Source: an uncultured Gammaproteobacteria bacterium (GTDB lineage: Bacteria > Patescibacteriota > Microgenomatia > Levybacterales > UBA12049). From it: a DNA stretch of 64,000 nucleotides. Both the position numbers and the translations under genes were made by a program. This document shows, in pieces, positions 1 through 64,000 of the stretch. The notes beneath the pieces are model-generated. The model was not told the origin of the DNA and ran no database searches. It saw nothing but the letters and a program-made list of their open reading frames with translations. Where the stretch lies: the NCBI GenBank assembly GCA_964512695.1, contig CAZEJU010000001.1, forward strand, positions 7,803 through 71,802, given 5' to 3'. The first letter of the stretch is position 1, and every line of letters begins with the position of its first letter.

Positions 1-135
1 ACAAAATATGCCTAATAGTGAAACCGCTACGAATAATAATAATTTTTTTCTCATCTATAGTCAGTATCACACGGTTTTCTAATAAAATCAAGCATGTTTC
101 TTGCCTACCTTTCAGAACTACTATACAATACAATT

Positions 136-567
136 ATGAACATGTTTAAAACTACATCAGCAAAAACTCCTGAAGAATATATTGCTATGATTGATGAGCC
201 CCGCAGATCTGAGATTAAAACGCTACATGAATTTATCACCAAGACTATTCCAGATCTCAAACCTCATATCATGGCAGGAATGATAGGTTATGGCACATAT
301 CATTATAAATACCCAAGTGGTAGAGAAGGGGACTGGGCTATCATAGCATTAGCAAATCAAAAACAATATATCTCCATTTATGTATGCGCGTCTGAAGGAA
401 AACAATATATTGCTGAGAAAAATAAAGAGAAGTTAGAAAATGCGAGTATAGGTAAAAGCTGCATTCGTTATAAGAGGTTATCAGATATTAACCTCGAAAA
501 GCTTAGTGAAGTAATAAAAGAAGGTGTCAAAATTGCTAAAGAACAAAATTTAACGACTAATCACTAG
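136..567 (+). CDS. DUF1801/YdhG-like domain protein
   Basis: ORF 94..567. N-terminus (KTPEEYIAMI...) resembles YdhG/DUF1801 proteins. Start trimmed to an internal Met, which is uncertain. Confidence 0.35.
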   Translation: MNMFKTTSAKTPEEYIAMIDEPRRSEIKTLHEFITKTIPDLKPHIMAGMIGYGTYHYKYPSGREGDWAIIALANQKQYISIYVCASEGKQYIAEKNKEKLENASIGKSCIRYKRLSDINLEKLSEVIKEGVKIAKEQNLTTNH

Positions 568-657
568 TACTTACTTCACTAAAAGCATTTGTGAACCTTT
601 GTTAAACTATAAGATATCTGATATAATATAAACATACCCCGTGTGAGGGGTTATTTT

Positions 658-2466
658 ATGAAAAACATACGAAACATAGCCATCATTGCGCACGTTGACC
701 ATGGAAAGACCACGTTAGTCGATGCACTACTGAAGCAATCAAATACAAAAATGCATAAAGACACTGCTGATTCTCTTATTATGGATAGTAATGAGTTAGA
801 GCAAGAAAGAGGAATAACAATTTTTTCAAAAAATGCTTCTGTTGTTTGGAAAGACATAAAAATAAACATTATCGACACCCCTGGACATGCAGACTTTGGC
901 GGAGAAGTAGAAAGAGTGCTTAAAATGGCAGATGGTTGTTTACTCCTCGTAGATGCTAAGGAAGGACCTATGCCACAAACCAGATTTGTTTTAAGAAAAG
1001 CACTTGAGATGAAATTAAAAACTATTGTAGTAGTCAATAAAATAGATAAAGCAGATGCGCGTATTCACCATGTACTTGACAAAACGCTCGACCTTTTTCT
1101 CGAGTTAGGTGCAGATGATAACTCCGCGGACTTTCCAATAGTTTATGCATCCGCCAAAGCAGGTAAAGCAGGACTTACAGAATCCCTTGAAGAAATGACT
1201 GATATTACTCCTCTTTTCAATACAATAATAGAGCAAGTCCCACCACCTTCGGGAGATGATAGTCAACCTCTACAAATCCTAATTACGACATTATCAAGCG
1301 ATTCTCATAAAGGAAGAATTGCTACGGGCAGAATATATAATGGTGTCATTAGAAATAATCAGGAAATTGCTCAAATAACTCGTGAAGGAGTTATTAAAAA
1401 GTGGCGTGTAACAAATCTTATAACTTTTGTAGGACTAGATAAAATAGAAACCCAGGAAGCATTCGCAGGAGATATTGTCGCAATTGCAGGTATAGAAAAC
1501 CCACAAATAGGAGAAACTATAGCTGACCCTATTAACCCTCTCCAACTACCTGTACTAAAAATAGAAGAACCGACAATAAGAATGCTTTTCACTGTAAATA
1601 ACTCTCCATTCGCTGGAAGAGAAGGAGAATTTAAGACGTCTCGACAAATTAGAGACAGACTATATAAAGAACTCGAAACTGACATGGCTTTACGAGTACA
1701 AGATGATCCGGGTGGAGGATGGATGGTTTCAGGCAGAGGAGAATTACATTTAGCAATTCTCATAGAGAGAATGCGAAGAGAGGGGTACGAATTCCAAGTA
1801 GGAAGACCACAGGTTATTGACAAAGTTGTAGATGGACAAATGCTAACTCCCTATGAAAGAGTATTCGTGGAAGTTCCTGAAGATCTTAGCGGAGTTGTTA
1901 TGCAAAAGCTTGGTGCAAGACGAGGAGAATTAAAAGATATGAATACGGATAATGGCATTGTATATATGGAGTTTATTATCTCAACTCGAGGACTTTTCGG
2001 TTATAGAAGTGAATTCGTTACAGATACAAGAGGTTTAGGAATAATTAATACTATGTTTCATGAATACTCTCCGGATAATGGATATACGCATGAACGTGAA
2101 CAAGGATCATTGGTAGCGTTTGAATCAGGAGCGTCAAATCTTTATGGCCTTACAAATATACAGGACAGAGGAACTCTATTTATAGGTCCTGGAGTTGAGG
2201 TATACAAAGGTCAAGTTGTAGGCCAAAATTCTCGTCTGGAGGACATGAGAGTAAATGTCTGTAAAGCAAAACAACTATCGAACATGCGTTCTAAAGGAGA
2301 AGGTACAATGGAACATTTTAATACCCCGAAAAAAATGGGGCTAGAAGACGCGCTTGAATTTATAGCTGATGATGAACTTGTAGAAGTAACGCCACAGAAT
2401 ATCCGTATCAGGAAAATCATCCTTGATGAAGTAGAAGAAAGAAGAAGACGTTCACAAAATCAATAA
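658..2466 (+). CDS. typA: GTP-binding elongation-factor-like protein TypA/BipA
   Basis: AHVDHGKTT G1 motif, DTPGH and NKID motifs. ~600 aa with EF-G-like domain order. Start moved to MKNIRNIAIIAHVDHGKTT. Confidence 0.9.
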   Translation: MKNIRNIAIIAHVDHGKTTLVDALLKQSNTKMHKDTADSLIMDSNELEQERGITIFSKNASVVWKDIKINIIDTPGHADFGGEVERVLKMADGCLLLVDAKEGPMPQTRFVLRKALEMKLKTIVVVNKIDKADARIHHVLDKTLDLFLELGADDNSADFPIVYASAKAGKAGLTESLEEMTDITPLFNTIIEQVPPPSGDDSQPLQILITTLSSDSHKGRIATGRIYNGVIRNNQEIAQITREGVIKKWRVTNLITFVGLDKIETQEAFAGDIVAIAGIENPQIGETIADPINPLQLPVLKIEEPTIRMLFTVNNSPFAGREGEFKTSRQIRDRLYKELETDMALRVQDDPGGGWMVSGRGELHLAILIERMRREGYEFQVGRPQVIDKVVDGQMLTPYERVFVEVPEDLSGVVMQKLGARRGELKDMNTDNGIVYMEFIISTRGLFGYRSEFVTDTRGLGIINTMFHEYSPDNGYTHEREQGSLVAFESGASNLYGLTNIQDRGTLFIGPGVEVYKGQVVGQNSRLEDMRVNVCKAKQLSNMRSKGEGTMEHFNTPKKMGLEDALEFIADDELVEVTPQNIRIRKIILDEVEERRRRSQNQ

Positions 2467-2694
2467 GTTATTTTAAATTTTTAACATATTACTGTAATTC
2501 TTTAAGAATACCCATTGCTATTTCTTTATCTTTGTTTCCACTGTTTAAGTTTTTTTCGGAGAACAACTCCAGACTGTATAATCTTCCTTTTTTAAAACGT
2601 TAGAAAGGAAACGTTTTTTATCATCTTCAGACAATACAAAAAGAACTGTATCGAGTATTGCAGATTAGAATATAGACAAGCTATTATGTAGTAA

Positions 2695-3564
2695 ATGAAA
2701 AGTCCTAAAATTGGGTTAGCATTAGGGAGTGGAGGAGCGCGCGGTTTTGCTCATATAGGCGTCATTCAAACATTAGAAAAGTATAATATACCGATTGATT
2801 ATATAGCTGGATCGAGCATAGGTGCAGTTATAGGCGCACATTATGCTAAGTATAAAAGTAGTGAAAAATTAGTACATGATGCATTTATTTTAAATAGGAA
2901 GAAAGGATTACAATTATTTGATCCTGTTTTTAAATTCGGCATCTTTAAAGGGGAAAAATTCGAGAAACACATCCAGGAACTTCTGCAAACCACTAATTTT
3001 GATGCACTGCAAATACCCTTTGCAGCAGTTGCTACAGATTTACAAACAGCTAACTCTGTTGTTTTTAAAAGTGGTGATTTAATTAAAACGATTCGTGCAA
3101 GTAGTTCTATTCCAGGTTTTTTTCAACCGTTACAATATGAAAATAAAATTCTTGGAGATGGAGGATTATCTAACCCAGTTCCTCACGATGTGGTAAAAAA
3201 GATGGGAGCTGATATTGTAATCGCAGTGAATCTGGATCGAATTTTCGAGAACAGAGATGAAATAAAAATTCCTTCTTTATACAATATACCTATTCAATCT
3301 ATTAATATCTTACGTCATAATTTAGCCCACCACTCGCTTGCAAATGCAGATATTGTTTTATCTCCTCATGTATCCAGTGTCGGTTTAATAGGATTACAGC
3401 ACTTCGTAAATAAAAAAAAGATTGAAGAATTAATTCAAGAAGGTGTTACTGTAACCGAAGAAATGATTCCCTTCATTCTCCAAACTATTAATGAAAAAAA
3501 GAAACTTTCTATTCATGCAAAATTAAAAGGGTATTTTAGAAAAGCCAAAGATGTATTTTTTTAG
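2695..3564 (+). CDS. patatin-like phospholipase
   Basis: GxGxxG oxyanion motif (GSGGARG) and GxSxG nucleophile elbow (GSSIG). Confidence 0.75.
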   Translation: MKSPKIGLALGSGGARGFAHIGVIQTLEKYNIPIDYIAGSSIGAVIGAHYAKYKSSEKLVHDAFILNRKKGLQLFDPVFKFGIFKGEKFEKHIQELLQTTNFDALQIPFAAVATDLQTANSVVFKSGDLIKTIRASSSIPGFFQPLQYENKILGDGGLSNPVPHDVVKKMGADIVIAVNLDRIFENRDEIKIPSLYNIPIQSINILRHNLAHHSLANADIVLSPHVSSVGLIGLQHFVNKKKIEELIQEGVTVTEEMIPFILQTINEKKKLSIHAKLKGYFRKAKDVFF

Positions 3565-5414
3565 TGGAAAAGTTTATTGTAAACAAATGCCAGTCGTTCT
3601 CTTCTGGTACGCTGATAATGAAGTTCATCAACAGGAACGTAAATATATTTCGTTAATGGACAGTTAGCATCATCCATATGTTTATGTGATTCATTAATTT
3701 GTTTGAGAACGCTTTTTAAGGCCTGCAGCGTCGTAGGATAGAAGTTTTTTGCACCTATTACTTCATAAAGACCAGTTTTTTTGAAAATCTCGACTACTTG
3801 TGACTTTACTGTGGAGAAGAATATTTTCTTTCTTGTAACACGAAGAGTTTCTATAAAACCCGCTAGCAATTCTTCACCAGTTGCATCTATTTCGTTAATA
3901 CCGTTCGCAGAAAAAATAATATGCGTTACATGAGGATGTTGTGATAAATATCTAATAATTTCGTTTTCAAAAAAAGTTGCATTTGCGAAAAAAAGAGGAG
4001 CATCGAGACGTACAACAGCTATGTTTTCACATTGATCTAGATTATATAACTTATAATCATGTAAAAAACCATCTTTATACATAGATAAGAAAGCCACCTT
4101 AGGGCGTGTACTTCGAAAAACAAAATGTCCTATCGAAAAAACAATTCCAAGTAACAGTCCTTTCTCTAAGTCGGGCGCGAAGTATAACGTACCGAAGAAA
4201 GTTAATATTGCTGCAATACCATCATATAAACTAACACTAATAATAGGTTTAATTTTAGAAAAATCTATTAACGTTGAAACAGAGATGATGATAATCGCAG
4301 CGAGAACAACTTTTGGTAAATAGTAGAGTAAAGGAGTAAAAAACAGTAATGTGATAAGCACCATAAAAGAGGTAAAAAAACTAGAAAGCCATGTTTTAGC
4401 TCCCGCCTGATAATTAAGTGCTGTTCGAGAAAAAGAGCCTGAAACAGGATAACTAAGGCTAAATGAGCCTACGGCGTTCGCTATGCCTTGACCTATTAGT
4501 TCTTTATTCGGATCTAGCCGCTCTTTGGTCTTTAGAGCAATTGCTTGTGCTACAGAAACAGATTCTGTAAACCCTATAAGGGACATCGTAATAACAGGTA
4601 TAATTAAATGTCCTAGCACACCAGAATCAAAACGGGGAATGCCAATTATAGGTAAACCGTTTGGAATTGTCCCAACCAGAGCTACTGGATAGTTTAAAAA
4701 TTGTACAATGACAGAAAGCACGACAACAGTTATAAGCACATAAGGTATGTTCCGATTAATTTTTCGTAATATAAGCATCCAAGCGACAGCTATGCAACCT
4801 AGTATAAATGTCTGCCAATGAATTGCTGTTATAGCCTTTTGGAATAAAGCTATTATAGTTTGATAATGATGTTCCTGGTTAGGAACACTAATACCGAAAA
4901 AAGCTGATAGCTGTGTAGTAGCGATTATTAATGCCGCAGCATTCGTAAACGCATAAATAACAGGATGTGAAAGAAAACTAACAAGTCCCCCTAATTTCAA
5001 TGTACCAAGAAGAATTTGGAATAATCCTAATAAACAAGCTAAGAGAACAATATTTGAAATGTATTCGTTCGATCCGAGGGGACTAATGGGCGAAACAGCC
5101 GATAACGCTAAGAGAGATAAAACTGCGACAGGACCTGTTGCCAGCTGAGCGCTTGAACCAAATAATGCAGCTAAAAAAGGAGGTAATAAAGCTGCGTACA
5201 GTCCGTAATGTGGGGGCAAACCTGCCAGCTGAGCATACGCTAATGATTGGGGGATCAATACTAGACCCACTGTTATACCTGCAATAATATCTGCACGTAA
5301 AGTTACCTTATGGAGAAAAGGCCGGTAGACTTTAGCTAAAAATGAAGTGTTTCCTGGAAGTTGTTTCATTCTTTTCCTTATTACTAGCTTATCACAAGAT
5401 TTTTTCTCGCTCAA
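3561..5414 (-). CDS. SulP-family anion permease with C-terminal STAS domain
   Basis: Multiple TM segments; DIIAGITVGLVLIPQSLAYA SulP signature region; C-terminal STAS-like domain. Confidence 0.7.
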   Translation of the reverse strand: MSEKKSCDKLVIRKRMKQLPGNTSFLAKVYRPFLHKVTLRADIIAGITVGLVLIPQSLAYAQLAGLPPHYGLYAALLPPFLAALFGSSAQLATGPVAVLSLLALSAVSPISPLGSNEYISNIVLLACLLGLFQILLGTLKLGGLVSFLSHPVIYAFTNAAALIIATTQLSAFFGISVPNQEHHYQTIIALFQKAITAIHWQTFILGCIAVAWMLILRKINRNIPYVLITVVVLSVIVQFLNYPVALVGTIPNGLPIIGIPRFDSGVLGHLIIPVITMSLIGFTESVSVAQAIALKTKERLDPNKELIGQGIANAVGSFSLSYPVSGSFSRTALNYQAGAKTWLSSFFTSFMVLITLLFFTPLLYYLPKVVLAAIIIISVSTLIDFSKIKPIISVSLYDGIAAILTFFGTLYFAPDLEKGLLLGIVFSIGHFVFRSTRPKVAFLSMYKDGFLHDYKLYNLDQCENIAVVRLDAPLFFANATFFENEIIRYLSQHPHVTHIIFSANGINEIDATGEELLAGFIETLRVTRKKIFFSTVKSQVVEIFKKTGLYEVIGAKNFYPTTLQALKSVLKQINESHKHMDDANCPLTKYIYVPVDELHYQRTRRERLAFVYNKLFH

Positions 5415-5481
5415 TGATATAAAAAATTATGGTTCAAGGAAAATTTTAATGAAGTTTTATTATGTTTGAGGAAGCCTCTAC

Positions 5482-6477
5482 TTATTTTATTACTAAAACT
5501 TCATTTTTATCAGAAACTGTCAAACCTGGTTTAGGACCGCCTCCTATCGCATATATTTTACCGTCAACAGCCACAACTGCGAGACCGTGACGGGCAGTAG
5601 GAAGGGGAGGGAGTGAAAACCACTTTCCTTCTTCTATATGAAATGCCTCAACTCTATTAAAAGTCCCTAAGGCTTCTTCGCCACCAATTACTATAAATGC
5701 ATTACGAATAGTGACCCCTCCTATACCGCTTCGCTTCGATAACATTTTGGGTCCTGACGTCCAAACATCTGTAGTCGGATTATATATTTCCAAAGTATCA
5801 AGATTGGAAATTAGGGAATCTTGCCTTCCTCCAGCTACATACACTAATCCATCACTCATACCTATAGCTATATGATCACGCTTCGTAAATGCGCTTTTTT
5901 TCACAGTCCATATATCCGTAACTGTATCGTAGACATGAATACTACCCGTTACTCCATTTTTAGTCACTCCTCCCACAACATAAATTTTTGTCGCGATGGC
6001 AACAGCTGCATGCGCACCTCTCGCAAGAGGCATAGATTTTCCTTTTGTCCATTGTTTTGTTTCCGGGGAATAAATAAAGATATCGGAGGTCGGTGATGAA
6101 TCTTCTGAATATCCACCAAGAATAAATAACTTTCCCGCTACAGCTACTGCTGCAGTATGATGACGAGCCCCGGGCAAATCAGGAGCTGGACTCCATGAAT
6201 CATTCTTCGTATCATAAACCTCAACTTTAGAAGATGTGTTACCTGAATTCTCCAAACCTCCAATAATATAAATCTTACCATCTAACGAAGTACCAGCTAC
6301 TTCAGTCCGTGGTGTAGGAAGAGATTTTTTCACTGCCCATGTAGAAACTGTTTCTAAAAATGTCGTTTTATTTGTATATGATTTTTGTTTTTTTTCATTT
6401 GTAACGAATAGTATATAGAACGAAACAGTAAATAATAGTACAAAAAAAAGAGCAAAAACGAAAAGCTTTTTAATCAT
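5482..6477 (-). CDS. Kelch-repeat beta-propeller protein with N-terminal membrane anchor
   Basis: Repeated GG..(Y/F)..GG / W motifs typical of Kelch blades; N-terminal hydrophobic helix. Confidence 0.55.
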   Translation of the reverse strand: MIKKLFVFALFFVLLFTVSFYILFVTNEKKQKSYTNKTTFLETVSTWAVKKSLPTPRTEVAGTSLDGKIYIIGGLENSGNTSSKVEVYDTKNDSWSPAPDLPGARHHTAAVAVAGKLFILGGYSEDSSPTSDIFIYSPETKQWTKGKSMPLARGAHAAVAIATKIYVVGGVTKNGVTGSIHVYDTVTDIWTVKKSAFTKRDHIAIGMSDGLVYVAGGRQDSLISNLDTLEIYNPTTDVWTSGPKMLSKRSGIGGVTIRNAFIVIGGEEALGTFNRVEAFHIEEGKWFSLPPLPTARHGLAVVAVDGKIYAIGGGPKPGLTVSDKNEVLVIK

Positions 6478-6715
6478 TTAATATAAGTATACATAGCTGT
6501 GACTGTTCAGAAAAGTACTCTGTATATTTTCTTTACTGACTCTAGTTCAGTAGATTTTCTAAAATAAGGAAATAATAACTGTTTTAGGGGTGTAGGTGGA
6601 CTCCCTCCAGGAGCTACAAACACACCTTCACCGACACCGCCTGATGGTTGCATGAACGGAGTGCAAGACCGAGCTTCAGGAAATCCTTAGTGGATTGTAA
6701 AGGAAAAAATAATAA

Positions 6716-7477
6716 TTATAAAATAAATTTTTCTAGAACATCTACTAAACCGTCTTCGTCGACAGTTGAAGCTATATAATCCGCAATTGCCTTTAAATCA
6801 TCTACTGCATTTCCCATAGCTACTTTAAGACCACAAGCCATTAATAATGGAAAATCGTTATACCCGTCACCCACACCTATTACATTATTCTTTTTTAAAT
6901 TCACCTTTTTCATTATGGTTTCAATACCATGAAGCTTTGTTGCATTAACATGCTCAACACTTAGACCATACATTCCCTGATTTCTATGGTGAGACTTTTG
7001 ACCTTTAACATGAGGTAGTTTACTTATTTTTTCTAGAACTTCCTCTACTGTCTGCAAATCATACAATTCATCGGCAAAGAACATATACGCTTTTTTTATT
7101 TCATCATCGTGCGTAAACCTTTTCTGGTAATCTGTGCCAATAACCTGCTGTTTAACATAAAAAGATATTTTTTTTTCTAAAAGTAAATCTTTAATCATAA
7201 TTGCTTCATCTACTGGAAGAGGACAATCATAAAGAAGTTCTCGTGACTTTAAATCCATAACTTGCGACCCATTATTTAAAACAACATAACCTTCATGCAT
7301 TTGTAACTTTGTTAAAACTGGTTCTAAAAAGCTATATGACCTGCCTGTAACAAGACAAACAATGACTTTCTCTTGCGCTTTTTTAATCGCATCAGTGACA
7401 CGTTCAGATGGGAGCGCATCATAATCATAAGGAACAATTGTTCCATCAACATCTAACATGAGTGCTTTATAATTCAT
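6716..7477 (-). CDS. HAD-superfamily Cof-type hydrolase
   Basis: N-terminal DVDGTI motif I; GDGYND motif near C-terminus. Confidence 0.7.
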   Translation of the reverse strand: MNYKALMLDVDGTIVPYDYDALPSERVTDAIKKAQEKVIVCLVTGRSYSFLEPVLTKLQMHEGYVVLNNGSQVMDLKSRELLYDCPLPVDEAIMIKDLLLEKKISFYVKQQVIGTDYQKRFTHDDEIKKAYMFFADELYDLQTVEEVLEKISKLPHVKGQKSHHRNQGMYGLSVEHVNATKLHGIETIMKKVNLKKNNVIGVGDGYNDFPLLMACGLKVAMGNAVDDLKAIADYIASTVDEDGLVDVLEKFIL

Positions 7478-7514
7478 TTTTCTAAGTTTAGCAGGAAAAT
7501 AGAAGCCTACTTGT

Positions 7515-7877
7515 TTAATATAAGTACTTTAGTGTAAAAACAAACGTTGCAAAACTAGAAAACGATGAAAATTTAACAAAGTTCACAGAAAAGTTATCTT
7601 TTTTTTGCATTTTTCTTAAAAGTAAGTATTCAATAACAAAAAGTACAGCTATATATATTCCTATTTTACTACAATAAACTATTGAAGAAGTTTTATCAGA
7701 TAATAAAGCTAATAGCGAACCTGTAATTACTTGCGTTGTGGCAATGGAAGCAATAATTATTGCTAATTTTTTATATGAAGAAAGTAAATTCTTTTTTAAA
7801 ACATACAATGATCTTATGCTAAACAGGAAAAGTAAAGACGCTCCTGTAAGGTGAAGAAGTAATATAAACGTGTACAT
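7515..7877 (-). CDS. small integral membrane protein
   Basis: 120-aa ORF with three hydrophobic segments; no recognisable homology. Confidence 0.3.
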   Translation of the reverse strand: MYTFILLLHLTGASLLFLFSIRSLYVLKKNLLSSYKKLAIIIASIATTQVITGSLLALLSDKTSSIVYCSKIGIYIAVLFVIEYLLLRKMQKKDNFSVNFVKFSSFSSFATFVFTLKYLY

Positions 7878-8121
7878 TCTATGAATAGTATACTAAAGCA
7901 AACCTAATTTCAATAAACTGGTTGGGAAGTTGATAGGTACGAATCTCTACGGGAAACCATTTATGAGGAGAAGCATCTTTTTTTGATAATAATGTCCATT
8001 TTTTAGGTGTCATAGCTATCCTTTAAGTAGAGTAAAACACAGTACTGATTTTAAGCCAGCTGCCTCTTCCATATAGAAATATATTTAATTTCTCCTAAAT
8101 ATGGTATTGTATTAGTAGAGT

Positions 8122-9525
8122 ATGAAATATGTTGTAGTTACTTTTGACGGATCAGGTACTCCAGTCGCACAACACTTGCAGTTGGAAGGCCAAGATGTTG
8201 TTTTGGCACAGATAGAAAACATGAGGAGTTTGGCATCTGAAGAGGATGATGAATATGCAGAAGGTCGAAATGATAAAGAACAACGTCTTTCAGTATTTGA
8301 AGGAGTTGTCAGGAAAAAACCCGCGGAAGAACTTTTGAAAGAAATGAAAACGTATAAAAATCCGCAGGATTATTTCGTTTACTTTGACACGAATGGTTTA
8401 TACGCTCTCGCAGAACAGATTAAAGACTTAGGATTCCACGGCAATTTTCCGACACGTGAAGACTATTTATATGAAGTTGACAGGGATAAAGCAAAAGAGT
8501 TTGTCAAAAAGCACTATTCTAAATTAAATATTGCAAGGAAAAAAGAATTTGCAAAAGTTTCCGATGCAAAAAAGTTCTTAACAGACACCGACGAAGTCTG
8601 GGTATTAAAAGGAAATAGTGATGCTTCAAGTGCTTTTGTGCCCGATGTCGATGATCCAATCCTTGCAGCACGACAAATAGTTGAGGTTTTGGATAATGAT
8701 TCGTCTTCATATGAATCAGAGGGATTCATTCTTGAATTACTTATTCCTTCTGTCATGGAACTTACCCCGGAGAAAATTTATTATGACGGCGAATTAATCG
8801 CTTGCACTTTAGATATTGAAAATAAGCCAATTGGCAGCGGTAACATTTCTGTTCAAACAGGTTGTGCTGCTGATTTGGTTTTTCCCATAGCAAATGACTC
8901 TCGGATTAACCAGATTGCATTTCCTCCAATTGTTGATGAATTAGCAAAAAAACACAAAGGGTTATTTTACTGGGATGCCTCAATTCTGATTAATAAACGG
9001 GATGGAAAAATGTACTTTGGAGAATTTTGTCCTAATAGGCCAGGCTACAATGCTTCATTTACAGAATTTGCTCAGTGCGGAAGTGTTCATGAGTTTTTTG
9101 AGAATGTAGTACAGAAAAAAAGTCCATTTAAATTGGGAACTGTCGCTTCCTCTATTCGCATCTTTAATCTTCATCGTGATAATGAAACCCAACAAATTCT
9201 TGGAGGATTAACTGTGGATTTTGCCCCAGAAGTGGAAAAAGATGTTTGGTTATGGGATGTGAAGAAAAAGGGAAAAAAACTGGTGAATATCGGTTATGGC
9301 GATGCAGTCGCGGCAATTACAGGTGCAGGAGATTCTGTTGAAGAAGCAGTCAGCAGGATGTACCGAAATCTAGAAAAGTTTTCTTTCTTAGGAGCTTATT
9401 ACCGTCCGAAAGCGGATTATTTATCTCTCGGGTATCCCACATCTATTCTTAATCGTTTGAATTACGGAATGGAAAGAGGGCTATATCAAATACCATTTAA
9501 TGTCAAAGTAGGGGATATCCTCTAG
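8122..9525 (+). CDS. ATP-grasp domain protein, PurD-like architecture
   Basis: N-terminal MKYVVVTFDGSG.. resembles the PurD N-domain. Central DKAKEFVKKH..EVWVLKGNSDASSAF matches the ATP-grasp B/central-domain pattern. Confidence 0.4.
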   Translation: MKYVVVTFDGSGTPVAQHLQLEGQDVVLAQIENMRSLASEEDDEYAEGRNDKEQRLSVFEGVVRKKPAEELLKEMKTYKNPQDYFVYFDTNGLYALAEQIKDLGFHGNFPTREDYLYEVDRDKAKEFVKKHYSKLNIARKKEFAKVSDAKKFLTDTDEVWVLKGNSDASSAFVPDVDDPILAARQIVEVLDNDSSSYESEGFILELLIPSVMELTPEKIYYDGELIACTLDIENKPIGSGNISVQTGCAADLVFPIANDSRINQIAFPPIVDELAKKHKGLFYWDASILINKRDGKMYFGEFCPNRPGYNASFTEFAQCGSVHEFFENVVQKKSPFKLGTVASSIRIFNLHRDNETQQILGGLTVDFAPEVEKDVWLWDVKKKGKKLVNIGYGDAVAAITGAGDSVEEAVSRMYRNLEKFSFLGAYYRPKADYLSLGYPTSILNRLNYGMERGLYQIPFNVKVGDIL

Positions 9526-9577
9526 AGTTTCAAAGCAGCAGAATGGCAAAGAACAACTTTAGAACTATTGTTTATCT

Positions 9578-10012
9578 TTACCGTACTTTCCAATTCTTCT
9601 TTGTCTTACTGCCTTTTTTCTTTGTAGGTTTTATTTTTACTTCCACACTATAGACTGCTTTTTGATAATTTTTCCAATCCATTCCCATATTCTCTATAAA
9701 GTGGCGCTCTACGTTATTCGCAATGCGGTGATATTTACAGTATAAATCATACTCTTTCTTGTGTTTTTCAGCAGCCGTATCAGTAGTGTCAAAAGCATCA
9801 ATCATAGCCACAGGAATACCAGCTGATCTAATTAAGGTATACTCAATAAACTCATGCAGCATAATAGCATTATTAATAATTGGGTTTTTCATATCATAAG
9901 CGATAATATGCGTGTCAAAATAGTCACCCACGTCATCATAGCGCATTGACTTACTAACCCTGAATTTAAGCTTAGAGTAATCAATTAATTTCGCTCGGTC
10001 TTTCTGTTTCAT
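9578..10012 (-). CDS. hypothetical protein
   Basis: 144-aa ORF next to an XRE regulator and a disrupted tRNA-Gln locus. No recognisable motifs. Confidence 0.3.
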   Translation of the reverse strand: MKQKDRAKLIDYSKLKFRVSKSMRYDDVGDYFDTHIIAYDMKNPIINNAIMLHEFIEYTLIRSAGIPVAMIDAFDTTDTAAEKHKKEYDLYCKYHRIANNVERHFIENMGMDWKNYQKAVYSVEVKIKPTKKKGSKTKKNWKVR

Positions 10013-10257
10013 AGTCGTTAATTATATCTCAATAGGTTACCTTAGTAAAGCAGTAAGAATCTGAGGCTAAAGCATAATATTATCCTATATTATTTATACA
10101 GAAGTATAATTTTACGAGTCTAATCTCGCAAGAAATAGTCCTATAATAACAGTTACGTTTAAACTAAATACAAGGAACTTAATCAGCTGCCCAACTATTT
10201 AAAAATTCCAACCGCAAGTTCCGCCCATACCATCCTTCCTCAACCAAGATTCAGCAC

Positions 10258-10440
10258 TCAAATTTCTTCTTGATCAATTTCATCATTTTTATACTCAAGA
10301 ATGTCTCCTGGCTGACAGTCTAAAGCTTTGCAAATCGCTTCCAAGGTTGAGAAACGAATAGCTTTTGCCTTTCCATTTTTCAAGATAGAAAGGTTAGCCA
10401 TGGTTATGCCAACTTTCTCAGTAAGTTCAGTAACACTCAT
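10258..10440 (-). CDS. XRE-family helix-turn-helix transcriptional regulator
   Basis: MSVTELTEKVGITMANLSILKNGKAKAIRFSTLEAICKALDCQPGDIL is a classic Cro/C1-type HTH. Start trimmed from the ORF-track 10530 to the internal Met. Confidence 0.65.
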   Translation of the reverse strand: MSVTELTEKVGITMANLSILKNGKAKAIRFSTLEAICKALDCQPGDILEYKNDEIDQEEI

Positions 10441-10720
10441 TTTCCTTTTGACTAACAGGATACAGCCAGGAAAAGTTAGAAGCTCAGTTGAAAAAAGAAA
10501 CAGACTTTGAAACGTTCTTTGTAAATGCACCGCGACTGAATCCCTCGCGATCTTTAATCAAAGGCGTGATTTGTGGCGTCCGAGTGGAGGATAGTAAAGA
10601 ACCAATTATGCGCGAAATTCGCTATCTAGATAAATTAATCGATGAGCTAGCTGGAGGGAAAACGATGGAAAAGATTTTACGAAGGTGATATCTTACTGCC
10701 TTAACTTTTCCCAGTCAGAG

Positions 10721-10791
10721 CTGGGAAGCCTGGATTCGAACCAGAATAAACGGATCCAAAGTCCGTTGTCCTACCATTAGACGACTTCCCA
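10721..10791 (-). tRNA. tRNA-Gln (anticodon UUG)
   Basis: Hand-folded cloverleaf. U1-A72 acceptor typical of bacterial tRNA-Gln, D-loop AAUGGUA, anticodon loop CUUUGGA, T-loop UUCGAAU, discriminator G. CCA is not encoded. Confidence 0.8.
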
Positions 10792-10798
10792 GCACTGA

Positions 10799-11050
10799 CT
10801 ACGAATTTTCCCTTGTTAAGATACTATCCAAATACTTTCTTCCTTGTCCAGTTTTTAAGAACTTTTCTCTTTTGACAGCTTCGCTTCTTGTATAAAACTG
10901 CTCTTGATAAATTAACTTCCATGGTTTTCTTCCTTTTGTATATCTAACTTTACCAGCATTGTGTGCAGCTAAGCGTATAGTTACATTTTCTGCACTTCCT
11001 ACATACCGCGTTCCATAGGTTATACTTTTCGGTACATATGCATACAACAT
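10799..11050 (-). CDS. GIY-YIG nuclease family protein (84 aa)
   Basis: MLYAYVPKSITYGTRYVGSAENV..RLAAHNAGK..YTKGRKPWKLIY matches the small GIY-YIG (UvrC N-terminal-like) family. Start trimmed to the Met just before the GIY motif. Confidence 0.7.
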   Translation of the reverse strand: MLYAYVPKSITYGTRYVGSAENVTIRLAAHNAGKVRYTKGRKPWKLIYQEQFYTRSEAVKREKFLKTGQGRKYLDSILTRENS

Positions 11051-11091
11051 AGTATGATTCTCCGCCGAAGGCGGATGCGCCTCTGGCGCAG

Positions 11092-11185
11092 AACCAGAAT
11101 AAACGGATCCAAAGTCCGTTGTCTCAGCCGGAGGCTGATCTGCCTCTGGCATGACTACCATTAGACGACTTCCCAACGCAAACTC
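11092..11185 (-). pseudogene. partial, disrupted second copy of tRNA-Gln (positions ~1-56) with a 31-nt palindromic insertion in the D-arm
   Basis: Direct repeats of tRNA-Gln sequence: 10739-10770 is repeated at 11092-11123 and 10771-10791 at 11165-11185. The insertion tcagccggaggctgatctgcctctggcatga separates them. Confidence 0.6.
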
Positions 11186-11367
11186 CAAGTTTATATTTTA
11201 AATACCATATCTAAATACTTCTTATATACCCATGAGTTTAAAGCCTTTCTCTCTTAGCGCTTTGCTTCTCATTTCTTCATTGTTCTTTATAAAGCAACAA
11301 CCATTCGATAACTTCAAATGAAAGTTAAAATTAACGCTCTGTTATTATAGCATTGAAAACCGTATAT

Positions 11368-12504
11368 CTAAAGGGTAGGGGAGCTAGCTTCAAAATATTT
11401 CTTCGCAGCGATAGTCCATAACTGAGGAGCATTGCCTTTCTTATGGACTTTAAATTCATCTACATGAAGTAACTCCGGAAAATCATGCAAGTAAGGAATA
11501 ATTCGTTCACAAACCTCCATTACATGCGGTAAATTAAACTTTTTCGCTCCAAGGTGAATAAATGCTTGTTCGAATGGCCAGACAGTATTCGTATGGTATC
11601 CATAATGGTGAGCTATATCATGTTGGAGAGAAATATCATGAGTACTTAATGTAAGATAACCTCGTTTCGTTTCTAAACTTTTAGTAGCTTCAACTATCTT
11701 TCTTACTTTTTCGGTTTTTATCTGATCAGGTTCAAGATAATATAAAATATGTAAGTTATCAGATGAAACACCGGGGAAAAAACCTTTTTGGTCCAGGCCT
11801 ATATGGAAAACTCCACGTTTATCATCAAAAAGAATAAATAAATGCTTATTCATCTCTTCAGCTTTCTTTTCTAAATCTTTCGCACCAAGAAGCCGAGCCG
11901 CACTTCGTAATGCTTTCATATTTTGGACATGTGCAAGTGTAAAAACTGCTGGATATGCTGGTATACCATGCTCGCGGTTGGAGATGTGCGAATCTTTCCA
12001 ATATGTAACCTTTAAAGCGTACCGTTTGGCATCGGCATATTTCGGATCTTCTACGAAAAGGTAATTAACCAGATGATGAAGGATATATGTTACTGCTTTT
12101 TCTAAATAATGGTGTTGTTTTTTAATGAAATAATCATCACCAGTCATATTAAGATATTCGTCATGACCAATAAGAAATAGTGCTGTCGTATCACATGCAT
12201 TATAATCAGTAGAATAGCCTTCTGTTAAAAATGGAGGCATTTCATGAAATATTTTTCCTGGCTCTTCACCTGTCTTTGAATCTTTTTTTGTTCCCTGCAA
12301 AAAGGAACAGTAAATTAATTGATCTCTCAGCATCTTCGCATCCCGCATCAAAATTGCAGAGAGAATTCCGTCCCTTGTAAAATTAGCTGGATAGCTGGGT
12401 AATCCTGCGCTATAGAGTGTTATATGGTTCAACTGGATTACTAATGAGTCAAGCGCTTCTTGAACAGTCATATGATGCTCGTGAAGAGGAGAGTGCTTAT
12501 ACAT
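11368..12504 (-). CDS. six-hairpin glycosidase-like protein (glycogen-debranching-enzyme C-terminal-like)
   Basis: 378-aa ORF. NFTRDGILSA...TTALFLIG resembles the GDE_C/alpha,alpha-toroid glycosidase family. The homology is weak. Confidence 0.3.
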   Translation of the reverse strand: MYKHSPLHEHHMTVQEALDSLVIQLNHITLYSAGLPSYPANFTRDGILSAILMRDAKMLRDQLIYCSFLQGTKKDSKTGEEPGKIFHEMPPFLTEGYSTDYNACDTTALFLIGHDEYLNMTGDDYFIKKQHHYLEKAVTYILHHLVNYLFVEDPKYADAKRYALKVTYWKDSHISNREHGIPAYPAVFTLAHVQNMKALRSAARLLGAKDLEKKAEEMNKHLFILFDDKRGVFHIGLDQKGFFPGVSSDNLHILYYLEPDQIKTEKVRKIVEATKSLETKRGYLTLSTHDISLQHDIAHHYGYHTNTVWPFEQAFIHLGAKKFNLPHVMEVCERIIPYLHDFPELLHVDEFKVHKKGNAPQLWTIAAKKYFEASSPTL

Positions 12505-12602
12505 AGTTCAATTGTATAGAAATGCAAGGAAGAAAAAAAGTAAGGTATTATACAACGAAGTAATGAAGCACAAGTTTTAGCAAGAACTATCTCTGGAGGA
12601 CT

Positions 12603-12690
12603 TTTGAGCGGGAGACGGGTAGTCCGATTAACATCGGACTCTCTTCTTTGAGCGGGAGACGGATAGTCCGATTAACATCGGACCCTCTTC
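12603..12690 (-). repeat. two tandem 44-bp degenerate copies of the 3' half of tRNA-Gly (T-arm replaced by a GUCCGAU..AUCGGAC hairpin)
   Basis: Units 12603-12646 and 12647-12690 are near-identical to each other and repeat the tRNA-Gly 3' end (...CCCGUCUCCCGCUCAAA). Confidence 0.6.
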
Positions 12691-12692
12691 TT

Positions 12693-12765
12693 TGAGCGGG
12701 AGACGGGTATCGCACCCGCGACCTCTTCCTTGGCAAGGAAGCATTCTACTGCTGAACTACTCCCG
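12693..12765 (-). tRNA. tRNA-Gly (anticodon GCC) with non-canonical D-loop (AGCAGUA, no G18G19) and T-loop (UGCGAUA)
   Basis: Cloverleaf closely parallels E. coli tRNA-Gly(GCC): acceptor GCGGGAG/CUCCCGC, anticodon loop UUGCCAA, discriminator U. Confidence 0.65.
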
Positions 12766-12846
12766 CAGTATCTCGCATTATAGCAAATTGACCTATAAAT
12801 AAAAAACCCCTTTACAAAATCATAAAATTTATCTTATCCTAAATAT

Positions 12847-13614
12847 GTGAAGAAAAAAATCAAGAGAAAAGTAGCCTCTAAAAAGAAACGAACTCCTATA
12901 GTACTTACCCGTACCCGATATATATTTATCGGGTTTGCAAGTGTCTGTCTTTTTCTTTTTAGCTTCTTACTGCTTAACCCAAAAACTGAAGAAAAGCATA
13001 GAGAATGCGCAAACTCCCTAAGCTGCGTAGATAATTTATCAGGTATCTACGAAGAAGACACGGTAGGTGTCTTCGCAGGGAGAAAAGTTAAAAGTCCACC
13101 AATAGCATCTCGACCATATATAAGAAACTTGTCTCAAAATATTACCCAGGCTAGTGTTCTCGGTGAAAATACTGATAGTAAACATATCTATGTGGATTTG
13201 ACTAATCAAAAGCTCTATGCCTTTGAGAATAATAGTCTCGTTTATGAATTCAAAGTATCCACAGGTAAACCATGGACACCTACCCCAACTGGTGATTTCC
13301 GCGTATGGATTAAATTGAAATATACCCGCATGAGAGGCGGAAGTGGTAGTGGATACTACGATTTACCAAATGTTCCCTATACTATGTTCTTTTATAACGA
13401 TAAAGTTGCTAAATCACGAGGATATGGGATTCATGGAGCGTATTGGCACGAGAATTTTGGATTTCCAATGAGTCACGGTTGCATTAATTTAGATGAACCG
13501 GATGCAGAGAAACTATATACTTGGGCTACACCCGTATCAGAAAAAAATACAGTGAATGCAACTGCAGAAAATCCTGGAACGCTCATTACTATCTATGGAG
13601 AAACACCAAAGTAA
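12847..13614 (+). CDS. L,D-transpeptidase (YkuD domain) protein
   Basis: YkuD catalytic motif ...HGAYWHENFGFPMSHGCINL. N-terminal membrane anchor. GTG start. Confidence 0.75.
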   Translation: MKKKIKRKVASKKKRTPIVLTRTRYIFIGFASVCLFLFSFLLLNPKTEEKHRECANSLSCVDNLSGIYEEDTVGVFAGRKVKSPPIASRPYIRNLSQNITQASVLGENTDSKHIYVDLTNQKLYAFENNSLVYEFKVSTGKPWTPTPTGDFRVWIKLKYTRMRGGSGSGYYDLPNVPYTMFFYNDKVAKSRGYGIHGAYWHENFGFPMSHGCINLDEPDAEKLYTWATPVSEKNTVNATAENPGTLITIYGETPK

Positions 13615-13620
13615 AGAATT

Positions 13621-13652
13621 TTCCATTTTCCACTTACCATTTGCCATTGATT
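13621..13652 (+). repeat. left arm of an imperfect inverted repeat flanking the four-helix-bundle gene (ttccattttccacttaccatttgccatt)
   Basis: The reverse complement of 14056-14088 aligns at ~75% with a shared ttccattttcca core. Confidence 0.5.
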
Positions 13653-13673
13653 TTTTAGTATAAAATTTATAGA

Positions 13674-14057
13674 TTGGACATAATGACATCTGATGAATTG
13701 TATAACCGGCTCCTTAATTTCGGTAGAGGTTGTCAAAAACATGTAAAAATGTTACCTAAAACAATTTATAACCTTGAATATGGAAGCCAACTTATTCGTT
13801 CTTCAGCATCAACCGATTCCAACTACATAGAAGCATTAGAAGCAGCTGGTTCGAAAGATTTTTGCTATAGGTTAAAAATCTGCAGAAAAGAGACAAGAGA
13901 ATCTAAGCATTGGTTGTATCTTCTTCTTAGTTCCAATCAAGAAATACAACATATTAATAATAATACTAAAGAACTATTATTAGAAGCATCAGAGCTAATT
14001 AGAATATTTACATCATCCATATTAACTTCTGAAAAAAATCAAAAAATGATTAAATAA
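13674..14057 (+). CDS. four-helix-bundle protein (23S rRNA intervening-sequence protein family)
   Basis: QLIRSSASTDSNYIEALEAAGSKDF..LKICRKETRESKHWLYLL matches the four-helix-bundle/IVS protein family. Confidence 0.65.
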   Translation: MDIMTSDELYNRLLNFGRGCQKHVKMLPKTIYNLEYGSQLIRSSASTDSNYIEALEAAGSKDFCYRLKICRKETRESKHWLYLLLSSNQEIQHINNNTKELLLEASELIRIFTSSILTSEKNQKMIK

Positions 14058-14088
14058 TGGAAAATGATACTTGGAAAATGGAAAATAA
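14056..14088 (+). repeat. right arm of the inverted repeat (aatggaaaatgatacttggaaaatggaaaataa)
   Basis: Inverted partner of 13621-13652. A near-identical copy lies at 46157-46189. Confidence 0.5.
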
Positions 14089-14874
14089 TTAGTGACAATA
14101 CCCCTTTTCACAAGCTGCTAATAATGTTCCTGTCGTATTGCCTCCATAATACCGTAAACCTTGTTCGACTCCACCATGTTTAGCAAGATAGTTTGCTGCA
14201 CCGTGGATGGCATCTACAGCATTATTAATATCAGCAATCCCGTCTCCATTTCCATCAACACCATAGGCATTCCATGTACCAGGCATAAATTGCAGAGGAC
14301 CTTGCGCGCCAGATCCTTGGGCATTATAAATAGCTCCATCACGTAAACCTGTTTCAGTTAAATGAAGGCCATAGAGAATTTGCCAAGGTACACCATATTT
14401 TTCCCCTGCTTGCTTATAAATTTCGTCATAGTTAGTTGGCTCACCCTGGGTAGGGAGAATAGGGGAGGGACTTGGGAGAGTCTCCACTTGCGTAATTTGT
14501 GCTGAAAAATTTGTTTTATCTTCTTTATTTGATGCTTTTATAGAATTTTTAAGCAAACTTGCTAGTTTATCTGCCGGTATTTTGGCAACCAGGAGTGGTT
14601 TTTGTAAGGTAATGATTATTTTACTTCCTTCTGGCAAAACATTTGGATTGTTTATTTGAGGGTTATCTAACCAAATGTTCGTCCAGTAATCTTTACTCCC
14701 ATAATACTGTTGGGCCAAATCAGTTATAGTTTGTTGGGAAGAAACAACAAACTCTACCTCTGTAGGATAAAAAATAACAGGATAGGTAAAAGCGTAATAG
14801 TTAGGCTGTGAAAATAACGAGAATATAAAATATCCAAGGGCAGCGAGGGTATTTCCTAATACACCTTGCGTCAT
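14089..14874 (-). CDS. lytic transglycosylase (SLT domain) protein
   Basis: C-terminal GVPWQILYGLHLTETG..GAQGPLQFMPGTW is an SLT-domain signature with a catalytic Glu. N-terminal membrane anchor. Confidence 0.7.
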   Translation of the reverse strand: MTQGVLGNTLAALGYFIFSLFSQPNYYAFTYPVIFYPTEVEFVVSSQQTITDLAQQYYGSKDYWTNIWLDNPQINNPNVLPEGSKIIITLQKPLLVAKIPADKLASLLKNSIKASNKEDKTNFSAQITQVETLPSPSPILPTQGEPTNYDEIYKQAGEKYGVPWQILYGLHLTETGLRDGAIYNAQGSGAQGPLQFMPGTWNAYGVDGNGDGIADINNAVDAIHGAANYLAKHGGVEQGLRYYGGNTTGTLLAACEKGYCH

Positions 14875-15005
14875 AATTGGGGAAATTCAACTATAGTGAA
14901 TTTCTATCGTGGAATTTTAACAATGTTCTTCTATCCTGTCAATAAAACTAATGACATATTACGTGTTTCTTACCCTAATCCATGATGTATGACAAGAGAA
15001 CTAAG

Positions 15006-15078
15006 TGCCGAGGATGTGAGTTGAACACATATCTGATGTTCTTCAGACACCCGCCGTGACCACCTTGGCTACCTCGGC
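15006..15078 (-). tRNA. tRNA-Phe (anticodon GAA)
   Basis: Hand-folded: acceptor GCCGAGG/CCUCGGC, anticodon loop CUGAAGA, T-loop UUCAACU, discriminator A. There is one D-stem mismatch. Confidence 0.65.
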
Positions 15079-15219
15079 TAATCGAACGAAACTATTGAAA
15101 CTAAGCTGTAACTGCTCTTAACTTATCCTGTATCATATTATAGCAAACGCTAAACGCATAGTGTAGATTGAAATTAGCAAGATGTGGTAAGGAGATTTTA
15201 TGAATGATATACTTGAGTA

Positions 15220-16203
15220 ATGGAATTGAAGCGCTACGCAGGCAATCCAATCCTCACCAAAAATCCGAAAAATCATTGGGAAGCAGGATCAGTACTTAAC
15301 CCGAACGTTCTTTACGATAATGGACTGTTCCGAATGGTTTACAGGGCTACAAATGACATTAAAACCGATGAGGATGGAGGGTATGTTTCGTCCATTGGTT
15401 ATGCAGAAAGTATTGATGGAATCCACTTTACTCGCTTCCCTCAGCCTCTTTTAGCACCTGATAAAGAGTATGAACTTAACGGGGGATGCGAAGATGCACG
15501 CGTGACAAAAATTGGGGATACGTATTTTCTCTATTATACCGCTTGCCACGTCGATAACGGAAAATGGAAAGTAAGAATAGCTTTAGCGACTAGTAAAGAT
15601 TTTAAGAACTGGAAAAAGCATGGGATTGTTGGCCCGCAGCACACAAAGTCAAAAGCGGCATGTCTTTTTCCTGAAAAAATAAACGGTAAATACACAATGC
15701 TTTATACATGGAAATCCGACAGTCCACTTTCCTCAATTATGCTTGCGCAATTTGAGACTTTGCAAGAAGTAATAAAACCTCCAAAAGGATTTATGGCAGA
15801 CAATATTGACCATTATCAAGATAATGTTGTATTTGAACCTCCGAAACCAGTATATCGTGGGGCAGAGGTCGGAGCTGTACCAATAAAAACAAAGGATGGT
15901 TGGCTCTTTATTTATTGCAATGCCAATGTATCCAATCATCCAGAATGGACTATTAATGCAGCGCTTCTTGACGTACATGACCCACGAAAGATATTGGCAG
16001 AAACAGAAAAGCCTCTTCTCAGACCCGAAACAGAGACAGAATTGAAAGGTGTGGTAAATAATGTCACATTTCCTGAAGGTGCAGCAGTTGTTGGTGATGA
16101 GTTATATGTTTACTATGGAAGTGGAGATCAGGGATGCTGTCTTGCGACCTGTAGTTTCAGCGAACTCATGAAGTATCTTACCTCGCGGATTCCTCGAAAA
16201 TAA
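15220..16203 (+). CDS. GH130-like glycosidase/phosphorylase (five-bladed propeller)
   Basis: NPIL...AGSVLNPNVLYDNGLFRMVYRA...GYAESIDGIHF...GGCEDARV..YFLYYTA resembles the GH130/GH43-like family. Confidence 0.5.
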   Translation: MELKRYAGNPILTKNPKNHWEAGSVLNPNVLYDNGLFRMVYRATNDIKTDEDGGYVSSIGYAESIDGIHFTRFPQPLLAPDKEYELNGGCEDARVTKIGDTYFLYYTACHVDNGKWKVRIALATSKDFKNWKKHGIVGPQHTKSKAACLFPEKINGKYTMLYTWKSDSPLSSIMLAQFETLQEVIKPPKGFMADNIDHYQDNVVFEPPKPVYRGAEVGAVPIKTKDGWLFIYCNANVSNHPEWTINAALLDVHDPRKILAETEKPLLRPETETELKGVVNNVTFPEGAAVVGDELYVYYGSGDQGCCLATCSFSELMKYLTSRIPRK

Positions 16204-16407
16204 ATTTATGTGGTTACCGTTATCGCTCACTACAGCCGTTGTTCTCTCTACGTATTTCTTTCTTAATAAACAACAAATAAAAACTGTTTCAATCTACACC
16301 AGCTTCAGCAAAGAAAAAAGTCTGTTTACAATTATGCCTACAATAATGATTACAATTATGTGAATTGGAGAAAACTATGTGGGTAGCACGAACAAGTATG
16401 GTTATTG

Positions 16408-16481
16408 TGGACGATTAGGGACTTGAACCCCAGACCTCTTCAGTGTAAATGAAGCGCTCTAGCCAGCTGAGCTAATCGTCC
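16408..16481 (-). tRNA. tRNA-Val (anticodon UAC)
   Basis: Cloverleaf: GGACGAU acceptor, D-loop AGCUGGCUA, anticodon loop UUUACAC, T-loop UUCAAGU, discriminator A. Confidence 0.8.
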
Positions 16482-16485
16482 AGTG

Positions 16486-16569
16486 TGCGGATGAGAGGAC
16501 TCGAACCTCCACGCTTTTTACGGCACTACCACCTCAAGGTAGCGTGTATACCAATTTCACCACATCCGC
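16486..16569 (-). tRNA. tRNA-Leu (anticodon GAG), class II with long variable arm
   Basis: Acceptor GCGGAUG/CAUCCGC, anticodon loop UUGAGGU, T-loop UUCGAGU, discriminator A. Confidence 0.75.
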
Positions 16570-16674
16570 GTAAAAGCAAATAGCCTATGGCTAATAGCTT
16601 ATGGTTTGAAAATTATACCAAAATCTTCTTCCGCAAGCTATTAGCTATATATCCTTAGCCATTTGCTATTTTTG

Positions 16675-16756
16675 TGCCCTGAGGGAGACTCGAACTCCCA
16701 CGGCTTTCGCCACTACCTCCTGAAGATAGCGTGTATACCAATTTCACCATCAGGGC
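16675..16756 (-). tRNA. tRNA-Leu (anticodon CAG), class II
   Basis: Acceptor GCCCUGA/UCAGGGC, anticodon loop UUCAGGA, variable-arm hairpin GGCGAAAGCC, T-loop UUCGAGU, discriminator A. Confidence 0.75.
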
Positions 16757-16936
16757 AATTCTGGACTCATTCTAACAAATGGCTGTAGAGGAAACAACAG
16801 AAAGTATCATATGAAATTATAAACTAGTAAAAAATTCACAAAGAAGATATCGAAGCTTAATTTTTACAGAGTGCGTGTGATTACCTACAATAGCCATTCA
16901 ACTTGACATTCTCAACTGTATCTGTAAATATGAAGA

Positions 16937-17521
16937 TTGATGAGAAAGGTTATACTGCTCATAACGTTTTCAATAATCTCACCCTCGCTGTTGATCTTCA
17001 GCCTTTTATTCTATCTTTTTCTATCTTACCATGGAGATACAACAACGTACGCAAACGCCCGGAAGGCAGCTCTCACACGCACCTATGCAGCTTTACCTCG
17101 TAAAAACGCTATAACAACTGATTCTATTACTATCGAAGAGGGCAGAGTAGAAATAGTAAGGCAATTTTTAGCTAAATATAAATCTCCACTTGAGGAACAT
17201 GCAGCATTTATAGTAAAAATTGCTGATAAATACGGGTTAGATTTTAGGCTAATTCCCGCTATTTCCATGCAAGAATCAAATGCTTGCAAAAAAATTCCTA
17301 AAGATTCATATAACTGCTGGGGATTTGGCATATATGGAGGCAAAGTAACGAGGTTTACTGACTATCCTGAGGCTATTGAAATTGTTACAAAAACTTTAGC
17401 CACAAAATACAGAAAGAAGGGCCTAATAACCCCAGAAGAGATTATGACTATGTATACACCCTCAAGTCCGAATGGTAGTTGGGCAAAAGGCGTTTCGCAC
17501 TTCATGGAAGAACTCCAATAA
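16937..17521 (+). CDS. secreted lysozyme-like/transglycosylase-like domain protein
   Basis: N-terminal TM/signal segment. Conserved core LIPAISMQESNACK..NCWGFGIYGG is shared with the paralog at 17737. Confidence 0.4.
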   Translation: MMRKVILLITFSIISPSLLIFSLLFYLFLSYHGDTTTYANARKAALTRTYAALPRKNAITTDSITIEEGRVEIVRQFLAKYKSPLEEHAAFIVKIADKYGLDFRLIPAISMQESNACKKIPKDSYNCWGFGIYGGKVTRFTDYPEAIEIVTKTLATKYRKKGLITPEEIMTMYTPSSPNGSWAKGVSHFMEELQ

Positions 17522-17736
17522 CTTCTGTAGTCAATTTTTCAGCTATTTGCTTATTGCTTAGATACAGGCTAGCCAGATTGCAAGACTAACCACCTGATAT
17601 GCCTTAATCCTATAGCAAACTACTTGACAAACCTATAGTTTAGTGATACAATCCACATCATGTACCTCGGCTAAAACTCCAAACTTTTGGCTGGGGTATA
17701 TTTTTACCAATATTTTAAATACTATAAGATTAAATT

Positions 17737-18279
17737 ATGAAGATTTTTTTAACTTTATTATTCTTTATTTTTCTTTCTACAGTACCTGCTTATGCTGAGA
17801 CTACAGCAGGAGCTTCTGCTATGCTTGTTCCTCAAAATATACCTTTTAAACAGGCTGATAAGAGAATACAAGTACTCAAGTCATATTTTAAAAAATATAA
17901 TTCTCCTTTAGAAAATGACGCTTCAGTTTTCATCGAAGTTGCTGATAAATATGATATTGACTATAGGATTTTACCGGCTATCGCTGGAGTAGAATCTGGT
18001 TTTGGAAAATTCATTCCATATAACTCTTTTAATGGTTGGGGATGGGGTATTTATGGTGGTAAAGTAACATATTTCTCATCATGGGAAGAAGCGATTCAAA
18101 CCATCTCTAAAGAATTACGGGAACGATATATGGATAAATGGGGAGCAAAAAATGTCTATGATATTGGTAAATATTATGCTTCAGATCCAGCATGGGCATA
18201 TAAAGTAAATAGGTTTATGGAAGATATTGAGAACTTTGCGCAGGAAAAAGAAGACAAAGCTATTTCCATTTCTATCTAA
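17737..18279 (+). CDS. secreted paralog of the 16937 protein
   Basis: Signal peptide. ILPAIAGVESGFGK..NGWGWGIYGG core shows ~40% identity to the upstream paralog. Confidence 0.4.
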   Translation: MKIFLTLLFFIFLSTVPAYAETTAGASAMLVPQNIPFKQADKRIQVLKSYFKKYNSPLENDASVFIEVADKYDIDYRILPAIAGVESGFGKFIPYNSFNGWGWGIYGGKVTYFSSWEEAIQTISKELRERYMDKWGAKNVYDIGKYYASDPAWAYKVNRFMEDIENFAQEKEDKAISISI

Positions 18280-18309
18280 ATAGATTATAATTAGCTAAAC
18301 TGTCTATGC

Positions 18310-18392
18310 GCGGATGTGGTGGAATGGTAGACACGTAAGGTTTAGGACCTTATGGCCGCAAGGCTGTGGAGGTTCAAGTCCTCTCATCCGCA
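18310..18392 (+). tRNA. tRNA-Leu (anticodon UAG), class II
   Basis: Acceptor GCGGAUG/CAUCCGC, anticodon loop UUUAGGA, variable-arm hairpin GGCCGCAAGGCUG, T-loop UUCAAGU, discriminator A. Confidence 0.8.
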
Positions 18393-18423
18393 CTCATACG
18401 CGCACTATATCGCATGCAATACT

Positions 18424-19269
18424 ATGACTAAAGAAGCAACTATTACATCTCTTATAGATAAGAAAGAAGACGGTACTGTACAGTTAACGATAACAATACC
18501 CTGGGGTGATATCAGTAAAACTAAAGAAACAGTTATTCAAAAAGCTGTAGAGCAAGCTGAAGTCGCAGGATTCCGGAAAGGTAAAGCACCTCGAAATATA
18601 GTAGAACCAACTTTAGATACAGCGAAGATCAGAGAAGAAGTACTTCGCGCATTATTACCTGAAGCATATGTAAAAGCTGTTCAGGAACACCAATTACGTC
18701 CAATTATCAATCCCAAAATTCACGTGGAGAAGTTAGAAGATGAGAAAGATTGGGTTGTATCTGCATTAACATGCGAAATGCCTAAGGTCGAGCTTGGTAA
18801 ATACAAAGAAGCTGTTAAGAAGGTTACTGCTGGTTCGAAAATAGTCATACCTGGCAAAGAAAAAAAAGAACCATCACTTGATGAAATTGTTAAAGCCATA
18901 CTAGGTGAAATTACGGTTAAAGTTCCTTCTTTATTAATAGAGCAAGAAGTAGATAGACTATTATCGCAAACACTTGACGAGATTAAACGCTTAGGACTTA
19001 CATTAGACCAGTATTTAGCTTCAACTGGCAAAAATCCTAACCAGCTTCGCGAAGATTATATGAAAAAAGCTGAAGCAGATATTACGTTAGAGTTTGTACT
19101 ACAAGAGATTGCGGAAACAGAAAAAATTACAGTAGAGGAAACGGAAATCAATGAAGCAATTCAAAAAGCAAAAGATCCTATAGAAAAGGAGAACCTCGAA
19201 AGAAATCGATATATGCTTGCAAGCATCTTGAGGCAACAAAAAACACTTGATTTTTTGAAGAATTTATGA
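18424..19269 (+). CDS. tig: trigger factor, short form lacking a recognisable PPIase domain
   Basis: N-terminal ribosome-binding domain signature GFRKGKAPRNIVE. Start trimmed because the ORF-track start overlaps tRNA-Leu. Confidence 0.6.
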   Translation: MTKEATITSLIDKKEDGTVQLTITIPWGDISKTKETVIQKAVEQAEVAGFRKGKAPRNIVEPTLDTAKIREEVLRALLPEAYVKAVQEHQLRPIINPKIHVEKLEDEKDWVVSALTCEMPKVELGKYKEAVKKVTAGSKIVIPGKEKKEPSLDEIVKAILGEITVKVPSLLIEQEVDRLLSQTLDEIKRLGLTLDQYLASTGKNPNQLREDYMKKAEADITLEFVLQEIAETEKITVEETEINEAIQKAKDPIEKENLERNRYMLASILRQQKTLDFLKNL

Positions 19270-19284
19270 TAACTTGCAGCCTAT

Positions 19285-20037
19285 ATGTCAAAACAGAAAA
19301 CGAATTATACCAAGTCATATGCTAATCCTATAGAAAAGGTAAACAACTCCGGAAGATTTTATAGTGGGGATAAACCAAAAACAGTTTCCCAGCAAGTAAA
19401 AGCCCAAATAGACGGCATCGAAGATGATTTCCTTGCTCAACTTCTAGGATACGATTATAAAGATCCAAAAACGAAAATGAGAATGCCTTCTGAACAAATA
19501 AAGAAGGATACCTCCGGAGATATGCAGCAAGGCCAATCTGTTGATTTTGCTTCACAATCAACAAACACTGACAGTATATCTTCATCCTATTCAGAATCAA
19601 TGTTTATCGAAAATACTGATTATTATTCTGAACAACGAGAGAGAAAACCAGAAGTTCTTGCAGGTATTGATTATAGAAGAGAGGTTATGTATGGAAGTGA
19701 ATCGCTTACGAAGAGAGAAGCAGCACAGCTACAACAAAGAGTCCAGGAAATTATTGATGAACTCTCAAGGCTGGTTAGTGCATCTGTCATATTACAAACA
19801 CAGTTCTCAGTATCCGTAGACCAAGCTCCACAAAGTGTCGGTAAATACCATATTAATTTTTTTGAATGGATGCTTATCTGGGTTAAAGAGTTACGAAGGA
19901 AAACAGAAGATGCGGGTTCTTGGTTGAGTGTTATGCAAAGCAAAAAATCCCAAAAAACGTATGGTAAAATGGCGAAAAAAATGGGTACGAAATTTACATT
20001 AGCCAACGAAAGAACCCCAGCAACGCAGACAGGTTAA
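19285..20037 (+). CDS. hypothetical protein
   Basis: 250-aa low-complexity ORF with no recognisable motifs. Confidence 0.3.
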   Translation: MSKQKTNYTKSYANPIEKVNNSGRFYSGDKPKTVSQQVKAQIDGIEDDFLAQLLGYDYKDPKTKMRMPSEQIKKDTSGDMQQGQSVDFASQSTNTDSISSSYSESMFIENTDYYSEQRERKPEVLAGIDYRREVMYGSESLTKREAAQLQQRVQEIIDELSRLVSASVILQTQFSVSVDQAPQSVGKYHINFFEWMLIWVKELRRKTEDAGSWLSVMQSKKSQKTYGKMAKKMGTKFTLANERTPATQTG

Positions 20038-20260
20038 TAATATTTAATTTCTATTTACCAAATACCATTTTCCATTTTGTTTCTTCAGATTTTTCCTTGA
20101 TGTATTAATTGAGGATGTACATATCCCGATTCCTATTAATGAAGCCAGTGCATTGGTTTGCCGATTTTTAGTACTATGCAATGGAAAATTGAAAAACGGA
20201 CAATGGGAAATTTTAATAGTTGTAGGCATAATAAGAATATGTTACAGTTACACAGGTTTT

Positions 20261-21430
20261 ATGATTTCACAACGTGTCGCAAATCTTACTCCCTCGCCTA
20301 CATTAACATTAGACGCAAAAGTAAAAACTTTACAAGCACAAGGACAAAGTGTTATTAACTTATGTGTAGGTGAACCTGATTTTGATACCCCACAGCACGT
20401 CCAAGATGCAGCTTTCCAAGCCATGCAAGACGGTTTCACTCATTACACTGTCACTGCAGGAATTCAAGAACTCAGGGAAGCAATCGTAGAAAAATTTAAA
20501 AAAGATAATACTATAACGTACAATCCTTCTGAAGTAATCGTAGGTATGGGTAGTAAACCACTACTGTACCTCGCTTTTTTATCTTTATTAAATAAAGATG
20601 ATGAGGTACTTATACCTACTCCCACATGGAACTCGTTCGTGGAACAAGTTAAATTGGTTGGGGGGAAACCAGTATTAGTACCTTTACAACCTCCTTTTAA
20701 ACTCCTAGCTGCTGATATTAAAGAGAAAATCACAAAGAAAACAAGAATGCTACTTGTCAATACACCTTCTAATCCTACAGGAGCAATGATAGATAGCATT
20801 GAGCTTGAAAAAATAGCCGAATTAGCAGTAGAAAATGATTTTTTTATTCTCGCAGATGAAATATATGAAAAAATTGTTTACACACAGCAGCATATTTCAA
20901 TCGCGTCACTATCTGCAGCTATTAAACAAAAGACTATTACTATTAACGGGTTCTCAAAAGCATACGCAATGACAGGATGGAGAATAGGCTATGCTGGAGG
21001 ACCTCAAGAGATTATTCAGGCAATGGTAGCTCTGCAAGGACAAATAACTTCAAACGTGGCTTCTTTTGTGCAGAGAGCAGGCATAGAAGCATTAAAAGGC
21101 GACCAGAATGATTTAATGAAAATGACGAAGGCATTTAGTGAACGGCGAAGGTTTGTTATTCAAACCTTAAAAAATATTCCTGGTATCACATTTTCCGAAC
21201 CAGAAGGGGCTTTTTATGTTTTTATATCAGTTGAAAAAAAATTAGGAAAAGTGTATAAGTCATCTTCAGAGTGGTGCGAAGCATTACTTGAAAAGCAAAG
21301 TGTGGCTGTAGTACCTGGAGAGGGATTCTTCCGCCCAGGCTATTTCAGACTAAGCTATGCTGCTTCGATGGAAGAGTTAAAGAGGGGAATAGAGGGAATA
21401 AAAAAGTTTATTTTGGATCAATATACATAG
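20261..21430 (+). CDS. class I (aspartate/aromatic) aminotransferase
   Basis: LTPSPTLTLDAKVKTLQAQGQSVINLCVGEPDFDTPQHV at the N-terminus; SKAYAMTGWRIGY PLP-lysine region. Confidence 0.8.
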   Translation: MISQRVANLTPSPTLTLDAKVKTLQAQGQSVINLCVGEPDFDTPQHVQDAAFQAMQDGFTHYTVTAGIQELREAIVEKFKKDNTITYNPSEVIVGMGSKPLLYLAFLSLLNKDDEVLIPTPTWNSFVEQVKLVGGKPVLVPLQPPFKLLAADIKEKITKKTRMLLVNTPSNPTGAMIDSIELEKIAELAVENDFFILADEIYEKIVYTQQHISIASLSAAIKQKTITINGFSKAYAMTGWRIGYAGGPQEIIQAMVALQGQITSNVASFVQRAGIEALKGDQNDLMKMTKAFSERRRFVIQTLKNIPGITFSEPEGAFYVFISVEKKLGKVYKSSSEWCEALLEKQSVAVVPGEGFFRPGYFRLSYAASMEELKRGIEGIKKFILDQYT

Positions 21431-21554
21431 TCAGAATTTTTATTTGAAATTTTTAATTCAAAATCAAAATTTAATATTTAAATTTTTAAGTTTACATTAT
21501 TTGATATTGAATAAAAATTAAAAACTTAAAATTAAAAATTATACTCATATAAAT

Positions 21555-23063
21555 ATGGCGCGTAAAATACCAGCAACAATGGTCTCACAACATCCTGATA
21601 ATGCGAGTAAACCGTACTGGCATACGGAAGAATTTATTAGCACCCAACATGAAACATTTGAATGTTTCTTATCTTTCTCTGAACTTGGTGTCTCTGAATA
21701 TAAATGGGATTGGGAAGGAAAGCTCGTAGATGAGTCTATTATGGAACGGCTTTTTAGCCAGTATTATGAATTTTTTAAGACAAATCCACTAGGTTATAGC
21801 AAATTTCTCACATTCCGTCTTCCAAACCCAAAAGTAGAAACAGAATTCCGTATAGGGCGCGCTTTCATGGGTATTCTCAGTGCGGATATGTTAGCTCGTC
21901 AGCTTGGATTCTACAGTCCCTCCTTATTTGAAGTAATCTTACCAATGACAGAGTCAGCGCAAGAGATGATAGAAATTCAAGAAGCTTTTCGCGAAATGAG
22001 TGGATTAAAACATAAATTATATCGCATGGCAGATAAATCTCTTCGTCATATCGAATTGATTCCCTTATTTGAAGATGTACATACGATAATTAACTCTGCA
22101 AATATTCTCGAACAGTATATTAAACTTCACAAAAAGAAATTTAAATTTTTACCTTCATATATAAGGCCGTACATCGCTCGTTCTGATCCAGCATTAAACG
22201 CAGGAATTGTGCCTACGGTACTTGCAGCAAAAATCGCTCTTTCAAGATACAAAGCATTTTCAGAAAAAACTGGCATTCCTTTATATCCCGTTATAGGCTC
22301 TGCATCCTTACCGTTTCGCGGAGGGCTTACACCAGTAACTGTCGAAGCGTTTGCTAACGAATATAAAGGAGTCCGAACAGCTTTGCTCCAGAGCGCATTC
22401 CGATATGATTATGATAAAAATGTCGTTAAACAGGCAGTGGAACAGCTTGAAAAATTACTTCCTTCAAATAGTGCAATTTCAATACCCCAAAAAGACGAAA
22501 AAGTTATGATCGAGCTTATTAACTTATTCGAGGGATATTATAAACCTACTATAGAACAATTAGCAGATAAGATAAACGCAGTAGCCACATCTCTACCTCG
22601 CAGAAGAGAACGAGTGCAGCATGTGGGTTTATTCGGGTACTCAAGGGGTGTCGGAAAAGTAAAACTACCACGAGCCATAGGGTTTACCGCCGCTATGTAC
22701 TCACTGGGTATTCCTCCAGAAATAATAGGCACGGGACGAGGCATAAAAGAAGCAAAGGAACGCGGACTTCTGCCAGTACTCGAAAAGTATTATGTTAATC
22801 TACAAGCTGATCTCACTCGAGCAGGGAAATACGTTAATAAACCAGCAATTAAAAAACTCGCGAAAACTGATACGACATGGAATGATGTTTTAACAGATAT
22901 AACGGAAATCGAAAAATTCCTTAAGATAGCACTTGAACCTGAGACAGAAGAAGAGAAACAACATAAAACCATTACGGATGATATTACGAAGAAACTTGCT
23001 GCTGAGGAATCTATAGCAAAACTCATAGAACAAGCAGCAGTACTCCGAAAAAGTTTAGGATAG
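21555..23063 (+). CDS. phosphoenolpyruvate carboxylase, archaeal type (PpcA-like, ~500 aa)
   Basis: N-terminal IPATMVSQHPDNASKPYWH and overall length match archaeal-type PEPC. Confidence 0.5.
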   Translation: MARKIPATMVSQHPDNASKPYWHTEEFISTQHETFECFLSFSELGVSEYKWDWEGKLVDESIMERLFSQYYEFFKTNPLGYSKFLTFRLPNPKVETEFRIGRAFMGILSADMLARQLGFYSPSLFEVILPMTESAQEMIEIQEAFREMSGLKHKLYRMADKSLRHIELIPLFEDVHTIINSANILEQYIKLHKKKFKFLPSYIRPYIARSDPALNAGIVPTVLAAKIALSRYKAFSEKTGIPLYPVIGSASLPFRGGLTPVTVEAFANEYKGVRTALLQSAFRYDYDKNVVKQAVEQLEKLLPSNSAISIPQKDEKVMIELINLFEGYYKPTIEQLADKINAVATSLPRRRERVQHVGLFGYSRGVGKVKLPRAIGFTAAMYSLGIPPEIIGTGRGIKEAKERGLLPVLEKYYVNLQADLTRAGKYVNKPAIKKLAKTDTTWNDVLTDITEIEKFLKIALEPETEEEKQHKTITDDITKKLAAEESIAKLIEQAAVLRKSLG

Positions 23064-23073
23064 ATCAGAATAA

Positions 23074-23658
23074 TTATTGAAACAACGGAACCGTACCAGA
23101 TCCTACTGAATAAGACTTTCTCTGCCATTCATAACCCATTTCTTCAGCTTTTCTTTCATGGACTTTGTTTAAATGTACTCTTACTGAATCTTGAAATCGA
23201 TATTCAGCTTCATCAGGGTCAAGATTTTCAGGAAATTCTGCAAATGGTCCTTCGCGTCTTCTAAACTGCTGATAATACTCACCACTAATCATACTTATTT
23301 CCTGAGGTTCAAGCACTAAGAGATCAGCCGCAAATTGAAATGTAGCACGAATGATTTGTATAGTTTTAGCTTCAGTAATATTTGTTGGGCCATTTCCGGT
23401 ATGCTTATGCGCTTTAACAGCTTTTTCCATAATTCTCCATACTAAGCTCCTGTCTTCAATTACTGCGTTTCCTAATAATCCCGGCTCAGAAAGCCCATCC
23501 CTTTTACAAATTTCAGCAATGACAGCAGCTTGAGCTGTAACAGATCCAGGCGTTCTTACACTTGCTTGGACAAATAAAGACTCTCCCAAAGTTTTTCTGT
23601 CATTTTCTGATACTTGAGAACCATCACGTGGTGTATATAACATTGCTTCTTTATTCAT
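23074..23658 (-). CDS. hypothetical protein
   Basis: 194-aa ORF. Divergent from the DUF62 gene promoter. Confidence 0.3.
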   Translation of the reverse strand: MNKEAMLYTPRDGSQVSENDRKTLGESLFVQASVRTPGSVTAQAAVIAEICKRDGLSEPGLLGNAVIEDRSLVWRIMEKAVKAHKHTGNGPTNITEAKTIQIIRATFQFAADLLVLEPQEISMISGEYYQQFRRREGPFAEFPENLDPDEAEYRFQDSVRVHLNKVHERKAEEMGYEWQRKSYSVGSGTVPLFQ

Positions 23659-23728
23659 AAATACTATAAGACAGAATTATACCAAGAATCTGCTTATTTG
23701 TATAGCACAATATTGAATGTAACACTTC

Positions 23729-23757
23729 TTGACAATAAGCAAAAAGTAGAGTATTAT
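23729..23757 (+). promoter_or_regulatory. sigma70-like promoter TTGACA-N17-TATTAT
   Basis: Read directly from the sequence; 17-nt spacer. Confidence 0.55.
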
Positions 23758-23770
23758 CGGATATAACGAT

Positions 23771-23821
23771 ATGCATTATATAAAAGTTGAAAACATGATG
23801 GCAATGATGATGACTTCCTAA
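23771..23821 (+). promoter_or_regulatory. Met-rich leader peptide ORF (MHYIKVENMMAMMMTS; five Met in the last eight codons)
   Basis: ATG CAT TAT ATA AAA GTT GAA AAC ATG ATG GCA ATG ATG ATG ACT TCC TAA begins ~7 nt after the predicted TSS. Its stop abuts an antiterminator arm, ggaggt at 23823-23828. Confidence 0.55.
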
Positions 23822-23852
23822 CGGAGGTGTATCACGTGCTGTTTGTGAACGA

Positions 23853-23875
23853 CCTCCTTACTAGGAGGTTTTTTT
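23853..23875 (+). terminator. intrinsic terminator CCTCCTtactAGGAGG + T7 (attenuator terminator; 3' arm doubles as SD)
   Basis: Perfect 6-bp GC-rich stem followed by seven T. The upstream ggaggt can alternatively pair with acctcc. Confidence 0.6.
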
Positions 23876-23886
23876 ATTGTAAAAAT

Positions 23887-24684
23887 ATGTTTGTGACCAT
23901 TATTAACGACTGTACAGATCATAACGTAATAGGAAGGCAACTAACCAGAGCAGCTGTCTTATTTTACGCGCCTGTTATTCCGGTTGGGGTTCACAACGAG
24001 TTAGAAGCTGCCGGAAACCTCATAGATGTTCTCGATGCTGCAGAAAAGGGAAAAGGAGTAATCATTCTGAATGTCGCACCCCGACATGGTAACGCGAAAA
24101 AGTGGCCGAATGGAACACCATTTGCGTACTTTAACGTCAATAATATACTTATTATAGCCACAATAGATGGCTACTCCTTGTCTCTTATAAAAAAACTCAG
24201 GATAATAGATTCCGTGAATCTCCTTGATATTCCTGATGTAGTTAACAGGATGCAAGAAGAACATGTCATTTCTTCAGAACTACGAGATCAAATCATTCAT
24301 ACGCAATTTCGAAGTTTCGAGTTCGCTCCCCGCGTAGCAAAGTGGCTGACCGAAAGAATAGAAATCCCCAGCACACCGTATGCTTTATCCCAAGTTCCTG
24401 ATGTACCAAAAGCTATATGGTATATCGATAATTTCGGAAACTGTAAAACCACACTCCTACCAGAAGATGTAAACTTCCAGGCAGGCAAAAAAGTTCATAC
24501 GGAATTAGGTGAGTTAGCTTGCTATAACAGATTAAAAGATGTCCCTGATGGAAAAACAGCTCTTATCATTGGTAGTTCAGGTTATAAAGATAAACGATTT
24601 ATCGAGTTAATAATCCAAGGTAAAAGCGCAGCACAGATATATGGTCTGCAAGTCGGATCATTAATCATAAATACTATTGGTTAA
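23887..24684 (+). CDS. SAM hydroxide adenosyltransferase family protein (DUF62; SalL/FlA fluorinase-chlorinase fold)
   Basis: N-terminal VTIINDCTD..; C-terminal IDNFGNCKTTL... closely parallels the fluorinase motif IDHPFGNVWTNI. Confidence 0.65.
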   Translation: MFVTIINDCTDHNVIGRQLTRAAVLFYAPVIPVGVHNELEAAGNLIDVLDAAEKGKGVIILNVAPRHGNAKKWPNGTPFAYFNVNNILIIATIDGYSLSLIKKLRIIDSVNLLDIPDVVNRMQEEHVISSELRDQIIHTQFRSFEFAPRVAKWLTERIEIPSTPYALSQVPDVPKAIWYIDNFGNCKTTLLPEDVNFQAGKKVHTELGELACYNRLKDVPDGKTALIIGSSGYKDKRFIELIIQGKSAAQIYGLQVGSLIINTIG

Positions 24685-24794
24685 ATTCGACACTACAGAA
24701 ATAACATTTATGGGAATTAAGATTACCATATTAAAAAATAACAGAAAAATACCTCAATGCCTGGACTAAAGGAATCTCGCATTACCGGCTATTA

Positions 24795-24823
24795 TTGACA
24801 AGCTCAGGCTGATAAGGTAAAGT
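24795..24823 (+). promoter_or_regulatory. sigma70-like promoter TTGACA-N17-TAAAGT
   Basis: Read directly from the sequence. Confidence 0.5.
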
Positions 24824-24828
24824 ATGGA

Positions 24829-25107
24829 AAGAATCAAGAGTGATGGGGAGACCCCAGTCTGATCTTCCTTTTCGCCTTAGTAGATTTCTACTTCGGCTTA
24901 AAGAGCGATCTTACCGGGGCGGGAGTTTTGGCTTCATGATCCATCCGGCAACCCTTCGGTAAGTTCAAACAATGCTTGAACAACGAGCAGGGTGCCAAAC
25001 CCAACCCAAGAGATGTGCTACCGAGTACATCTTCGTAAAGGAGGATTTGATCCTGAGACAATCGAAGGATAAACTATGTATTACCTCTCTTTACGAGAGG
25101 TTTTTTT
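24829..25107 (+). ncRNA. SAM-I (S-box) riboswitch with enlarged P3 and terminator expression platform
   Basis: Conserved S-box blocks AUCAAGAG (24833-40), CCGGCAACC (24945-53), GGUGCCAA (24981-88) and AGAGAUG. The P1 3' strand AAGAGA can alternatively pair with the UCUCUU 5' arm of the terminator 25084-25107. Confidence 0.6.
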
Positions 25108-25113
25108 ATTTAT

Positions 25114-26868
25114 ATGGCTAAAGAAGGTGAAATAAAAGGCACATATCAGTTTAGTATAGATGGCCCTCAGCTGACCAGTGACGATATACAGAGGAAGTTC
25201 CCTGGTGTCAAAAATAATGGTCATCTCGGAAAGACTGGTGTAGTACTACATGATACAGCAATTCCTATCGCAGCTATCCGACATCCTCGACTTATACCTA
25301 CGCGGTTAGATGGAATTATACCTGTGTTTGGTGGCCCCCAAACACACAGTAAAATAGAGCATATCCGTATCCGACCAGCTGGTGGCTCAGAAGCGAAAAG
25401 AATAGCAAAAGCAGTCCGTGGAACAACCCCAACACTCGGACCAGAAGCAGAAGCATTTGTACATAACAGAAGAACAGGCAGACTTGTACCTACATTTAAA
25501 GGAAAACAAATTGAAACACAAAAAGCACTGAGAGAAGATGCACTTGGACATACGGGATCGCTTGAAGAACACATCGTAGCATCTGCTAAATTTACAGTTT
25601 TTAGAGCTAATCAAGAGCGCAGACGAGGACGTATCGCAGTTGAAACAAGTGTTCCTATAACCTATGGTGAAGGTAAAGATGCTCGAGATAGTGAAGGTCT
25701 CGCAGGTAGTGAAAATCCATATATTGTGGCTATGACACATCTGTTCCCTGAAAATATGCTCCCTACAGAGAAGCTTGATCCACAAGTTGCAAGCGTTTTA
25801 AATCAATACGCTCTTCGCCATGGGTTTGCGACTATTTCTGATATGACCAGCGCTCTCGGTCTTAACCGCACCTGGCACATGGCTGCAAGCCATCTGAGTC
25901 TTGGTCTACCGCAGGAACAACAACCAGATGGGAAATATATTACTTCTACTGAGATCGCGATAGGAGTTATGAATGTATTTATGAGTGACCTTAATATTTC
26001 GCATATGTTTACTCATGGAACACCTATGCTAGGCGGACAATTAGTAGATGTTCCAGCACGAAATCGTCAATCAGAACATGTGGCCTCAAATCAACCGTTA
26101 CGGGATGTACGACTTGGTGCATTTAAGCATATGTTAGGCACTGCTTATCCTGGCCCGCTTATCGCGAATGAAGAAGATCTCTATGATCGCTGGAGAAAGA
26201 TTGTTATTCCAGGGAAAGCCGCGACTGTAGATCGAGCATCGGCAATTAGTATAGCACCAAATGGAGAAATCTATGCCTCAATGCATGCACGGGCTCGTCT
26301 TCGTGTGGGAGGTGATCCCACAAAACAAACTGTACGAGTCGAATCAGTAGGAGATAGCGCTACACCTTCACGCTACGACTTAATAGCGCGTGACGCGTAT
26401 CTAGTAATGTTATGGAACGGTGCTATGGAGGCAATGGCAAAAGGAAAAACCCCACAAGATTTCTGGGGGGGAAATTATCCAGCAATAACTGACTGGAAAA
26501 AGCAGCAGGAAGCGACATTAGGATTTTCTGTTAATGGACCAGCGAATAGGGAAGCACATGTGCTGATTGAACAAAACCTGGGGTTTTTACGTGATATGAA
26601 AGCTCTCCAACCTACATTAGGTACGTACATCGATTATGTAACAGCACGTATTCGTAATTTTAGTAGACCGACAAAAGCACACACACTCGATGAGTATACA
26701 ACAGATCCATCAGGTAGCATAAGCGAGGTAATTCGACGCATGAAAGAAACCGGATATAAAGATGATGAAATCGTGCGAGCTATTGACACACATCAAACTG
26801 CAGTATCACGAAGAGTTGTTCAAGTTCATGGAGATTTTAAAGCGCTTCTACAAGATGTACAAAAGTAA
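25114..26868 (+). CDS. hypothetical 584-aa protein under SAM-riboswitch control
   Basis: Long ORF with coding-like composition and no recognisable motif. Confidence 0.4.
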   Translation: MAKEGEIKGTYQFSIDGPQLTSDDIQRKFPGVKNNGHLGKTGVVLHDTAIPIAAIRHPRLIPTRLDGIIPVFGGPQTHSKIEHIRIRPAGGSEAKRIAKAVRGTTPTLGPEAEAFVHNRRTGRLVPTFKGKQIETQKALREDALGHTGSLEEHIVASAKFTVFRANQERRRGRIAVETSVPITYGEGKDARDSEGLAGSENPYIVAMTHLFPENMLPTEKLDPQVASVLNQYALRHGFATISDMTSALGLNRTWHMAASHLSLGLPQEQQPDGKYITSTEIAIGVMNVFMSDLNISHMFTHGTPMLGGQLVDVPARNRQSEHVASNQPLRDVRLGAFKHMLGTAYPGPLIANEEDLYDRWRKIVIPGKAATVDRASAISIAPNGEIYASMHARARLRVGGDPTKQTVRVESVGDSATPSRYDLIARDAYLVMLWNGAMEAMAKGKTPQDFWGGNYPAITDWKKQQEATLGFSVNGPANREAHVLIEQNLGFLRDMKALQPTLGTYIDYVTARIRNFSRPTKAHTLDEYTTDPSGSISEVIRRMKETGYKDDEIVRAIDTHQTAVSRRVVQVHGDFKALLQDVQK

Positions 26869-27021
26869 CATTTGACAATATATTTGTAAATATAATTGAC
26901 AATATTACATATCTTTCAGTTAGTAATTATGAGTGCTGCCAATGCCTCTCAATACTTTTCGCACTCACTCACATCCTATAGTTGAATTTCTTCTCATATC
27001 TTTGTTACAATTTACCCCTAT

Positions 27022-28503
27022 ATGTCCCGAATACACGAATTACCAAGTATCCATACACTCTCTTCTACTGATGCTCAAAGATATTGGGATAAGTTACATC
27101 CAATAAAAGTTGTATCTCATGAGAGACCCCTGCAATACGGACATCCAGTTGAAATTCCTCCTAAACTCGCAGGAACTATTGGCAGATCAGCAAATCTCAT
27201 GGAAGAAATTGCGATAGATAGCATTATGCAACAAGGGGCCACTACATGGCTTGGAAATAATGCGGCTTCTTTCGCAGGTGATAGTCTTAACATACAAGAA
27301 ATCAACCACCAGCTCGAAGGTAGGCTTCTTCAAGGCTATCGATTACCTATTAGTTACGATGGAATGATAACAGTCTTTCGTGGAAGACCACATTATACAG
27401 TAGTGGAAGCACAATCTCTAGTTGCTCATGGCCCATGGATTCGGTCTATGCTTCAAGCAGCAGATAAAGATCCAGATGATCCATCATCATGGCAAGGGAA
27501 AGAAAATCCTACCCTCGTAGTTCAACAAATGAAAGACAATTTCGCGAAGGGTGAAGTTATAACAGTATTAGATACCACTCCACTTTCAGGTCCATTTATT
27601 CATGAACAAGTGGGTCTAGCGAAAGCATTAGGAACATCGGGAAGCGTGCCTATTTCTGCGCTTGATATCCAATTTAATCCTGAAATAGGTTATTTTCATT
27701 ACGGTTATGCAGTTGATACTAGAGGCTACCCTATACCAAATGGAAACGGCTTTTTAAGAACATCCGACCGAATACCAATCCGGCATGTGTTAAGCCGTAT
27801 GACGCAACCTGATCTGGATCATTTATACAATCTGGTCCGCGGTAACCCCCAACAAAGTGAACTTATACTCAAGTTCTTACGAGATGAAAAGATTAATTGG
27901 ATCTGGCATCCAGCATGGCAGTCCCTCATCGATAAATCGAGATTACCATATATCTGTAAAAAACTGGAAGAAAGACAAGAAAACGTAACACGCAATCAAT
28001 TTGTTCCGATTTTCGTAGCCGGTGAAACTCCACCCCTAGGAACGTATGTGCGTAAACCCGTAAGCAGCGTCCAAGGTGAAGGAGTAACAATTGTGCAAGT
28101 TAATGGCGTACCTCAACAAGTCGAAGAAGGCACAGTATACCAAAAGTATTTTTACCCGTATCCGTTTTCCATTCCCTTAGACGCAGAAATAGCACGGCAA
28201 TTTCCTGTAACACCCCATGCTCCCAGAAATGTCGCGTCTGGCTTCCAGGAACATTTCGGTTGGGGACAAACCACAACGCCTGCTAGTCTAGAATTATGTT
28301 ATATGGTGCCACCTTGGTGTAAAGGAGAACTTACGGGATATTTTATAGGGAGAGTAGCACCCAGGTATACAGGACCAGATTCAAGAAACATAACCCAAAC
28401 AAACCTCTCAAAAGCGCAAGCTGCGATGTACGAATATATCCGAGATCAGGATCATTGGAAAACACCCTTCGGCTTTTCCCCTGTAACTCTTCAAAAGACT
28501 TAA
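27022..28503 (+). CDS. hypothetical 493-aa protein
   Basis: Long ORF preceded by a TTGACA promoter and a Ser-rich 18-codon uORF at 26929-26985. Confidence 0.4.
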   Translation: MSRIHELPSIHTLSSTDAQRYWDKLHPIKVVSHERPLQYGHPVEIPPKLAGTIGRSANLMEEIAIDSIMQQGATTWLGNNAASFAGDSLNIQEINHQLEGRLLQGYRLPISYDGMITVFRGRPHYTVVEAQSLVAHGPWIRSMLQAADKDPDDPSSWQGKENPTLVVQQMKDNFAKGEVITVLDTTPLSGPFIHEQVGLAKALGTSGSVPISALDIQFNPEIGYFHYGYAVDTRGYPIPNGNGFLRTSDRIPIRHVLSRMTQPDLDHLYNLVRGNPQQSELILKFLRDEKINWIWHPAWQSLIDKSRLPYICKKLEERQENVTRNQFVPIFVAGETPPLGTYVRKPVSSVQGEGVTIVQVNGVPQQVEEGTVYQKYFYPYPFSIPLDAEIARQFPVTPHAPRNVASGFQEHFGWGQTTTPASLELCYMVPPWCKGELTGYFIGRVAPRYTGPDSRNITQTNLSKAQAAMYEYIRDQDHWKTPFGFSPVTLQKT

Positions 28504-28528
28504 GCACACATACTCTTAAGTTTAAATA

Positions 28529-28557
28529 TTGACAATTTATAATTGATCTGGTAAGAT
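28529..28557 (+). promoter_or_regulatory. sigma70-like promoter TTGACA-N17-TAAGAT
   Basis: Read directly from the sequence. Confidence 0.55.
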
Positions 28558-28569
28558 TATAAGACAAAT

Positions 28570-28620
28570 ATGCAACATACGTTTAATTCTATTATTGTCG
28601 TCCTTCTCGTTACCCATTAA
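28570..28620 (+). promoter_or_regulatory. branched-chain-amino-acid-rich leader peptide ORF (MQHTFNSIIVVLLVTH)
   Basis: ATG CAA CAT ACG TTT AAT TCT ATT ATT GTC GTC CTT CTC GTT ACC CAT TAA. Seven consecutive Ile/Val/Leu codons; near-leaderless. Confidence 0.55.
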
Positions 28621-28650
28621 TTGGGCGGAGGACTCGTGTTAAAAAACGTA

Positions 28651-28675
28651 CCCGCTCAAAGAAGCGGGTTTTTTT
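28651..28675 (+). terminator. intrinsic terminator CCCGCTcaaagaAGCGGG + T7
   Basis: Followed by the tiny ORF ATG TTT TAA, then the AAGGAG SD and the main ATG at 28697. Confidence 0.6.
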
Positions 28676-28696
28676 ATGTTTTAAAAGGAGAAATAT

Positions 28697-30556
28697 ATGA
28701 GTTCACATAAAGAATATGCAGGGCAAGCTGCTCTCAAATCCTTAGCTGAAAGATATATTAGAAGGTATGGCTTAAAAGCTGATTTTAATCCCGAAGAGAC
28801 AGGTGGAGTAATTTTCGCTCAAGACGGTACACCACTAAGGCAAGTCCGTGCTCCTTTCTGGAGAGCAGAAAAAGGTGCAAAGGGAACAGGCAGAAAAGAT
28901 ATGCCTAGAGTTTACACTGCTACAAATCCTGACCCGGATAAACCTAACTCAGGATTAGAATTAGAATTCCAAGCTTTCCATGCCATGACAGGAGAAATGG
29001 AACCAGTCATGGATGCAGACCACCCAGTACATCAGGGGTTATTGGAACACAATCGAAAAGCAAAAAATGGACACACTGAAAATAATGGAAATGGACTTGG
29101 AAACGGAAATGGGGTTAATGGATATGTTTTTGTAGAAGACGGCGCTGACTGGGACCATGACTTCCCAACTGGACCTAAAGAAGTAGGATTTAGCCCAGAG
29201 CTAACACGTCATACTTTGGAGGAAAACTTTCCTCCGAATGTAGATTCCGGAACACGAAACAGAGAGACATTATATGGTATTAGCACAGTTGTACAATTAG
29301 CAGAAGCAAATAACACACTTATCTCTCCGTTCTCGACTATACCGCATCGAGATATTACACAAATTGATACGAATCAACATCCATATGTCCAACGCATAGC
29401 GTTCGAACACATGGGTCCCGAAAAAGTTAAACACTTTACAGGTACTTCACTGCAAATTCACGTAGAAATCAAGGATTTAGAGTCAGCTTTACACGCTGCA
29501 AACCGTTGGCAGCTAGTTACACCTATTATGTATGCGGGAACACTTTCAGCACCTTTTATCGCAGGAGAAATAACACCCGATTTACAAGAACGGTATGGTC
29601 AAGTTCCCGACGTGGTTGGCGATCCACTAAAAGAAAGCACATTTGATACTATGACACAAGGACCCCATGAATCATATAGATATTATGGTAGATTAATAGG
29701 ATCACCTTCTGGAGGTGCAATGAGACAGCCTCTACCTGAAACATCTGAAGAATTTTGGTCTGCGGCTAATAATCTTCTAAAATCAGGAGAAAGTCCTTCC
29801 GTGGGTAGAGTAGCAGGACACCATGCAGATTTTCGTATTCGCCCTGACTTGGGACCGTATGGCACAATCGAGTTAGCAGTATTAGATACTGCCGGTGCGC
29901 GCATTCCAAATATCGTAGCCATTCAAGAATTCTCCAGAGCTTTGGGTTGGAAGTTACAGAGACAAGCAGGTAATTGGGAACAAATTATGGAAGATCCTCG
30001 TTTTAAATCGATATTCGGGCAAGCACCTTCTAAGGAAACATTCGAGACTGTTCACTGGAATACTATAGAGGTAGCAAAACATGGAAATAAGGCAATGATT
30101 ACTGGTATGGACGGAGAACAGCATTCTATAGCAGAGTTATGGAGTAAGTTAGTGGAATATGTACAAGAACCTATTGAAGAAACCGGTTATACTGGTTTAC
30201 CGGAAGGTATTATCGAGGTATTAGATAAAGCTTATCAAGACCCATCAGAACTATTTGATGTTTATAAAGACGAAAAAGGAGTTACTTCTGTCAAAGGATT
30301 CTATGAAACCGGAGTCGGAACTATGAGCCAGTGGGCCAGACAACGTGCAGAAGAGTTGAAAGCAAGAGGCTTAGCAGAAAAAGAAGCCATTATCGATACT
30401 ACACTTAATGTAGGCAAAAGCTTTCATGAACATGTAAAGTCAATGACACCCAAAGATCTTAATACTTTATATGTAAGCGCTAACAAGGATGTGGATAAAT
30501 CACCCCAATACAGCGCTAATGGTCAGAATCCATCATACCAAACCACTGCGTCCTAA
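28697..30556 (+). CDS. GCS2/YbdK-like carboxylate-amine ligase family protein
   Basis: Motif order parallels E. coli YbdK: GLELEFQAF; SLQIHVEI (GQHVHVG-like); HHADFRIRPDLGPYGTIELAVLDT (HWDIRP..GTVEVRVMDT-like). Confidence 0.5.
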   Translation: MSSHKEYAGQAALKSLAERYIRRYGLKADFNPEETGGVIFAQDGTPLRQVRAPFWRAEKGAKGTGRKDMPRVYTATNPDPDKPNSGLELEFQAFHAMTGEMEPVMDADHPVHQGLLEHNRKAKNGHTENNGNGLGNGNGVNGYVFVEDGADWDHDFPTGPKEVGFSPELTRHTLEENFPPNVDSGTRNRETLYGISTVVQLAEANNTLISPFSTIPHRDITQIDTNQHPYVQRIAFEHMGPEKVKHFTGTSLQIHVEIKDLESALHAANRWQLVTPIMYAGTLSAPFIAGEITPDLQERYGQVPDVVGDPLKESTFDTMTQGPHESYRYYGRLIGSPSGGAMRQPLPETSEEFWSAANNLLKSGESPSVGRVAGHHADFRIRPDLGPYGTIELAVLDTAGARIPNIVAIQEFSRALGWKLQRQAGNWEQIMEDPRFKSIFGQAPSKETFETVHWNTIEVAKHGNKAMITGMDGEQHSIAELWSKLVEYVQEPIEETGYTGLPEGIIEVLDKAYQDPSELFDVYKDEKGVTSVKGFYETGVGTMSQWARQRAEELKARGLAEKEAIIDTTLNVGKSFHEHVKSMTPKDLNTLYVSANKDVDKSPQYSANGQNPSYQTTAS

Positions 30557-30590
30557 CAAGTATCAACTATTGTTGTGATACAATAACAAC

Positions 30591-31676
30591 ATGATTCAAC
30601 AAGAAAGGCTTCTAAAAACATTCTTCGATCTTGTTTCAATCGATAGTCCTACAGGTGAAGAAGAACGCATTCGTAACGAACTCTCAAATCGTTTGAAAAA
30701 ACTTGGCGCTGAAACAGTGGAAAAAGATACCTATGGTAACCTCATAGCGAAATTCCATGGTGAAGGTGAACCGCTCATGATTAACTGCCATATGGACACT
30801 GTAGAGCCCGGTAGAGGCATAGTACCAATTATGAAAGGTGATAGAGTAGAAACCGACGGGAAGACAATTCTAGCGGGTGATGCAAAGGCAGGTTTAGCGA
30901 TTATCCTCGAAGCCTTAACTTCACTAAAAGAAGAAAATAAAAAACATGTACCTATCGAAATCGTCTTTACTGTAGAGGAGGAAACTGGACTTTATGGAGC
31001 TGTTAACCTCGACTATTCAAAAGTCTCCGCAAAAAAAGGATTTGTTTTTGATGGTTCAAAAGATCCTTGTACCTTAACCACATCAGCACCGGGATATTAT
31101 AGAGTCGATGTTACAATCATAGGAAGAGCGGCTCATGCGGGAGCCGAACCTGAAAAAGGTATTTCAGCTATTAAAATCGCTTCTGATATTATTACGAAGC
31201 TCGAGGTAGGCAGAATTGATGAAGAAACTACGGCAAACGTCGGTATTATAGAAGGCGGAAGCGCCCGGAATGCAGTACCAGAAAAAGCACATTTTAAGGC
31301 AGAAATTCGAAGTAGAAAGCTAGAAAAGCTTGAAAAACATGCAGGTCATTTCCAAGAAGTTTTTGAGGAAGCGATGAAGAAACATCCTGAAGCGAAAATA
31401 GAGATAGACATGCATTTAGAATTTAATCCATATATTTTCGATGAAAACCATCATGTTATTCAGCTTGCGAGTAAAGCGTTAAGCGAACTAGGACAAACAC
31501 CGAAACTTGCACCTTCGAATGGAGGATCCGATGTCAATATTTTTATTTCACACGATATAGAAACAGTGGCTGTAGGAATTGGCGATTATAATGCTCATAC
31601 AACCCGCGAATACGTCGTCATATCTGAAATAGTGTTAGGAGCTAGACTCTGCGAAAAACTCCTTGAGGCGAAGTAA
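30591..31676 (+). CDS. M20 family peptidase, peptidase T (PepT)-like
   Basis: LLKTFFDLVSIDSPTGEE; metal-binding HMDTV, GAVN/DGS region and E-rich catalytic region. Paralog of 39896. Confidence 0.7.
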   Translation: MIQQERLLKTFFDLVSIDSPTGEEERIRNELSNRLKKLGAETVEKDTYGNLIAKFHGEGEPLMINCHMDTVEPGRGIVPIMKGDRVETDGKTILAGDAKAGLAIILEALTSLKEENKKHVPIEIVFTVEEETGLYGAVNLDYSKVSAKKGFVFDGSKDPCTLTTSAPGYYRVDVTIIGRAAHAGAEPEKGISAIKIASDIITKLEVGRIDEETTANVGIIEGGSARNAVPEKAHFKAEIRSRKLEKLEKHAGHFQEVFEEAMKKHPEAKIEIDMHLEFNPYIFDENHHVIQLASKALSELGQTPKLAPSNGGSDVNIFISHDIETVAVGIGDYNAHTTREYVVISEIVLGARLCEKLLEAK

Positions 31677-31759
31677 ATTGGTATATTGCTAAACTGCTAA
31701 TTGTTACGTGAGAGTAACCATACAACAATACCCATATCAATAAATTTTCGCTACAAAAA

Positions 31760-31788
31760 TTGACACGTCATTAACCTCATGGTAGAAT
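31760..31788 (+). promoter_or_regulatory. sigma70 promoter TTGACA-N17-TAGAAT
   Basis: Read directly from the sequence. Confidence 0.6.
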
Positions 31789-31794
31789 TACTAT

Positions 31795-32108
31795 AACATA
31801 CGAATAACAGCGTTGATCCAGTATGGATGGGACTGGGGATTCTCCTTCATTAAAGTTACGCAAGGAGAGCGCTGGGTCTAATCAACCCCGGAGGCGAAAC
31901 CGTAAAAAGATCAGCAACATGTGTCATAGCTGCAGATAAGCACTGATTAAAAGCTGATTCTCGCTGATATAGAGCATGTCATGAATGAGAAGTCCTCCCA
32001 CGCCAAAGCTCCGGAGGATAAAACAAGGTGGCACCGTCCTTAAATAAACGTGGGACCCTTGTAAATAACTACAAAGTAATTTTGTGGTTGTTTACAAGGG
32101 TTTTTTTA
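31795..32108 (+). ncRNA. T-box riboswitch leader (antiterminator AAGG-UGGCACC-GUCC; terminator + T7)
   Basis: AAGGUGGCACCGUCC (~32026-32040) matches the T-box consensus AGGGUGGNACCGCG, including the 7-nt UGGNACC bulge. The 3' strand GGACCCUUG overlaps the 5' arm of the terminator 32057-32108. A candidate Stem I spans GUUGAUC...GAUCAGCAAC. Confidence 0.5.
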
Positions 32109-32120
32109 ATGGTAAAAACT

Positions 32121-33269
32121 ATGAAAGAAGGAGTTATTATACAAGTTGATCCGAGAATACCAGAGCCATATATAACATATATCCGGCAACGAAATGGGAA
32201 TGTCGGCAGAGATATAGCAGATCACCTTGGCCTACCCTATGTAGGAGACAGTCAGGGAGTACAACGTGCAGCTGATTATTATCCTGTACTTGCCAGAACT
32301 GTCACCAGAGAACATGCAAGAGTATTAGGTGCAGAAAATACAAGAGATTTCTATGGTCTTGCAGTTGAAGATTTAAATGTTGTGGGTAAATCTATACTCC
32401 ATCCTTCTATAAGCAGAAGACATCCTTTATTTCATAGAGAACAATTCGCACGAAAAGTCTTAGGTCAAACCCTTCCTGGTATAACCGGTTTCTCTAAAGA
32501 AGATTTATTAGCAGGGTATGAAAATGGTTACGCTGGATCACTGGATCATGCTTTAGATTACGAGCAGTATGGATTACGTGTTAAACTTCCAAATGAATCC
32601 GACGGCGTAGGACAATTTACTATACAAAGCAAGGATGATCTGGTTACTCTTCTAGAAGCTATTGAGGATAAAGATATCCACGAACAAGGACTGGTTCTGG
32701 AAGCTGATGTACAGAAACCTGAGACTATATCAGTCGGATTCGCGAGAATCGGTGATGAACAATTAAGTTTCATAGCCCAACAAAAAGATGCACGTGTGTT
32801 AGTAGATCATAAGGGCAAAACAATAGAGCAGAATAGATATGGTGGGGCATACGTCGTTGTGGCAAAAGGCCCTTTACAGTTACTATGCCAAGCCACGGAA
32901 GCAACTTCGCGTGAGAGATCTGCTGTAGAAAAAACACTGGCGTTTCATGAAGCCTATCAACGCATCTATGATCCTTTAGCTTCGAGATTAAGTTTCGATG
33001 TCATTTTCGGAGAAGGGAAAAACGGTCTCCCACTTGCAGGAATAAGTGACATTACTGGTAGGCTAGGTGGAACGTGTCCAGCACTCATGCAAGCTGCTGA
33101 AGAGTTCAGGAAAAACCCTTCTATTCAAATGGTAGGAACAGAAGTATCTCTTAATTATACTCCCCATGTACGATTTCCCTATGAAGATGAAGCTAAGGTG
33201 TATGTAGACCACCCAACACTCAGACTTACAGCAAGAGTAAACTCAAAACACAGAAGACTCGCAGCATAG
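32121..33269 (+). CDS. ATP-grasp-like protein
   Basis: GLRVKLPNESDGVGQFTIQSKDDL resembles the ATP-grasp central motif, but weakly. Start set at MKEGV downstream of the T-box terminator; the ORF-track start lies inside the leader. Confidence 0.35.
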   Translation: MKEGVIIQVDPRIPEPYITYIRQRNGNVGRDIADHLGLPYVGDSQGVQRAADYYPVLARTVTREHARVLGAENTRDFYGLAVEDLNVVGKSILHPSISRRHPLFHREQFARKVLGQTLPGITGFSKEDLLAGYENGYAGSLDHALDYEQYGLRVKLPNESDGVGQFTIQSKDDLVTLLEAIEDKDIHEQGLVLEADVQKPETISVGFARIGDEQLSFIAQQKDARVLVDHKGKTIEQNRYGGAYVVVAKGPLQLLCQATEATSRERSAVEKTLAFHEAYQRIYDPLASRLSFDVIFGEGKNGLPLAGISDITGRLGGTCPALMQAAEEFRKNPSIQMVGTEVSLNYTPHVRFPYEDEAKVYVDHPTLRLTARVNSKHRRLAA

Positions 33270-33278
33270 ACATGAATC

Positions 33279-33307
33279 TTGACATTACACATGGGCTATC
33301 CTATAAT
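33279..33307 (+). promoter_or_regulatory. consensus sigma70 promoter TTGACA-N17-TATAAT
   Basis: Read directly from the sequence. Confidence 0.65.
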
Positions 33308-33314
33308 CATTTAT

Positions 33315-33371
33315 ATGATACGACAAGCAGTAAATTTCTTTTTCTTTTTTACCCCACTCGCGGGGAGGTAA
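33315..33371 (+). promoter_or_regulatory. Phe-rich leader peptide ORF (MIRQAVNFFFFFTPLAGR; five consecutive Phe codons)
   Basis: ATG ATA CGA CAA GCA GTA AAT TTC TTT TTC TTT TTT ACC CCA CTC GCG GGG AGG TAA. Leaderless. Its 3' end runs through the hairpin CCCCACUCGCGGGG, whose GCGGGG can alternatively pair with the CCCCGC of the terminator. Confidence 0.6.
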
Positions 33372-33398
33372 TTTCGTGATCACACGAAATACTCTATA

Positions 33399-33422
33399 CC
33401 CCGCATAAGGCGGGGTTTTTTT
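33399..33422 (+). terminator. intrinsic terminator CCCCGCataagGCGGGG + T7
   Basis: Directly followed by the ATG of the tiny ORF MEEFYGND, then the main start at 33436. Confidence 0.6.
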
Positions 33423-33435
33423 ATGGAGGAATTCT

Positions 33436-35136
33436 ATGGCAATGACTGAACAAGACATACTAAAAGGTACAATGAACGGCCGAGTTGATTCAGGTTTAAA
33501 GGCAACTGATAACACAGCAGTACCTTTAGGTGAACAATCTCATGGCGGCATAGTCCGAAATACCGATGGACTATGGTGGCTACCTGCCTCACCACATCGC
33601 GGAAGGGGTTTCGAATGGCAAGACTCAAAGGATCCTAGATATAACGCAACACATTTAAGTGAAGTTGGCTACCACCCTGAACCTCTAGAACCACAGAGAA
33701 CCGTAGAAGTATTAGCTGAACATTTACAAGAAAAAGTTGAAGGAAGAATTCCGGAAACAGAAACCCATGGAGTTGAAGTTGAAGGGACTACCTATGATCG
33801 AGAAGGCAATCTCTTAGCAATTCCTGTCGATCAGAAAACAAATCCCGAATTATTAGCTTCTACACATGAAGAAGCCACAAAACTGGAAAACGGACAGTAC
33901 CCGAGAAAACCATTTGAAATAGCTCGAGCAGTAGCCAGTGCAACCCAGCGGGGTATCGCAATCGCTGAAAATCATAGCGGAATACTTGTCCTCACAGAAG
34001 TACCAGAAGGTGGAACATTTCATGATGCTGAAAACAGTACATTTCCATATATAGTACGTCAACAAGGAAGAATTCGAAGACACGCATTAGCACACCTTGA
34101 TGAGATACCTGAAGAAACATGGGCTCTCTATCGACGTTACGGCGTAGATATTCGAGAACTACTGGAATCTAATAGACCGCTCAATTGGCCTACTCATGGA
34201 TTGCATCATCATGCCGGTGCGCCACAAATAGAAGGATTAGTCGACCCGAGAGCCGCACTGGTTATGGGAAAAATGCGTCAAACACTTTTTGCAAAATTAC
34301 TGCAATACCCAGCATTTAATAGCAGTAGATTATATGAAAAAGAAACTGATCTCCGCGGAGTCCGATCTGTCGCAAAACACGCGCTTGCTACAACAGTTAA
34401 TAATGATTTACCTGATAGTGCTGAAGAGCTAATGTGGGATGTGCAACGGGCAATGAGAGAGGGAGAAATCGCTACGCCTTCACGATATCCTTATAAAGGC
34501 CAACACGATGTCGTTCGATTTAGGATGGATGGAAAACATAAAACTGTCGAGTCTATTAAAGATCCTATGACACCTGACCTATTAACAGCGCTTCATCTCG
34601 TGTTCGGCAATCAACTCCTGGATACCATCGGCCAGCAAGCTCTCGTACAAGTAGGTGGAGATGAAAGCAAAGTTATGGGTTATTTACAATCTATACATCC
34701 TGAGCTTTTTGCCACATTGCCTTCATTAGGTCCTGAGTCATCACATAGTGCAGATATGCAGTTTAATAAAGCAGGGTATCTAGGAACATTCCGCGGGAAA
34801 ACTTATGCTGAGCTTATAAGAGATGCACGTGCTGTCGTGGAAGGGGTAGGCAAACATTATACAGCACTTGAGACACAAGCTAAAATTGTAAATCACGTAC
34901 TAGGATACCAAACAGATATTCCTCATCCACAGACTGATCTAGCAACATTTATGGGAATAAAAAATGGAGTTTACCAACCAAATAGTATGAGAGCAGGAAT
35001 TCTAACGGATTATAAAACGGGTATTCCTACAAATGAACTGTTAGTTGTCCAGGCTGAAGCAACGAAATTACAAGCTCAAGCTTTAGCACAAGTGAGAGAT
35101 GATAAAGATCTTCTCGAAGTGTATGGATTACAGTAA
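33436..35136 (+). CDS. GCS2/YbdK-like carboxylate-amine ligase family paralog
   Basis: THGLHHHAG and VVRFRMDGKHKTVESI align with the GxHVHVG and HWDIRP..GTVEVR motifs of the family. Paralog of 28697, 41323 and 56332. Confidence 0.4.
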   Translation: MAMTEQDILKGTMNGRVDSGLKATDNTAVPLGEQSHGGIVRNTDGLWWLPASPHRGRGFEWQDSKDPRYNATHLSEVGYHPEPLEPQRTVEVLAEHLQEKVEGRIPETETHGVEVEGTTYDREGNLLAIPVDQKTNPELLASTHEEATKLENGQYPRKPFEIARAVASATQRGIAIAENHSGILVLTEVPEGGTFHDAENSTFPYIVRQQGRIRRHALAHLDEIPEETWALYRRYGVDIRELLESNRPLNWPTHGLHHHAGAPQIEGLVDPRAALVMGKMRQTLFAKLLQYPAFNSSRLYEKETDLRGVRSVAKHALATTVNNDLPDSAEELMWDVQRAMREGEIATPSRYPYKGQHDVVRFRMDGKHKTVESIKDPMTPDLLTALHLVFGNQLLDTIGQQALVQVGGDESKVMGYLQSIHPELFATLPSLGPESSHSADMQFNKAGYLGTFRGKTYAELIRDARAVVEGVGKHYTALETQAKIVNHVLGYQTDIPHPQTDLATFMGIKNGVYQPNSMRAGILTDYKTGIPTNELLVVQAEATKLQAQALAQVRDDKDLLEVYGLQ

Positions 35137-35139
35137 GCT

Positions 35140-35982
35140 TTATTCTCCTGACCAGGACATGGCATTCATAGCTATTTGAGAATCCATATCCAAATTCTTC
35201 AAAGTAAGTGGCAGAAAAGATACATTACTTAATAAGACAGCTCGTTCTAAGGGGGTATTTTCCAGAATAGGAGCATACAGTCGTCCTTCAATACCATCTC
35301 GGACTTCCTTCACATTAACAGAATCAGTAACACCAACCACAGGTACTGTAATTGAGTGTTTTTCTATCTGTAAATATTTCGAGGGCCAGATAAGATCTGG
35401 ATTTTCACTATCTGAAACGAAAAACTGTCTACCATTCGCAGGAACTACTAAACCTGATACAGCAGGTCTGGTATCAAAACTCTGGCCTTCATCACCCCAT
35501 AACATCTCACGAATGTCCTGGTGTACGTAACCTCTTCCACCTGAAAGGAGCGCAGCGCCATTCGCGTTGGAATAGAGCAATCCGAATGCTATACCTATCT
35601 CATCTAATTCTATGGCAGCAGGGGATGCAGCACGCTCTGAAAGTGATAAAGAAGCAGTACGCATTTGTTGCATCTGACTTATAGCACCTCTATGCTTCTG
35701 CATAACCATTTCTCTAACAGATTCACGTTCTTTATTAAAAGCTGACCATGTAGCAGGGAGAACGTCTATATATGCAGTTATACCCAATTCTTCGCGAATT
35801 GTTTTCTCTAATGCAGCCACCCTATCCATAGCGATCAATCGCTCACGGTCAGCGTGGATACTAGCGCCAATATCCTTACCTGCCAGAGCTTTTAAATAAG
35901 CAGCATGATACTCAGCATATAACGTGCGTAGTTGTTGGGTGTAGATTTGCAGCAATCTCGAATTTTCTCTACGTTCTATCAT
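35140..35982 (-). CDS. hypothetical protein
   Basis: 280-aa ORF downstream of tRNA-Val(GAC) on the minus strand. Confidence 0.35.
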   Translation of the reverse strand: MIERRENSRLLQIYTQQLRTLYAEYHAAYLKALAGKDIGASIHADRERLIAMDRVAALEKTIREELGITAYIDVLPATWSAFNKERESVREMVMQKHRGAISQMQQMRTASLSLSERAASPAAIELDEIGIAFGLLYSNANGAALLSGGRGYVHQDIREMLWGDEGQSFDTRPAVSGLVVPANGRQFFVSDSENPDLIWPSKYLQIEKHSITVPVVGVTDSVNVKEVRDGIEGRLYAPILENTPLERAVLLSNVSFLPLTLKNLDMDSQIAMNAMSWSGE

Positions 35983-36100
35983 GGGTAATATTATATATTA
36001 TAGGATCTAATTCACACAAGCATACGGGTCGGTATTTTCCAGCACAGTTATTTATTAAGCAGTTTGTAATATTAGGAAGACTATTGTAGTTAGTAAAGTG

Positions 36101-36174
36101 TGGGGCCAAGTGGACTTGAACCACTGACCTTTTCAATGTCAATGAAACGCTCTAGCCAACTGAGCTATGGCCCC
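36101..36174 (-). tRNA. tRNA-Val (anticodon GAC)
   Basis: Acceptor GGGGCCA/UGGCCCC, D-loop AGUUGGCUA, anticodon loop UUGACAU, T-loop UUCAAGU, discriminator A. Confidence 0.8.
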
Positions 36175-36306
36175 ATTTTTTACAATCACCATTCTAACAA
36201 AATAGTACTTGTAAAACAATCTTTCTCGTTTTCTAGCATTGTTAATATTTTTACTGTATTTATTGACATAGCTTTATGACCTTCTGTTATACTATCTGCA
36301 TACTTA

Positions 36307-36900
36307 TTGGGGCAACAAATGACAAGATCTGAAGCATATACAATGCTTACAAAATATCTCCATAATAAAAACCTTATTAAGCATTGTCTTGCTGCTGAAG
36401 CGACAATGAAAGCTTTATATAAACGCCTGACTCCACAGCATGAACAAAACCCAGCAGATGAGGAAAAATGGGGGATTGTGGGACTCATGCATGATGCGGA
36501 TTATGAAATTGCACAACAGACAAACCAGCTTGATAAACATGGATTGTTACTCTTTGAAAAAGAACAGGGAACAATACCAGATGATATCGCGCATGCTATT
36601 AAATCTCACAATTTTTTAAACACGAGAGTAATGCCAGAGAATGCCATGGATTGGGCTATAGAAACATGTGATCAACTAACAGGGCTTATCGTCGCAGCCG
36701 CGCTCATCCACCCTGATAGAAAATTATCCTCACTAGATACACAATTCGTATTAAACCGATTTCACGAAAAATCATTTGCGAAGGGAGCAAAACGTGAGGC
36801 GATTATTCTCGCTGAAAAAAAGCTAGGGTTACAGCTAGAAGAATTCATAACAGTTACATTAAAGGCAATGCAAGGAATTAGTACAGAATTGGGATTGTAA
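36307..36900 (+). CDS. HD-domain phosphohydrolase
   Basis: H...HD motif (GLMHDADYE); ~190 aa. A TTGACA-N18-TATACT promoter lies upstream. Confidence 0.6.
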   Translation: MGQQMTRSEAYTMLTKYLHNKNLIKHCLAAEATMKALYKRLTPQHEQNPADEEKWGIVGLMHDADYEIAQQTNQLDKHGLLLFEKEQGTIPDDIAHAIKSHNFLNTRVMPENAMDWAIETCDQLTGLIVAAALIHPDRKLSSLDTQFVLNRFHEKSFAKGAKREAIILAEKKLGLQLEEFITVTLKAMQGISTELGL

Positions 36901-36930
36901 TTTATACTTTTATTCTCCATAATATTTTTA

Positions 36931-37152
36931 ATGTCTTCCGAAAAATATCATCATGTACATAAAGGAAAGATTGAGATTTTCATCAATAATTTTACAGGCG
37001 GAATTGCCTGGGGATTAGGAGCAAGTGTAGGTGTATCAATCCTATTTACGATTCTCGGTTTTATAGCAACTCAAGCAAATCTCGTTCCCTATATAGGAAC
37101 ATTTGTTTCACAAATTATCGACTTCGTGTTAAAACATAACAAACATTTTTAA
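36931..37152 (+). CDS. small membrane protein (73 aa)
   Basis: Two hydrophobic helices (GGIAWGLGASVGVSILFTILGFIA). Confidence 0.4.
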   Translation: MSSEKYHHVHKGKIEIFINNFTGGIAWGLGASVGVSILFTILGFIATQANLVPYIGTFVSQIIDFVLKHNKHF

Positions 37153-37163
37153 TAACTGCTGTA

Positions 37164-37192
37164 TTGACGAACTGTATGACTCATGGTATATT
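37164..37192 (+). promoter_or_regulatory. sigma70-like promoter TTGACG-N17-TATATT
   Basis: Read directly from the sequence. Confidence 0.55.
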
Positions 37193-37202
37193 GCTCAAAT
37201 AT

Positions 37203-37247
37203 ATGAAATCCACTTTTTTAGTTTGTTGTGTTACAACTCTGCTTTAA
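37203..37247 (+). promoter_or_regulatory. leader peptide ORF MKSTFLVCCVTTLL (tandem Cys-Cys, Thr-Thr, Leu-Leu)
   Basis: ATG AAA TCC ACT TTT TTA GTT TGT TGT GTT ACA ACT CTG CTT TAA. Its stop abuts GGGG of the antiterminator, which pairs with CCCC of the terminator. Confidence 0.45.
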
Positions 37248-37274
37248 GGGGTTGTAGTTATCGTGGAATATGCA

Positions 37275-37296
37275 CCCCGCCAAGCGGGGTTTTTTT
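37275..37296 (+). terminator. intrinsic terminator CCCCGCcaaGCGGGG + T7 directly abutting the start codon
   Basis: 6-bp GC stem, 3-nt loop, 7 T, then ATG at 37297. Confidence 0.6.
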
Positions 37297-38289
37297 ATGA
37301 GAAACTTATTAGAATTAGGAATTTTCGAAACATACGGAAATGGTGGAGGAGCAATTACCAAAGATAGAGTATCTCCTCCTATTTATCCAGTAGATGCTAA
37401 TTTAGGTGAATGGAGGATACTAGCAACTGATCATGAAAGAGAATTCCCGGGCGAGCATCTCGAACGTGCTTTTGAAGTGATAAAGCAATGGCAGGAAGTA
37501 TTTCCTCGGGAAGATACCTGGATTAATCGTGCGTATGGTATTCCGTCACCGATTATTAAACTCGATGCAACAATTACTAATAATGAATTACAGGTGTATG
37601 AAGTAGAAGATAGACCAGCAGGAATGGGTTATAGCGAATTAATAAATCCTGACTTACGAACAAATTTTGCTGATATTGTATCTACTTGGCCAGATTTCCG
37701 AGTCGTCGTTTCTCCTCAAAGATCTGGAAATGACGATCATTTATGGGCAAAGCCAGCAGAAGCAGATTGGCATGGTCTAGTTCTCGTCCGGGCAGAACCG
37801 TCTGAAGAAGAATTCCATGCATTACAGCGAAGATCCATAAGTACTCTGCTTACAGAAGGAGACAAATCGTATGGTGAAAAAATGGGTTTATGGAAAAGAG
37901 TTCATACAGCAGATGAGATAGATTTTTCACAAGGTTTTGTCGTCAAGCCCACCCAAGGAAGCAAAGGGAATGGTGTGTATGTATCTTTACCGAAACAATA
38001 CATGAAAGAACATGGGATCGACCCAGGTAGAAATGGCGTAGCTACTGCAGGGAAAATACGAGGTGTAATCGATACTGCAGCAGCAAATGGAGGAGTCTTC
38101 GTACAACAATATCATCCTCCTATGGAAACAGGTATCCCGACCCATCCCTGGGCAGTAAACCGGTTATTCTTCGGGTATGATATGCAAAATGGAGAATGGA
38201 GATATATAGGGGGAACATGGAATGCTCGAAATAATTTGAAAATTCATGGAGCTAGTGATACATTAACTGGCCCGTTAAAAACGGTATAA
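37297..38289 (+). CDS. ATP-grasp-like protein
   Basis: FVVKPTQGSKGNGVYVS and ELQVYEVEDRPAGMG motifs, though in an unusual order. Start placed after the terminator T-run. Confidence 0.35.
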   Translation: MRNLLELGIFETYGNGGGAITKDRVSPPIYPVDANLGEWRILATDHEREFPGEHLERAFEVIKQWQEVFPREDTWINRAYGIPSPIIKLDATITNNELQVYEVEDRPAGMGYSELINPDLRTNFADIVSTWPDFRVVVSPQRSGNDDHLWAKPAEADWHGLVLVRAEPSEEEFHALQRRSISTLLTEGDKSYGEKMGLWKRVHTADEIDFSQGFVVKPTQGSKGNGVYVSLPKQYMKEHGIDPGRNGVATAGKIRGVIDTAAANGGVFVQQYHPPMETGIPTHPWAVNRLFFGYDMQNGEWRYIGGTWNARNNLKIHGASDTLTGPLKTV

Positions 38290-38346
38290 AAAAAATTGAT
38301 TAGATTTTACTTCACTTACCCTCGGTTCGTAAACGTAAATGCTCTC

Positions 38347-38376
38347 TTGACGTCCAAATAGATATAACTCTATAAT
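38347..38376 (+). promoter_or_regulatory. sigma70-like promoter TTGACG-N18-TATAAT
   Basis: Read directly from the sequence. Confidence 0.55.
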
Positions 38377-38390
38377 ACAAAGTGTTCTAT

Positions 38391-38438
38391 ATGAATATCA
38401 TGAATAACAATGGAGCAGTAAAGAAGAACCTCTCGTAA
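38391..38438 (+). promoter_or_regulatory. Asn-rich leader peptide ORF (MNIMNNNGAVKKNLS; 5 Asn, including NNN)
   Basis: ATG AAT ATC ATG AAT AAC AAT GGA GCA GTA AAG AAG AAC CTC TCG TAA. The 3' end overlaps the hairpin CCUCUCguaaGAGGGG, whose 3' arm can pair with the CCCCUUAC of the terminator. Confidence 0.55.
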
Positions 38439-38469
38439 GAGGGGTCTTTCTGTTGTCTGCACAATAGTA

Positions 38470-38492
38470 CCCCTTACAGAAGGGGTTTTTTT
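38470..38492 (+). terminator. intrinsic terminator CCCCTTacagAAGGGG + T7
   Basis: Followed by the tiny ORF MDFLLNQ (38493-38516), then a ~100-nt spacer carrying a GGAGG SD before the 38616 start. Confidence 0.6.
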
Positions 38493-38615
38493 ATGGATTT
38501 TTTGCTGAACCAATAGTTCTACTTAGAAATCCAAATCCTCCAAAAAGCGCTCTTCGAGCCGCAGTTCAAATGAACTAAAGCGGAAAGGAAGCTTAGGAGG
38601 ACAAAGCTTTACATT

Positions 38616-39899
38616 ATGAAAGAAGGACTAAAAGTATTATCACACTCATCTATAGAGGAATATCTATTCGATACTGATGTCGAAGACCGATATTATATTC
38701 CGTGGCGTGCAGCCGCAGAAGCAGCAGCAAGAATCGAACTAGGACAACAAGTTTTGACAATCCTTCCAAAACGTGAAGCTTTTAACGAATACCTCACCCT
38801 TTTACAAATGAAATTACTGGGAGGAAGAAGTATTCCAACGCTGTTTACACCTGATGAAGATTATCTTATGGATACTGATATTAAAAAATATCTTATGGAT
38901 ACTCTTCGTGGCAGATTTAACAGAAGTACCACTATTCATCCCTATCAAGCAACACCTGAATTTTATGATTGGGCGGGGGAGTTAGAACAGAAAGGCGTTA
39001 AAATTTACGCAGATAGAAAACGCAAAGACTTACGTGACTGGTGGGGACATAAAGGAGCATATCATCGATGGATAGATGATCTCGATACTCCCACTCAATT
39101 TGAAGGATTACATTTACCAATACCTCGAGGATACGTGGCTCAAAACCATGGAGAATTACTTGTAGCGAAAAAACTTCTACCAACTGACACTGTTGTGGCA
39201 AAACCAATTTTCGGAGCTGGTGGATTTCAAATAGAGTTCTTAGACGACGATAATATCGATACATATGAATGGCCTACCGACCCCACAACGGAAAAACCCA
39301 TGCCAGTTGCTGTACAAGAAAGACTAAGAATTGGTCGAGATGAATTCGGCGAACGTGTTTTTTCCTACCAGTTTGAGGGCCCACAACCAATGGGACGATT
39401 AACACGACAAATTATGGATCAGGAAACTGGGAAAGTCTGGAGTGGGAATAGAGTACCAGCAGATGTTACACCTGAGTTTGAACGAAGAGCAAAGGATGTA
39501 GTTCATACTTTAGTCATGAAAACAAAACCAAAAGGAGACGGGGGAGTCGATATAGCAGATGTAGATGGAGAACCAGTAATCATCGAAGTAAACGGAGGAA
39601 GGCCAACTGGCGCACATATGCCGAAACGATTTCAACAAGCCTTCGCGCCTGAAGCTCCACATTTCGTATTTCAGAAAGTAGAACCAAACGGATATTCACC
39701 ATTCGATATTTGGGATAGACTCGAAGGAGGAAACTTGCCTCGCACGAATGAAACTCTAGTATTTCAGCGTGAAAGACAACGCGGGGTTTTTCCATTAGTT
39801 TGGTTACCGAACTCTTGGGGAATGCTTGCAAGCTTCGGAGGATCATTCGAAGAAGCAAATAATCAGTTACTCGCAGCTCGTGATAGAATAGGCGTATGA
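38616..39899 (+). CDS. ATP-grasp ligase family protein
   Basis: VVAKPIFGAGGFQIEF (central domain) and EPVIIEVNGGRPTGAHMP (C-domain E.N.RP motif) in canonical order. Confidence 0.5.
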   Translation: MKEGLKVLSHSSIEEYLFDTDVEDRYYIPWRAAAEAAARIELGQQVLTILPKREAFNEYLTLLQMKLLGGRSIPTLFTPDEDYLMDTDIKKYLMDTLRGRFNRSTTIHPYQATPEFYDWAGELEQKGVKIYADRKRKDLRDWWGHKGAYHRWIDDLDTPTQFEGLHLPIPRGYVAQNHGELLVAKKLLPTDTVVAKPIFGAGGFQIEFLDDDNIDTYEWPTDPTTEKPMPVAVQERLRIGRDEFGERVFSYQFEGPQPMGRLTRQIMDQETGKVWSGNRVPADVTPEFERRAKDVVHTLVMKTKPKGDGGVDIADVDGEPVIIEVNGGRPTGAHMPKRFQQAFAPEAPHFVFQKVEPNGYSPFDIWDRLEGGNLPRTNETLVFQRERQRGVFPLVWLPNSWGMLASFGGSFEEANNQLLAARDRIGV

Positions 39900-40966
39900 C
39901 TGAGAAAAGGGTAGTACAAATATTTTTCGATTTAGTAAAAATTGACAGCCCTTCTGGACATGAAGAGAACGTTTTAGAGTATATAGAAGCATATTGCAAA
40001 AAACTCTCACTAAATACACAGAGGGATTCTTATGGAAACCTCATCGTTAAAAAAGAAGGAGTAGGTGAACCACTACTTCTCTGTTCACATGCCGATACAG
40101 TAGAACCAGGGAAAAATATTCAACCACGAATAGAGAACGGAATTATAAAAAGCGATGGTACGACGATACTTGGTGCTGATAATAAATCGTCTATTGCAGC
40201 GATTCTCGAGGCTGTGAAACAATTAGTTGAAGAAAAAAAACACCATAGGCCTCTAGAGCTTGTGTTTACAAAATCTGAAGAAGTTGCTAGCTGGGGAGCA
40301 GTATATCTGGACTACAAACAACTTCAAGCAAAAGAAGGATATACGATAGATAACGCAAATCCTGTAGGAACAATTGTCTACGCGTCTCCTTTTTACTATC
40401 GTTTCGATATTACAGTATTCGGTAAAGATGCCCATGCTTCAAGACCGCATGAAGGAATTCATGCTTTAAAAATCGCTGCAAGCGCCATTCATAAAATAAA
40501 ACTTGGAAAAATTGATACAAATACACTTGCCAATATCGGCATGATCCAATCAGGCCATGTACGCAACACAATTCCAGGTTCAGTAGTGCTTATGGGAGAA
40601 GTACGAAGCTATTCCGATGAGAAAGCTCAAAGGTACTTAAACAAAATTATTGATACATTTAGAAAAACTGCAGAAAAAACGGGAGGATCTATAACGTACG
40701 AAACGCTGAAAGAAAATGCTGGGTATATATATAAAACAAATGATCCCTTTGTAAAAAAAACGATGCAGATTATGAAAAAGATTGGAGTAGAAACGAACTT
40801 AATTAAAACTCTGGGCTGTGCCGATGCAAATGTGATCCAAGAGCATGGAATTAAAATGCTCGACCTGGGCGACGGCTCACGCAGAGCGCATACACTAAAG
40901 GAGTCAATACCGGTAGCACAGTTACAAAGAGTCGTTGAGCTAGTATTAGCTCTTGCTGGAGCATAA
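39896..40966 (+). CDS. M20 family peptidase, PepT-like (paralog of 30591)
   Basis: VVQIFFDLVKIDSPSGHEE; HADTVEPG metal site. Overlaps the stop of 38616 by 4 nt, so the two are translationally coupled. Confidence 0.7.
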   Translation: MTEKRVVQIFFDLVKIDSPSGHEENVLEYIEAYCKKLSLNTQRDSYGNLIVKKEGVGEPLLLCSHADTVEPGKNIQPRIENGIIKSDGTTILGADNKSSIAAILEAVKQLVEEKKHHRPLELVFTKSEEVASWGAVYLDYKQLQAKEGYTIDNANPVGTIVYASPFYYRFDITVFGKDAHASRPHEGIHALKIAASAIHKIKLGKIDTNTLANIGMIQSGHVRNTIPGSVVLMGEVRSYSDEKAQRYLNKIIDTFRKTAEKTGGSITYETLKENAGYIYKTNDPFVKKTMQIMKKIGVETNLIKTLGCADANVIQEHGIKMLDLGDGSRRAHTLKESIPVAQLQRVVELVLALAGA

Positions 40967-41067
40967 AACCATACACTCTTCACCCTCCCTTTTCGAATTT
41001 ACGTGAACACTTCCCGAGGTTTGAATAGAAACCAACCTCCCAGGTTGGCAACTAGTAATTTGAGGAC

Positions 41068-41097
41068 TTGCTTAAGGGAGCGTTTATGCGATATACT
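41068..41097 (+). promoter_or_regulatory. sigma70-like promoter TTGCTT-N18-TATACT
   Basis: Read directly from the sequence. Confidence 0.45.
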
Positions 41098-41106
41098 TTC
41101 TTCAAC

Positions 41107-41154
41107 ATGAGTAAATCAGTTTTCGGAACTACCACTACAACAACCCTTTCCTAA
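41107..41154 (+). promoter_or_regulatory. Thr-rich leader peptide ORF (MSKSVFGTTTTTTLS; six consecutive Thr codons)
   Basis: ATG AGT AAA TCA GTT TTC GGA ACT ACC ACT ACA ACA ACC CTT TCC TAA. Its stop abuts GGGAGGUUG (41155-63), which pairs with CAACCUCC (41180-87), the 5' arm of the terminator. Confidence 0.6.
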
Positions 41155-41182
41155 GGGAGGTTGGCGTGGTATTATTTAACAA

Positions 41183-41204
41183 CCTCCTTAATAGGAGGTT
41201 TTTT
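41183..41204 (+). terminator. intrinsic terminator CCTCCTtaatAGGAGG + T6
   Basis: Perfect 6-bp stem plus a T-run. A ~118-nt spacer follows before the 41323 start. Confidence 0.55.
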
Positions 41205-41322
41205 ATTGGGGAGAACACGTATCCGTCAGCTGAGGGATACCACGATAGAATCCCATGGATTATTGCATGGAATCCTATCGCCCCGGTGTACGTCAGGACT
41301 GAAAGCTGACCACAAATAACAT

Positions 41323-43107
41323 ATGACAAACGAACAAGAACTAAAAATAGGAGGACAAAAATCAGCGACGAAAGTTGATTTCGCTCATGCTGAGCATCCT
41401 TTAACCCATGCACGTCTTTATGAAGCAGTAGAAGAACGACGTGGTACCGTAGGTCCTGTAGGAGATGTTCCCAGAGCATATATAAGGGACTCTGCAACTG
41501 CGGCAATTATAGTAAGCACACCTTCAAAAGAGGTGGTTGCTGCTGTTCGATCACCTCTATGGATTCCTAGTGGTGTACGAAATGGAAGAGTAGAATTTGG
41601 TGGAAGACCAGATAAAGATCATATCGAATTTTCTTACTTACGTGAAACTGATTGGGAGTATGTAAAAGAATCTGCGAGGAAAAGATTAGACGCACTTAAA
41701 AAAGCCACAAAACTTAACGAATTTGTTGCTGAGCATGGAGGCTATCTCGGTATAGGAACAGAGCCGGAAGCATTTCTCCTTCATGAAGATGGCAGTGTCG
41801 TACAGATAAACGCTGGAGAGTCATTTTTAGGCCAGAGAGAAGACGCTCTGCCACCGATAGCGACACCCAGAGAGTATGCCCGCGCACGAGCGGAACTTAT
41901 TCAAAATCGAAGACAGCAATTACAGGCTGGTCAAATTGCCTTCGACGGCTCAGTTCGACCTACGGGGAAGATGAGCGAAACAAGAATAACCCAAGAAGGT
42001 GATGAAGCAATATATAATGTAGCTATCACGCAAGCGCTCCATACACGATACACCCATTGTGCAGATCCATTAACACGACAAATCATGGATCAGCTTGCTA
42101 AAACAGAAAACTATAGAGATTTTGACGAAATCTATAATCATGCTTCAACGATAACATACTGGGGTCCTCCCTCTGCATCGCATGCAGCTATAGGAATGCA
42201 TCAAAGACGCGAAAATGGGACAACCTTTGTACCAGAATGGGAAGCAGTAGCTCATGCAGATGTCATAAATAGCGATTTCGCAACTGCTGATGAACTACTG
42301 ATGATGTCAACGCCAGTCATATTCGGAGAACAACCTCAAGTTTTACATAAAGGTACATGGAGAAAACCACGCGACTATCGTCATTTTATGCGACATGTCG
42401 TTGACACTACCTATCCAGCACCTTTTGTCGGCTCGCCAGAAGCATTACGAGCAAATGTTACCGACAGTATACTCTCCGGCAGATCGCACACACTTGATAG
42501 ATCTGCATATACTGCAGATGTACATGGTTTATTAGTCCCTAACTATCATGGAAGAGTACGGATTAGACAAAAGGTTGATGTTACTCATAAAGGAGAAATT
42601 AAACAATCATGCCGTATAGAAGAAACAGGATGTTCACAGTCCGCATCTTTACCTGATGAATTGGCAAGAAATGCACTTATGCAGCTTAGAGCTGTTGCTG
42701 TCGACGAAGCCCTCGCAGCAGGTATGCATCCCTCTGAATTCTATAAAGAGAAATATCCGCATATGACAACTTGGCAAAAGCAGCAAGATATCGTACTCCA
42801 TGCAAATCTCTATGGTTTCCGACATCCTTTACCATCTGCTGTGATAATGGAAAATATTAGGCTTGTACGAGATATCGGTAAGAGATATCCTGTACTCGGT
42901 CTTCAAGCCGTACTCGCAGAAACACGCTTGAGAAATTTATTTGATGATCCAGCACGCTCTTTAGAAGTTTATGAACAAAAACCTATTGGTCCATTTAGCG
43001 AAGTTCTCCAGAATGAATTACATAATGGTACTTCACCTGTAGAACTCGCTCAAAAAGTAGCCGCTTACCAGGATACAGTAGCGGAAAAGATATTAAGAGT
43101 TCCATAG
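41323..43107 (+). CDS. GCS2/YbdK-like carboxylate-amine ligase family paralog
   Basis: EPEAFLLHED, SHAAIGMHQ and HGRVRIRQKVDVTHKGEI align with the family motifs, weakly. Lies immediately upstream of thrS. Confidence 0.35.
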   Translation: MTNEQELKIGGQKSATKVDFAHAEHPLTHARLYEAVEERRGTVGPVGDVPRAYIRDSATAAIIVSTPSKEVVAAVRSPLWIPSGVRNGRVEFGGRPDKDHIEFSYLRETDWEYVKESARKRLDALKKATKLNEFVAEHGGYLGIGTEPEAFLLHEDGSVVQINAGESFLGQREDALPPIATPREYARARAELIQNRRQQLQAGQIAFDGSVRPTGKMSETRITQEGDEAIYNVAITQALHTRYTHCADPLTRQIMDQLAKTENYRDFDEIYNHASTITYWGPPSASHAAIGMHQRRENGTTFVPEWEAVAHADVINSDFATADELLMMSTPVIFGEQPQVLHKGTWRKPRDYRHFMRHVVDTTYPAPFVGSPEALRANVTDSILSGRSHTLDRSAYTADVHGLLVPNYHGRVRIRQKVDVTHKGEIKQSCRIEETGCSQSASLPDELARNALMQLRAVAVDEALAAGMHPSEFYKEKYPHMTTWQKQQDIVLHANLYGFRHPLPSAVIMENIRLVRDIGKRYPVLGLQAVLAETRLRNLFDDPARSLEVYEQKPIGPFSEVLQNELHNGTSPVELAQKVAAYQDTVAEKILRVP

Positions 43108-43197
43108 GTACAAAGATGCAAGGTTCTACCGTAGTTCTCTGTAACATAAGATCTTCGTAACTATGCAACTATTCGCAGGTATGTTATAGTACAGCTT

Positions 43198-44937
43198 ATG
43201 GATAATAACGAAAAATTACAAAACTTACGACACTCAACAGCGCATTTACTTGCGGCTGCAGTCATGGAATTATGGCCTGATACGAAAAGAACAATAGGTC
43301 CTGCGATAGAAACTGGATTTTACTATGACTTCGATTTCGTAAAACCAATCTCAGTGGAAGACCTTCCTAAAATCGAACAAAAAATGCGGGAAATTCTTAA
43401 GTCATGGACAGGATTTATCAAAGAAGAAGTCTCAATAGAAGAAGCAAAAAAGAAAGTAGCAGGAAATGAATATAAACTCGAACTTATAGAAGAATTCGCG
43501 AAAGATAATAAAACCCTTACATTCTATACATCAGGTAATTATGAAGATTTATGTAAAGGCGGTCATGTAGAAAATCCAAAAATGGAAATCGGAGCATTTA
43601 AACTCCTCTCTCTCGCAGGCGCGTACTGGCGGGGAGACGAGAAAAACAAGATGTTAACTCGCATCTATGGTACTGCTTTTCCGACGAAACAAGAATTAGA
43701 AGAGTACCTAACCATGCTTGAGGAAGCGAAAAAACGAGACCATAAAAAATTGGGGAAGGAACTAGATCTCTTTATTTTTTCTCCTCTTGTAGGAGGGGGA
43801 CTTGCACTCTGGACACCCCGGGGGACAATTATTCGTGAAGAATTAGATAATTTTATTTGGCATATAAGAAAAAAGTTCGGTTATCAGAAAGTAACAATTC
43901 CTCATATTACAAAAAAAGATCTCTATGAGACATCCGGACACTGGGAAAAATTTGCAAATGAACTATTTAAAATCCAAACCCGTGAAGAAGATTTATTTGC
44001 GATGAAGCCTATGAATTGTCCTCACCATACACAACTCTACGCTTATAAACCTCGAAGCTACCGAGAGTTGCCACTACGTTATTCAGAAACAACTATGTGC
44101 TATAGAGACGAGCAAAGCGGAGAACTAGCTGGTTTATCCCGAGTTCGTGCTTTTACACAAGACGATGCGCATGTTTTTCTCAGAAAATCGCAAATAGAAG
44201 AAGAATTCTTACGAACTTGGGATATCGTAGATGATTTCTATAAAACTTTTGGCTTTGAGCTGAGAGTAAGGCTCTCACTTCATGATCCTGAACATATGGA
44301 AAAGTATCTAGGCGATGCGGGAATTTGGAAGGATGCTGAATCAAAAATTCGGGCGGTAGCAGAAAAAAGAAAAGCTAATACTTTTGAAGGAATTGGTGAA
44401 GCTGCAATGTATGGACCTAAACTAGACTTTATGACAAAAGATGCTCTTGGACGTGAATGGCAAGTAGCTACCATTCAACTTGATTTAAATCAACCAAAAC
44501 GCTTTGGCTTAACATGTATTAATGAAGAAGGAAAACAAGAAGACATCGTCATGATGCATTGTGCGGTTATGGGATCAATCGAAAGATTTGCTTCGATTTT
44601 AATCGAACATTACGCGGGAGCATTTCCACTCTGGCTTGCGCCAGTTCAAATCGAACTTTTACCAATAGCTGATCGCCATACAGAATATGCCCAATCAGTG
44701 TATAATCAGCTATCTGCAGCCAATATTCGTGTAAATCTTAATACCGAAAAAGCAACACTCCAGGCAAAAATACGTGAGGCTACTTTACAAAAAGTACCAT
44801 TTATGGGTATAATAGGCGATAAGGAAATTGCTGCAGAAGCGATTTCAGTCCGAACAAGAGAAGGAAAAGATGTCGGCCAACAACAGGTTGGTACATTTAT
44901 AACGGAGTTACAGGAAAAAATTGATAAAAAAGAATAG
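43198..44937 (+). CDS. thrS: threonyl-tRNA synthetase (lacking N-terminal TGS domain)
   Basis: HSTAHLLAAAV..GPAIETGFYYDFDF (editing domain); class II motifs; C-terminal anticodon-binding domain. Confidence 0.85.
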   Translation: MDNNEKLQNLRHSTAHLLAAAVMELWPDTKRTIGPAIETGFYYDFDFVKPISVEDLPKIEQKMREILKSWTGFIKEEVSIEEAKKKVAGNEYKLELIEEFAKDNKTLTFYTSGNYEDLCKGGHVENPKMEIGAFKLLSLAGAYWRGDEKNKMLTRIYGTAFPTKQELEEYLTMLEEAKKRDHKKLGKELDLFIFSPLVGGGLALWTPRGTIIREELDNFIWHIRKKFGYQKVTIPHITKKDLYETSGHWEKFANELFKIQTREEDLFAMKPMNCPHHTQLYAYKPRSYRELPLRYSETTMCYRDEQSGELAGLSRVRAFTQDDAHVFLRKSQIEEEFLRTWDIVDDFYKTFGFELRVRLSLHDPEHMEKYLGDAGIWKDAESKIRAVAEKRKANTFEGIGEAAMYGPKLDFMTKDALGREWQVATIQLDLNQPKRFGLTCINEEGKQEDIVMMHCAVMGSIERFASILIEHYAGAFPLWLAPVQIELLPIADRHTEYAQSVYNQLSAANIRVNLNTEKATLQAKIREATLQKVPFMGIIGDKEIAAEAISVRTREGKDVGQQQVGTFITELQEKIDKKE

Positions 44938-45502
44938 ATATCAACAAGAAAATAAAAAGTTTTATCGGACGAATGAGCGGATATTCGCACAAACGCTCAG
45001 GGTTGTCGATTCTGAGGGAAAGCAAATAGGTGTTTTCTCCAAACAAGAAGCGTTAGAAAAAGCGCGAGAAGAAGAGTTAGACCTTGTTGAAATAGCGCCA
45101 CAAGCGCAACCACCTGTAGCAAAAATCATAGATTTCCGAAAATTCCTCTATCAAGAAGAAAAAAAGAAAAAAGAAGAGAAAAAGAAAGCTAAAACCAGTG
45201 ATACAAAAGAAGTTCGACTCGGTCCTTTCATGTCTGACAACGATTTACAGGTCATGATAAACCGATGTAGAGATTTCCTAACAGAAGGAGATAAAGTACG
45301 ATTAGTCGTTAAGTTTCGAGGAAGACAAGTTACTCGATCAGATTTCGGTTTCGGTGTCGTCAAAAAAGTGATAGCAGCCGTTAACGATATTTCAAAAGTC
45401 GATAAAGATGCAAAAATGGAGGGGAGACAAATAGTAGCCGTTCTCTCTCCAGAAAGGAAAAAACAACATGGGCAAGATCAAAGTGAGAAAATCAGCAGCT
45501 AA
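44921..45502 (+). CDS. infC: translation initiation factor IF-3
   Basis: RVVDSEGKQIGV..EALEKAREEELDLVEI..PPVAKIIDFRKF. The start codon is uncertain and may be non-AUG, as usual for infC. Overlaps the thrS end. Confidence 0.8.
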   Translation: MIKKNRYQQENKKFYRTNERIFAQTLRVVDSEGKQIGVFSKQEALEKAREEELDLVEIAPQAQPPVAKIIDFRKFLYQEEKKKKEEKKKAKTSDTKEVRLGPFMSDNDLQVMINRCRDFLTEGDKVRLVVKFRGRQVTRSDFGFGVVKKVIAAVNDISKVDKDAKMEGRQIVAVLSPERKKQHGQDQSEKISS

Positions 45503-45665
45503 ACGTTTTAAAGTTACAAAAACAGGTAAAGTCATGCATGGTTCACAATATAGTAGTCATTTAAAACTACATAAGTCAAAAAGACGACTACGACGACAAA
45601 AAGAACCAACTGCATTAACAGGTGAATTTGCAAAGAAAATTAAAAGAATGCTCGCAGTGGGGTAA
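45468..45665 (+). CDS. rpmI: 50S ribosomal protein L35
   Basis: MGKIKVRKSAAKRFKVTKTGKVM. Confidence 0.85.
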   Translation: MGKIKVRKSAAKRFKVTKTGKVMHGSQYSSHLKLHKSKRRLRRQKEPTALTGEFAKKIKRMLAVG

Positions 45666-45737
45666 CGATTTTCACTGATCAGAAGCGGATTAACACGGAT
45701 CCGCGAAAATCTGTATAGAATCCGTGTAAATCATAAC

Positions 45738-46085
45738 ATGAGAATAAAAAGAGGGATGGTATCCCGAAGAAAACACAACAAACTATTAGGATTAACCAAA
45801 GGGTATCGTGGAACGAAAAGTAAACTCATAAAAGTGGCTCACGAAGCTGCGCTACATGCTGGCGCATACGCATTCCACGGTAGGAAACTTCGTAAACAGA
45901 ATTTCCGATCACTCTGGACTGTCCGTATAAGCGAGGCTTTAAAAACTGAAGACATGTCTTACAGTGTATTCATCAATAAATTAAAAAAGGCCAACATCAC
46001 ACTTGATAGAAAAATTCTCAGTGATCTCGTCGTAAACGATCCAGCCACATTTAAACACATTGTCAATTCGGTAAAAACAGAATAA
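45738..46085 (+). CDS. rplT: 50S ribosomal protein L20
   Basis: MRIKRGMVSRRKHNKLLGLTKGYRGTKSKL. Confidence 0.9.
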   Translation: MRIKRGMVSRRKHNKLLGLTKGYRGTKSKLIKVAHEAALHAGAYAFHGRKLRKQNFRSLWTVRISEALKTEDMSYSVFINKLKKANITLDRKILSDLVVNDPATFKHIVNSVKTE

Positions 46086-46195
46086 ACTCCCATTCTCCAT
46101 TGTCCATCTTCCATTTACCATTTATTCTCATTTATCTCATTTTTTGAATTTATTCTTTTCAATGGAAATGATACCTGGAAAATGGAAAATAAGTA
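46086..46195 (+). repeat. empty IVS-like inverted-repeat element (ccatt-rich arm / aatggaaatgatacctggaaaatggaaaataa arm) immediately upstream of pheS
   Basis: The right arm 46157-46189 is near-identical to 14056-14088. The left arm is a degenerate reverse complement. Only ~20 nt lie between the arms. Confidence 0.5.
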
Positions 46196-47315
46196 TGTTA
46201 TCCTTAAGCCTATGGAAGAGCGATTATTAACAATAAAAAATAATGCACTACCTCTCATATTCGATGCTGAATCACTTAAGGAACTTGAAGCAGCAAGGAT
46301 TCAGATTTTAGGAAAAAATGGAACATTAACTCTTATAATGAAGGAAATAGCGAAAGCTGATCCAGAAGACCGGCCGAGATTCGGAAAGGCAGCAAATGAA
46401 ATAAAAAGTGTTCTTGAAAATGCAATCTCTGAAAAATTATCAGACCTCAACCGTCAGCAGACAGATCAATTCTCCAGCAAAAAAGTAAAATTGGATGTCA
46501 CAGAACCTGGAATCCGGCCGCAGTTAGGGCATCTCCATCTTATTACACAAGCAATTTATGAAATTACTACTATTTTTGAGAAAATAGGTTTTACACGTGT
46601 CCGATACCCTGAAGTAGAGTGGGATTGGTTTGCATTCGAGGCATTAAACTTTCCTGAAAACCACCCAGCCAGGGATGACTGGGAAACTTTTTTTATAAAA
46701 GAAAAACCAGATCCCAAACTCGGTCCTATGCTACTTACTCCACACACCTCATCAGGACAAGTAAGAGAAATGCAAAAACACATGGAACAAAAGTTAAAAG
46801 TCAAAAGTCAAAAGTCAAAAGTTCAAGAAAATGAAGTTAACACAATTAATATTAAAATGTTAAATATTGCGAAGTGTTATCGCCGTCAATCTGATGTATC
46901 CCATACACCTATGTTTCACCAGTTCGAAGGATTGGTCGTAGGAAAGGATATAGCAATTACACATCTAAAAGGAACTTTGGATTACTTCGTAAGATCATAT
47001 TTCGGAGAGAATAGGAAAGCCCGTATTCGACCCTATCATTTTCAATTCACTGAACCTTCATTCGAAGTTGATGTTTCATGTGGGGTTTGTAATGGTAACG
47101 GATGCAGATTATGTAAAGCTGGATGGCTGGAGATGGGCGGAGCAGGTATGGTACACCCTAATGTACTAAAAGCTGGAGGAATAGACCCTAAAGAATATAC
47201 TGGTTTCGCGTTCGGATGGGGAGTAGAAAGAGTACTGATGATGAAAGAAGGAATTGAAATAGATGATTTACGATTGCTGTATTCGAATAAACTAGAATTT
47301 CTTGAACAGTTCTAA
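46182..47315 (+). CDS. pheS: phenylalanyl-tRNA synthetase alpha subunit (with ~19-aa in-frame insertion KLKVKSQKSKVQ...)
   Basis: HTPMFHQFEGL, FTEPSFEVD and GWGVERVLMM class II motifs. The insertion is encoded by the repeat aaaagttaaaagtcaaaagtcaaaagttcaag. Confidence 0.85.
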   Translation: MENKYVILKPMEERLLTIKNNALPLIFDAESLKELEAARIQILGKNGTLTLIMKEIAKADPEDRPRFGKAANEIKSVLENAISEKLSDLNRQQTDQFSSKKVKLDVTEPGIRPQLGHLHLITQAIYEITTIFEKIGFTRVRYPEVEWDWFAFEALNFPENHPARDDWETFFIKEKPDPKLGPMLLTPHTSSGQVREMQKHMEQKLKVKSQKSKVQENEVNTINIKMLNIAKCYRRQSDVSHTPMFHQFEGLVVGKDIAITHLKGTLDYFVRSYFGENRKARIRPYHFQFTEPSFEVDVSCGVCNGNGCRLCKAGWLEMGGAGMVHPNVLKAGGIDPKEYTGFAFGWGVERVLMMKEGIEIDDLRLLYSNKLEFLEQF

Positions 47316-47383
47316 TAAAAATCCTACATCACAAGTGATTGAGTTAGGACTCATAAATGATAACTTTTTAACTATTATAAATT

Positions 47384-49372
47384 ATGAATATTAAAATACT
47401 TGATTCTTGGTTACGGGAGTATGTAAAAACAGATGCGACACCGCAAAAAATCGCTGAGGTTATGTCCTTAACAAGTGTCTCAATAGAAAAAATTGAGAAA
47501 TGGGAAAATGATTATGCCTATGATATTGAAGTAACGACAAACAGACCAGATTTAATGTCTGTAACTGGCTTAGCCAGAGAAGCAGCAGCTGTATTACCAC
47601 ACTTCGGAATACCAGCAACTTTTGAACAACTACATCTGCAGCGTCATCCTGATAAAGCGGCAATCCAAGATAGAATCTCGTCTTCACTCCAGCATGACAA
47701 CAAGGTCAAGTTTGAAATTGAAAACAATCCGGAACTGGTCAATAGAGTGAGTGGCGTTGTGATGGAAGTACAAGTTAAAGATACCCCCAAAGATATTAAA
47801 AAGAGATTGGAAGCTTCAGGAATACGCAGTCTAAATAACCTTATCGATATTACAAATTATGTTATGAGAGTCATCGGACACCCTACGCATGTTTTCGATT
47901 ATGACCGGTTACAATCTCAAAAACTCCGCATTCGGGAATCGAAAAAAGGAGAAAAGATAATAACGCTAGATGGAAAAACATATGAACTACCAGGAGGGGA
48001 CATCATCGCAGTCGATGAAAAGGGAAGAATAGTAGATCTCCTCGGTATCATGGGGCTCGAAAATAGCGTGGTAACTGACGAAACGAAAAGAATTTTATTC
48101 TTCATCGATAATAATGACCCTGAAAGAATGAGAAAAACATCTATGACTTTAGGGATACGTTCTGAAGCAGTACAGCTAAATGAAAAAGCGATTGATCCTC
48201 ATTTAATAGAAGATGCTCTGTATTATGGAATATCCCTGTATGAACAATTCGCAGATGGGAAAATTATCTCAAATATTTTCGATCACTTTCCCAACCAATA
48301 TAAAAAAAAGGTTCTGATCGTTAGTGAAAATCTTATTAATACAGTAATTGGTATTGAAATACCTTTAAATCAAGCTGCTACAATAGTAACTTCTTTAGGA
48401 TTCGATGTAAAAATAGGTAAAGATATTCTTGATATCACCGTACCTTCATTCCGATATAACGATATCAATAATGAAGAAGATATCATCGAGGAAATAGCGC
48501 GTATTTATGGCTACCATAAAATACCATCTGCTTTGCCACCCCTTTCTCCCAGCAATCTAGCTCATTATACAAATGAATTCTACTGGGAACAGCGAATCAA
48601 AGACGCGTTTAAATATTGGGGTTTTTCTGAAGTATATACCTATTCGATGGTAGGAGAAAATCTTTTCGAGGGCGAGTTATCAGAGGCTGTTACTATTCAG
48701 AATCCGCTTACAGAAGATATGGTCTATATGCGGAAAACTCTCATTCCGAATCTTCTACAAGTTATTCACGAAAACAAAACTAGAGAAGAAATTAAAATAT
48801 TCGAAATAGCAAATATTTACAGAAAACAAATAAACAGTTTGCCTCACGAAAAACTACACTTGGCAGGAATCATGAAAAAACCTAATGTTTCTTTCTTCGA
48901 AGTAAAAGGATTATTCGAACAGCTAGCAGAAGATCTTGGAATTAATGGATTAAAATTTAAAGCAATTGATAACGGTAGTACAGGTGCAGAAATATATATA
49001 CATTCAGAAAGAATTGGAGATATTGAAATACTTGATGCGCAAGTCATTGATTTCGAAATAGACTTCGGATTACTTATAGAACATGCTACCGCGAAAAAAA
49101 CCTACGAACCACTCGCGAAGTATCCACCAATAATTGAAGATATGGCTTTTCTACTACCTGATACAGTTTCAATTGGAGAAATAATTGAAACCATAAAAGC
49201 TCAGAATCAACTTATTAAAACAGTAACATTATTGGATAAATACAAAGATACCAGAACCTTTAGAATAACCTACCAAAACCCAGAGAAAAATTTAACATCA
49301 GAAGATGTAACACCAGTACGAGAAAAAATCGAAAAAGTTTTAAAAGAGAAACTTCAAATTCAACTGAAATAA
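47384..49372 (+). CDS. pheT: phenylalanyl-tRNA synthetase beta subunit (short form)
   Basis: N-terminal MNIKILDSWLREYV; B3/4 and B5 domain pattern. Adjacent to pheS. Confidence 0.8.
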   Translation: MNIKILDSWLREYVKTDATPQKIAEVMSLTSVSIEKIEKWENDYAYDIEVTTNRPDLMSVTGLAREAAAVLPHFGIPATFEQLHLQRHPDKAAIQDRISSSLQHDNKVKFEIENNPELVNRVSGVVMEVQVKDTPKDIKKRLEASGIRSLNNLIDITNYVMRVIGHPTHVFDYDRLQSQKLRIRESKKGEKIITLDGKTYELPGGDIIAVDEKGRIVDLLGIMGLENSVVTDETKRILFFIDNNDPERMRKTSMTLGIRSEAVQLNEKAIDPHLIEDALYYGISLYEQFADGKIISNIFDHFPNQYKKKVLIVSENLINTVIGIEIPLNQAATIVTSLGFDVKIGKDILDITVPSFRYNDINNEEDIIEEIARIYGYHKIPSALPPLSPSNLAHYTNEFYWEQRIKDAFKYWGFSEVYTYSMVGENLFEGELSEAVTIQNPLTEDMVYMRKTLIPNLLQVIHENKTREEIKIFEIANIYRKQINSLPHEKLHLAGIMKKPNVSFFEVKGLFEQLAEDLGINGLKFKAIDNGSTGAEIYIHSERIGDIEILDAQVIDFEIDFGLLIEHATAKKTYEPLAKYPPIIEDMAFLLPDTVSIGEIIETIKAQNQLIKTVTLLDKYKDTRTFRITYQNPEKNLTSEDVTPVREKIEKVLKEKLQIQLK

Positions 49373-49450
49373 TAAAGAAAGTTATTCAAAACCACTTGCG
49401 TATGGTTTAGTCCCAAAACTGAAATATTTCTTTCTCTCTCCGACCAGTAT

Positions 49451-51802
49451 TCATGTAGGAGAAGGGGCATCACTAGGAGGGATAGTCGGTGTAGGTGTTT
49501 GTTCTTCTTTCTTTTCCTCCTCCTTCTTCTCTTCCTTTTTCACTTCCAGAATATCACCTGGAGGATGATATTTCTTATCATCTTTATGGGACTGTTCTAT
49601 CCATGCGTTGATACCTTCTTGCCAACGGTTTTTTCCATCATTTGAGGTAAAATCATCTTCACGGAAAACGAAGTAATCCTGACCATCTTTGTTCTGAAAA
49701 ACACGAGATTTCGTGGTAGGTTCTGTTCCTTTTACGAAATATTCAGTACGTGCCTGTAAACCATCTGTAGCCAATCCTCCAGCTAATGTGTCTACTTGTA
49801 CTGCTATGACATTATCTGGTTTTTTAAATTCCTCATTTGGTTTATCTTTTAAAGCCAATTTCATTAATTTGTTCCAGATAGAAGAAGCGCCTGTCGTTCC
49901 TGAAGCTATAGTGGGATTCATAGCACTATTATCGTTATTTCCTACCCATACACCTACTACGAAAGATGGGGTGTAACCCACAGTCCAGTTATCGCGTTTT
50001 TCGTCAGTAGTACCAGTTTTAACTGCAACAGTTTTTCCAGGAATGACGAGCAGCGAATTAGCACCGAACTCCTGTACACGGGCGTTATTATCAAGCAATA
50101 TATGAGAAATGATATAGCTAATCTCTTCTGATAATACTCGGGAACCTTCACGATTTTTATGTTCAAAAAGAATCTTCCCTTTAACATCTTTTACGTTTAT
50201 GAACGATATCAAATCTTTTCTAACTCCACTATTTGCGAAAACACCATATGCTTTTACTTCATCAAGTAATGATGTTTCTCTTCCTCCCAGAACTAACGAA
50301 TAGCCAACATTCTTCATAGTCTCCGTAGTAGGTTCCCAATTTTCTATACCCATTTCATACCCTTTTTGCATTGCGTCTTTTAGACCTACCATAGCAAGCA
50401 TCTTAACGGCAGGGATATTAAGAGAATTTCCTAAAGCGAAACGCATTTGAACAGGACCTTGGAATTTACCGCTATAGTTATTCGGCAGGTATGAATTCTC
50501 ATTTTCATTTGCTCGAAATTCTGTCTTTACATCCATAAACATGGTAGCTGCGGTATATCCTTTTTCTAAACCTTTAGCATAAATAATGGGCTTTAGTGAA
50601 GAGCCAGGTTGTCGTTTACCGATAGCGGCATTAAAATTCGGCTCGAAAACGCAATTCTTTCCCGGAGTACAACCTTCCGGAAGAGGATCGCTAAAATAGT
50701 CTTTACTTCCTACCATAGCAAGAATCTCTCCTGTTTTCGGATTTGTAATCACAGCTGAACCATTACCCACCTTATACTTCTCTAAATTATCAATCTCATC
50801 CTTTAAAATCTCTTGTGCTTCAGTTTGTAGCTTATAATCAAGAGTCGTAGTTACTTGTAAACCACCACGTTCCACCATCTGTTCACCGAACTGCCGCGCA
50901 AGTTGTTCTTTCACATACAAAACGAAGTGGGGGGCTTTAATCGTAGTATCCCGCTGAGAAAAAGTCATTTTCTCAATTTTTTTAATTGTCTCATCTGACT
51001 GTTTCTGTGTGATATATTTATTAGCTACCATTTGCTTTAAGACTGCTTTTGAACGGTCTATATAAAATTTATTACCAGTAAGCGGAGAATAAATGCTCGG
51101 ATTTTGAGGTAAACCTGCCATAAAAACAGACTCTGCTAAGGTTAAATCTTTCGCTGATTTATTAAAATACATTTGCGCTGCTGCCTCAACACCGACCGAG
51201 GTACCACCATAACCGATGTTATTTAGATACATCTCGAGAATCTGGTCTTTACTGAATTTGCTATCTACCTGAATAGCCAAAATTAACTCTTTAATCTTAC
51301 GAGGTAAACTTCTTTCGCTAGAAAGAAGAACATTCTTAACTAACTGTTGCGTAATACTCGAAGCACCGATTGCACGTCTTTTAAAAACGAGATTATATGC
51401 TATTCTCAAAGGACCCATAGGATCAAATCCTTTATTTTTATAGAAGTTTTCATCTTCTATAGCTACAGTAGCATTGCGGAGATTTTTCGCGATGTTATCT
51501 ATCGTGACATATGTCCTGTTTTGTTCAGCGTATACGGAATAGAGTAACTCGCCATTTCTGTCATAAATTCTCGTAGCATCTGAATATTTCGATTCAGCTA
51601 TCTTTCCTGGCTGCGGTAATTGGAAACTATAGTAAACGAAAAGACCCGCCACAAATATAATTCCAGCGATCACTGCAAAGAGAAGATACTTCATAAGCTT
51701 ATTAACAGTGATAACATCGAGAAGTTTTATTTTCCTTTTTGGAAAGCGAGATCTAAAGCGGTTAATCGCCCGGAGATTCCTTCTTCGTGACCGATAATCC
51801 AT
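49451..51802 (-). CDS. penicillin-binding protein 1A (bifunctional glycosyltransferase/transpeptidase) with Lys/Glu-rich C-terminal tail
   Basis: GT51 motifs EDENFYKH-like (AIEDENFY), RKIKE; transpeptidase SLKP (STGS-like) and KTGT motifs. N-terminal TM. Confidence 0.8.
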   Translation of the reverse strand: MDYRSRRRNLRAINRFRSRFPKRKIKLLDVITVNKLMKYLLFAVIAGIIFVAGLFVYYSFQLPQPGKIAESKYSDATRIYDRNGELLYSVYAEQNRTYVTIDNIAKNLRNATVAIEDENFYKNKGFDPMGPLRIAYNLVFKRRAIGASSITQQLVKNVLLSSERSLPRKIKELILAIQVDSKFSKDQILEMYLNNIGYGGTSVGVEAAAQMYFNKSAKDLTLAESVFMAGLPQNPSIYSPLTGNKFYIDRSKAVLKQMVANKYITQKQSDETIKKIEKMTFSQRDTTIKAPHFVLYVKEQLARQFGEQMVERGGLQVTTTLDYKLQTEAQEILKDEIDNLEKYKVGNGSAVITNPKTGEILAMVGSKDYFSDPLPEGCTPGKNCVFEPNFNAAIGKRQPGSSLKPIIYAKGLEKGYTAATMFMDVKTEFRANENENSYLPNNYSGKFQGPVQMRFALGNSLNIPAVKMLAMVGLKDAMQKGYEMGIENWEPTTETMKNVGYSLVLGGRETSLLDEVKAYGVFANSGVRKDLISFINVKDVKGKILFEHKNREGSRVLSEEISYIISHILLDNNARVQEFGANSLLVIPGKTVAVKTGTTDEKRDNWTVGYTPSFVVGVWVGNNDNSAMNPTIASGTTGASSIWNKLMKLALKDKPNEEFKKPDNVIAVQVDTLAGGLATDGLQARTEYFVKGTEPTTKSRVFQNKDGQDYFVFREDDFTSNDGKNRWQEGINAWIEQSHKDDKKYHPPGDILEVKKEEKKEEEKKEEQTPTPTIPPSDAPSPT

Positions 51803-51869
51803 ATATCACCTACAGTATAACAAAAATAGTACCCGCGAGGCAAAATCTACGGAGTGATATACTTCAGGT

Positions 51870-52526
51870 ATGGAAGAAAAATATTTTAAAGCATTCAAAG
51901 AAAAAAGAGATAAACAATTAGAAAACCTGCAACCTGAAGATGTTATTCCTTTTGACTTCACACCAATTCCTACAAGCTATTCACTGATTCTTCGACCTGA
52001 TCAAGGAACGTATATGAAACTTTCCGCATTACAAGACGAACTGAAAATTATAGATAATGATCAATATTATTATCCTAAGGATAGACTCCACCTAACACTT
52101 ATTGGTGGATTTTCAAGTGCTTTAAACGAAGAATTGATTGTTACAGCGATTAGAGATTCGTTATCTAAATATAATCCTATACGTTTTACGTTAGGAGTTA
52201 TCGCAAGTAACCAGTATTGTTCGTCAGTTTCAGCATTGCCAATTAGTTTTTCACTACATGATTTCCGAGAAGAAATCCGAGCAAAAGTTGGAGAAAACGG
52301 AGATGATTATTACCAGCATGTTTTTTACTATGAATATGTAGGATGGATAAACTATTTGCGTTATCTAAAGCAGCCTAAAGAAGCATTACTTAATGCATTA
52401 AGAGAAAAAAAAGAATATTCGGTTGGTGAGATGACTCCATCATCAATTAGCTTATTTAAAACTTCTAGCAGAATATTACATCCTAAAGAAACAACCATAA
52501 TTCATGAATTTGATGTCTATGCATAA
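51870..52526 (+). CDS. hypothetical protein
   Basis: 218-aa ORF with no recognisable motif. Confidence 0.3.
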   Translation: MEEKYFKAFKEKRDKQLENLQPEDVIPFDFTPIPTSYSLILRPDQGTYMKLSALQDELKIIDNDQYYYPKDRLHLTLIGGFSSALNEELIVTAIRDSLSKYNPIRFTLGVIASNQYCSSVSALPISFSLHDFREEIRAKVGENGDDYYQHVFYYEYVGWINYLRYLKQPKEALLNALREKKEYSVGEMTPSSISLFKTSSRILHPKETTIIHEFDVYA

Positions 52527-52710
52527 GTTCCGATATATATTAGGCCTAATGATAAAAGTTGTACGGAACGACCGTGGATATAATGTACTTACTATTACTA
52601 AACCTGAGAGTAGGGAATCACATGAAACTAAAAAGAAAAATTACCTCGTAACAAACTTGCGTTGCACAAAGATAACTTCATTAATAATATATTCAATACT
52701 TATTTTGCGA

Positions 52711-54291
52711 TTAGGTTGATTCAACAGCATCAAGTTGAGGAGTTATGATAACCGTGTGCATGGTATCGCTACCAACTTGATATGAATCAAGTTCTTTTAC
52801 TTCGAAATGCACTCCAGATCCATGCGTAAATCTATTTAAAAGTCCCCGGGAAATCAGGCGATATGAAGTATCTCCACGCATTTGAGAAAAAATCGGCAAT
52901 AATTTTCCTTTTTTAGCATACTCTTCAACATATTTTTCTATAAATGCTTGAATTAACTTTATGCCACCCATACCTGTGCTGCTATCAAATCTATCGGTAG
53001 CAAAATCCATTATATATATACAAGATTGATCTGCATATTCAGGGTTATCAGCTATTGATATATCACGCATTTTCCCTTCATACGCTAATAAATACCCTTT
53101 AAGCCTTCCCTCTGATGTTCTATATGCAAAACTCATATTAGGTCTACCTTGTCTTGCGTTATTAATATCTTTCGCAATAAGTGTATTTTCCATCCCGTGC
53201 AAACCTAATAATAATCCATCATTTTCTTTGTATATACGGCTTTCTAGAAAACCTACTTGCAAAGAATCTTCAAATGTAAGAGGCGTTATTTGTTGATCTA
53301 AAGCTGGAGGAGTTTTTTTATCTGTTTGGCTAACATGAACCGTTTTATTTCTTATTTGATGTTTTCTCTTACGTTTTTCTTGAAGACCCAATTCGTATAC
53401 TTCATCATCGATATTATCTGAATAGCTCATCGGTGCTTGGGGAGCGAATGTGTTAGGACGCTTTGGAAGTTGGGTAAGTGCATCAGAATATCCCATACCA
53501 ATCACGACTCTTCCCTTTTCTACTCCAAGTTGATCACCGTATTGATCAACATATTCTTTAAAAAAGTCACTATAGAGTAACTCTAATACTTCATCTTTTC
53601 CCTTAAAATTTGGTGTAATTTCAATATTATCGCAGGCAATTATCCCTTCTTGTTTATCAAGAACGGTTTCTGGAAGGACTTCGTCAAGTGGTGTCTTTTG
53701 CTGTAGTGCTCTCGTGACATTTGGTATTGGTATATTCATATTTTTATCCTTAGTTACGACACTTTGTGCAACTGTCCTTTTCTTTCCATTTTTTTGTACA
53801 ATTTGAATAAGAAGTTGACTACAATTTGGATTAAATGTATACACCGTGTTTTTCCCATCCCCGAACGGCATACAACACGCTGTATCATTGCCTGCTACTG
53901 TTGCTTCGGGATCAGACTTTACTGCTATTTCAACAATATATTTAGTAGTTTGTGCCTCGGATTTCGGTATTCCAAATTCTGGATTATATATAAGACTCTC
54001 AAGTCTGGCTGCAATGTCAGCAGGTAAATCAATCCCAGATTCAAGATAGTCATTAAGCGAAATGTTGGGTATACGGAAAATTGCGGCGATTTCTTTATAG
54101 AGTCTCTGAGGATTACGCGCTTCTCCTGCAATTCGACGAGAACGTGATCCTAATGCTTTTTGAGCAACTTCATTTAAAGCGATAGATTCCTTATAATCTT
54201 CAACTTCATATTCAATTCGCATTGGAGGAAATACTTGTAAAGTATCTATTGTTCCTTCCACTAATGCATCGCGTAAATCTTCCGATGTCAT
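52711..54291 (-). CDS. hypothetical protein with C-terminal GNAT-like acetyltransferase fold
   Basis: C-terminal IYIMDFATDRF..STGMGGIKLIQAF resembles GNAT motif A. This is weak. Confidence 0.3.
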   Translation of the reverse strand: MTSEDLRDALVEGTIDTLQVFPPMRIEYEVEDYKESIALNEVAQKALGSRSRRIAGEARNPQRLYKEIAAIFRIPNISLNDYLESGIDLPADIAARLESLIYNPEFGIPKSEAQTTKYIVEIAVKSDPEATVAGNDTACCMPFGDGKNTVYTFNPNCSQLLIQIVQKNGKKRTVAQSVVTKDKNMNIPIPNVTRALQQKTPLDEVLPETVLDKQEGIIACDNIEITPNFKGKDEVLELLYSDFFKEYVDQYGDQLGVEKGRVVIGMGYSDALTQLPKRPNTFAPQAPMSYSDNIDDEVYELGLQEKRKRKHQIRNKTVHVSQTDKKTPPALDQQITPLTFEDSLQVGFLESRIYKENDGLLLGLHGMENTLIAKDINNARQGRPNMSFAYRTSEGRLKGYLLAYEGKMRDISIADNPEYADQSCIYIMDFATDRFDSSTGMGGIKLIQAFIEKYVEEYAKKGKLLPIFSQMRGDTSYRLISRGLLNRFTHGSGVHFEVKELDSYQVGSDTMHTVIITPQLDAVEST

Positions 54292-54419
54292 ATCTAAATT
54301 AGGAAGGCGTGTATAATTAGAAGGTTTTTTTCTATCTTGAATCCAGTCAGGAGTATGGGAAGCTTGAGCATTTAGAACAAGATCGGGATTAAAGGCAAAA
54401 TTTAGTACTGCAGTTTGAT

Positions 54420-55760
54420 CTACTTTACTATTGGGATGAAAGCCGACAGTTGTAACCCATTGATATAATTTTGCTTTTTTTCATCTTTTTTTCCTTCTCT
54501 TCCTAACGTGTTTAATTTTATTAACAAATATTTCTTTTGCAGAAGTTCAGCAAGTTTCGCGAAACGTTTTAGATTATTCCAACTCTCAAAAACTTTTTTC
54601 GGATTTTGAAACTCTGATGCCAGTGCAGAAACTTCTGGTGTATCTTTAGCTTCCTCTAGTAATTGTATGCAAGTCTCCCAATTCGTTAGGATTGTTTGAG
54701 CAATAGGAATAAAAAAGTCATAAGAGGTATATTCAGCTACCTCATCATCATCGCTCAACTTATACCTTCCACGGTCAAGTGAAACTTGATGGAGAATATT
54801 TGCCCAGAATTCATCAGGTGTCAGACCACTGACTTCATATAGCTTTAAGACATCTGGAAATGCATGGATTGCATCATGGGTACTTATATCTTGTTCAAAT
54901 GTTGCTTCATGAGTTTTTGGATCAAGGTGATAGCGTCGTATATATTTAAACATTCTATCATAACCAAATATTTCTCCTGCTGCTCTGAAATTAGTAATGT
55001 CTAACTCCTTCCATTCATTGATCCATGATTCTAAGTTTTTTGATCCACTAGTTATTGCATCAAATGCTCTTTTAAAATCTTCTGAAGATCTTAAGTTAAG
55101 AATGTCAATTCCCGCTTTCTTTACAAACTCTGCATCTATAGGAGATATACCGACTTTATGTGCATAATCAATTTCACTCCTTGTTAAACCAGAAGGTTCA
55201 ATAATTTTATTTAACAAAGCGTAAGCATGATCAAACGGTAAGACATATTCACAAATTGCATAAAGATCTGAGAAGGAATTAACGTTATATGATGCAAAAA
55301 GAGATTGAAGCTGCGGTGGCATATCCTTTTTATATTCTTCTAATAAACCTTTTGAATCGATATCTTTGAACACCTGCATGATCTGACCATTTAGATCGGA
55401 CTCTCTTCCGTAGTTTGTTATTAAGAAATTGGAAAGTACGTTTAAAGGGGGAGGTGTCTGGGAGTGATCATAAATATATTTATAAAAATCAAACCTTTTA
55501 ACTTGTCTAGACCCAGTTCTATTATCATCAGTTAATAATTCATAGGTTTTAGCTGCCTCATCTGGTGTAAGAACTAGGCCATTATATTGAGTTTGTAATT
55601 CTTCTACTAACTTTGTATTATCTTCTCCTTCGACTGTGGAAAATTTTCTAAAAAGATCTTCGAATTTTGCTTTTCTTTCTATTTCAGCAGGATTAACTTC
55701 TACAACACTATTAGTATCTGATATCTGATATCTGATATCTGATATCGACAATATCTTCAT
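54420..55760 (-). CDS. hypothetical protein
   Basis: 446-aa ORF. Divergent from the 56332 promoter. Confidence 0.3.
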   Translation of the reverse strand: MKILSISDIRYQISDTNSVVEVNPAEIERKAKFEDLFRKFSTVEGEDNTKLVEELQTQYNGLVLTPDEAAKTYELLTDDNRTGSRQVKRFDFYKYIYDHSQTPPPLNVLSNFLITNYGRESDLNGQIMQVFKDIDSKGLLEEYKKDMPPQLQSLFASYNVNSFSDLYAICEYVLPFDHAYALLNKIIEPSGLTRSEIDYAHKVGISPIDAEFVKKAGIDILNLRSSEDFKRAFDAITSGSKNLESWINEWKELDITNFRAAGEIFGYDRMFKYIRRYHLDPKTHEATFEQDISTHDAIHAFPDVLKLYEVSGLTPDEFWANILHQVSLDRGRYKLSDDDEVAEYTSYDFFIPIAQTILTNWETCIQLLEEAKDTPEVSALASEFQNPKKVFESWNNLKRFAKLAELLQKKYLLIKLNTLGREGKKDEKKQNYINGLQLSAFIPIVK

Positions 55761-55810
55761 TCATGCTTTATATTATTACATATTTAAAAACATTTTTTTG
55801 AATCGGTCTA

Positions 55811-55839
55811 TTGACGTACTATAGGGAATATAGTATCAT
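55811..55839 (+). promoter_or_regulatory. sigma70-like promoter TTGACG-N17-TATCAT
   Basis: Read directly from the sequence. Confidence 0.5.
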
Positions 55840-55845
55840 TATTTA

Positions 55846-56331
55846 ACAATTTATAAAGGCTATGACGAAGTCAAAGTAGTTTTCGCAGAGTGACACCAGA
55901 GAGAAGACGTCGCTGCAAGATCTTCCGTATCTTCGAAAATGAATTACGCTTCTGAGCTGTATGCCGAATCCGTTAACCGATGGATAGGCAGAACCGGGTT
56001 CGCACCGTGATAGCGAAAGAATGTGTCGCAGAAGAAGTGGAGCATTCGAAAATAAGCGTTTATCGTATTACTTCGAATCCCTTCATAAGGGATTTTTTAT
56101 TGCTAAGATAAGCGAAACCGAGGTGGTACCACGGAGAAAAATTAAAAGGTAAAAGGTAAAAATTGTATAAGGAAAGATAGTAGTAATTTTACTTTGGACT
56201 TTTGACTTTACACTTTTAACTTTCTTGTTCCGTCCTTGAGAATCATTATTGTTCGAGTGAAGTGAGAGTTATTTTTTACACATAAACTTCTCATTTTGTT
56301 CGAAGAATAGTATTTCTGGGACGGTTTTTTT
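55846..56331 (+). ncRNA. T-box riboswitch-like leader (AGGUGGUACCACGG) with an ~85-nt palindromic insertion and GGGACGG+T7 abutting the start codon
   Basis: AGGUGGUACCACGG at 56121-56134 matches the T-box core AGGGUGGUACCGCGG. Downstream CCGUCCUUG (56229-37) can pair with ACGG/CGAGG, forming an antiterminator, and also with GGGACGG (56318-24), forming the terminator. Confidence 0.45.
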
Positions 56332-57711
56332 ATGAAAGACAATGTACTATCAACTGAGCAAGAACAAGAAAACGAGTTAGAGATGCATGAAGCTTTCCAC
56401 AAGCAAGTACATGCAGTTCTAGAATCTGAAGACAGATTCAGAAAAGCTGAAAGAACAACGAGAATTGGCCTTGAAGCCGAATATAGTGTCATAAATGCAA
56501 CGTGTGATCAAGTAGACCAAACAGTCAGAGATCAAATTATTGAAGACAATAGAGACTTCGCTACCCAAGAGTTAGGGGCAGCACAAATTGAATTACGAAC
56601 TGACCCTATTATCCTTTCTGATGGAGGAATCTGGCAGGTATTTGACCAGATGGCATCTAGAGATGACGCTATAAGGAATGCGGCACATAGACGGGGTGCG
56701 CGTATACTGAGAAGCGGCACAAACCCCTTAGTCGATCTTCATGACATACTAAGAACTGATAAACCAAAATACCGGCAAGTACCTGATTTCCATAATAGAA
56801 AGAGAAAGTTTGGCACAGACACAACAATTGGCAATGGAAAAAGAGTTGATGTAGGAGACGCTGCTGTAGTTGCACTCTTAAACTCTTTGCAGACGAATAT
56901 AGAAGCTGTAGATTTCGCAGATGCCACAGATAAATTAAACAGATCGTTAATGATTGGACCGTATGTTACTGCAGTCAGTTCCGGGGCACGGTATATCGCT
57001 CATCAAGACGCAGGCTTAGCTGATTTACGAATTCTTGCTTGGGAAACGAGTCATGACACGAGAACTGACTCAGAGAGAACACTAGGTGAAAAAACCAGAG
57101 TCGGACTGCCAGCACGATACTATACTGATGTAAAGGATTACTTTACACAAGTGGGATCATATCCATTTATTCTCCATAATCCAGAGGCAGCACTTCAAAT
57201 AGGAATCGGTCTTCATTGGAGAGATACACGGTTAAAAGTAATAGGGGACAGCCTTGTGGTAGAATTCCGTCCCATATCTGCACAGCCAACATCTGCAGAA
57301 AATGTAGCTTCTGCTTTATTTTATACAGGAAGACTACATTGGTCTCAAGCCACAAACGAACCATTGCTGCCGTTTGATAAAGTAGAACATAATAGAAAAC
57401 AAGCACTACACGAAGGCCCTAGAGGGACTATGTACTATACAGAAGACAATAATGTACAGCGATATAAAGCTCCAGAAATCATAAAACTAGAATTAGCGAG
57501 AGCAAAACATGGATTAGAGATGATAGGTTGTCACCCAAAAGATATTGAACCATTCTTTTCAGTTCTAGAAAAAAATCTCGATGAAGGTACACCTGCTGAA
57601 CGGATGCACAATGTCGTATCACGTCTCACAGAAAATGTTTCTGAGAAAGATAAAAAAGAGGCTACACATGATGCTCTTATCACAGCCATTCAAGTCTTAC
57701 AATTCGTATGA
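56332..57711 (+). CDS. GCS2/YbdK-like carboxylate-amine ligase family protein
   Basis: RIGLEAEYSVI, AAQIELRTDP and HWRDTRLKVIGDSLVVEFRP parallel the YbdK motifs LGIELEMQVV, ELATDV and HWDIRP..GTVEVR. Confidence 0.55.
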   Translation: MKDNVLSTEQEQENELEMHEAFHKQVHAVLESEDRFRKAERTTRIGLEAEYSVINATCDQVDQTVRDQIIEDNRDFATQELGAAQIELRTDPIILSDGGIWQVFDQMASRDDAIRNAAHRRGARILRSGTNPLVDLHDILRTDKPKYRQVPDFHNRKRKFGTDTTIGNGKRVDVGDAAVVALLNSLQTNIEAVDFADATDKLNRSLMIGPYVTAVSSGARYIAHQDAGLADLRILAWETSHDTRTDSERTLGEKTRVGLPARYYTDVKDYFTQVGSYPFILHNPEAALQIGIGLHWRDTRLKVIGDSLVVEFRPISAQPTSAENVASALFYTGRLHWSQATNEPLLPFDKVEHNRKQALHEGPRGTMYYTEDNNVQRYKAPEIIKLELARAKHGLEMIGCHPKDIEPFFSVLEKNLDEGTPAERMHNVVSRLTENVSEKDKKEATHDALITAIQVLQFV

Positions 57712-57723
57712 TATACTTTCGAT

Positions 57724-58920
57724 ATGGATAAAATAGAAGAAGTACTCACCAGAGGAGTTGCAAACATTATTCCAGGAAAACAAGTCCTAAAGGACGTTTT
57801 AACTTCAGGTAGAAAAATAAATATCTATCTCGGTATCGATCCTACAGCACCGAGAATCCATCTCGGTCATGCAGTTTCTATTCGAAAACTACAAAACTTC
57901 GTCGACTTAGGTCATAAAGTAACATTTCTTATTGGTAATTTTACTTCGCTTATCGGCGATACCTCTGATAAGGATTCAGAAAGGCCCATTCTCACAGAAA
58001 AAGAAATAGAACAAAACTTCCAGACATATAAAGAACAAGCAGAGAAGTTACTTGATTTTTCAAAAGTACACATAGTACGTAACAGAGATTGGTTAAATAC
58101 ATTAACATTTGCCGAAATTGTACGATTAACACAAAACTTTTCAGTTAATGACTTTATCAGTAGAGAGTTAATTAGAAAACGTTTAGATGAAGGCAAACGT
58201 GTACGACTCGATGAGGTACTCTATCCAATTATGCAGGGATATGACAGTTATTTTATGGATACAGATCTACAGATAGGGGGTACTGATCAAACGTTTAATA
58301 TGCAAGCTGGGAGAACATTACAAAAAGTGATGAGAAATAAAGAATCTTTTGTCTTATCTACTGTTTTCCTAACAGGAACAGATGGTCGAAAAATGAGTAA
58401 ATCGTGGGGGAATGCAATCTGGATAAGCGATTCAGCTGAAGATATGTTTGCGAAAGTAATGGCTGTCAGAGATGACCTTCTCCTAGAATATTTCTTATTA
58501 GCTACAAATGTCCCCTTACACCAGGTCGAGGCTATAAAAGAACGGTTACAATCCGGTGCAAATCCTATGGAAATTAAAAAAGAACTCGCTTTTATAATTG
58601 TCGAGGAATTACATGATAAAACTGCCGCGGTAGCAGCTCAAGAAAAATTCGAAAAAACTGTACAGAACAGAGAATTACCCGAAGAGATACCTGTGGTCAT
58701 TATTCCGGAAACACTACAATCAGAAATTGCTATTGCAGACGTTTTAAGCACACTGGGATTAGTAGAAAGTAAATCAGAAGCCAAACGTTTAGTAGATCAA
58801 GGTGGTGTGGAAATAGATGGACAAAAAGTAACGAATACAAATGAAATAATTAGTGTAAAAGATGATATGATAATAAAAGTAGGAAAGAGAAGAATTGTTA
58901 AACTGACAACGACGAAATAA
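57724..58920 (+). CDS. tyrS: tyrosyl-tRNA synthetase
   Basis: HIGH-type motif (RIHLGH), KMSKS, C-terminal S4-like domain. Lies 12 nt downstream of 56332, so it is probably co-transcribed. Confidence 0.85.
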   Translation: MDKIEEVLTRGVANIIPGKQVLKDVLTSGRKINIYLGIDPTAPRIHLGHAVSIRKLQNFVDLGHKVTFLIGNFTSLIGDTSDKDSERPILTEKEIEQNFQTYKEQAEKLLDFSKVHIVRNRDWLNTLTFAEIVRLTQNFSVNDFISRELIRKRLDEGKRVRLDEVLYPIMQGYDSYFMDTDLQIGGTDQTFNMQAGRTLQKVMRNKESFVLSTVFLTGTDGRKMSKSWGNAIWISDSAEDMFAKVMAVRDDLLLEYFLLATNVPLHQVEAIKERLQSGANPMEIKKELAFIIVEELHDKTAAVAAQEKFEKTVQNRELPEEIPVVIIPETLQSEIAIADVLSTLGLVESKSEAKRLVDQGGVEIDGQKVTNTNEIISVKDDMIIKVGKRRIVKLTTTK

Positions 58921-59071
58921 TATGAACTTCGCACGAAAACATCAAAAAATATTCAGAGTGATCATGCTTATTGCTATTATAGCGATGATTCTGTCATCAT
59001 TCCTCATGTACCTACCATACTTCTAACCCTTAGTTTGAAAACTAAAACAAGGCTAAAATAATCTGCTACAA

Positions 59072-61168
59072 TTGCAACATATGACTTTACAAACTCCAGT
59101 TGCGACATTAGGACGAGCCTTTAAAATGTATGCAGGGAGATTAGCTAAGCTGGGAATATTTACAATCGAAGACCTATTTTTTCACTTTCCTTTTCGTTAT
59201 GATAACTTTTCTTTGATTTCTAAAATTGCCAGCATTCAGCCCGGAGAGGTCGTAACAGTTCAAGGACAAGTTTTAACAATTGATAATATCTATACTCGAA
59301 ACAACAAAAAAATCCAGAAAGGTATGGTTGCTGATGAAACTGGTTCACTAGAAGTCGTTTGGTATAACCAACCTTTTCTTACGAAATATATTCATGTAAA
59401 CGACAAGATTTCTCTTTCTGGCACGGCAGAAATGTTTCAAAATAAAGTAGTTCTTACATCCCCAGAGTACGAGCTTATCCACGCAGAAGGCAAAACCTTA
59501 CATACAGGGAGATTAGTACCAATATATCCAGAAACAGCTGGCGTCACATCTAAATGGCTACGACGGCAAATTTATAAACTACTCGATGAAACGCAAGCCA
59601 GCATTCGAGATTACTTACCAGCTAGTCTGTTAATAAAATACAATTACCCGCCTCTCCGTGAAGCATTGTGGCAGATTCATTTTCCTCAAACGCTAGAACA
59701 AGCACAACGGGCAAGAGAAAGACTTTCTTTTGATGAATTATTGCTGATACAACTGAAGTCTCAAGAGCGACGAAAAGAATGGGAAAAAGACTTACGTGGG
59801 TATAAGTTATCAGTTGTAGGTTATCAGAAGGAACTCGACAATTTTATACAATCCTTACCTTTTACCTTAACACAATCACAATCAAGGGCTGTTGATGAAA
59901 TATTTCGAGATATGACAAAAGAAAAACCGATGAATACACTTTTACAAGGTGACGTCGGTAGTGGAAAAACAATAGTTGGTGCTTTTGCTATATATCTCGC
60001 TTATTTAAATGGTTTTCAATCAGTTTTCATGGCTCCTACTGAAATCCTCGCACAACAACACTATGAAACGATTAAAAAGTTTTTAGAGCCTTTTGGTGTA
60101 AAAATTGCGTTGGCAACAGGAAGTAAAAGAGAAGGATTTAAGATTCAAGATTCAGGATTCAAGAATAAAAAGACAAAAGAACATACATCTTTAATCTTAA
60201 ATCATGAATCTTTTCATGTATTAGTCGGTACTCATGCTGTACTTTCGGACAAAATCAAACTCGATAACCTTGGACTTGTGATCATCGACGAGCAACAACG
60301 TTTCGGCGTAGAACAACGGGGAATAATCAGGGAAAAAGGAACAAATCCTCACTTTCTTACCATGACTGCCACACCAATACCGCGAACTGTTGCACTTACA
60401 ATGTACGGAGATCTTGAGGTAGTATTTCTAGGTGATATGCCTAAAGGCAGAAAGCCAATTAAGACATGGCTCGTACCACCAGAGAAAAGAGAGGGGGCAT
60501 ATGGATGGATTCGAAAGCAGATTACTGACACGCATTCGCAAATATTTATTATCTGTCCTTTTATAGAAGAATCAGAAAATATGCAAACAGTAAAAGCTGC
60601 AAAAGTAGAATTTGAAAGACTTCAAAAAGAAGTGTTTCGGGATTTACGGTTAGGATTACTCCATGGAAAATTAAAAGCAAAAGAAAAAGACCAGGTATTA
60701 ACTGATTTTCGTGAAAATAAGTTTGATATCCTTGTAGCTACACCAGTCGTAGAAGTAGGAATAGATATTCCCAATGCGACAGTTATTATGATAGAAGCAG
60801 CTGACCGGTTCGGCCTAGCGCAATTACACCAGTTACGAGGAAGAGTAGGAAGAGGAGAGAAACAATCATACTGTTTACTTTTTACAGAGTCTCCATCACA
60901 GCAAACGTTTACTCGTCTAAAAGCAATGGAAACGAAACACCAGGGTGCAGAACTGGCTGAACTGGATCTTAAGCTACGAGGTCCAGGAGATATTTTCGGT
61001 ACAGCACAGTCAGGACTACCAACATTAAAAATAGCGACATTTTCAGATTTCCCACTCATAGAAAGAACAAGACAAGAGGCTCACAACTTATTTCCAATGG
61101 TAGAAAAATATCCTGCGTTGCAGGAAAAAGTGACAGAGATTACATCAACAATAGTCTCCCCAGACTAA
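59072..61168 (+). CDS. recG: ATP-dependent DNA helicase RecG
   Basis: Wedge domain; helicase motifs GDVGSGKT, DEQQRFG, TATPIPRT; ~700 aa. Confidence 0.85.
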   Translation: MQHMTLQTPVATLGRAFKMYAGRLAKLGIFTIEDLFFHFPFRYDNFSLISKIASIQPGEVVTVQGQVLTIDNIYTRNNKKIQKGMVADETGSLEVVWYNQPFLTKYIHVNDKISLSGTAEMFQNKVVLTSPEYELIHAEGKTLHTGRLVPIYPETAGVTSKWLRRQIYKLLDETQASIRDYLPASLLIKYNYPPLREALWQIHFPQTLEQAQRARERLSFDELLLIQLKSQERRKEWEKDLRGYKLSVVGYQKELDNFIQSLPFTLTQSQSRAVDEIFRDMTKEKPMNTLLQGDVGSGKTIVGAFAIYLAYLNGFQSVFMAPTEILAQQHYETIKKFLEPFGVKIALATGSKREGFKIQDSGFKNKKTKEHTSLILNHESFHVLVGTHAVLSDKIKLDNLGLVIIDEQQRFGVEQRGIIREKGTNPHFLTMTATPIPRTVALTMYGDLEVVFLGDMPKGRKPIKTWLVPPEKREGAYGWIRKQITDTHSQIFIICPFIEESENMQTVKAAKVEFERLQKEVFRDLRLGLLHGKLKAKEKDQVLTDFRENKFDILVATPVVEVGIDIPNATVIMIEAADRFGLAQLHQLRGRVGRGEKQSYCLLFTESPSQQTFTRLKAMETKHQGAELAELDLKLRGPGDIFGTAQSGLPTLKIATFSDFPLIERTRQEAHNLFPMVEKYPALQEKVTEITSTIVSPD

Positions 61169-61248
61169 TGATATAATTACGAAAATTATATTTATAATTT
61201 TTATATATTCACTGACTTATAGGCCAATAGTACTGATATAATATTTTT

Positions 61249-61575
61249 ATGCAATCAATTTGGATTCTCATAAACTGCAATTCTCAGGAAGAAGCCGAAA
61301 AAATAGGAGATAGACTCCTGCATGAATTAATAATTAACTGTTACAATATTTTTGACAGAAAACTCTCAAAGTACTTTTGGCCGCCAAAATCTCATCAGCT
61401 TGAGGCAGCAAAAGGTGCATTATTAATTGCAGAAACTTTTGAACCTTATTATGAACAAGTTCGGACACTAGTAAAATCATTACATAGTGATAAACTCGCA
61501 TTTATAGGATATATTCCAATATATGGATTGGAGAAAGACTTCGTGGATTGGATGAGAGGAGAATTAAAAAAGTAA
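61249..61575 (+). CDS. CutA1-like divalent-cation tolerance protein
   Basis: ~108 aa; pattern resembles the CutA family. This is weak. Confidence 0.35.
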   Translation: MQSIWILINCNSQEEAEKIGDRLLHELIINCYNIFDRKLSKYFWPPKSHQLEAAKGALLIAETFEPYYEQVRTLVKSLHSDKLAFIGYIPIYGLEKDFVDWMRGELKK

Positions 61576-61578
61576 TTT

Positions 61579-62016
61579 ATGAGGTGTAACTTCTGTTATC
61601 CTAATAAATCATTTAAACACTTATGTATTAAACAATATAGATTTTGGAGACTAGAGTTAGGTTGTAATCAATATTTCCTCGGAAAGTCGCTACTAATCCT
61701 TAATAGACACTTAGAAGATTTTATGGAAATATCTACTGAAGAACAAAAAGAGCTGTTTATAATTAGTAAAAAAGTAAAAAAAGCTTTAAATATTTTATTT
61801 AAACCTGATAAATTTAATTATTCTAGTTTGGGAAATGAACAGAACCATGTACATTGGCACATCGTTCCTCGTTATATGCGAAGCAGAAACTATAATGGTG
61901 TTTACTTCGAAGATAAAATTTGGGGCAGAAACTATGCTCATTATGATAAAACTTTTACAATCTCTAAAGAGATTGAGCAATATATTGTTCAGGCAATACA
62001 AAAAAACTTACAATGA
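61579..62016 (+). CDS. HIT-family hydrolase
   Basis: Histidine triad HVHWHIVPRY. Confidence 0.7.
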   Translation: MRCNFCYPNKSFKHLCIKQYRFWRLELGCNQYFLGKSLLILNRHLEDFMEISTEEQKELFIISKKVKKALNILFKPDKFNYSSLGNEQNHVHWHIVPRYMRSRNYNGVYFEDKIWGRNYAHYDKTFTISKEIEQYIVQAIQKNLQ

Positions 62017-62555
62017 AACTCTTACTCATCCGACATGGACAAACAGATATAAATGGAACTGGTTATATGCATAAAATTCATGATCCTGTTAGCTTAAACG
62101 ATACTGGAAAGAAACAAGCGAAAGCATTAGTACCTATCTTAGAAATGCACCAAGTAGAGGCTATTTATTCTTCGCCAGAAAGAAGAGCTATAGATACAGC
62201 AGAAACACTTTCAGCTTCACTCAATATTCCAGTTATAACAACACCTAATCTGGAAGAGAGAAACTTCGGAGAGCTGCAGAAACTGCCTTATAGAGAAATA
62301 AAAGAAAAACTTGATGCCCTGTCCATCGAAAAACGGTATTTATTTAAACCTCCTGGGGGAGAGTCATGGGAAGAAATGGATAAAAGACTCCAACTTTTCT
62401 TAAAGGAAATAAAGAAAAAATCATACGCATCAATCGCTATGGTCACGCACGAAGGCGTACTACGGGCACTCATAACATTAATCAACCAAGAACCAAAAGA
62501 AAAAAGTCTCGAAAAACACTTTGATAACGGTTCATGTAGTGTAATTGAAATATAA
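62013..62555 (+). CDS. histidine phosphatase (phosphoglycerate mutase-like) family protein
   Basis: N-terminal LLLIRHGQTDIN catalytic RHG motif. Confidence 0.7.
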   Translation: MKLLLIRHGQTDINGTGYMHKIHDPVSLNDTGKKQAKALVPILEMHQVEAIYSSPERRAIDTAETLSASLNIPVITTPNLEERNFGELQKLPYREIKEKLDALSIEKRYLFKPPGGESWEEMDKRLQLFLKEIKKKSYASIAMVTHEGVLRALITLINQEPKEKSLEKHFDNGSCSVIEI

Positions 62556-62560
62556 AACTT

Positions 62561-63250
62561 CTAAAGAATCCTTAGTCCCTGGAGTAGTTTTTCGGTTGAT
62601 TCTTCGTCTGAGCCACCAGCGATATAAAATGCACGATTACTATCTATTACGACCATACAAAGTATATTCGTCATAGAAAGATCAACATTATACATACATA
62701 AACCAGATTTACCATTAACTGTGTAATTTTTTTCATATGTCCTGTCTGTAATCATACCTTCTCCATTAGAAGACGATTGTTTATAGAGAAATTGATGTCT
62801 CGAACCCCCATCATACGCTCGAATATTTACTGTATATACGAGGAATTGATATCCTTCTTTCAAGTTAAGAGTAACATAATCACTTGTAGCTGTCGCTTTG
62901 TATATTTGTGGATCATATGCGACTTCAAACGTTTTATCTCCACTTTGCATAGTGGTCCATCCTGCCGGTACTGAATAGGTAAGAGATTTAATTGATTCCT
63001 TTTTACTATTTTGTCCGGGGTTTATTGTCTCTGAAATATATGCCGTAGCGACCGGAGACGCGGTCGCTTGTTTATTCATCTCTCCCGTCTCAGTTGGTGG
63101 TATGTCAACCTTAGAAGAACCATGACGTAAACCTGCAGAATATGATAAATAAGACACCAATAACACAAAAACAATGCCAGCAATAATGAAAAATATTTTT
63201 TTAAATTTATTTGTACTTTGTGGTTCCTGTATCGTGCTTCGCTCTTCCAT
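62561..63250 (-). CDS. membrane-anchored hypothetical protein
   Basis: N-terminal TM helix followed by an extracytoplasmic domain of unknown function. Confidence 0.3.
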   Translation of the reverse strand: MEERSTIQEPQSTNKFKKIFFIIAGIVFVLLVSYLSYSAGLRHGSSKVDIPPTETGEMNKQATASPVATAYISETINPGQNSKKESIKSLTYSVPAGWTTMQSGDKTFEVAYDPQIYKATATSDYVTLNLKEGYQFLVYTVNIRAYDGGSRHQFLYKQSSSNGEGMITDRTYEKNYTVNGKSGLCMYNVDLSMTNILCMVVIDSNRAFYIAGGSDEESTEKLLQGLRIL

Positions 63251-63317
63251 ATAACACTACGATAATATACGAAAAGAACACTGTCAACAAGGAAAAGCTG
63301 TGTTATAATCACATTCA

Positions 63318-64000
63318 TGCAGCCTCAGAGATACTTTATAATTGACTTTGATAGTACACTTGTAACAGTAGAAGCATTGGACGAACTTGCAAAAATCGTA
63401 TTGAAAAATAATGCAAAGAAAGAAACGGTTTTGGAAGAAATAAAACGAACGACTTCTTTAGGTATGGATGGTACAATAAGTTTTCCAGAATCCTTAGCTA
63501 AACGACTTGTATTATTTCAACCTAATAAAGAACATATCCAAAAACTTATAACACATTTAAAGAAACAAATTACACCTTCTATACTCTCGAACAAAGCGTT
63601 TTTTAAAGAAAATGCACAATGTATCTATATTATTTCAGGCGGATTTAAGGAGTATATTTACCCAGTTATAAAAGGATTTGGTATTCCCGAAGATCATATT
63701 TTAGCTAATACGTTCACATTCGCTAAAAATGGAAATGTTACAGGTTTTGATAAAACAAACCCCCTCAGCCAAGAAGATGGAAAAGTAAAACAAATAAGAA
63801 AACTTAAGCTTCAAGGAGAAGTGTATGTGATAGGAGATGGATTTACTGATTATCAAATTAGGGAAAAAGGTCAAGCAACAAAATTTTTCGCTTTTACAGA
63901 AAATGTTAAGAGAGAAATTATTACAGAGAAAGCAGACGATATTGTCAAATCATTTGACGAATTACTTTACAAACTACAGATGCCACGTTCTTTATCTTTT
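63318..64000 (+). CDS. HAD-superfamily phosphoserine-phosphatase-like protein (partial, runs off window end)
   Basis: FIIDFDSTLV (DxDxT motif I), IISGGF and GDGFTD (motif III-like). No stop codon before the window end. Confidence 0.5.

Follow-up and report, generated by a model that had tools for sequence, protein, structure and literature searches.

A GIY-YIG nuclease gene and double hairpins at a split tRNA-Gln copy: a probable mobile cassette of the tRNA T-loop

The window analyzed here, the whole 64-kb stretch of DNA, has a GC content of 37.8%. The locus lies on its minus strand and consists, in the reading direction of that strand, of a partial tRNA-Gln(UUG) copy interrupted by two short inserts, a gene for a small GIY-YIG nuclease, and an intact tRNA-Gln(UUG). 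All of these elements had been named in a preliminary description of the window and were recovered using ARAGORN, Rfam, Pfam, and alignment. The intact tRNA-Gln (10720..10791) is called by ARAGORN, scores 63.6 bits with the Rfam tRNA model RF00005, and is presumably the functional gene of the locus. Its flanks, AGTCAGTGC and GCTCTGACT, lengthen the acceptor helix by 8/9 pairs as read from the sequence, and 9 out of 12 flank positions are paired, compared with 2-7 in the other seven tRNAs. An extended acceptor helix was considered as a hallmark of the cassettes described below and was rejected, as the difference across loci (6.7 versus 5.45, p = 0.07) is not significant. Beyond the tRNA-Gln are an XRE gene, orphan ORFs, and a truncated DUF2200 gene. 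The XRE gene and a 144-aa ORF had been described as upstream; read along the minus strand, both follow the tRNA.

The partial tRNA-Gln copy (11056..11175, minus strand) was delimited by alignment to the intact gene. It begins with nucleotides 1-21, comprising the acceptor 5' strand, the D-stem 5' strand, and the D-loop (11155..11175, 21 of 21 identical). A 31-nucleotide insert, located by motif match, follows nucleotide 21 at the D-loop/D-stem junction, between GGTAG and GAC (11124..11154). The copy then continues with nucleotides 22-54, which contain the remaining D-stem, the anticodon arm with UUG, the variable region, the T-stem 5' strand, and the first three T-loop nucleotides (11091..11123, 33 of 33 identical). 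After nucleotide 54, at the T-loop center, a 30-nucleotide double hairpin (dhp) separates GGTTC from GAATC (11061..11090, motif match and alignment). The copy ends with GAATC itself (11056..11060, by alignment), nucleotides 55-59 of the tRNA and the second half of the T-loop. The second GC-rich hairpin had been placed after the partial copy and is instead located in the T-loop, with the copy resuming for 5 nucleotides beyond it. With both inserts removed, the partial copy is identical to nucleotides 1-59 of the intact gene (59/59), and for this reason it is taken to be a disrupted and truncated tRNA gene copy. A check of the interrupted copy with the covariance model RF00005 returned nothing at E ≤ 10; the tRNA origin is carried by the alignment once the inserts are removed.

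The 31-nucleotide insert reads TCA[TGCC-AGA-GGCA]GA[TCAGCC-TCC-GGCTGA] and begins GTCAT if the preceding tRNA G is counted. The dhp reads [TGCGCC-AGA-GGCGCA][TCCGCC-TTC-GGCGGA], two adjacent hairpins that each have a 6-base-pair stem and a 3-nucleotide loop, for a total of 30 nucleotides. The motif GCCAGAGGC-N6-GCCTYCGGC is present in the 64 kb only at the two insert sites, each matched on both strands, where 0.02 matches are expected by chance. No double hairpins were found in the window beyond these two inserts. An insert that is 26/31 identical, as read by eye, occupies the same tRNA position in another tRNA-Gln of another organism (locus L017). The preliminary description had treated the 31-nucleotide insert as one palindrome; both inserts are composed of two adjacent small hairpins. 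A single long palindrome per insert is favored by single-sequence folding, where the minimum-energy fold is the long hairpin, but it shows no covariation.

Across 45 distinct dhp copies, pairing in the two-hairpin fold reaches 99.1%, and double-change cells number 54, against 12.8 in shuffles (none of 500 shuffles as high). Two small hairpins are preferred over the long palindrome because covariation supports only the two-hairpin fold. The stems contain four G.U pairs and five true mismatches among 540 cells. Since G.U pairs are as rare as mismatches, the dhp appears to matter as DNA rather than as RNA. The window region folds more stably than shuffles when treated as RNA (z = −3.2). Searched against Rfam at E ≤ 10, the hairpins of the window drew only chance microRNA-like matches and no fitting RNA family, and no intron-like RNA was found there. 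The dhp agrees with the description of mitochondrial double-hairpin elements (DHEs), being a short GC-rich unit of two adjacent hairpins that is repeated and apparently mobile.

The nuclease gene (10799..11050, minus strand) encodes 83 aa plus a stop codon, not 84 aa as first described, and has a single domain (Pfam PF01541, E = 1.6e-11). The window dhp ends 10 nucleotides upstream of the gene, and the intact tRNA-Gln starts 7 nucleotides past its stop codon. A GGAG sequence in the 3' arm of the second hairpin, 9 nucleotides upstream of the ATG, could be a ribosome-binding site. A promoter-like site, TTTAGA-17-TATAAT with a TG extension, is located about 170 nucleotides upstream of the partial copy (11344..11372, minus strand). 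It was found by consensus scan alone (10/12 matches), which is no evidence of function; a transcript covering the partial tRNA, the nuclease, and the tRNA may possibly start there.

The PF01541 domain spans residues 3-71 of 83, and the protein ends after the catalytic domain. Residues Y16, G18, R26, H30, N31, and E62 are invariant in the family alignment. The AlphaFold model is one compact domain with a pLDDT of 95, and the predicted GIY-YIG fold with conserved catalytic residues is a confident assignment. Profile comparison with the PDB gave BH0048 (9.3e-12), EF2693 (8.5e-11), and SLX1 (2.6e-6), while Foldseek gave 1zg2 (1.8e-4) and Slx1 7cq3 (TM 0.67, rmsd 1.6 Å). For I-TevI, E was no better than 0.13 in the profile comparison and 0.17 in the fold comparison. 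Among solved structures, UPF0213 and Slx1 thus stand closest to the protein, and I-TevI does not. No match was found in PHROGs or NCBIfam, plasmids gave nothing informative, and viral contigs contained three loci among 2.9 million. An 83-aa nuclease without a separate DNA-binding domain counts against the cassette model set out below.

One-genome-per-species data contain 264 relatives, and the family comprises 5,370 clusters at E ≤ 1e-10. Sixty-three homologous loci in other genomes had enough flanking sequence to be evaluated. An intact same-strand tRNA is beside the nuclease gene in 57 of these 63, just downstream in 44 and just upstream in 13. The adjoining tRNAs are of types Gln, Tyr, Ser, Asn, and Lys. 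Most of the loci have a dhp-split T-loop; a hairpin or dhp is present within 70 nucleotides upstream of the nuclease gene in 42 of 63, and many loci have one on both sides. The dhp at the T-loop center is the hallmark of the cassette family. Hosts are mainly Patescibacteria, with further loci in Margulisbacteria, Omnitrophota, Balneolaceae, and Bacteroidota. The arrangement, which had been considered an unusual chromosomal case, is common in Patescibacteria.

In most homologous loci arranged like that of the window, the partial copy ends at about nucleotide 59-64. For 21 of the 39 alignments that were clean, one of them that of the window locus (59/59), the partial copy is 100% identical to the intact one. 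Gene conversion rather than recent insertion could account for such identity. Cassette units range from 60 to 400 bp, and either half of the tRNA can be replaced. The sequences show an intact tRNA of the same identity next to the dhp-split partial copy, and the cassette evidently brings or regenerates the displaced tRNA portion. At some loci, the two parts of a split resident tRNA enclose an intact cargo tRNA that differs from it. In locus L055, the acceptor strand of the left partial copy (TGGGAGA) is complementary to that of the right partial copy (TCTCCCA), and the intact tRNA between these halves is a different tRNA-Gln (TGCGGGA/TCCCGCA). The Asn loci have the order 5' half, dhp, tRNA*, ORF, dhp, 3' half, and in one of them (L013) the half differs from tRNA*. 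In 43 of 59 cases, a protein and its nearest neighbor go with tRNAs of the same amino-acid type (37% by chance), yet Tyr and Gln cassettes can be 77-78% identical. This suggests that cassettes switch target tRNA type. Loci L115 and L139 have flanks that are 99.2-99.6% identical and differ by one 94-bp unit, which speaks for a recent change. Unequal crossing-over alone could produce such differences in tandem-unit copy number.

The insertion point is exact. In 29 well-aligned loci, the insert is located precisely between GGTTC and GAATC, and the junction of TTC and GAA is the center of the palindromic T-loop sequence. Inserts outside the T-loop were classed from ARAGORN anticodon coordinates, which replaced minimum-energy folds because several tRNAs misfolded. 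In 22 of these 25 cases, the insert interrupts a non-functional copy at its D-loop, its anticodon loop, or its 8-9 linker (P about 1e-8). Extra hairpin modules build up almost solely in the loops of dead partial copies, and this loop preference points to an insertion step that senses structure.

A scan of metagenomes from the DNA side alone identified more than 120 dhp-split T-loops. An intact tRNA is near 53 of the 56 evaluable dhp sites, with at least 14 amino-acid types represented. A GIY-YIG gene is near 22 of the 56 and none is nearby at the other 34, so most copies are classed as non-autonomous. On this pattern, cassettes carrying the 80-aa GIY-YIG gene can be regarded as autonomous, and those without it as non-autonomous and commoner. 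The preliminary description had overlooked both the T-loop-center hairpin as a conserved hallmark and the lack of a nuclease gene at most hairpin-split T-loops.

Comparison of the window locus with related genomes gave the same arrangement at homologous loci but no empty allele: none was found among the traced homologues of the neighboring glycoside hydrolase. The nearest relatives are only 62-64% identical in the neighboring gene and have no tRNA-Gln there. Synteny holds on the tRNA-Gly/YkuD side and breaks beyond the glycoside hydrolase, and for this reason no tRNA-Gln is available for an empty-site comparison. A metagenome scan specific to the window locus, using the tRNA 3' flank, gave 0 matches. 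The failure to find an empty allele counts against the cassette model set out below.

The window locus probably (at a probability of roughly 0.6) belongs, as an autonomous copy, to a widespread family of selfish cassettes, driven by the nuclease, that insert at the T-loop center between GGTTC and GAATCC. The proposal of an endonuclease-linked T-loop insertion with duplication of the tRNA 5' portion gains comparative support from the 57 of 63 loci, the varied tRNA identities, and the cargo tRNAs, while its likeness to SegB does not hold. On the best reading, the cassette is driven by a single-domain nuclease like Slx1/UPF0213, in an architecture like that of the Ssn system, and is not of the SegB type. 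Cassettes of this kind are widespread in Patescibacteria and apparently undescribed so far; in the literature searched, no bacterial tRNA T-loop is described as split by a GIY-YIG gene or a hairpin.

By analogy with the Ssn nucleases and Slx1, the enzyme would act on folded single-stranded DNA. It would cut either the T-loop of an intact tRNA gene or a site beside its own dhp, and the break would be repaired by copying from a dhp-bearing donor in a homing-like gene conversion. The conserved tRNA halves would serve as homology arms in this repair. In the window, the right-hand break end may have annealed to the intact tRNA of the donor, which would give the one-sided product of partial 5' copy, dhp, nuclease, and intact tRNA. 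The dhp may either block re-cutting of the split T-loop or be the binding site of the nuclease. Two further points count against this model. Since most dhp modules have no nearby nuclease gene, action of the nuclease in trans must be assumed. Classical homing logic is broken at these loci, as an intact and presumably cleavable T-loop is regenerated beside the cassette.

A broader proposal is made only tentatively. The cassettes may represent an unrecognized class of bacterial mobile DNA, in which a minimal GIY-YIG nuclease reading folded single-stranded DNA (tRNA-gene loops or its own dhp) inserts cassettes at the T-loop center of essentially any tRNA gene. Each cassette would carry a tRNA piece or a whole tRNA that keeps the host viable, and the tRNA halves would be near-universal homology arms for spread between species. 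On this broader proposal, the Ssn-like branch of GIY-YIG nucleases would also gain a natural biological role.

Several known systems resemble the cassette in part. The Ssn nucleases with NTS/SRM repeats (Chenal et al. 2025, PMC11893778) share a single-domain GIY-YIG protein of about 80-95 aa and a gene placed between short GC-rich hairpin repeats in an IS-like repeat-gene-repeat layout, with repeats outnumbering genes and hairpins that appear to matter as DNA. SsnA itself has 94 aa and a single domain and cuts DNA only when single-stranded, beside the hairpin repeats on either side of its own gene (PMC11893778). The window protein, with 83 aa and one domain, is of this kind, and its gene likewise has hairpin-forming repeats of 20-50 nucleotides at its flanks. 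The repeat described here differs in being a double hairpin, in being located in tRNA gene loops, and in being accompanied by a compensating tRNA fragment. The SRM consensus HGTCWYN(0-2)YYVSBRHN(0-5)WNVSBRGN(0-2)RNCYNB has 0 matches in the window, and the 378 kb of homologous loci contain a single match, which is unrelated; this lack of agreement counts against the cassette model. The Ssn paper makes no mention of tRNA genes or Patescibacteria (PMC11893778).

SegB and other free-standing GIY-YIG genes of T4-like phages have in common with the window locus a nuclease gene among tRNA genes and a spread presumed to occur by break repair with co-conversion of flanks. Seg and Tev enzymes have a C-terminal DNA-binding domain and are phage-borne, and Seg genes sit between genes and are not known from inside a split tRNA. 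The window protein differs in lacking a C-terminal DNA-binding domain and a phage or intron context. SegB reportedly causes the segmental amplification of a locus containing tRNA genes (PMC13096335). The initial comparison with SegB is not sustained by an 83-aa single-domain protein that has no DNA-binding domain and no PHROG match and is nearly absent from viral contigs.

The mitochondrial DHEs of Allomyces and fission yeasts are short, GC-rich units of two adjacent hairpins, thought to be mobile, that occur as inserts both in genes for structural RNAs and in intergenic DNA (PMC10085805, PMC2800124). They are likened to the dhp by description, but belong to organelle genomes and are tied neither to the T-loop nor to one nuclease gene. 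Paquin et al. (1994) reportedly described a GIY-YIG ORF that had entered Allomyces atp6 together with a duplicate replacing the gene end it displaced. REP/BIME repeats with RAYT enzymes, and the IS200/IS605 elements, share hairpin repeats together with a small enzyme that recognizes folded single-stranded DNA. RAYT and IS200/IS605 enzymes belong to the HUH tyrosine transposases and work through covalent intermediates, while GIY-YIG nucleases solely hydrolyze, so rejoining of the cassette must rely on host repair. Elements of the REP/BIME-RAYT type have many non-autonomous copies per enzyme gene (discussed in PMC11893778). tRNA-targeting integrative elements also carry a copy of the displaced tRNA segment, and the tRNA therefore stays functional. 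These elements, which rely on integrases and span kilobases, are known to duplicate only the 3' end. Units of the family described here are 60-400 bp, replace either half, and break at the T-loop center. Within the same bacterial group, CPR rRNA genes contain non-intron insertion sequences encoding GIY-YIG proteins, mostly at the tops or bases of stem-loops, and their authors judged that these genes do not spread by homing (Tsurumaki et al. 2024, PMC11270868). The common feature is a GIY-YIG gene inside a structural RNA gene; the host gene is rRNA, not tRNA, and no double hairpin or duplication of a gene part was described.

Four other explanations were weighed. It is unlikely that the locus belongs to a host-domesticated Ssn-type system, in which the nuclease and its cognate repeats would serve the cell, for instance by cutting incoming single-stranded DNA in natural transformation or by steering recombination; the tRNA link would then reflect where repeats insert and are tolerated, and the gene would not be mobile by homing. 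The Ssn precedent has the same layout of repeat, ssnA, and repeat, with repeats far more numerous than nuclease genes, and the 34 of 56 dhp sites without a nearby nuclease gene and the very large family (5,370 clusters) also fit. Domestication leaves unexplained the pairing of every module with a compensating tRNA piece, the tie of the nuclease gene to a split tRNA (57/63 loci), and the cargo tRNAs unlike the split resident halves, and the published SRM consensus matches no dhp. It is improbable that partial tandem tRNA duplications arose by template switching or unequal crossing-over at GC-rich palindromes and the palindromic T-loop, with the nuclease as a passenger. Variable duplication boundaries (from nucleotide 1, from nucleotide 27, or from about nucleotide 45 to the 3' end), tandem arrays, and one copy-number polymorphism would follow from such errors. 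A dhp formed anew each time would not be a conserved homologous sequence with compensatory changes, however, nor would its insertion point be nucleotide-exact. The same module and gene also occur at unrelated tRNA types and in unrelated phyla, and, as L115 illustrates, the flanking sequence inside units is foreign to that of the resident.

Very little weight is given to an element acting at the RNA level. On this view, the tRNA-like sequence with its extra hairpins would regulate nuclease expression, as a structured leader or a small RNA, or would have a function unrelated to the nuclease. The stability of the region as RNA (z = −3.2), the GGAG in the hairpin arm just ahead of the start codon, and the covariation of the hairpins are what such an element would show. 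The partial copy has no 3' acceptor strand, however, and in the other orientation the module is downstream of the ORF; most modules have no ORF at all. In addition, no Rfam family matches, G.U pairs are not favored over mismatches, and the minimum-energy fold is a long hairpin unsupported by covariation. The arrangement is indeed shared among related genomes, as an ancestral structured RNA would be, but it behaves as a mobile DNA module and not as vertically inherited RNA. An integrase-type genomic island or prophage that once occupied tRNA-Gln is an extremely improbable source of the locus; the partial copy would then be a remnant of attachment-site duplication, and the hairpins would be REP-like and unrelated to it. 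The XRE gene, orphan ORFs, and truncated DUF2200 gene beyond the tRNA are compatible with such an origin, and tRNA genes are classic integration sites. Integrase-type events duplicate the tRNA 3' end, whereas the duplicated part here is the 5' portion, and the tRNA lies between it and those genes. No recombinase domain turned up in the neighboring ORFs scanned, and the same 400-bp architecture recurs without any island.

For annotation, many database "proteins" of 100-130 aa are the 80-aa nuclease plus a translated tRNA fragment, and partial tRNA copies confuse tRNA counts in metagenome-assembled genomes. Ssn-type enzymes are under development as site-specific single-strand DNA cutters, and the branch described here, if the cassette reading is true, would offer a defined and highly conserved natural target, either the T-loop or the double hairpin. 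The same reading would provide a testable model for the movement of hairpin elements such as the mitochondrial DHEs. It would also open a way for species to exchange tRNA genes and would give rise to tandem arrays of tRNA fragments. tRNA genes across a very large part of bacterial diversity would then be routinely split and rebuilt by an unnoticed nuclease-hairpin parasite.

The locus lies on the minus strand and consists of an interrupted partial copy of tRNA-Gln(UUG) (tRNA nucleotides 1–59 with two interruptions, 11175–11056, by reading of the sequence), a 5-nucleotide spacer (ATACT), a GIY-YIG ORF of 83 amino acids (11050–10799; PF01541, E = 1.6e-11), a 7-nucleotide spacer, and an intact tRNA-Gln(UUG) (10791–10720; ARAGORN; 63.6 bits with the Rfam tRNA model). 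This arrangement, reported in the preliminary description, is real. With both inserts removed, the partial copy is identical to the intact tRNA at 59 of 59 positions, which upholds its reading as tRNA-Gln; the Rfam tRNA model gives no match to the interrupted copy. The intact tRNA compensates for the split one.

The first insert is 31 nucleotides in length and is located at the junction of the D-loop and D-stem (11154–11124). The second is 30 nucleotides in length (11090–11061) and lies inside the T-loop, exactly between GGTTC and GAATC, not after the partial copy, where the second hairpin had been placed. The partial copy ends 5 nucleotides past this insert. The hairpin motif common to both inserts has no third occurrence in the 64 kb (0.02 expected), and these two are the only double hairpins of this type in the window, which has a GC content of 37.8%. 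Both inserts are one module type, a double hairpin (dhp) of two adjacent hairpins. The sequences AGTCAGTGC and GCTCTGACT flanking the intact tRNA-Gln (10792–10800 and 10711–10719) lengthen its acceptor helix, with 8 of 9 pairs and without an unpaired discriminator. Nine of 12 flank positions are paired, versus 2–7 for the other seven tRNAs of the window, a tendency that does not reach significance when all loci are taken together (p = 0.07).

The T-loop insert of the window is TGCGCC-AGA-GGCGCA followed by TCCGCC-TTC-GGCGGA. Among 45 distinct T-loop inserts gathered from homologous loci, the two-hairpin fold is 99.1% paired, and 54 cells are changed on both sides versus 12.8 in shuffles (0/500). 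This signal is lost when the register is slid. A single long hairpin, favored by single-sequence folding, was rejected: it shows no covariation and scores below the shuffle mean. G.U pairs occupy 4 cells of the stems and true mismatches 5. Since G.U is thus not enriched, the alignment fits hairpins that would form on both DNA strands better than an RNA structure.

Other inserts were also observed (loci with related cassettes in other genomes or metagenomes are numbered with L). Outside Patescibacteria, in Balneolaceae and Bacteroidales (L043, L070, L074, and L078), the T-loop holds a shorter insert of another sequence, such as GGTTC-ttccaaaggaatcccttgggga-GAATCC, and its host is a tRNA-Ser fragment with a complete 3’ end. 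A second module, a single hairpin of ~19 nucleotides, (C)CCGCC-NNN-GGCGG-ACARG, recurs in D-loops and anticodon loops of partial copies (L003, L018, L019, L050, and L054) and is sometimes in tandem (L054).

The nuclease has 55 close database relatives, labeled largely as Patescibacteria, and 264 relatives in a one-genome-per-species collection; a profile search gave 5,370 clusters at E ≤ 1e-10. Residues conserved in the family alignment include Y16, G18, R26, H30, N31, and E62. The AlphaFold model (pLDDT 95) is one GIY-YIG domain. Among solved structures, its closest relatives comprise a pair of UPF0213 proteins (profile E 9e-12 and 8.5e-11) together with Slx1, a structure-specific nuclease (profile E 2.6e-6; TM 0.67, rmsd 1.6 Å). 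I-TevI is marginal (E 0.13 by profile, 0.17 by fold), PHROG contains no match for the window nuclease, and only three viral loci with a nuclease of this type were found, so the analogy drawn earlier with SegB fails on membership. Gene callers push the ORF upstream into the partial tRNA and hairpins; in the window the call is 10799–11188 (minus strand), 129 amino acids from a TTG at 11188. Spurious N-termini such as ‘MPEADQPPAE...’ recur in related database proteins (P0001, P0004, P0020, P0027, P0028, P0046, and P0048). These extensions come from translation of the tRNA and hairpin sequence and are not real protein.

The same architecture recurs in the best 80 loci, and 63 loci have flank long enough to score. 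An intact same-strand tRNA directly follows the nuclease gene in 44 of the 63 and directly precedes it in 13. Arrangement A is composed of the tRNA 5’ part, GGTTC, dhp, GAATCC, the ORF, and the intact tRNA, and is seen in the window and with Gln (UUG/CUG), Tyr, Ser, and Lys tRNAs. Arrangement B is composed of the intact tRNA, the ORF, GGTTC, dhp, GAATCC, and the tRNA 3’ part, and is seen with Asn (Patescibacteria) and Ser (Bacteroidota, Balneolaceae). The Asn loci are two-sided: 5’ half, dhp, about 40 nucleotides, intact tRNA-Asn, ORF, dhp, and 3’ half. In a further variant, dhp and ORF lie within the anticodon loop of tRNA-Gln, at CTTT|GAAGC or CTCT|GAATC, sites similar to the T-loop site. 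Of 39 clean alignments between a partial copy and its intact counterpart, 21 show 100% identity and 30 show at least 95%.

The Tyr cassettes (L005, L007, L008, L014, L021, L022, L024, and L034) all lie within one conserved cluster of different Patescibacteria, tRNA-Thr(GGU), tRNA-Tyr, tRNA-Thr(UGU) ... tRNA-Trp; this operon is struck by cassettes in many lineages. Many contigs with a Patescibacteria-type cassette (L004–L006, L013, L017, L022, L023, and others) come from records titled ‘uncultured Gammaproteobacteria bacterium’, which look like mislabeled bins.

Metagenomes were scanned with the dhp-split T-loop as the sole query and no protein criterion, and more than 120 such stretches are among the matches listed. 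At the 56 evaluable sites among these matches (at least 450 nucleotides on each side), an intact same-strand tRNA lies within 500 nucleotides in 53, and a GIY-YIG gene within 400 nucleotides in only 22. Most modules therefore behave like non-autonomous derivatives, whereas the copy in the window is autonomous. At least 14 amino-acid types are represented among the neighboring tRNAs (Val, Ala, Pro, Arg, Cys, Leu, Met, Glu, Ile, and Thr among others). A solo locus typically reads intact tRNA, a 4–60-nucleotide spacer (often with its own terminator), GGTTC, dhp, GAATCC, that tRNA’s 3’ part, and resident flank. The 12 nucleotides after GAATCC match the neighboring tRNA’s own 3’ end in 17 of 40 solo cases and differ in the rest.

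The inserts prefer loops. Among 54 inserts of 15–90 nucleotides in well-aligned partial copies, 29 are in the T-loop, 11 in the D-loop (with 1 nucleotide at the ends of the stem tolerated), 10 in the anticodon loop, 1 in the 8–9 linker, and 3 elsewhere, two of which look like alignment ambiguities. Outside the T-loop, 22 of 25 are in unpaired regions, versus about 32% expected (P about 1e-8). Because partial copies are non-functional, selection on the tRNA does not explain this bias, and recognition of folded single strands seems to be part of the insertion step.

Several loci support a mobile insertion. At L055, the left partial starts TGGGAGA and the right one ends TCTCCCA-G-CCA, which makes them halves of one tRNA-Gln; they enclose an intact cargo tRNA, itself a different tRNA-Gln (TGCGGGA...TCCCGCA). 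The intact tRNA-Asn of L013 is unlike its left half, and the right partials of L039 and L069 derive from a further tRNA-Gln variant. In several genomes, copies occur at two different tRNA genes, such as Tyr and Gln in one Margulisbacteria genome. In 43 of 59 cases, a nuclease and its nearest protein neighbor have the same tRNA amino-acid type, versus 37% expected by chance. Nucleases of Tyr and Gln cassettes can nevertheless be 77–78% identical, which indicates that the tRNA type has switched. Units are repeated in tandem at L004, L005, L115, and L156. L115 and L139 have flanks 99.2–99.6% identical over about 770 and 800 nucleotides and differ by exactly one 94-base-pair unit (GAATCC, 3’ part, terminator, GGTTC, dhp); tandem copy changes can come from unequal crossing-over. 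No empty allele of the window locus was found by related-genome comparison or a locus-specific metagenome scan.

Two further sets of loci are worth describing. The tRNA-Val(GAC) loci L103, L137, and L140 are identical to L118 from tRNA base 1 on, dhp module included, and have unrelated upstream flanks with the breakpoint exactly at the tRNA 5’ end. Their displaced 3’ part holds another, different hairpin inside the acceptor strand. In L082 (995–1400), from a relative of the window organism, tRNA-Val(UAC) has directly after it a GIY-YIG gene of 88 amino acids that belongs to another subfamily (33% identical). Next come a different hairpin, ggtccggtgtacaccggac, and a second copy of the final 33 nucleotides of tRNA-Val, with no dhp. 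The window tRNA-Val(UAC) (16407–16481) lacks such a gene, so the two syntenic tRNA loci differ by its presence or absence.

Near the window locus, a DUF2200 gene fragment (10488–10688, plus strand; profile positions 48–111 of 111, N-terminus absent) adjoins a 60-amino-acid XRE/HTH_26 gene (10258–10440, minus strand). Neither of the two ORFs beyond (144 and 467 amino acids) matches Pfam or PHROG. The window and the relatives L081 and L082 share gene order only as far as a glycoside hydrolase, so this stretch looks rearranged or acquired.

The family is rated akin to two known kinds: nuclease-repeat pairs of the Ssn type and free-standing homing endonucleases whose target is duplicated. SsnA of N. 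meningitidis, a single-domain GIY-YIG protein of 94 amino acids, binds the hairpin repeat NTS and cleaves only ssDNA, beside the repeat; its gene typically lies between NTS-type repeats in an IS-like layout (PMC11893778). That paper mentions neither tRNA genes nor Patescibacteria, and dhp does not match the published repeat consensus. The D-loop insert has GTCAT right before its first hairpin (11151–11155, minus strand; also L017, about 2040–2050). This pentamer lies within the conserved 5’ element of the Neisseria NTS (CGTCAT plus hairpin), which orients SsnA binding (PMC11893778); the full SRM consensus of the Ssn repeats is unmatched in the insert despite GTCAT. Structurally, dhp is analogous to the mitochondrial double-hairpin elements of chytrids and fission yeasts. 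Non-intron inserts with GIY-YIG genes are reported in CPR rRNA genes (PMC11270868). A literature search that covered subscription journals thinly gave no account of bacterial tRNA T-loops split by GIY-YIG genes or by hairpins, and an earlier description is possible.

The sequence comparisons establish the anatomy, exact insertion site, hairpin structure, tRNA compensation, autonomous and non-autonomous forms, cargo tRNAs, and loop preference; the most probable mechanism is a cassette model. The nuclease would nick or cut folded ssDNA, either in an intact tRNA gene at its T-loop or next to its own dhp. Repair of the break would copy from a donor that carries a dhp, and the tRNA halves would serve as homology arms. 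Annealing of the right-hand end to the donor’s right partial would copy the entire cassette including a cargo tRNA, giving two-sided loci; annealing to the donor’s intact tRNA would give the one-sided form, as in the window. Weak points of the model are the regeneration of an intact T-loop beside the cassette, the failure to find an empty allele of the window locus, and unequal crossing-over as another source of tandem copy changes. The dhp centered in the split T-loop may block re-cutting or dock the enzyme. The window locus is not a disrupted-gene curiosity; it belongs to a large and coherent family that seems not to have been described before.

Follow-up and report, generated by a model that had tools for sequence, protein, structure and literature searches.

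The element described here lies on the plus strand of the window, which is the whole 64,000-nt stretch of DNA that was analyzed. It is flanked by an upstream neighbor gene on the minus strand (23074-23658) and by the gene it is proposed to regulate, which encodes a divergent DUF62-fold protein of 265 aa (23887..24684, plus strand). A promoter scan and reading of the sequence both located a -35 hexamer, TTGACA (23729..23734), and a -10 hexamer, TATTAT (23752..23757), on the plus strand. This promoter-like site has a 17-nt spacer and matches the consensus at 11 of 12 positions, and it is the same TTGACA-N17-TATTAT promoter named in an earlier, sequence-only reading of the locus. Transcription would begin at about 23763-23765, approximately 7 nt past the -10 hexamer, and would leave only 6-8 nt ahead of the first codon of a small ORF (sORF). 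The whole leader is about 110 nt long and its ORF looks translated.

The sORF, identified by reading the sequence, has 16 sense codons and a stop codon, MHYIKVENMMAMMMTS* (23771..23821, plus strand), with its ATG at 23771 and its TAA at 23819-23821. It is on the strand of the gene and 65 nt upstream of the gene start at 23887. The presumed regulatory codons, ATG ATG GCA ATG ATG ATG, are at 23795..23812 on the plus strand. Met codons at 23795, 23798, 23804, 23807, and 23810 make up five of these six codons, and the 16-codon ORF with five Met in six codons was thus confirmed. The start of the ORF had been placed 7 nt downstream of the promoter; the actual distance from the -10 hexamer to the ATG is 13 nt, compared to 6-7 nt for a clean leaderless start. 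No Shine-Dalgarno sequence was found before the sORF in the 6-8-nt leader. The stop codon was correctly described as next to GGAGGU, but the two do not abut directly since C23822 intervenes. The string ATGATGNNNATGATG occurs once in the window when both strands are counted, with an expectation of 0.01 from 100 shuffles. Over 1398 nt that include the leader, the sequence agrees at every position with that of an independent assembly, Logan SRR8893623.

A hairpin formed by two RNA segments, 3 and 4, and followed by a U tract precedes the gene. The terminator hairpin (23851..23870, plus strand; 3' arm AGGAGGUU) has eight pairs, four of which are G-C, a 4-nt loop, UACU, and a predicted energy of -12.1 kcal/mol. 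The U7 tract, seen both in the sequence and by a terminator scan, is at 23869..23875 on the plus strand and ends 11 nt before the gene ATG at 23887, as had been reported. The upstream neighbor is read from the minus strand, so the hairpin and U tract are not the terminator of a gene that precedes them.

The remaining plus-strand segments provide alternative partners. Segment 1, ACUUCC (23813..23818), can form a 1:2 hairpin with segment 2, GGAGGUGU (23823..23830). Segment 2 can also pair with segment 3, AC.ACCUCC (23849..23857), which is common to the antiterminator and the terminator, and an inner stem-loop, UCACG/UGUGA (23832..23848), extends this antiterminator. The 1:2 hairpin, ACUUCC-UAAC-GGAGGU, holds the stop codon in its loop (-7.1 kcal/mol, z = -2.0). 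The 2:3 fold, in which GGAGGUGU pairs with AC.ACCUCC and the inner stem adds 5 bp, totals -15.4 kcal/mol; the 2:3 duplex was calculated at -12.7 kcal/mol (z = -2.9, p = 0.013 against shuffles). The pairing of GGAGGU (GGAGGT in the DNA, 23823-23828) with the ACCUCC of the terminator's 5' flank (ACCTCC, 23852-23857) was therefore borne out, with a longer helix than had been claimed. The earlier description of the leader RNA held for the 2:3 and 3:4 pairings and omitted segment 1 and the 1:2 hairpin. With -7.1, -15.4, and -12.1 kcal/mol for 1:2, 2:3, and 3:4, respectively, the alternative pairings are competitive in the window, and folds of 20 loci with the ribosome-covered RNA masked, described below, agree. 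A nested 1:4 plus 2:3 structure is a further alternative for the free RNA.

The DUF62-fold protein

The product of the gene matched the Pfam family SAM_HAT_C (E = 2.3e-9; 37.9 bits, cut-off 25.5 bits), and no match to SAM_HAT_N was found even at E <= 5. Against the NCBIfam (R)-SAM hydrolase equivalog it scored 16 bits, where the cut-off is 350 bits. A search of the PDB sequences with a profile of the CPR clade returned nothing below E = 0.1 (best E = 0.12) and, thus, a comparison of folds was needed. The AlphaFold2 model of the 265-aa protein has a pLDDT of 92.7, and its top 12 Foldseek matches in the PDB were all DUF62 proteins, fluorinase, or the chlorinase SalL (E 9e-11 to 5e-7, TM 0.6-0.67). 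The model has the same two-domain fold as the DUF62/fluorinase structures (PH0463, MJ1651, TM structures, FlA, and SalL), with only 12-15% identity to the solved DUF62 structures. The DNFGN motif of the protein aligns with DRFGN of MJ1651. The modeled fold supports the earlier assignment of a DUF62 gene, and the low identity marks the protein as a very divergent member, for which conversion of SAM to methionine is a presumed activity.

To our knowledge, every characterized member of the DUF62/fluorinase superfamily (SAM hydroxide adenosyltransferases and their relatives) displaces L-methionine from C5' of SAM. For archaeal DUF62 enzymes, a preference for the inactive (R)-SAM epimer has been reported (bioRxiv 10.1101/2025.08.29.672840) and, therefore, the physiological aim could be repair and not methionine supply. 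No metK, metG, or methionine transporter gene was detected in the 64 kb when most of the larger ORFs of the window were searched with Pfam and NCBIfam.

The Met-run sORF in homologous loci

A Met-run sORF with a hairpin and U-tract terminator was found upstream of the homologous gene at 19 other loci, which encode proteins with 50-66% identity to the window protein, so the Met-rich ORF first noticed in the window is conserved in related loci. At least four in-frame ATGs in seven codons were present in 17 of 81 regions upstream of a homolog. Three loci with 3-4 Met codons and the same architecture, L055, L108, and L111, were added to these 17. L108 is the closest relative found; its sORF is MNRQNTASTMMMSAS* and it has the same hairpin, GCUUCC-UAAC-GGAGGU. 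A hairpin and a T-run follow the sORF in all 20 loci. The exact motif ATGATGNNNATGATG is present at 12 loci; 11 of these are upstream of a homolog, and the 11 include an independent copy of the window.

When all available sequence in the collection was scanned on both strands, 23 Met-run matches were returned, 17 of which were the upstream regions above. Several matches were rejected: L018 725-787 is inside a coding region, L030 (MMIRMMNNARENT*) is without a terminator, L053 looks by eye like the end of an upstream coding gene, and L063 and the window minus-strand matches at 34227 and 1037 look like chance. In L102, MMVMMMNIEYQ* precedes another gene and has no clear terminator. Hydrophobic sORFs with terminators were seen beside the homolog in L007, L013, L018, and L045; they may be small membrane peptides and not leaders.

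On a protein tree, the positive loci are confined to one subfamily (20 of 35 members, against none of about 58 proteins elsewhere). The Met run is absent in the other 15 members of the subfamily. Close relatives that hold relics only are L109 (MSMARDFSDLRVSITS*), L005, L002, and L107, and some relatives without a Met run retain the hairpins and a terminator-like hairpin. This distribution fits inheritance of the element with the gene, followed by losses. Most matches from a metagenome scan with a single-protein query came from a clade that has no leader and in which a pseudouridine-synthase-like gene immediately precedes the gene.

Several observations suggest that the run is read as codons. 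All 87 ATGs in the run regions of the 20 loci share one frame (frame 0), with none in either of the others; the run has five Met codons in the window and 3-6 elsewhere. An in-frame start with an open frame lies 4-14 codons upstream of the run in 20 of 20 loci, compared to 1 of 20 for each other frame. The codons that interrupt the runs are of 19 different kinds across the 20 loci. Hexamers resembling a -10 box were picked out by eye in seven of the related loci; they end 6-7 nt short of the sORF start codon, a spacing that would imply leaderless mRNA.

These data bear on the possibility that the choice between antiterminator and terminator is made by an RNA-binding regulator that recognizes the AUG repeats, or by an undescribed riboswitch that includes them. 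TRAP and HutP are RNA-binding regulators that act through repeated triplets upstream of a terminator, and both the lack of a Shine-Dalgarno sequence before the window sORF and the relatives that keep the hairpins and terminator without the Met run would suit such an element. The 87:0:0 distribution of ATGs over the frames and the universal in-frame start count against it, as does the position of the -10-like hexamer in the seven loci, which is that of leaderless mRNAs. The leader also has no match in Rfam. Together with the placement of the stop codons and the codon usage of sister elements, both given below, this makes an RNA-element explanation very unlikely.

Outside the Met residues, the peptide is not conserved: the N-terminal parts, the spacers, the residues after the run, and the length all vary. 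This argues against a functional Met-rich peptide, such as one for metal binding or an antioxidant, as does the finding that the sORF is upstream of this gene subfamily only. Small proteins are common and often unannotated, so a peptide with its own function had to be considered. A related proposal is that the leader is a constitutive partial terminator with a Met run that senses nothing; the terminator-like hairpin in relatives without the run would agree with it. Neither version explains the fixed distance from the Met codons to segment 2 or the locus-specific co-variation of the 2:3 and 3:4 helices, which are described next, and we consider this pair of explanations highly improbable.

Alternative folding and a proposed Met-sensing attenuator

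Segment 2 follows the last Met codon by 9-16 nt in 19 of 20 loci, with a median of 13 nt, whereas its distance from the stop codon floats between -24 and +3. The steadiness of the first distance and the floating of the second indicate that the element is locked to the Met codons, and not to the stop codon, by approximately one ribosome footprint. Counted from the A of the last Met codon, segment 2 of the window starts 12-13 nt on (12 nt when the duplex is taken to begin at C23822, 13 nt to G23823). The stop codon is always located where a terminating ribosome would cover segment 2, which also counts against a target for an RNA-binding regulator. A ribosome that stalls on the last Met codons would cover segment 1; in the window fold, a stall on the first two Met codons leaves it uncovered.

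Pairing between segments 2 and 3 was evaluated by shuffle tests and by a self-versus-cross permutation instead of per-column covariation counts because the helix lengths and loop sizes are too unlike for a trustworthy alignment. The 2:3 duplex beats its shuffles (p < 0.05) in 14 of 20 loci, with a mean z of -2.8. Segment 2 pairs with the segment 3 of its own locus at a mean of -15.2 kcal/mol and with those of other loci at -10.8 kcal/mol (permutation p < 1e-4). The helix sequences differ by locus, as in GGAGGU/ACCUCC, GGGGUUGUUG/CAACAACCCC, and GGGCCGGACCUUU/AAAGGCCGGCCC. This is co-variation of whole helices, and the 2:3 pairing tracks each locus's own terminator. Hairpins equivalent to 1:2 are present in most loci, with a modest overall signal against shuffles (mean z = -1.3).

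Masked folds were then compared. When the ribosome sits at the stop codon, the lowest-energy structure contains the terminator in 19 of 20 loci. When it sits on the last Met codon and segment 4 is not yet available, segment 3 finds an upstream partner in all 20 loci, and in 17 of these the resulting antiterminator fold equals or exceeds the terminator hairpin in stability. At equilibrium with a stalled ribosome, the terminator is lost in just 7 of 20 loci; the full window leader is among those that retain it (-16.0 compared to -15.4 kcal/mol). Since most loci keep the terminator at equilibrium, the mechanism must be kinetic. These predicted folds and the footprint geometry support the proposal of the sequence-only reading that ribosome position decides between antiterminator and terminator, as in trp, his, and leu leaders.

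We think it probable that the element is a ribosome-mediated, Met-sensing transcription attenuator, likely near-leaderless, in which AUG is the regulatory codon. The basis for this is its anatomy, conservation, frame constraint, footprint geometry, and helix co-variation, while sORF translation, ribosome stalling at AUG, the switching kinetics, and the activity of the enzyme are presumed. Transcription would start just past TATTAT and a ribosome would initiate on the near-leaderless sORF. When Met-tRNA(Met) is plentiful, the ribosome would reach the stop codon at 23819 and cover segment 2 (23823-23830); alternatively, it would depart and the 1:2 hairpin would form. Segment 3 would then be free to pair with segment 4, and the hairpin and U7 tract would halt RNA polymerase 11 nt short of the gene. 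If charged elongator tRNA(Met) ran low, the ribosome would stall with one of the last AUGs in the A site and would cover the mRNA to approximately 23822, so that segment 1 is buried and segment 2 is exposed. Segment 2 could pair with segment 3 before segment 4 is made, no terminator would form, and RNA polymerase would enter the DUF62-like gene. If the protein displaces L-methionine from SAM like the rest of its superfamily, read-through would release methionine, along with adenosine, when methionine is limiting.

Such induction by methionine shortage would point to recovery of methionine from SAM, and a Met leader would then be a regulatory clue to the long-debated role of DUF62. Methionine starvation also depletes fMet-tRNA, however, and initiation on the leader should fall, which would favor default termination. 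Therefore, the switch could work only under partial limitation.

This initiation block would be sidestepped if the Met-rich nascent peptide, in the exit tunnel or the peptidyl-transferase center, sensed free SAM or methionine and stalled the ribosome, in which case high SAM and not low Met-tRNA would induce the enzyme. Nascent-peptide arrest is used by TnaC to sense tryptophan and by plant CGS1 to sense SAM. The stall geometry would be identical, with segment 2 one footprint past the Met run, and it would be logical for a substrate to induce an enzyme that degrades SAM or clears (R)-SAM (bioRxiv 10.1101/2025.08.29.672840). Known arrest peptides need specific residues, though, and only the Met residues are conserved here. 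Runs for other amino acids in sister leaders (see below) also use synonymous codons, which is the signature of hungry-codon sensing. We consider arrest by SAM or methionine unlikely and favor sensing of Met-tRNA(Met) by an attenuator.

Known regulators and sister leaders

The proposed attenuator shares its design with the enterobacterial attenuators trpL, hisL, leuL, thrL, pheL, and ilvL/ivbL. These also have a short ORF with a run of the sensed codon, four segments with mutually exclusive 1:2, 2:3, and 3:4 pairings, masking of segment 1 by the stalled ribosome, and an intrinsic terminator before the structural gene. It differs in that the sensed codon is AUG, with methionine being required for initiation of the leader peptide as well, and in that the start is leaderless or nearly so, with no Shine-Dalgarno sequence. 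The host is also different (an ultra-small bacterium of the Patescibacteria/CPR), and the target is a single gene for a SAM-cleaving type of enzyme instead of a biosynthetic operon. The window leader has no sequence similarity to the Rfam families Trp_leader, His_leader, Leu_leader, Thr_leader, and Phe_leader; the best match among them, Phe_leader, scored 19 bits against a 55-bit cut-off and covered the terminator only.

The leaderless polycysteine sORFs of mycobacteria are likewise runs of codons for a single amino acid that act as ribosome-stalling sensors (bioRxiv 10.1101/834739). They control downstream genes of cysteine metabolism, and several per genome form a "ribulon" (Canestrari et al., bioRxiv 10.1101/834739). 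In contrast, the element described here has a canonical hairpin and U-tract terminator, indicative of transcriptional control, concerns methionine, and comes from another phylum.

SAM riboswitches (S-box and others), Met T-boxes, and MetJ/MtaR also regulate methionine and SAM genes, several of them through a terminator/antiterminator choice. They differ in sensing SAM, in sensing uncharged tRNA(Met) by RNA-RNA contact, or in using a protein repressor. A scan of the whole window at the Rfam gathering thresholds found tRNAs only, and no SAM riboswitch or T-box matched 23600-23950 at E <= 10. No credible family emerged when 23600-23950, 24650-25150, and 31740-32130 were searched against Rfam by E-value. 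The region 31789-32108, suggested as a T-box by the string GGUGGCACCG, was likewise rejected for lack of Rfam support.

No example of a methionine-sensing leader-peptide attenuator was found in the literature searched, in line with what the sequence-only reading had stated. One possible explanation is that synthesis of the leader peptide itself requires methionine for initiation. The existence of AUG-run leaders as a conserved family suggests that attenuation is usable for methionine. The family would also extend ribosome-mediated attenuation to the Patescibacteria/CPR, a huge and almost uncultured radiation in which regulation is essentially unknown.

Leaders of the same design are present elsewhere in the window, with runs of six Thr codons, five Phe codons, and Ile/Val/Leu codons. 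In other genomes, too, homologous genes are preceded by the Thr and Phe leaders, and the organism group therefore appears to use leader-peptide attenuation routinely. Within the sister runs the codons vary synonymously, for example ACT/ACC/ACA for Thr. A sequence-specific RNA binder would not tolerate such degeneracy, which is further evidence against the AUG repeats being its binding sites.

It is conceivable, although we hold this only tentatively and find it somewhat doubtful, that the Met leader belongs to a hitherto unrecognized "ribulon" across the CPR: a set of sORFs, leaderless or nearly so, whose codon runs (Met, Thr, Phe, branched-chain, and possibly others) each control one gene through transcription attenuation. 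If so, organisms thought to be nearly without amino-acid metabolism and poor in regulation would monitor the charging of individual tRNAs. The response would be carried out by dedicated, uncharacterized salvage enzymes, with SAM as a methionine reserve or source, and ribosome-mediated attenuation would work for the initiator amino acid. The Thr, Phe, and branched-chain leaders could also serve as functional labels, each pointing to one amino acid for a family of uncharacterized proteins with a ligase fold. The genes that would be gated belong to an island for unusual enzymes: the divergent DUF62-fold protein, several paralogues with the YbdK/gamma-glutamylcysteine-ligase fold, ATP-grasp ligases, and M20 peptidases.

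Anatomy of the Met leader and the protein behind it

The Met leader lies on the forward strand, in front of the DUF62-like gene that starts at 23887. Sequence reading and a consensus scan bore out the parts listed in the sequence-only reading: a near-consensus promoter (TTGACA at 23729-34, a 17-nt spacer and TATTAT at 23752-57), a short ORF (sORF) of 16 codons at 23771-23821, MHYIKVENMMAMMMTS, with five ATGs within six codons at 23795-23812, GGAGGT at 23823-28, ACCTCC at 23852-57, and an 8-bp terminator hairpin at 23851-23870 with a T7 run at 23869-75. The spacing was misjudged, as the sORF starts 13 nt past the -10 hexamer and not 7 nt downstream of the promoter. GGAGGT is next to the stop codon as claimed, but it does not abut it directly, since 1 base lies between them. 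Computed folding added to this description a hairpin of segments 1 and 2, in which ACUUCC (23813-18) pairs with GGAGGU and the stop codon is in the loop (-7.1 kcal/mol), and the extended length of the helix of segments 2 and 3, the antiterminator (-15.4 kcal/mol). The terminator, formed by segments 3 and 4, is weaker at -12.1 kcal/mol. Since the gene adjoining on the upstream side is on the opposite strand, this terminator belongs to a 5' leader and does not close a preceding gene. The window contains the motif ATGATGNNNATGATG once, where 0.01 copies would be expected, and an independent assembly has the same sequence across 1398 nt with no difference. An Rfam scan found no matching family, SAM riboswitches and T-box included.

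Homologues of the regulated protein are nearly all from metagenome-assembled genomes of Patescibacteria/CPR. Its Pfam match was to the C-terminal domain of the SAM hydroxide adenosyltransferase family only, and a profile of the clade detected nothing below E = 0.1 among PDB sequences. The DNFGN motif of the protein aligns with DRFGN of MJ1651. The AlphaFold2 model is confident (pLDDT 92.7), and the top 12 Foldseek structures were DUF62, fluorinase and SalL only (E 9e-11 to 5e-7, TM ~0.65, identity 12-15%). Judged by its predicted fold, the protein is placed in the DUF62/fluorinase superfamily as a very divergent member. Every characterised member of this superfamily releases L-methionine from SAM as the leaving group, and we infer by analogy that the clade carries out methionine-releasing SAM cleavage. 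A preference for the inactive (R)-SAM epimer has been reported for archaeal DUF62 enzymes (bioRxiv 10.1101/2025.08.29.672840). That reaction still yields methionine, and its physiological purpose may be repair and salvage combined.

Comparative evidence for a Met run read as codons and a proposed RNA switch

The comparison set consisted of 80 genome loci and the window. Seventeen upstream regions had at least four in-frame ATGs within seven codons, and the same architecture with 3-4 Met codons was seen in L055, L111 and L108, the last of which is the closest relative (66% identity). The Met-rich ORF is therefore conserved in related loci, with 20 positive loci including the window. When all collected sequence was scanned on both strands, 23 Met runs were found, 17 of which were exactly the regions upstream of the DUF62-like homologs; the other matches were located in coding sequence or had no terminator.

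All 20 loci have an ATG in the same open frame 4-14 codons upstream of the run, compared to 1/20 for each of the other frames. The 87 ATGs of the run regions are all in a single frame, and the codons interspersed among them are of 19 different kinds and unconstrained. These three results argue that the Met run is read as codons. The remainder of the leader peptide is likewise without conservation. In seven loci, a -10-like hexamer assigned by eye stops 6-7 nt short of the sORF ATG, so that a leaderless mRNA is implied. For the remaining loci, the same assignment gives a gap of 8-13 nt, and inspection by eye found no Shine-Dalgarno sequence before the sORF.

A hairpin and T-run follow the sORF in 20/20 loci. 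The RNA that separates the Met run from the terminator holds a segment able to pair with the terminator 5' arm, and this complementarity beat shuffles in 14/20 (mean z -2.8). The segment paired more strongly with the terminator arm of its own locus (-15.2 kcal/mol) than with the arms from the other loci (-10.8 kcal/mol; permutation p < 1e-4), and the helix sequences themselves differ widely from locus to locus. In 19/20 loci, segment 2 starts 9-16 nt (median 13) downstream of the last Met codon, counted from its first base, which is approximately the reach of ribosome protection 3' of the A site. The stop codon is placed anywhere from 24 nt inside the downstream side of segment 2 to 3 nt before it.

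Three states were modelled by constrained folding in the 20 loci. With a ribosome at the stop codon, the minimum-energy fold contained the terminator in 19 loci. With a ribosome stalled on the last Met codon before synthesis of segment 4, segment 3 was paired upstream in all 20, and in 17 of them this fold equalled or exceeded the terminator hairpin in stability. The alternative pairings proposed from the sequence are thus energetically competitive, both in the window (-15.4 vs -12.1 kcal/mol) and in the stalled state of those 17 loci. When the full-length leader carrying a stalled ribosome was folded at equilibrium, the terminator was lost in only 7/20 loci and was retained in the window (-16.0 vs -15.4 kcal/mol). 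Therefore, the decision must be kinetic, as in classical attenuators.

In a neighbour-joining protein tree, the positive loci fall in one part (20/35 leaves), with 0 of ~58 elsewhere. Close relatives (L002, L005, L107 and L109/L110) still have, ~150 nt upstream of the homolog, a promoter, traces of the segment 1/2 hairpin and a terminator that is weaker, and their Met run is gone; the degenerate sORF of L109 reads MSMARDFSDLRVSITS, and L005 is without any ATG. These look like decayed attenuators. The distribution fits inheritance with one subfamily, followed by repeated loss. In another clade, the gene is directly behind a pseudouridine-synthase-like gene and has no leader. A more distant genome (L102, 1345-1380) has the sORF MMVMMMNIEYQ before a different gene, with no obvious terminator; this may be chance or a different type of Met-sensing leader.

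Sister leaders and the proposed mechanism

A general scan of the window looked for sORFs that contain a run of one amino acid and lie before a terminator, and the Met leader was among the matches. Every sister leader comes with a separate promoter, a hairpin formed by segment 1, the stop codon and segment 2, and a terminator. The Thr leader (41086-41206; sORF 41086/41107-41154, ending GTTTTTTLS before its stop; terminator 41181-41200) has six Thr codons, ACT ACC ACT ACA ACA ACC, and is kept with synonymous changes in locus L113 of another genome (MSKSIIITTTTTTLS), upstream of a 76%-identical orthologue. The Phe leader MIRQAVNFFFFFTPLAGR (33279-33423; promoter 33279-33307, sORF 33315-33371, terminator 33398-33416) has the codons TTC TTT TTC TTT TTT. 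Its promoter matches 12/12 of the consensus, and 7 nt separate the end of the -10 hexamer from the ATG, again implying a leaderless mRNA. A branched-chain (Ile/Val/Leu) leader, MQHTFNSIIVVLLVTH, is at 28529-28677 (sORF 28570-28620, terminator 28650-28669). Two more promoter/sORF/terminator units, at 38347-38494 and 37164-37297, hold, respectively, a possible Asn leader, MNIMNNNGAVKKNLS, and a further candidate leader sORF, MKSTFLVCCVTTLL. In locus L114 of another genome, a branched-chain leader, MKFRVLSVIILVLLITA, at 2830-2990 precedes a homologue that shares 37% identity with the Thr-regulated protein, and a Phe leader, MITASTSFGFFFFFTPQMAG, at 4821-4950 precedes the neighbouring 566-aa gene.

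Hungry-codon attenuation thus appears to be in routine use in this lineage, which makes ribosome stalling at the Met element far likelier than a reading as an RNA-binding-protein site, a riboswitch or an arrest peptide. On sequence grounds, the Met leader is most likely a Met-tRNA(Met)-sensing transcription attenuator that induces a methionine-releasing, SAM-cleaving enzyme. The terminator would act in the host as the default end of the leader transcript, and a ribosome translating the sORF would stall at the AUG codons under methionine limitation. Because methionine starvation also limits initiation, the switch should work under partial limitation only.

A full-text literature search turned up neither a methionine leader-peptide attenuator nor any account of leader-peptide attenuation in CPR bacteria. 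As precedents, the enterobacterial amino-acid leaders and the leaderless polycysteine sORFs of mycobacteria come closest. The polycysteine sORFs are reported to act on translation and not on termination (bioRxiv 10.1101/834739), whereas transcription termination would be the control point of the Met leader. The Met leader would be a known attenuator design with a methionine specificity that is new among the literature searched.

Genes behind the sister leaders and other leader-like RNAs

The Thr-leader gene (41323-43107) encodes a 594-aa protein of a rare family (~50 representatives among 1.84 billion) with a YbdK/gamma-glutamylcysteine-ligase fold (AlphaFold2 pLDDT 91; Foldseek E ~1e-7). thrS (43198-44937) is 90 nt past this gene and may be co-transcribed with it. 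The 566-aa product of the Phe-leader gene (33436-35136) had no match in Pfam or NCBIfam, and the 619-aa product of the branched-chain-leader gene (28697-30556) had a weak match to YbdK-family carboxylate-amine ligases (E = 4.5e-6). Behind MNIMNNNGAVKKNLS are an ATP-grasp gene (38616-39899) and then an M20 peptidase gene (39896-40966). The gene behind MKSTFLVCCVTTLL encodes a 330-aa protein, whose true start is probably ATG 37297 rather than 37270.

The island at 25114-43107 contains many ligase-fold proteins (YbdK/GCS2-like, ATP-grasp, DUF3182) and two paralogous M20 peptidases (30591-31676 and 39896-40966, 37% identical to each other), and most of its genes have an attenuator-type leader of their own. 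Elsewhere in the window, an archaeal-type PEP carboxylase (PF14010) was found at 21555-23063.

At 24795-25108, a promoter-like TTGACA-N17-TAAAGT is followed by a ~280-nt structured RNA (-94.2 kcal/mol, z = -4.3) that ends in a terminator-like hairpin and T7 run 5 nt short of ATG 25114, where the gene begins for a 584-aa paralogue with 26% identity to the Thr-regulated protein. Rfam gave no matching family for this RNA, which may be a riboswitch-like leader of unknown kind or an ncRNA in its own right. At 31760-32108, the promoter TTGACA-N17-TAGAAT precedes a ~320-nt leader ending in a 20-bp hairpin and T7 run immediately before a DUF3182 (ATP-grasp-like) gene. Since the listed GTG start, 32028, is inside this leader, the real gene start is probably an ATG at ~32109-32122. 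A T-box-like string, GGUGGCACCG, is present there, but Rfam found no T-box and that reading was rejected. Several other genomes have a series of hydrophobic sORFs beside the DUF62-like gene, such as MAKAAIQNLNSIIVLLVVLLVGASFGRAF and MRSIFSIIASIIINSPVAGRYFGRLSID, each followed by a strong terminator, with small ORFs of 63-115 aa downstream (L007 4073-6060, L013 4375-6041 and L018 4330-6606, all on the minus strand, and L045 1159-1257 on the plus strand). These may be Ile/Leu/Val leaders or small membrane peptides.

Follow-up and report, generated by a model that had tools for sequence, protein, structure and literature searches.

A highly diverged leader of predicted SAM-I (S-box) kinship upstream of a ligase-fold gene in a methionine-linked bacterial operon

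The locus and the 584-aa protein

The window, meaning the whole 64,000-nucleotide stretch of DNA that was analysed, contains a gap of 429 nt (24685-25113). Upstream of it lies a DUF62/SAM-hydroxide-adenosyltransferase gene, with its true start at ATG 23887 and its end at 24684, and downstream lies a 584-aa ORF. The setting is bacterial: PheT of the window is of bacterial type with an FDX-ACB domain, MetK on a second contig (L002) is also bacterial, and promoters of sigma-70-like kind are found throughout, as are intrinsic terminators. A homologue of the leader in the gap was found only in L001, the contig of the closest protein relative of the ORF product (P0002, 67% identity). The features of the gap and the ORF are as follows, with the parts of the aptamer given further below.

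24699-24785, + strand: relic of the 3' end of ahcY (S-adenosylhomocysteine hydrolase), frameshifted, from alignment to L001
24795-24823, + strand: sigma-70-type promoter, TTGACA-17-TAAAGT, 10/12 consensus matches
24833-24840, + strand: block ATCAAGAG, read directly
24945-24953, + strand: block CCGGCAACC, read directly
24991-24998, + strand: block GGTGCCAA, read directly
25008-25015, + strand: block AAGAGATG, read directly
25050-25070, + strand: hairpin B, AUCCU-GAG...UCGA-AGGAU, with a possible tandem G.A, conserved and immediately 3' of P1
25083-25107, + strand: intrinsic terminator with a 7-bp stem, loop region CUUUA and T7 run, kept in L001
25114-26868, + strand: 584-aa ORF with a predicted GCL/YbdK/glutamine synthetase fold (AF2 and Foldseek)

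The ahcY relic aligned to L001 28-116 with a local score of 78, against a shuffle maximum of 43 (n = 500). The aligned L001 fragment matches PF05221 AdoHcyase (E 5e-4), and the ahcY gene of L001 ends just upstream of the homologous leader. The -10 hexamer of the window promoter ends 8 nt before GAAUC, a spacing identical in L001 (promoter TTGAAA-17-TACAAT), which would place the start of the leader transcript at about 24829-24830, i.e. at P1.

At the sequence level the 584-aa protein belongs to no recognisable family, as the initial annotation had stated. None of six family members, nor of ten distant members, matched Pfam or NCBIfam at E ≤ 10, the sequence models PF04107 (GCS2), PF04262 and PF00120 all leaving the family unmatched, and a 43-sequence profile found no match in a PDB sequence search. 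Only five relatives were found in an index of 5.8 billion proteins, and an exhaustive profile search returned 79 cluster representatives (about 80 among 1.8 billion proteins), to which a word-indexed profile search added no members. At the level of structure, however, the statement does not hold. The AF2 model reached a pLDDT of 94.6 on the 43-sequence alignment, as against 48 on six sequences, and Foldseek against the PDB returned E. coli GshA (gamma-glutamylcysteine synthetase, E 2e-7), YbdK (TM 0.69, normalised to target), plant GCL and GshF, all four at probability 1.00, with yeast GCL and then type III and type I glutamine synthetases and PafA among the further matches. The first 24 of the 25 matches with E ≤ 1e-3 were GCL/YbdK/GshF, the 25th being a type III glutamine synthetase. 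On these matches the protein is therefore taken as an ATP-dependent carboxylate-amine ligase-fold enzyme, the model clearly predicting the catalytic-domain fold of GCL, YbdK and glutamine synthetase within that superfamily.

Ten residues are invariant in the 43-sequence alignment (G109, E111, E113, E134, E141, P304, R374, R395, R408 and E410), and the Glu/Glu/Glu/Glu/Arg/Arg/Arg-x-Glu set among them, with near-invariant His residues, would suit a metal-ATP site as in GCL-type ligases. The protein differs from GCL and YbdK in its low identity (~10-12%, with no Pfam, NCBIfam or PDB sequence match), in extra N- and C-terminal domains (TM 0.35-0.44 over the query), in the Met/SAM control of its family (Thr in a paralogue) and in its pairing with M20 peptidases.

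The family travels with homologues of the 493-aa and 619-aa proteins of the window, the latter a weak YbdK match, and with M20 peptidases and DUF3182. Its homologues adjoin ahcY and a homocysteine S-methyltransferase in L001, metK in L002 and msrB in a further contig (L029), and Met-codon leader peptides precede three of them, all of which supports the role in methionine or SAM supply initially proposed for the gene. A paralogue adjoins ThrRS and is Thr-attenuated, with a Thr-codon leader. The operon (GCL-fold ligase, 493 aa, 619 aa YbdK-like, M20 peptidase and DUF3182) most likely acts in methionine/homocysteine supply.

Family models and aptamer architecture

The leader aptamer escapes the standard family covariance models. 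Rfam 15 at the gathering threshold returned eight tRNAs only across the whole window, with no SAM-clan match, and the Rfam SAM, SAM-IV and SAM-I/IV models with permissive filters gave no match at E ≤ 10 on 24600-25300 (701 nt), on 24826-25056 (231 nt) or on the L001 interval (205 nt), i.e. down to the bare aptamer. The initial annotation, which proposed a SAM-I riboswitch, had named a failure to score with RF00162 as a result that would refute it; no score was obtained with that model, or with the others of the clan. The leader thus fails formal RF00162 membership, its Rfam score being under about 13 bits where gathering requires 44.4 bits (41.1 bits for SAM-I/IV, RF01725). The only recurrent, weak Rfam matches were to C/D-box snoRNAs. 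They fall on GUGAUGG...UCUGAUC, a stretch with kink-turn-like box C/D motifs that pair differently from the SAM-I kink-turn, and were not interpreted as snoRNAs.

Five aptamers verified by Rfam (75-91 bits there) were used to build a custom SAM-I covariance model, a viral-contig scan having supplied SAM-I reference sequences, and the model was run with all filters off. Its top match on both strands of the 64 kb was the leader (24908-25051, + strand, 13.0 bits, E about 0.15 for the whole window), the runner-up scoring 8.3 bits, and its best match on L001 was at 291-485 with 14.1 bits; both leader matches span the full model length on the + strand. True SAM-I elements scored 89 bits when taken from the seed and 48 bits in the case of a truncated sequence from outside it.

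The same model flagged a second divergent aptamer in L002 (2438-2566, 15.8 bits), between a 580-aa homologue and metK, for which the best-scoring Rfam class is SAM-I/IV with 21.3 bits, again below gathering. This aptamer being likewise sub-threshold, SAM-clan aptamers of this kind are a property of this poorly sampled lineage. In P1 and P2a alike, the L002 aptamer keeps the paired positions of the window through two both-side changes per helix, G.U/A-U becoming U-A/U-A in P1 and G-C/G-C becoming A-U/A-U in P2a, where one G.U is also replaced by G-C; the base of the window P2 therefore has covariation support.

The structural model combines the covariance-model alignments of the two leaders. 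That of L001 runs through P1, AAGAG, UGAUGG, a 96-nt local insertion, AUCC-GGCAACC, GGUGCCA and GGAGGAUUUGAU, and that of the window placed GGGAGUUUUGGCUUC-AUGA as P2b and kink-turn 3' strand. RNAfold with only P1 and P3 enforced returned the proposed P2 architecture for the window. The predicted parts are as follows.

24831-24835, + strand: P1 5' strand GAAUC, from the L001 alignment, the Rfam consensus and L002 covariation
24836-24841, + strand: J1/2 AAGAGU, from the Rfam consensus line and the L001 alignment
24842-24847, + strand: P2a 5' strand GAUGGG, from RNAfold with P1 and P3 enforced and L002 covariation
24848-24849, + strand: kink-turn 5' G-A of the tandem G.A pairs, corresponding to G19 and A20 among the conserved SAM-I nucleotides of PMC3764141
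24850-24921, + strand: extra arm, a CCCC/GGGG stem and a long imperfect hairpin (24861-24910), from RNAfold and L001 conservation
24922-24935, + strand: P2b-like hairpin GGAGU-UUUG-GCUUC, from the filter-free window alignment and RNAfold
24936-24946, + strand: kink-turn 3' strand, comprising bulge AU, G-A (24938-39), P2a 3' strand UCCAUC (24940-45) and then C, from both alignments
24947-24996, + strand: P3 GGCAACC...GGUGCC with bulged A24951, 2-nt 3' bulge and extended distal helix, from the Rfam consensus and both alignments
24997-25006, + strand: J3/4 AAACCCAACC, consensus AAuuCCug, with CCAA (25001-04) as candidate pseudoknot partner
25007-25035, + strand: 10-bp hairpin of the window alone, where SAM-I has P4, with -11.9 kcal/mol and no counterpart in L001
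25033-25044, + strand: J4/1 and anti-terminator 5' strand UCGUAAAGGAGG, complementary to the terminator 5' arm and loop
25044-25048, + strand: P1 3' strand GAUUU, from the L001 alignment and L002 covariation

Read against the Rfam consensus, uAUcaAGAG becomes AAUCAAGAG in the window (P1 5' strand and J1/2), uaUGAAgCCcCgGCAACC becomes CAUGAUCCAUCCGGCAACC (24935-53), ggggAaGGUGCcAAuuCCug becomes CGAGCAGGGUGCCAAACCCAA (24984-25004, the P3 2-nt 3' bulge lying one pair from its consensus place) and gAU is GAU (25044-46) within GGAGGAUUU; the kink-turn 3' strand is comparable with uaUGAAgCCcC. Twenty-three nucleotides are highly conserved in SAM-I (U4, A6, U7, G11, A12, G19, A20, G21, A24, C31, G35, A36, G43, C44, A45, C47, G56, U57, G58, C59, A61, A87 and U88; PMC3764141). 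Under our structural mapping 21 of the 23 are matched in both the window and L001, the exceptions being U4 to G and A24 to U, and the matching positions include the G11/C44/G58 triple, A45/U57, A6-U88, U7-A87 and the G.A pairs 35-20 and 36-19.

The initial annotation was thus probably right about the kind of element, given the homologue, conservation, covariation, filter-free covariance model and context, and wrong about its anatomy. All of its conserved S-box blocks are present in order, although GGTGCCAA had been placed 10 nt too early, at 24981-88. The roughly 75 extra nt assigned to P3 are not there: P3 is moderately extended, and the large insertion (~72 nt; about 72-85) lies in P2, between the kink-turn 5' G-A and P2b. 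AGAGAUG, taken as the P1 3' strand, falls within the 29-nt hairpin 25007-25035 that L001 lacks, P1 being formed by GAAUC and GAUUU.

P1, P2a and P3 of the four-way junction can form, and compensatory changes are seen in P1, P2a and distal P3, where pair 24964/24980 changes from U-A to C-G between the window and L001. The fourth arm is the window-only hairpin, and its presence in one copy and absence from the other suggests that P4 is dispensable. In the kink-turn, the tandem G.A pairs join 24848-49 to 24938-39 with both G-A and the bulge at consensus positions, and the bulge changes from AU to GC in L001 around an invariant G-A. A bulge of 2 nt (3 with a G.U at the C-stem) and a 72-nt arm parting the 5' G-A from P2b would together make a k-junction-like P2, with the extra arm between the two kink-turn strands. 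The P2b hairpin may also form a SAM-I-type pseudoknot through 4 bp between UUGG (24928-31) and CCAA, with -2.7 kcal/mol and no difference between the two copies. The P2 junction, P2b, pseudoknot and kink-turn geometry are modelled on two closely alike copies only and carry no covariation of their own.

P1 is very weak (5 bp only, -1.6 kcal/mol). The SAM-I-like fold lies within 0.5-2 kcal/mol of the minimum free energy in L001 and 10.5 kcal/mol above it in the window; the unconstrained minimum-energy and RNAalifold folds were inconsistent between the two sequences and were not adopted as a model. Two other assignments were rejected. UGGGG-AGA-CCCCA as P2b has a 3-nt loop that cannot form the pseudoknot and would exclude P2a, L002 covariation favouring GAUGGG/UCCAUC, and the second AAGAG (24901-05) as J1/2 has no preceding AUC and a poor P1 partner.

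With SAM-I (RF00162, clan CL00012) the leader shares the P1-J1/2 segment (AUCAAGAG), tandem G.A kink-turn strands flanking P2a, P3 GGCAACC/GGUGCC with bulged A and 3' two-nucleotide bulge, AA..CC in J3/4, GAU in the P1 3' strand, and a terminator with anti-terminator, and like SAM-I it precedes methionine/SAM-linked genes in a bacterium whose promoters are of sigma-70 type. It differs in a P2b that is not contiguous with the kink-turn, a ~72-nt arm in the non-bulged strand, a P2b loop UUUUGG instead of AcuGG, a 5-bp P1 starting at the transcript 5' end, an optional P4, and a J4/1 of 9-10 nt that bears the anti-terminator in place of the P1 3' strand itself. SAM-I/IV and SAM-IV (RF00634) resemble L001 in their three-way junction without P4 between P3 and P1, and resemble the leader in a conserved hairpin immediately 3' of P1, hairpin B occupying the position of P4 in both classes. 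The leader differs from them in its tandem G.A kink-turn elements, both classes to our knowledge lacking a K-turn, and inspection of the leader found no complementarity for a SAM-I/IV-type second pseudoknot between the P3 loop and the 3' tail. We know of no k-junction in SAM-I. The k-junction, a kink-turn elaborated into a three-way junction, is described in the TPP riboswitch (PMC4005666); compared with it the loop length (2-3 nt) and C-helix closing pair of the leader, as given by secondary-structure inference, are atypical.

Predicted expression platform

The terminator stem ACCTCTCTTTACGAGAGGT (25083-25101) leads into a T7 run, whose end is 6 nt upstream of ATG 25114, as initially annotated and confirmed by direct reading. 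The hairpin has -9.7 kcal/mol in the window and -10.7 kcal/mol in L001, and its 3' arm GAGAGG is likely also the Shine-Dalgarno sequence of the 584-aa ORF. Upstream, UCGUAAAGGAGG comprises J4/1 plus the first P1 nucleotide, so overlapping the P1 3' strand by one nucleotide. Its duplex with 25084-25096 has 12 bp and -16.4 kcal/mol in the window (0/1000 shuffles as good) and its counterpart in L001 has 10 bp and -11.6 kcal/mol (16/1000 shuffles as good). When the aptamer is enforced in folding, the terminator forms. Since P1 closes a loop that contains the anti-terminator strand, a closed P1 excludes the anti-terminator as a nested structure; this is a topological argument, through which P1 would be coupled to the terminator.

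On binding of SAM, the weak 5-bp P1 would close and lock J4/1 inside the junction, so that the terminator could form and transcription would halt before the ATG. Without SAM, P1 would be open and J4/1 could form 12 bp with the terminator 5' arm and loop, at -16 kcal/mol, allowing read-through; the 3' arm would also bear the likely ribosome-binding site. This is the usual S-box logic, presumably OFF by SAM. Homologues in L002 and in another contig (L004) are preceded by MMM leader peptides with 1:2, 2:3 and 3:4 hairpins. Such leaders switch on when Met-tRNA is scarce, which agrees with the OFF-by-SAM direction.

The general idea of an OFF-switch before a methionine/SAM-linked gene thus survives from the initial annotation, with its P1 3' strand and anti-terminator reassigned. 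The pairing of AAGAGA with UCUCUU that it had proposed yields -4.1 kcal/mol, is buried in a hairpin of -11.9 kcal/mol and is not conserved, the segment being absent from L001. An 11-bp helix (24861-71 with 25037-47) was also considered as a sequestor and rejected, having -12.6 kcal/mol in the window and -5.3 kcal/mol in L001, where a C-to-A change breaks it. Furthermore, an alternative helix X can form between the 3' half of hairpin B (25061-68) and the 5' strand of P3 (24953-60). This helix is conserved (-11.9 kcal/mol in the window, -14.1 kcal/mol in L001, with one compensatory U-A to C-G change) and is unexplained by the model.

Interpretation of the leader

We consider it probable, at roughly 60%, that the leader (24829-25113) combines a rare aptamer type, strongly diverged but within the SAM-I (S-box) superfamily, with an intrinsic terminator and heads the operon of the 584-aa gene in a Met/SAM regulon, its ligand and switching being predicted. 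The elements that would build the ligand pocket appear to be kept, namely P1 GAAUC/GAUUU, J1/2 AAGAG, P3 GGCAACC/GGUGCC with its bulged A, J3/4 and the tandem G.A pairs.

The strongest of the competing explanations, though an unlikely one, is a SAM-I-derived aptamer with changed sensing, either of another methionine-cycle metabolite such as SAH or of a second input through the arm (protein, tRNA or second ligand), with the terminator logic as described. P2 is grossly altered, with replacement of the P2b and loop from which the pocket-shaping pseudoknot is built, the Rfam models fail completely, and the ancestral position of the leader is directly downstream of ahcY. The extra arm, which is not repeated elsewhere, is itself conserved (62/72 identical, with two compensatory pairs, AG/CU to UC/GA, at its hairpin tip), and there is a precedent in a report of a SAM-I riboswitch also responsive to uncharged initiator tRNA (PMC7270179). 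However, all canonical SAM-contacting nucleotides are retained in the leader. These include the two P1 A-U pairs, which in SAM-I read the SAM sulfonium. Induction of the homologues by Met-codon attenuators, moreover, fits ordinary Met/SAM feedback.

A decayed, non-functional S-box relic, in front of a terminator that is constitutive or otherwise regulated, would account for the missing Rfam match, the very weak P1, a P4 gained or lost between copies and the existence of only two known copies. We think this improbable in view of how the two copies differ. The aptamer is 86% identical between the window and L001 (153/178) and the core blocks are 92-95% identical, with 20/21 positions matching from P1 to P2a, 23/25 in P2b and the kink-turn 3' strand and 9/10 in J3/4. 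The adjoining ORF has 66% overall DNA identity and 46% at third codon positions, and the 100 columns upstream of the leader have 33 identities among 62 ungapped. The contrast with neighbouring neutral sites (86-95% against 46%) points to strong purifying selection on the aptamer. The substitutions are concentrated in hairpin tips and are compensatory, with compensatory changes in three helices, and the promoter spacing, terminator and anti-terminator are kept. A minus-strand 57-aa ORF (24888-25061) appears to be non-coding and was rejected: the 29-nt indel that separates the window from L001 falls within it and, not being divisible by 3, would shift the frame.

An unrelated structured leader, such as a new riboswitch class or protein-binding attenuator resembling SAM-I by chance or convergence, is equally improbable. 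The family covariance models do fail to recognise the aptamer, and thermodynamic folds favour other pairings in the window. Against this, 25 consensus bases fall in three blocks that are correctly ordered and spaced. The three-block pattern gave 10 matches in 596 Gb of species-representative genomes and 8 in JGI metagenomes; bona fide SAM-I elements with a second upstream ATCAAGAG made up two of each (the JGI pair being one sequence twice). Roughly eight chance matches per 596 Gb correspond to about 1e-6 per 64-kb window, and three blocks in such order and spacing are far beyond chance. Neither scan yielded a further copy of the long-P2 leader variants, the matches being chance ones and canonical SAM-I only. 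The kink-turn 3' strand AUGA...CC stands directly before CGGCAACC, the P3 3' bulge is at its consensus position to within one pair, and the location is in a Met/SAM regulon. A T-box leader, an ambiguity that the initial annotation had wished to see settled, has a negligible chance of being correct, since the resemblance of the AGGGUGCC block is short and nothing more, that block is the P3 3' strand, and neither a match to RF00230 at E ≤ 10 nor any specifier-loop or T-box-sequence arrangement was found.

Beyond the diverged SAM-I-type aptamer that we prefer, it is conceivable, if somewhat doubtful, that the leader is the founding member of a new SAM-clan subclass defined by a P2 k-junction with an extra conserved arm, that the operon represents a new route of methionine/homocysteine supply or salvage, and that paralogous ligases are wired to other amino acids, as in the case of the Thr-attenuated paralogue beside ThrRS. 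An arm inserted at the kink-turn would give SAM-I an architecture new to it, one that could show how the scaffold of the P2 pseudoknot can be rebuilt, and the arm is a candidate entry point for a second input. Riboswitch censuses would miss such SAM-clan regulons in poorly sampled lineages. Three sensors converge on the 584-aa family, namely the SAM-like riboswitch, the Met-codon leader peptides and, in the paralogue, the Thr-codon leader. This convergence flags an uncharacterised family of GCL-fold ligases as probable amino-acid-supply enzymes, the substrate of which can now be sought.

Leader peptides in the 584-aa ligase family

Different amino-acid sensors are wired to paralogues of the 584-aa ligase family, whose window member has a predicted GCL/YbdK/glutamine-synthetase fold. 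The window also encodes a 594-aa paralogue of this ligase (hhalign probability 100%, E 2e-97), followed by ThrRS (gene order at window 41323-44937) and preceded by a leader peptide with Thr codons. Mini-ORFs stand before homologues of the 584-aa gene on three other contigs, each with an intrinsic terminator on its 3' side, to which an anti-terminator pairing is the alternative. In L027 this pairing uses a strand that overlaps the Shine-Dalgarno sequence of the mini-ORF.

Leader peptides of the ligase family (peptides given to the stop codon)
Window 41107-41200: Thr-codon leader peptide MSKSVFGTTTTTTLS with terminator 41181-41200, 5' of the 594-aa paralogue
L002 530-625: mini-ORF MMMATFLWEACRFTKK, before a homologue of the 584-aa gene
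L004 731-826: mini-ORF MMMQTFLGEACCFIKQ, before a homologue of the 584-aa gene
L027 4909-4965: mini-ORF MMTV, before a homologue of the 584-aa gene

Two further candidate leader-peptide attenuators were observed in the window. One (37203-37290) encodes MKSTFLVCCVTTLL-stop, with two Cys codons, and has a terminator (37274-37290) upstream of the ORF at 37297. The other (38391-38486), with the Asn-rich peptide MNIMNNNGAVKKNLS-stop and two hairpins that resemble terminators (38428-45 and 38469-86), lies 5' of genes for an ATP-grasp protein (38616) and an M20 peptidase.

Methionine- and SAM-related elements

The DUF62/SAM hydrolase gene, which truly starts at ATG 23887 and not at GTG 23827, is preceded by a Met-codon leader region (window 23795-23870) with ACUUCC/GGAGGU and GGAGGU/ACCUCC hairpins.

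Elements before the DUF62/SAM hydrolase gene
Window 23795-23821: Met-codon leader peptide MMAMMMTS-stop
Window 23851-23870: terminator of this leader

A literature search on attenuation by methionine-codon leader peptides found no report of it. Upstream of metK in L002, a divergent SAM-clan aptamer (2438-2566) with a non-canonical P2 interior scores 21.3 bits with the Rfam SAM-I/IV model, below the gathering threshold of 41.1, and was not detected in a 40-kb scan.

Surroundings and internal sequence of the candidate SAM-I-like leader

The DUF62 gene and the riboswitch promoter flank a frameshifted relic (window 24699-24785) of an S-adenosylhomocysteine hydrolase gene, corresponding to its 3' end; the equivalent position in L001, the contig of the closest 584-aa homologue, is taken by the end of an ahcY gene, a PF05221 fragment truncated by the contig. 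Within the leader, an 8-bp alternative helix, CCUUCGGU/AUCGAAGG (24953-24960 with 25061-25068), is conserved, with U-A replaced by C-G in L001, and cannot coexist with P3, hairpin B or the anti-terminator. Three direct repeats containing GAUC (GAUCUUCC, GAUCUUACC and GAUCCAUCC at 24861-68, 24907-15 and 24938-46) and the doubled AAGAG[U/C]GAU (24836-44 and 24901-09) suggest that the extra P2 arm (24850-24921) originated by internal duplication.

Elsewhere in the window, eight tRNA genes (Gln, Gly, Phe, Val, Leu x3, Val; 10720-18393 and 36100-36174) are dispersed over both strands, mostly singly, and a PEP carboxylase of archaeal type (PF14010, 21555-23063) lies in an otherwise bacterial context.
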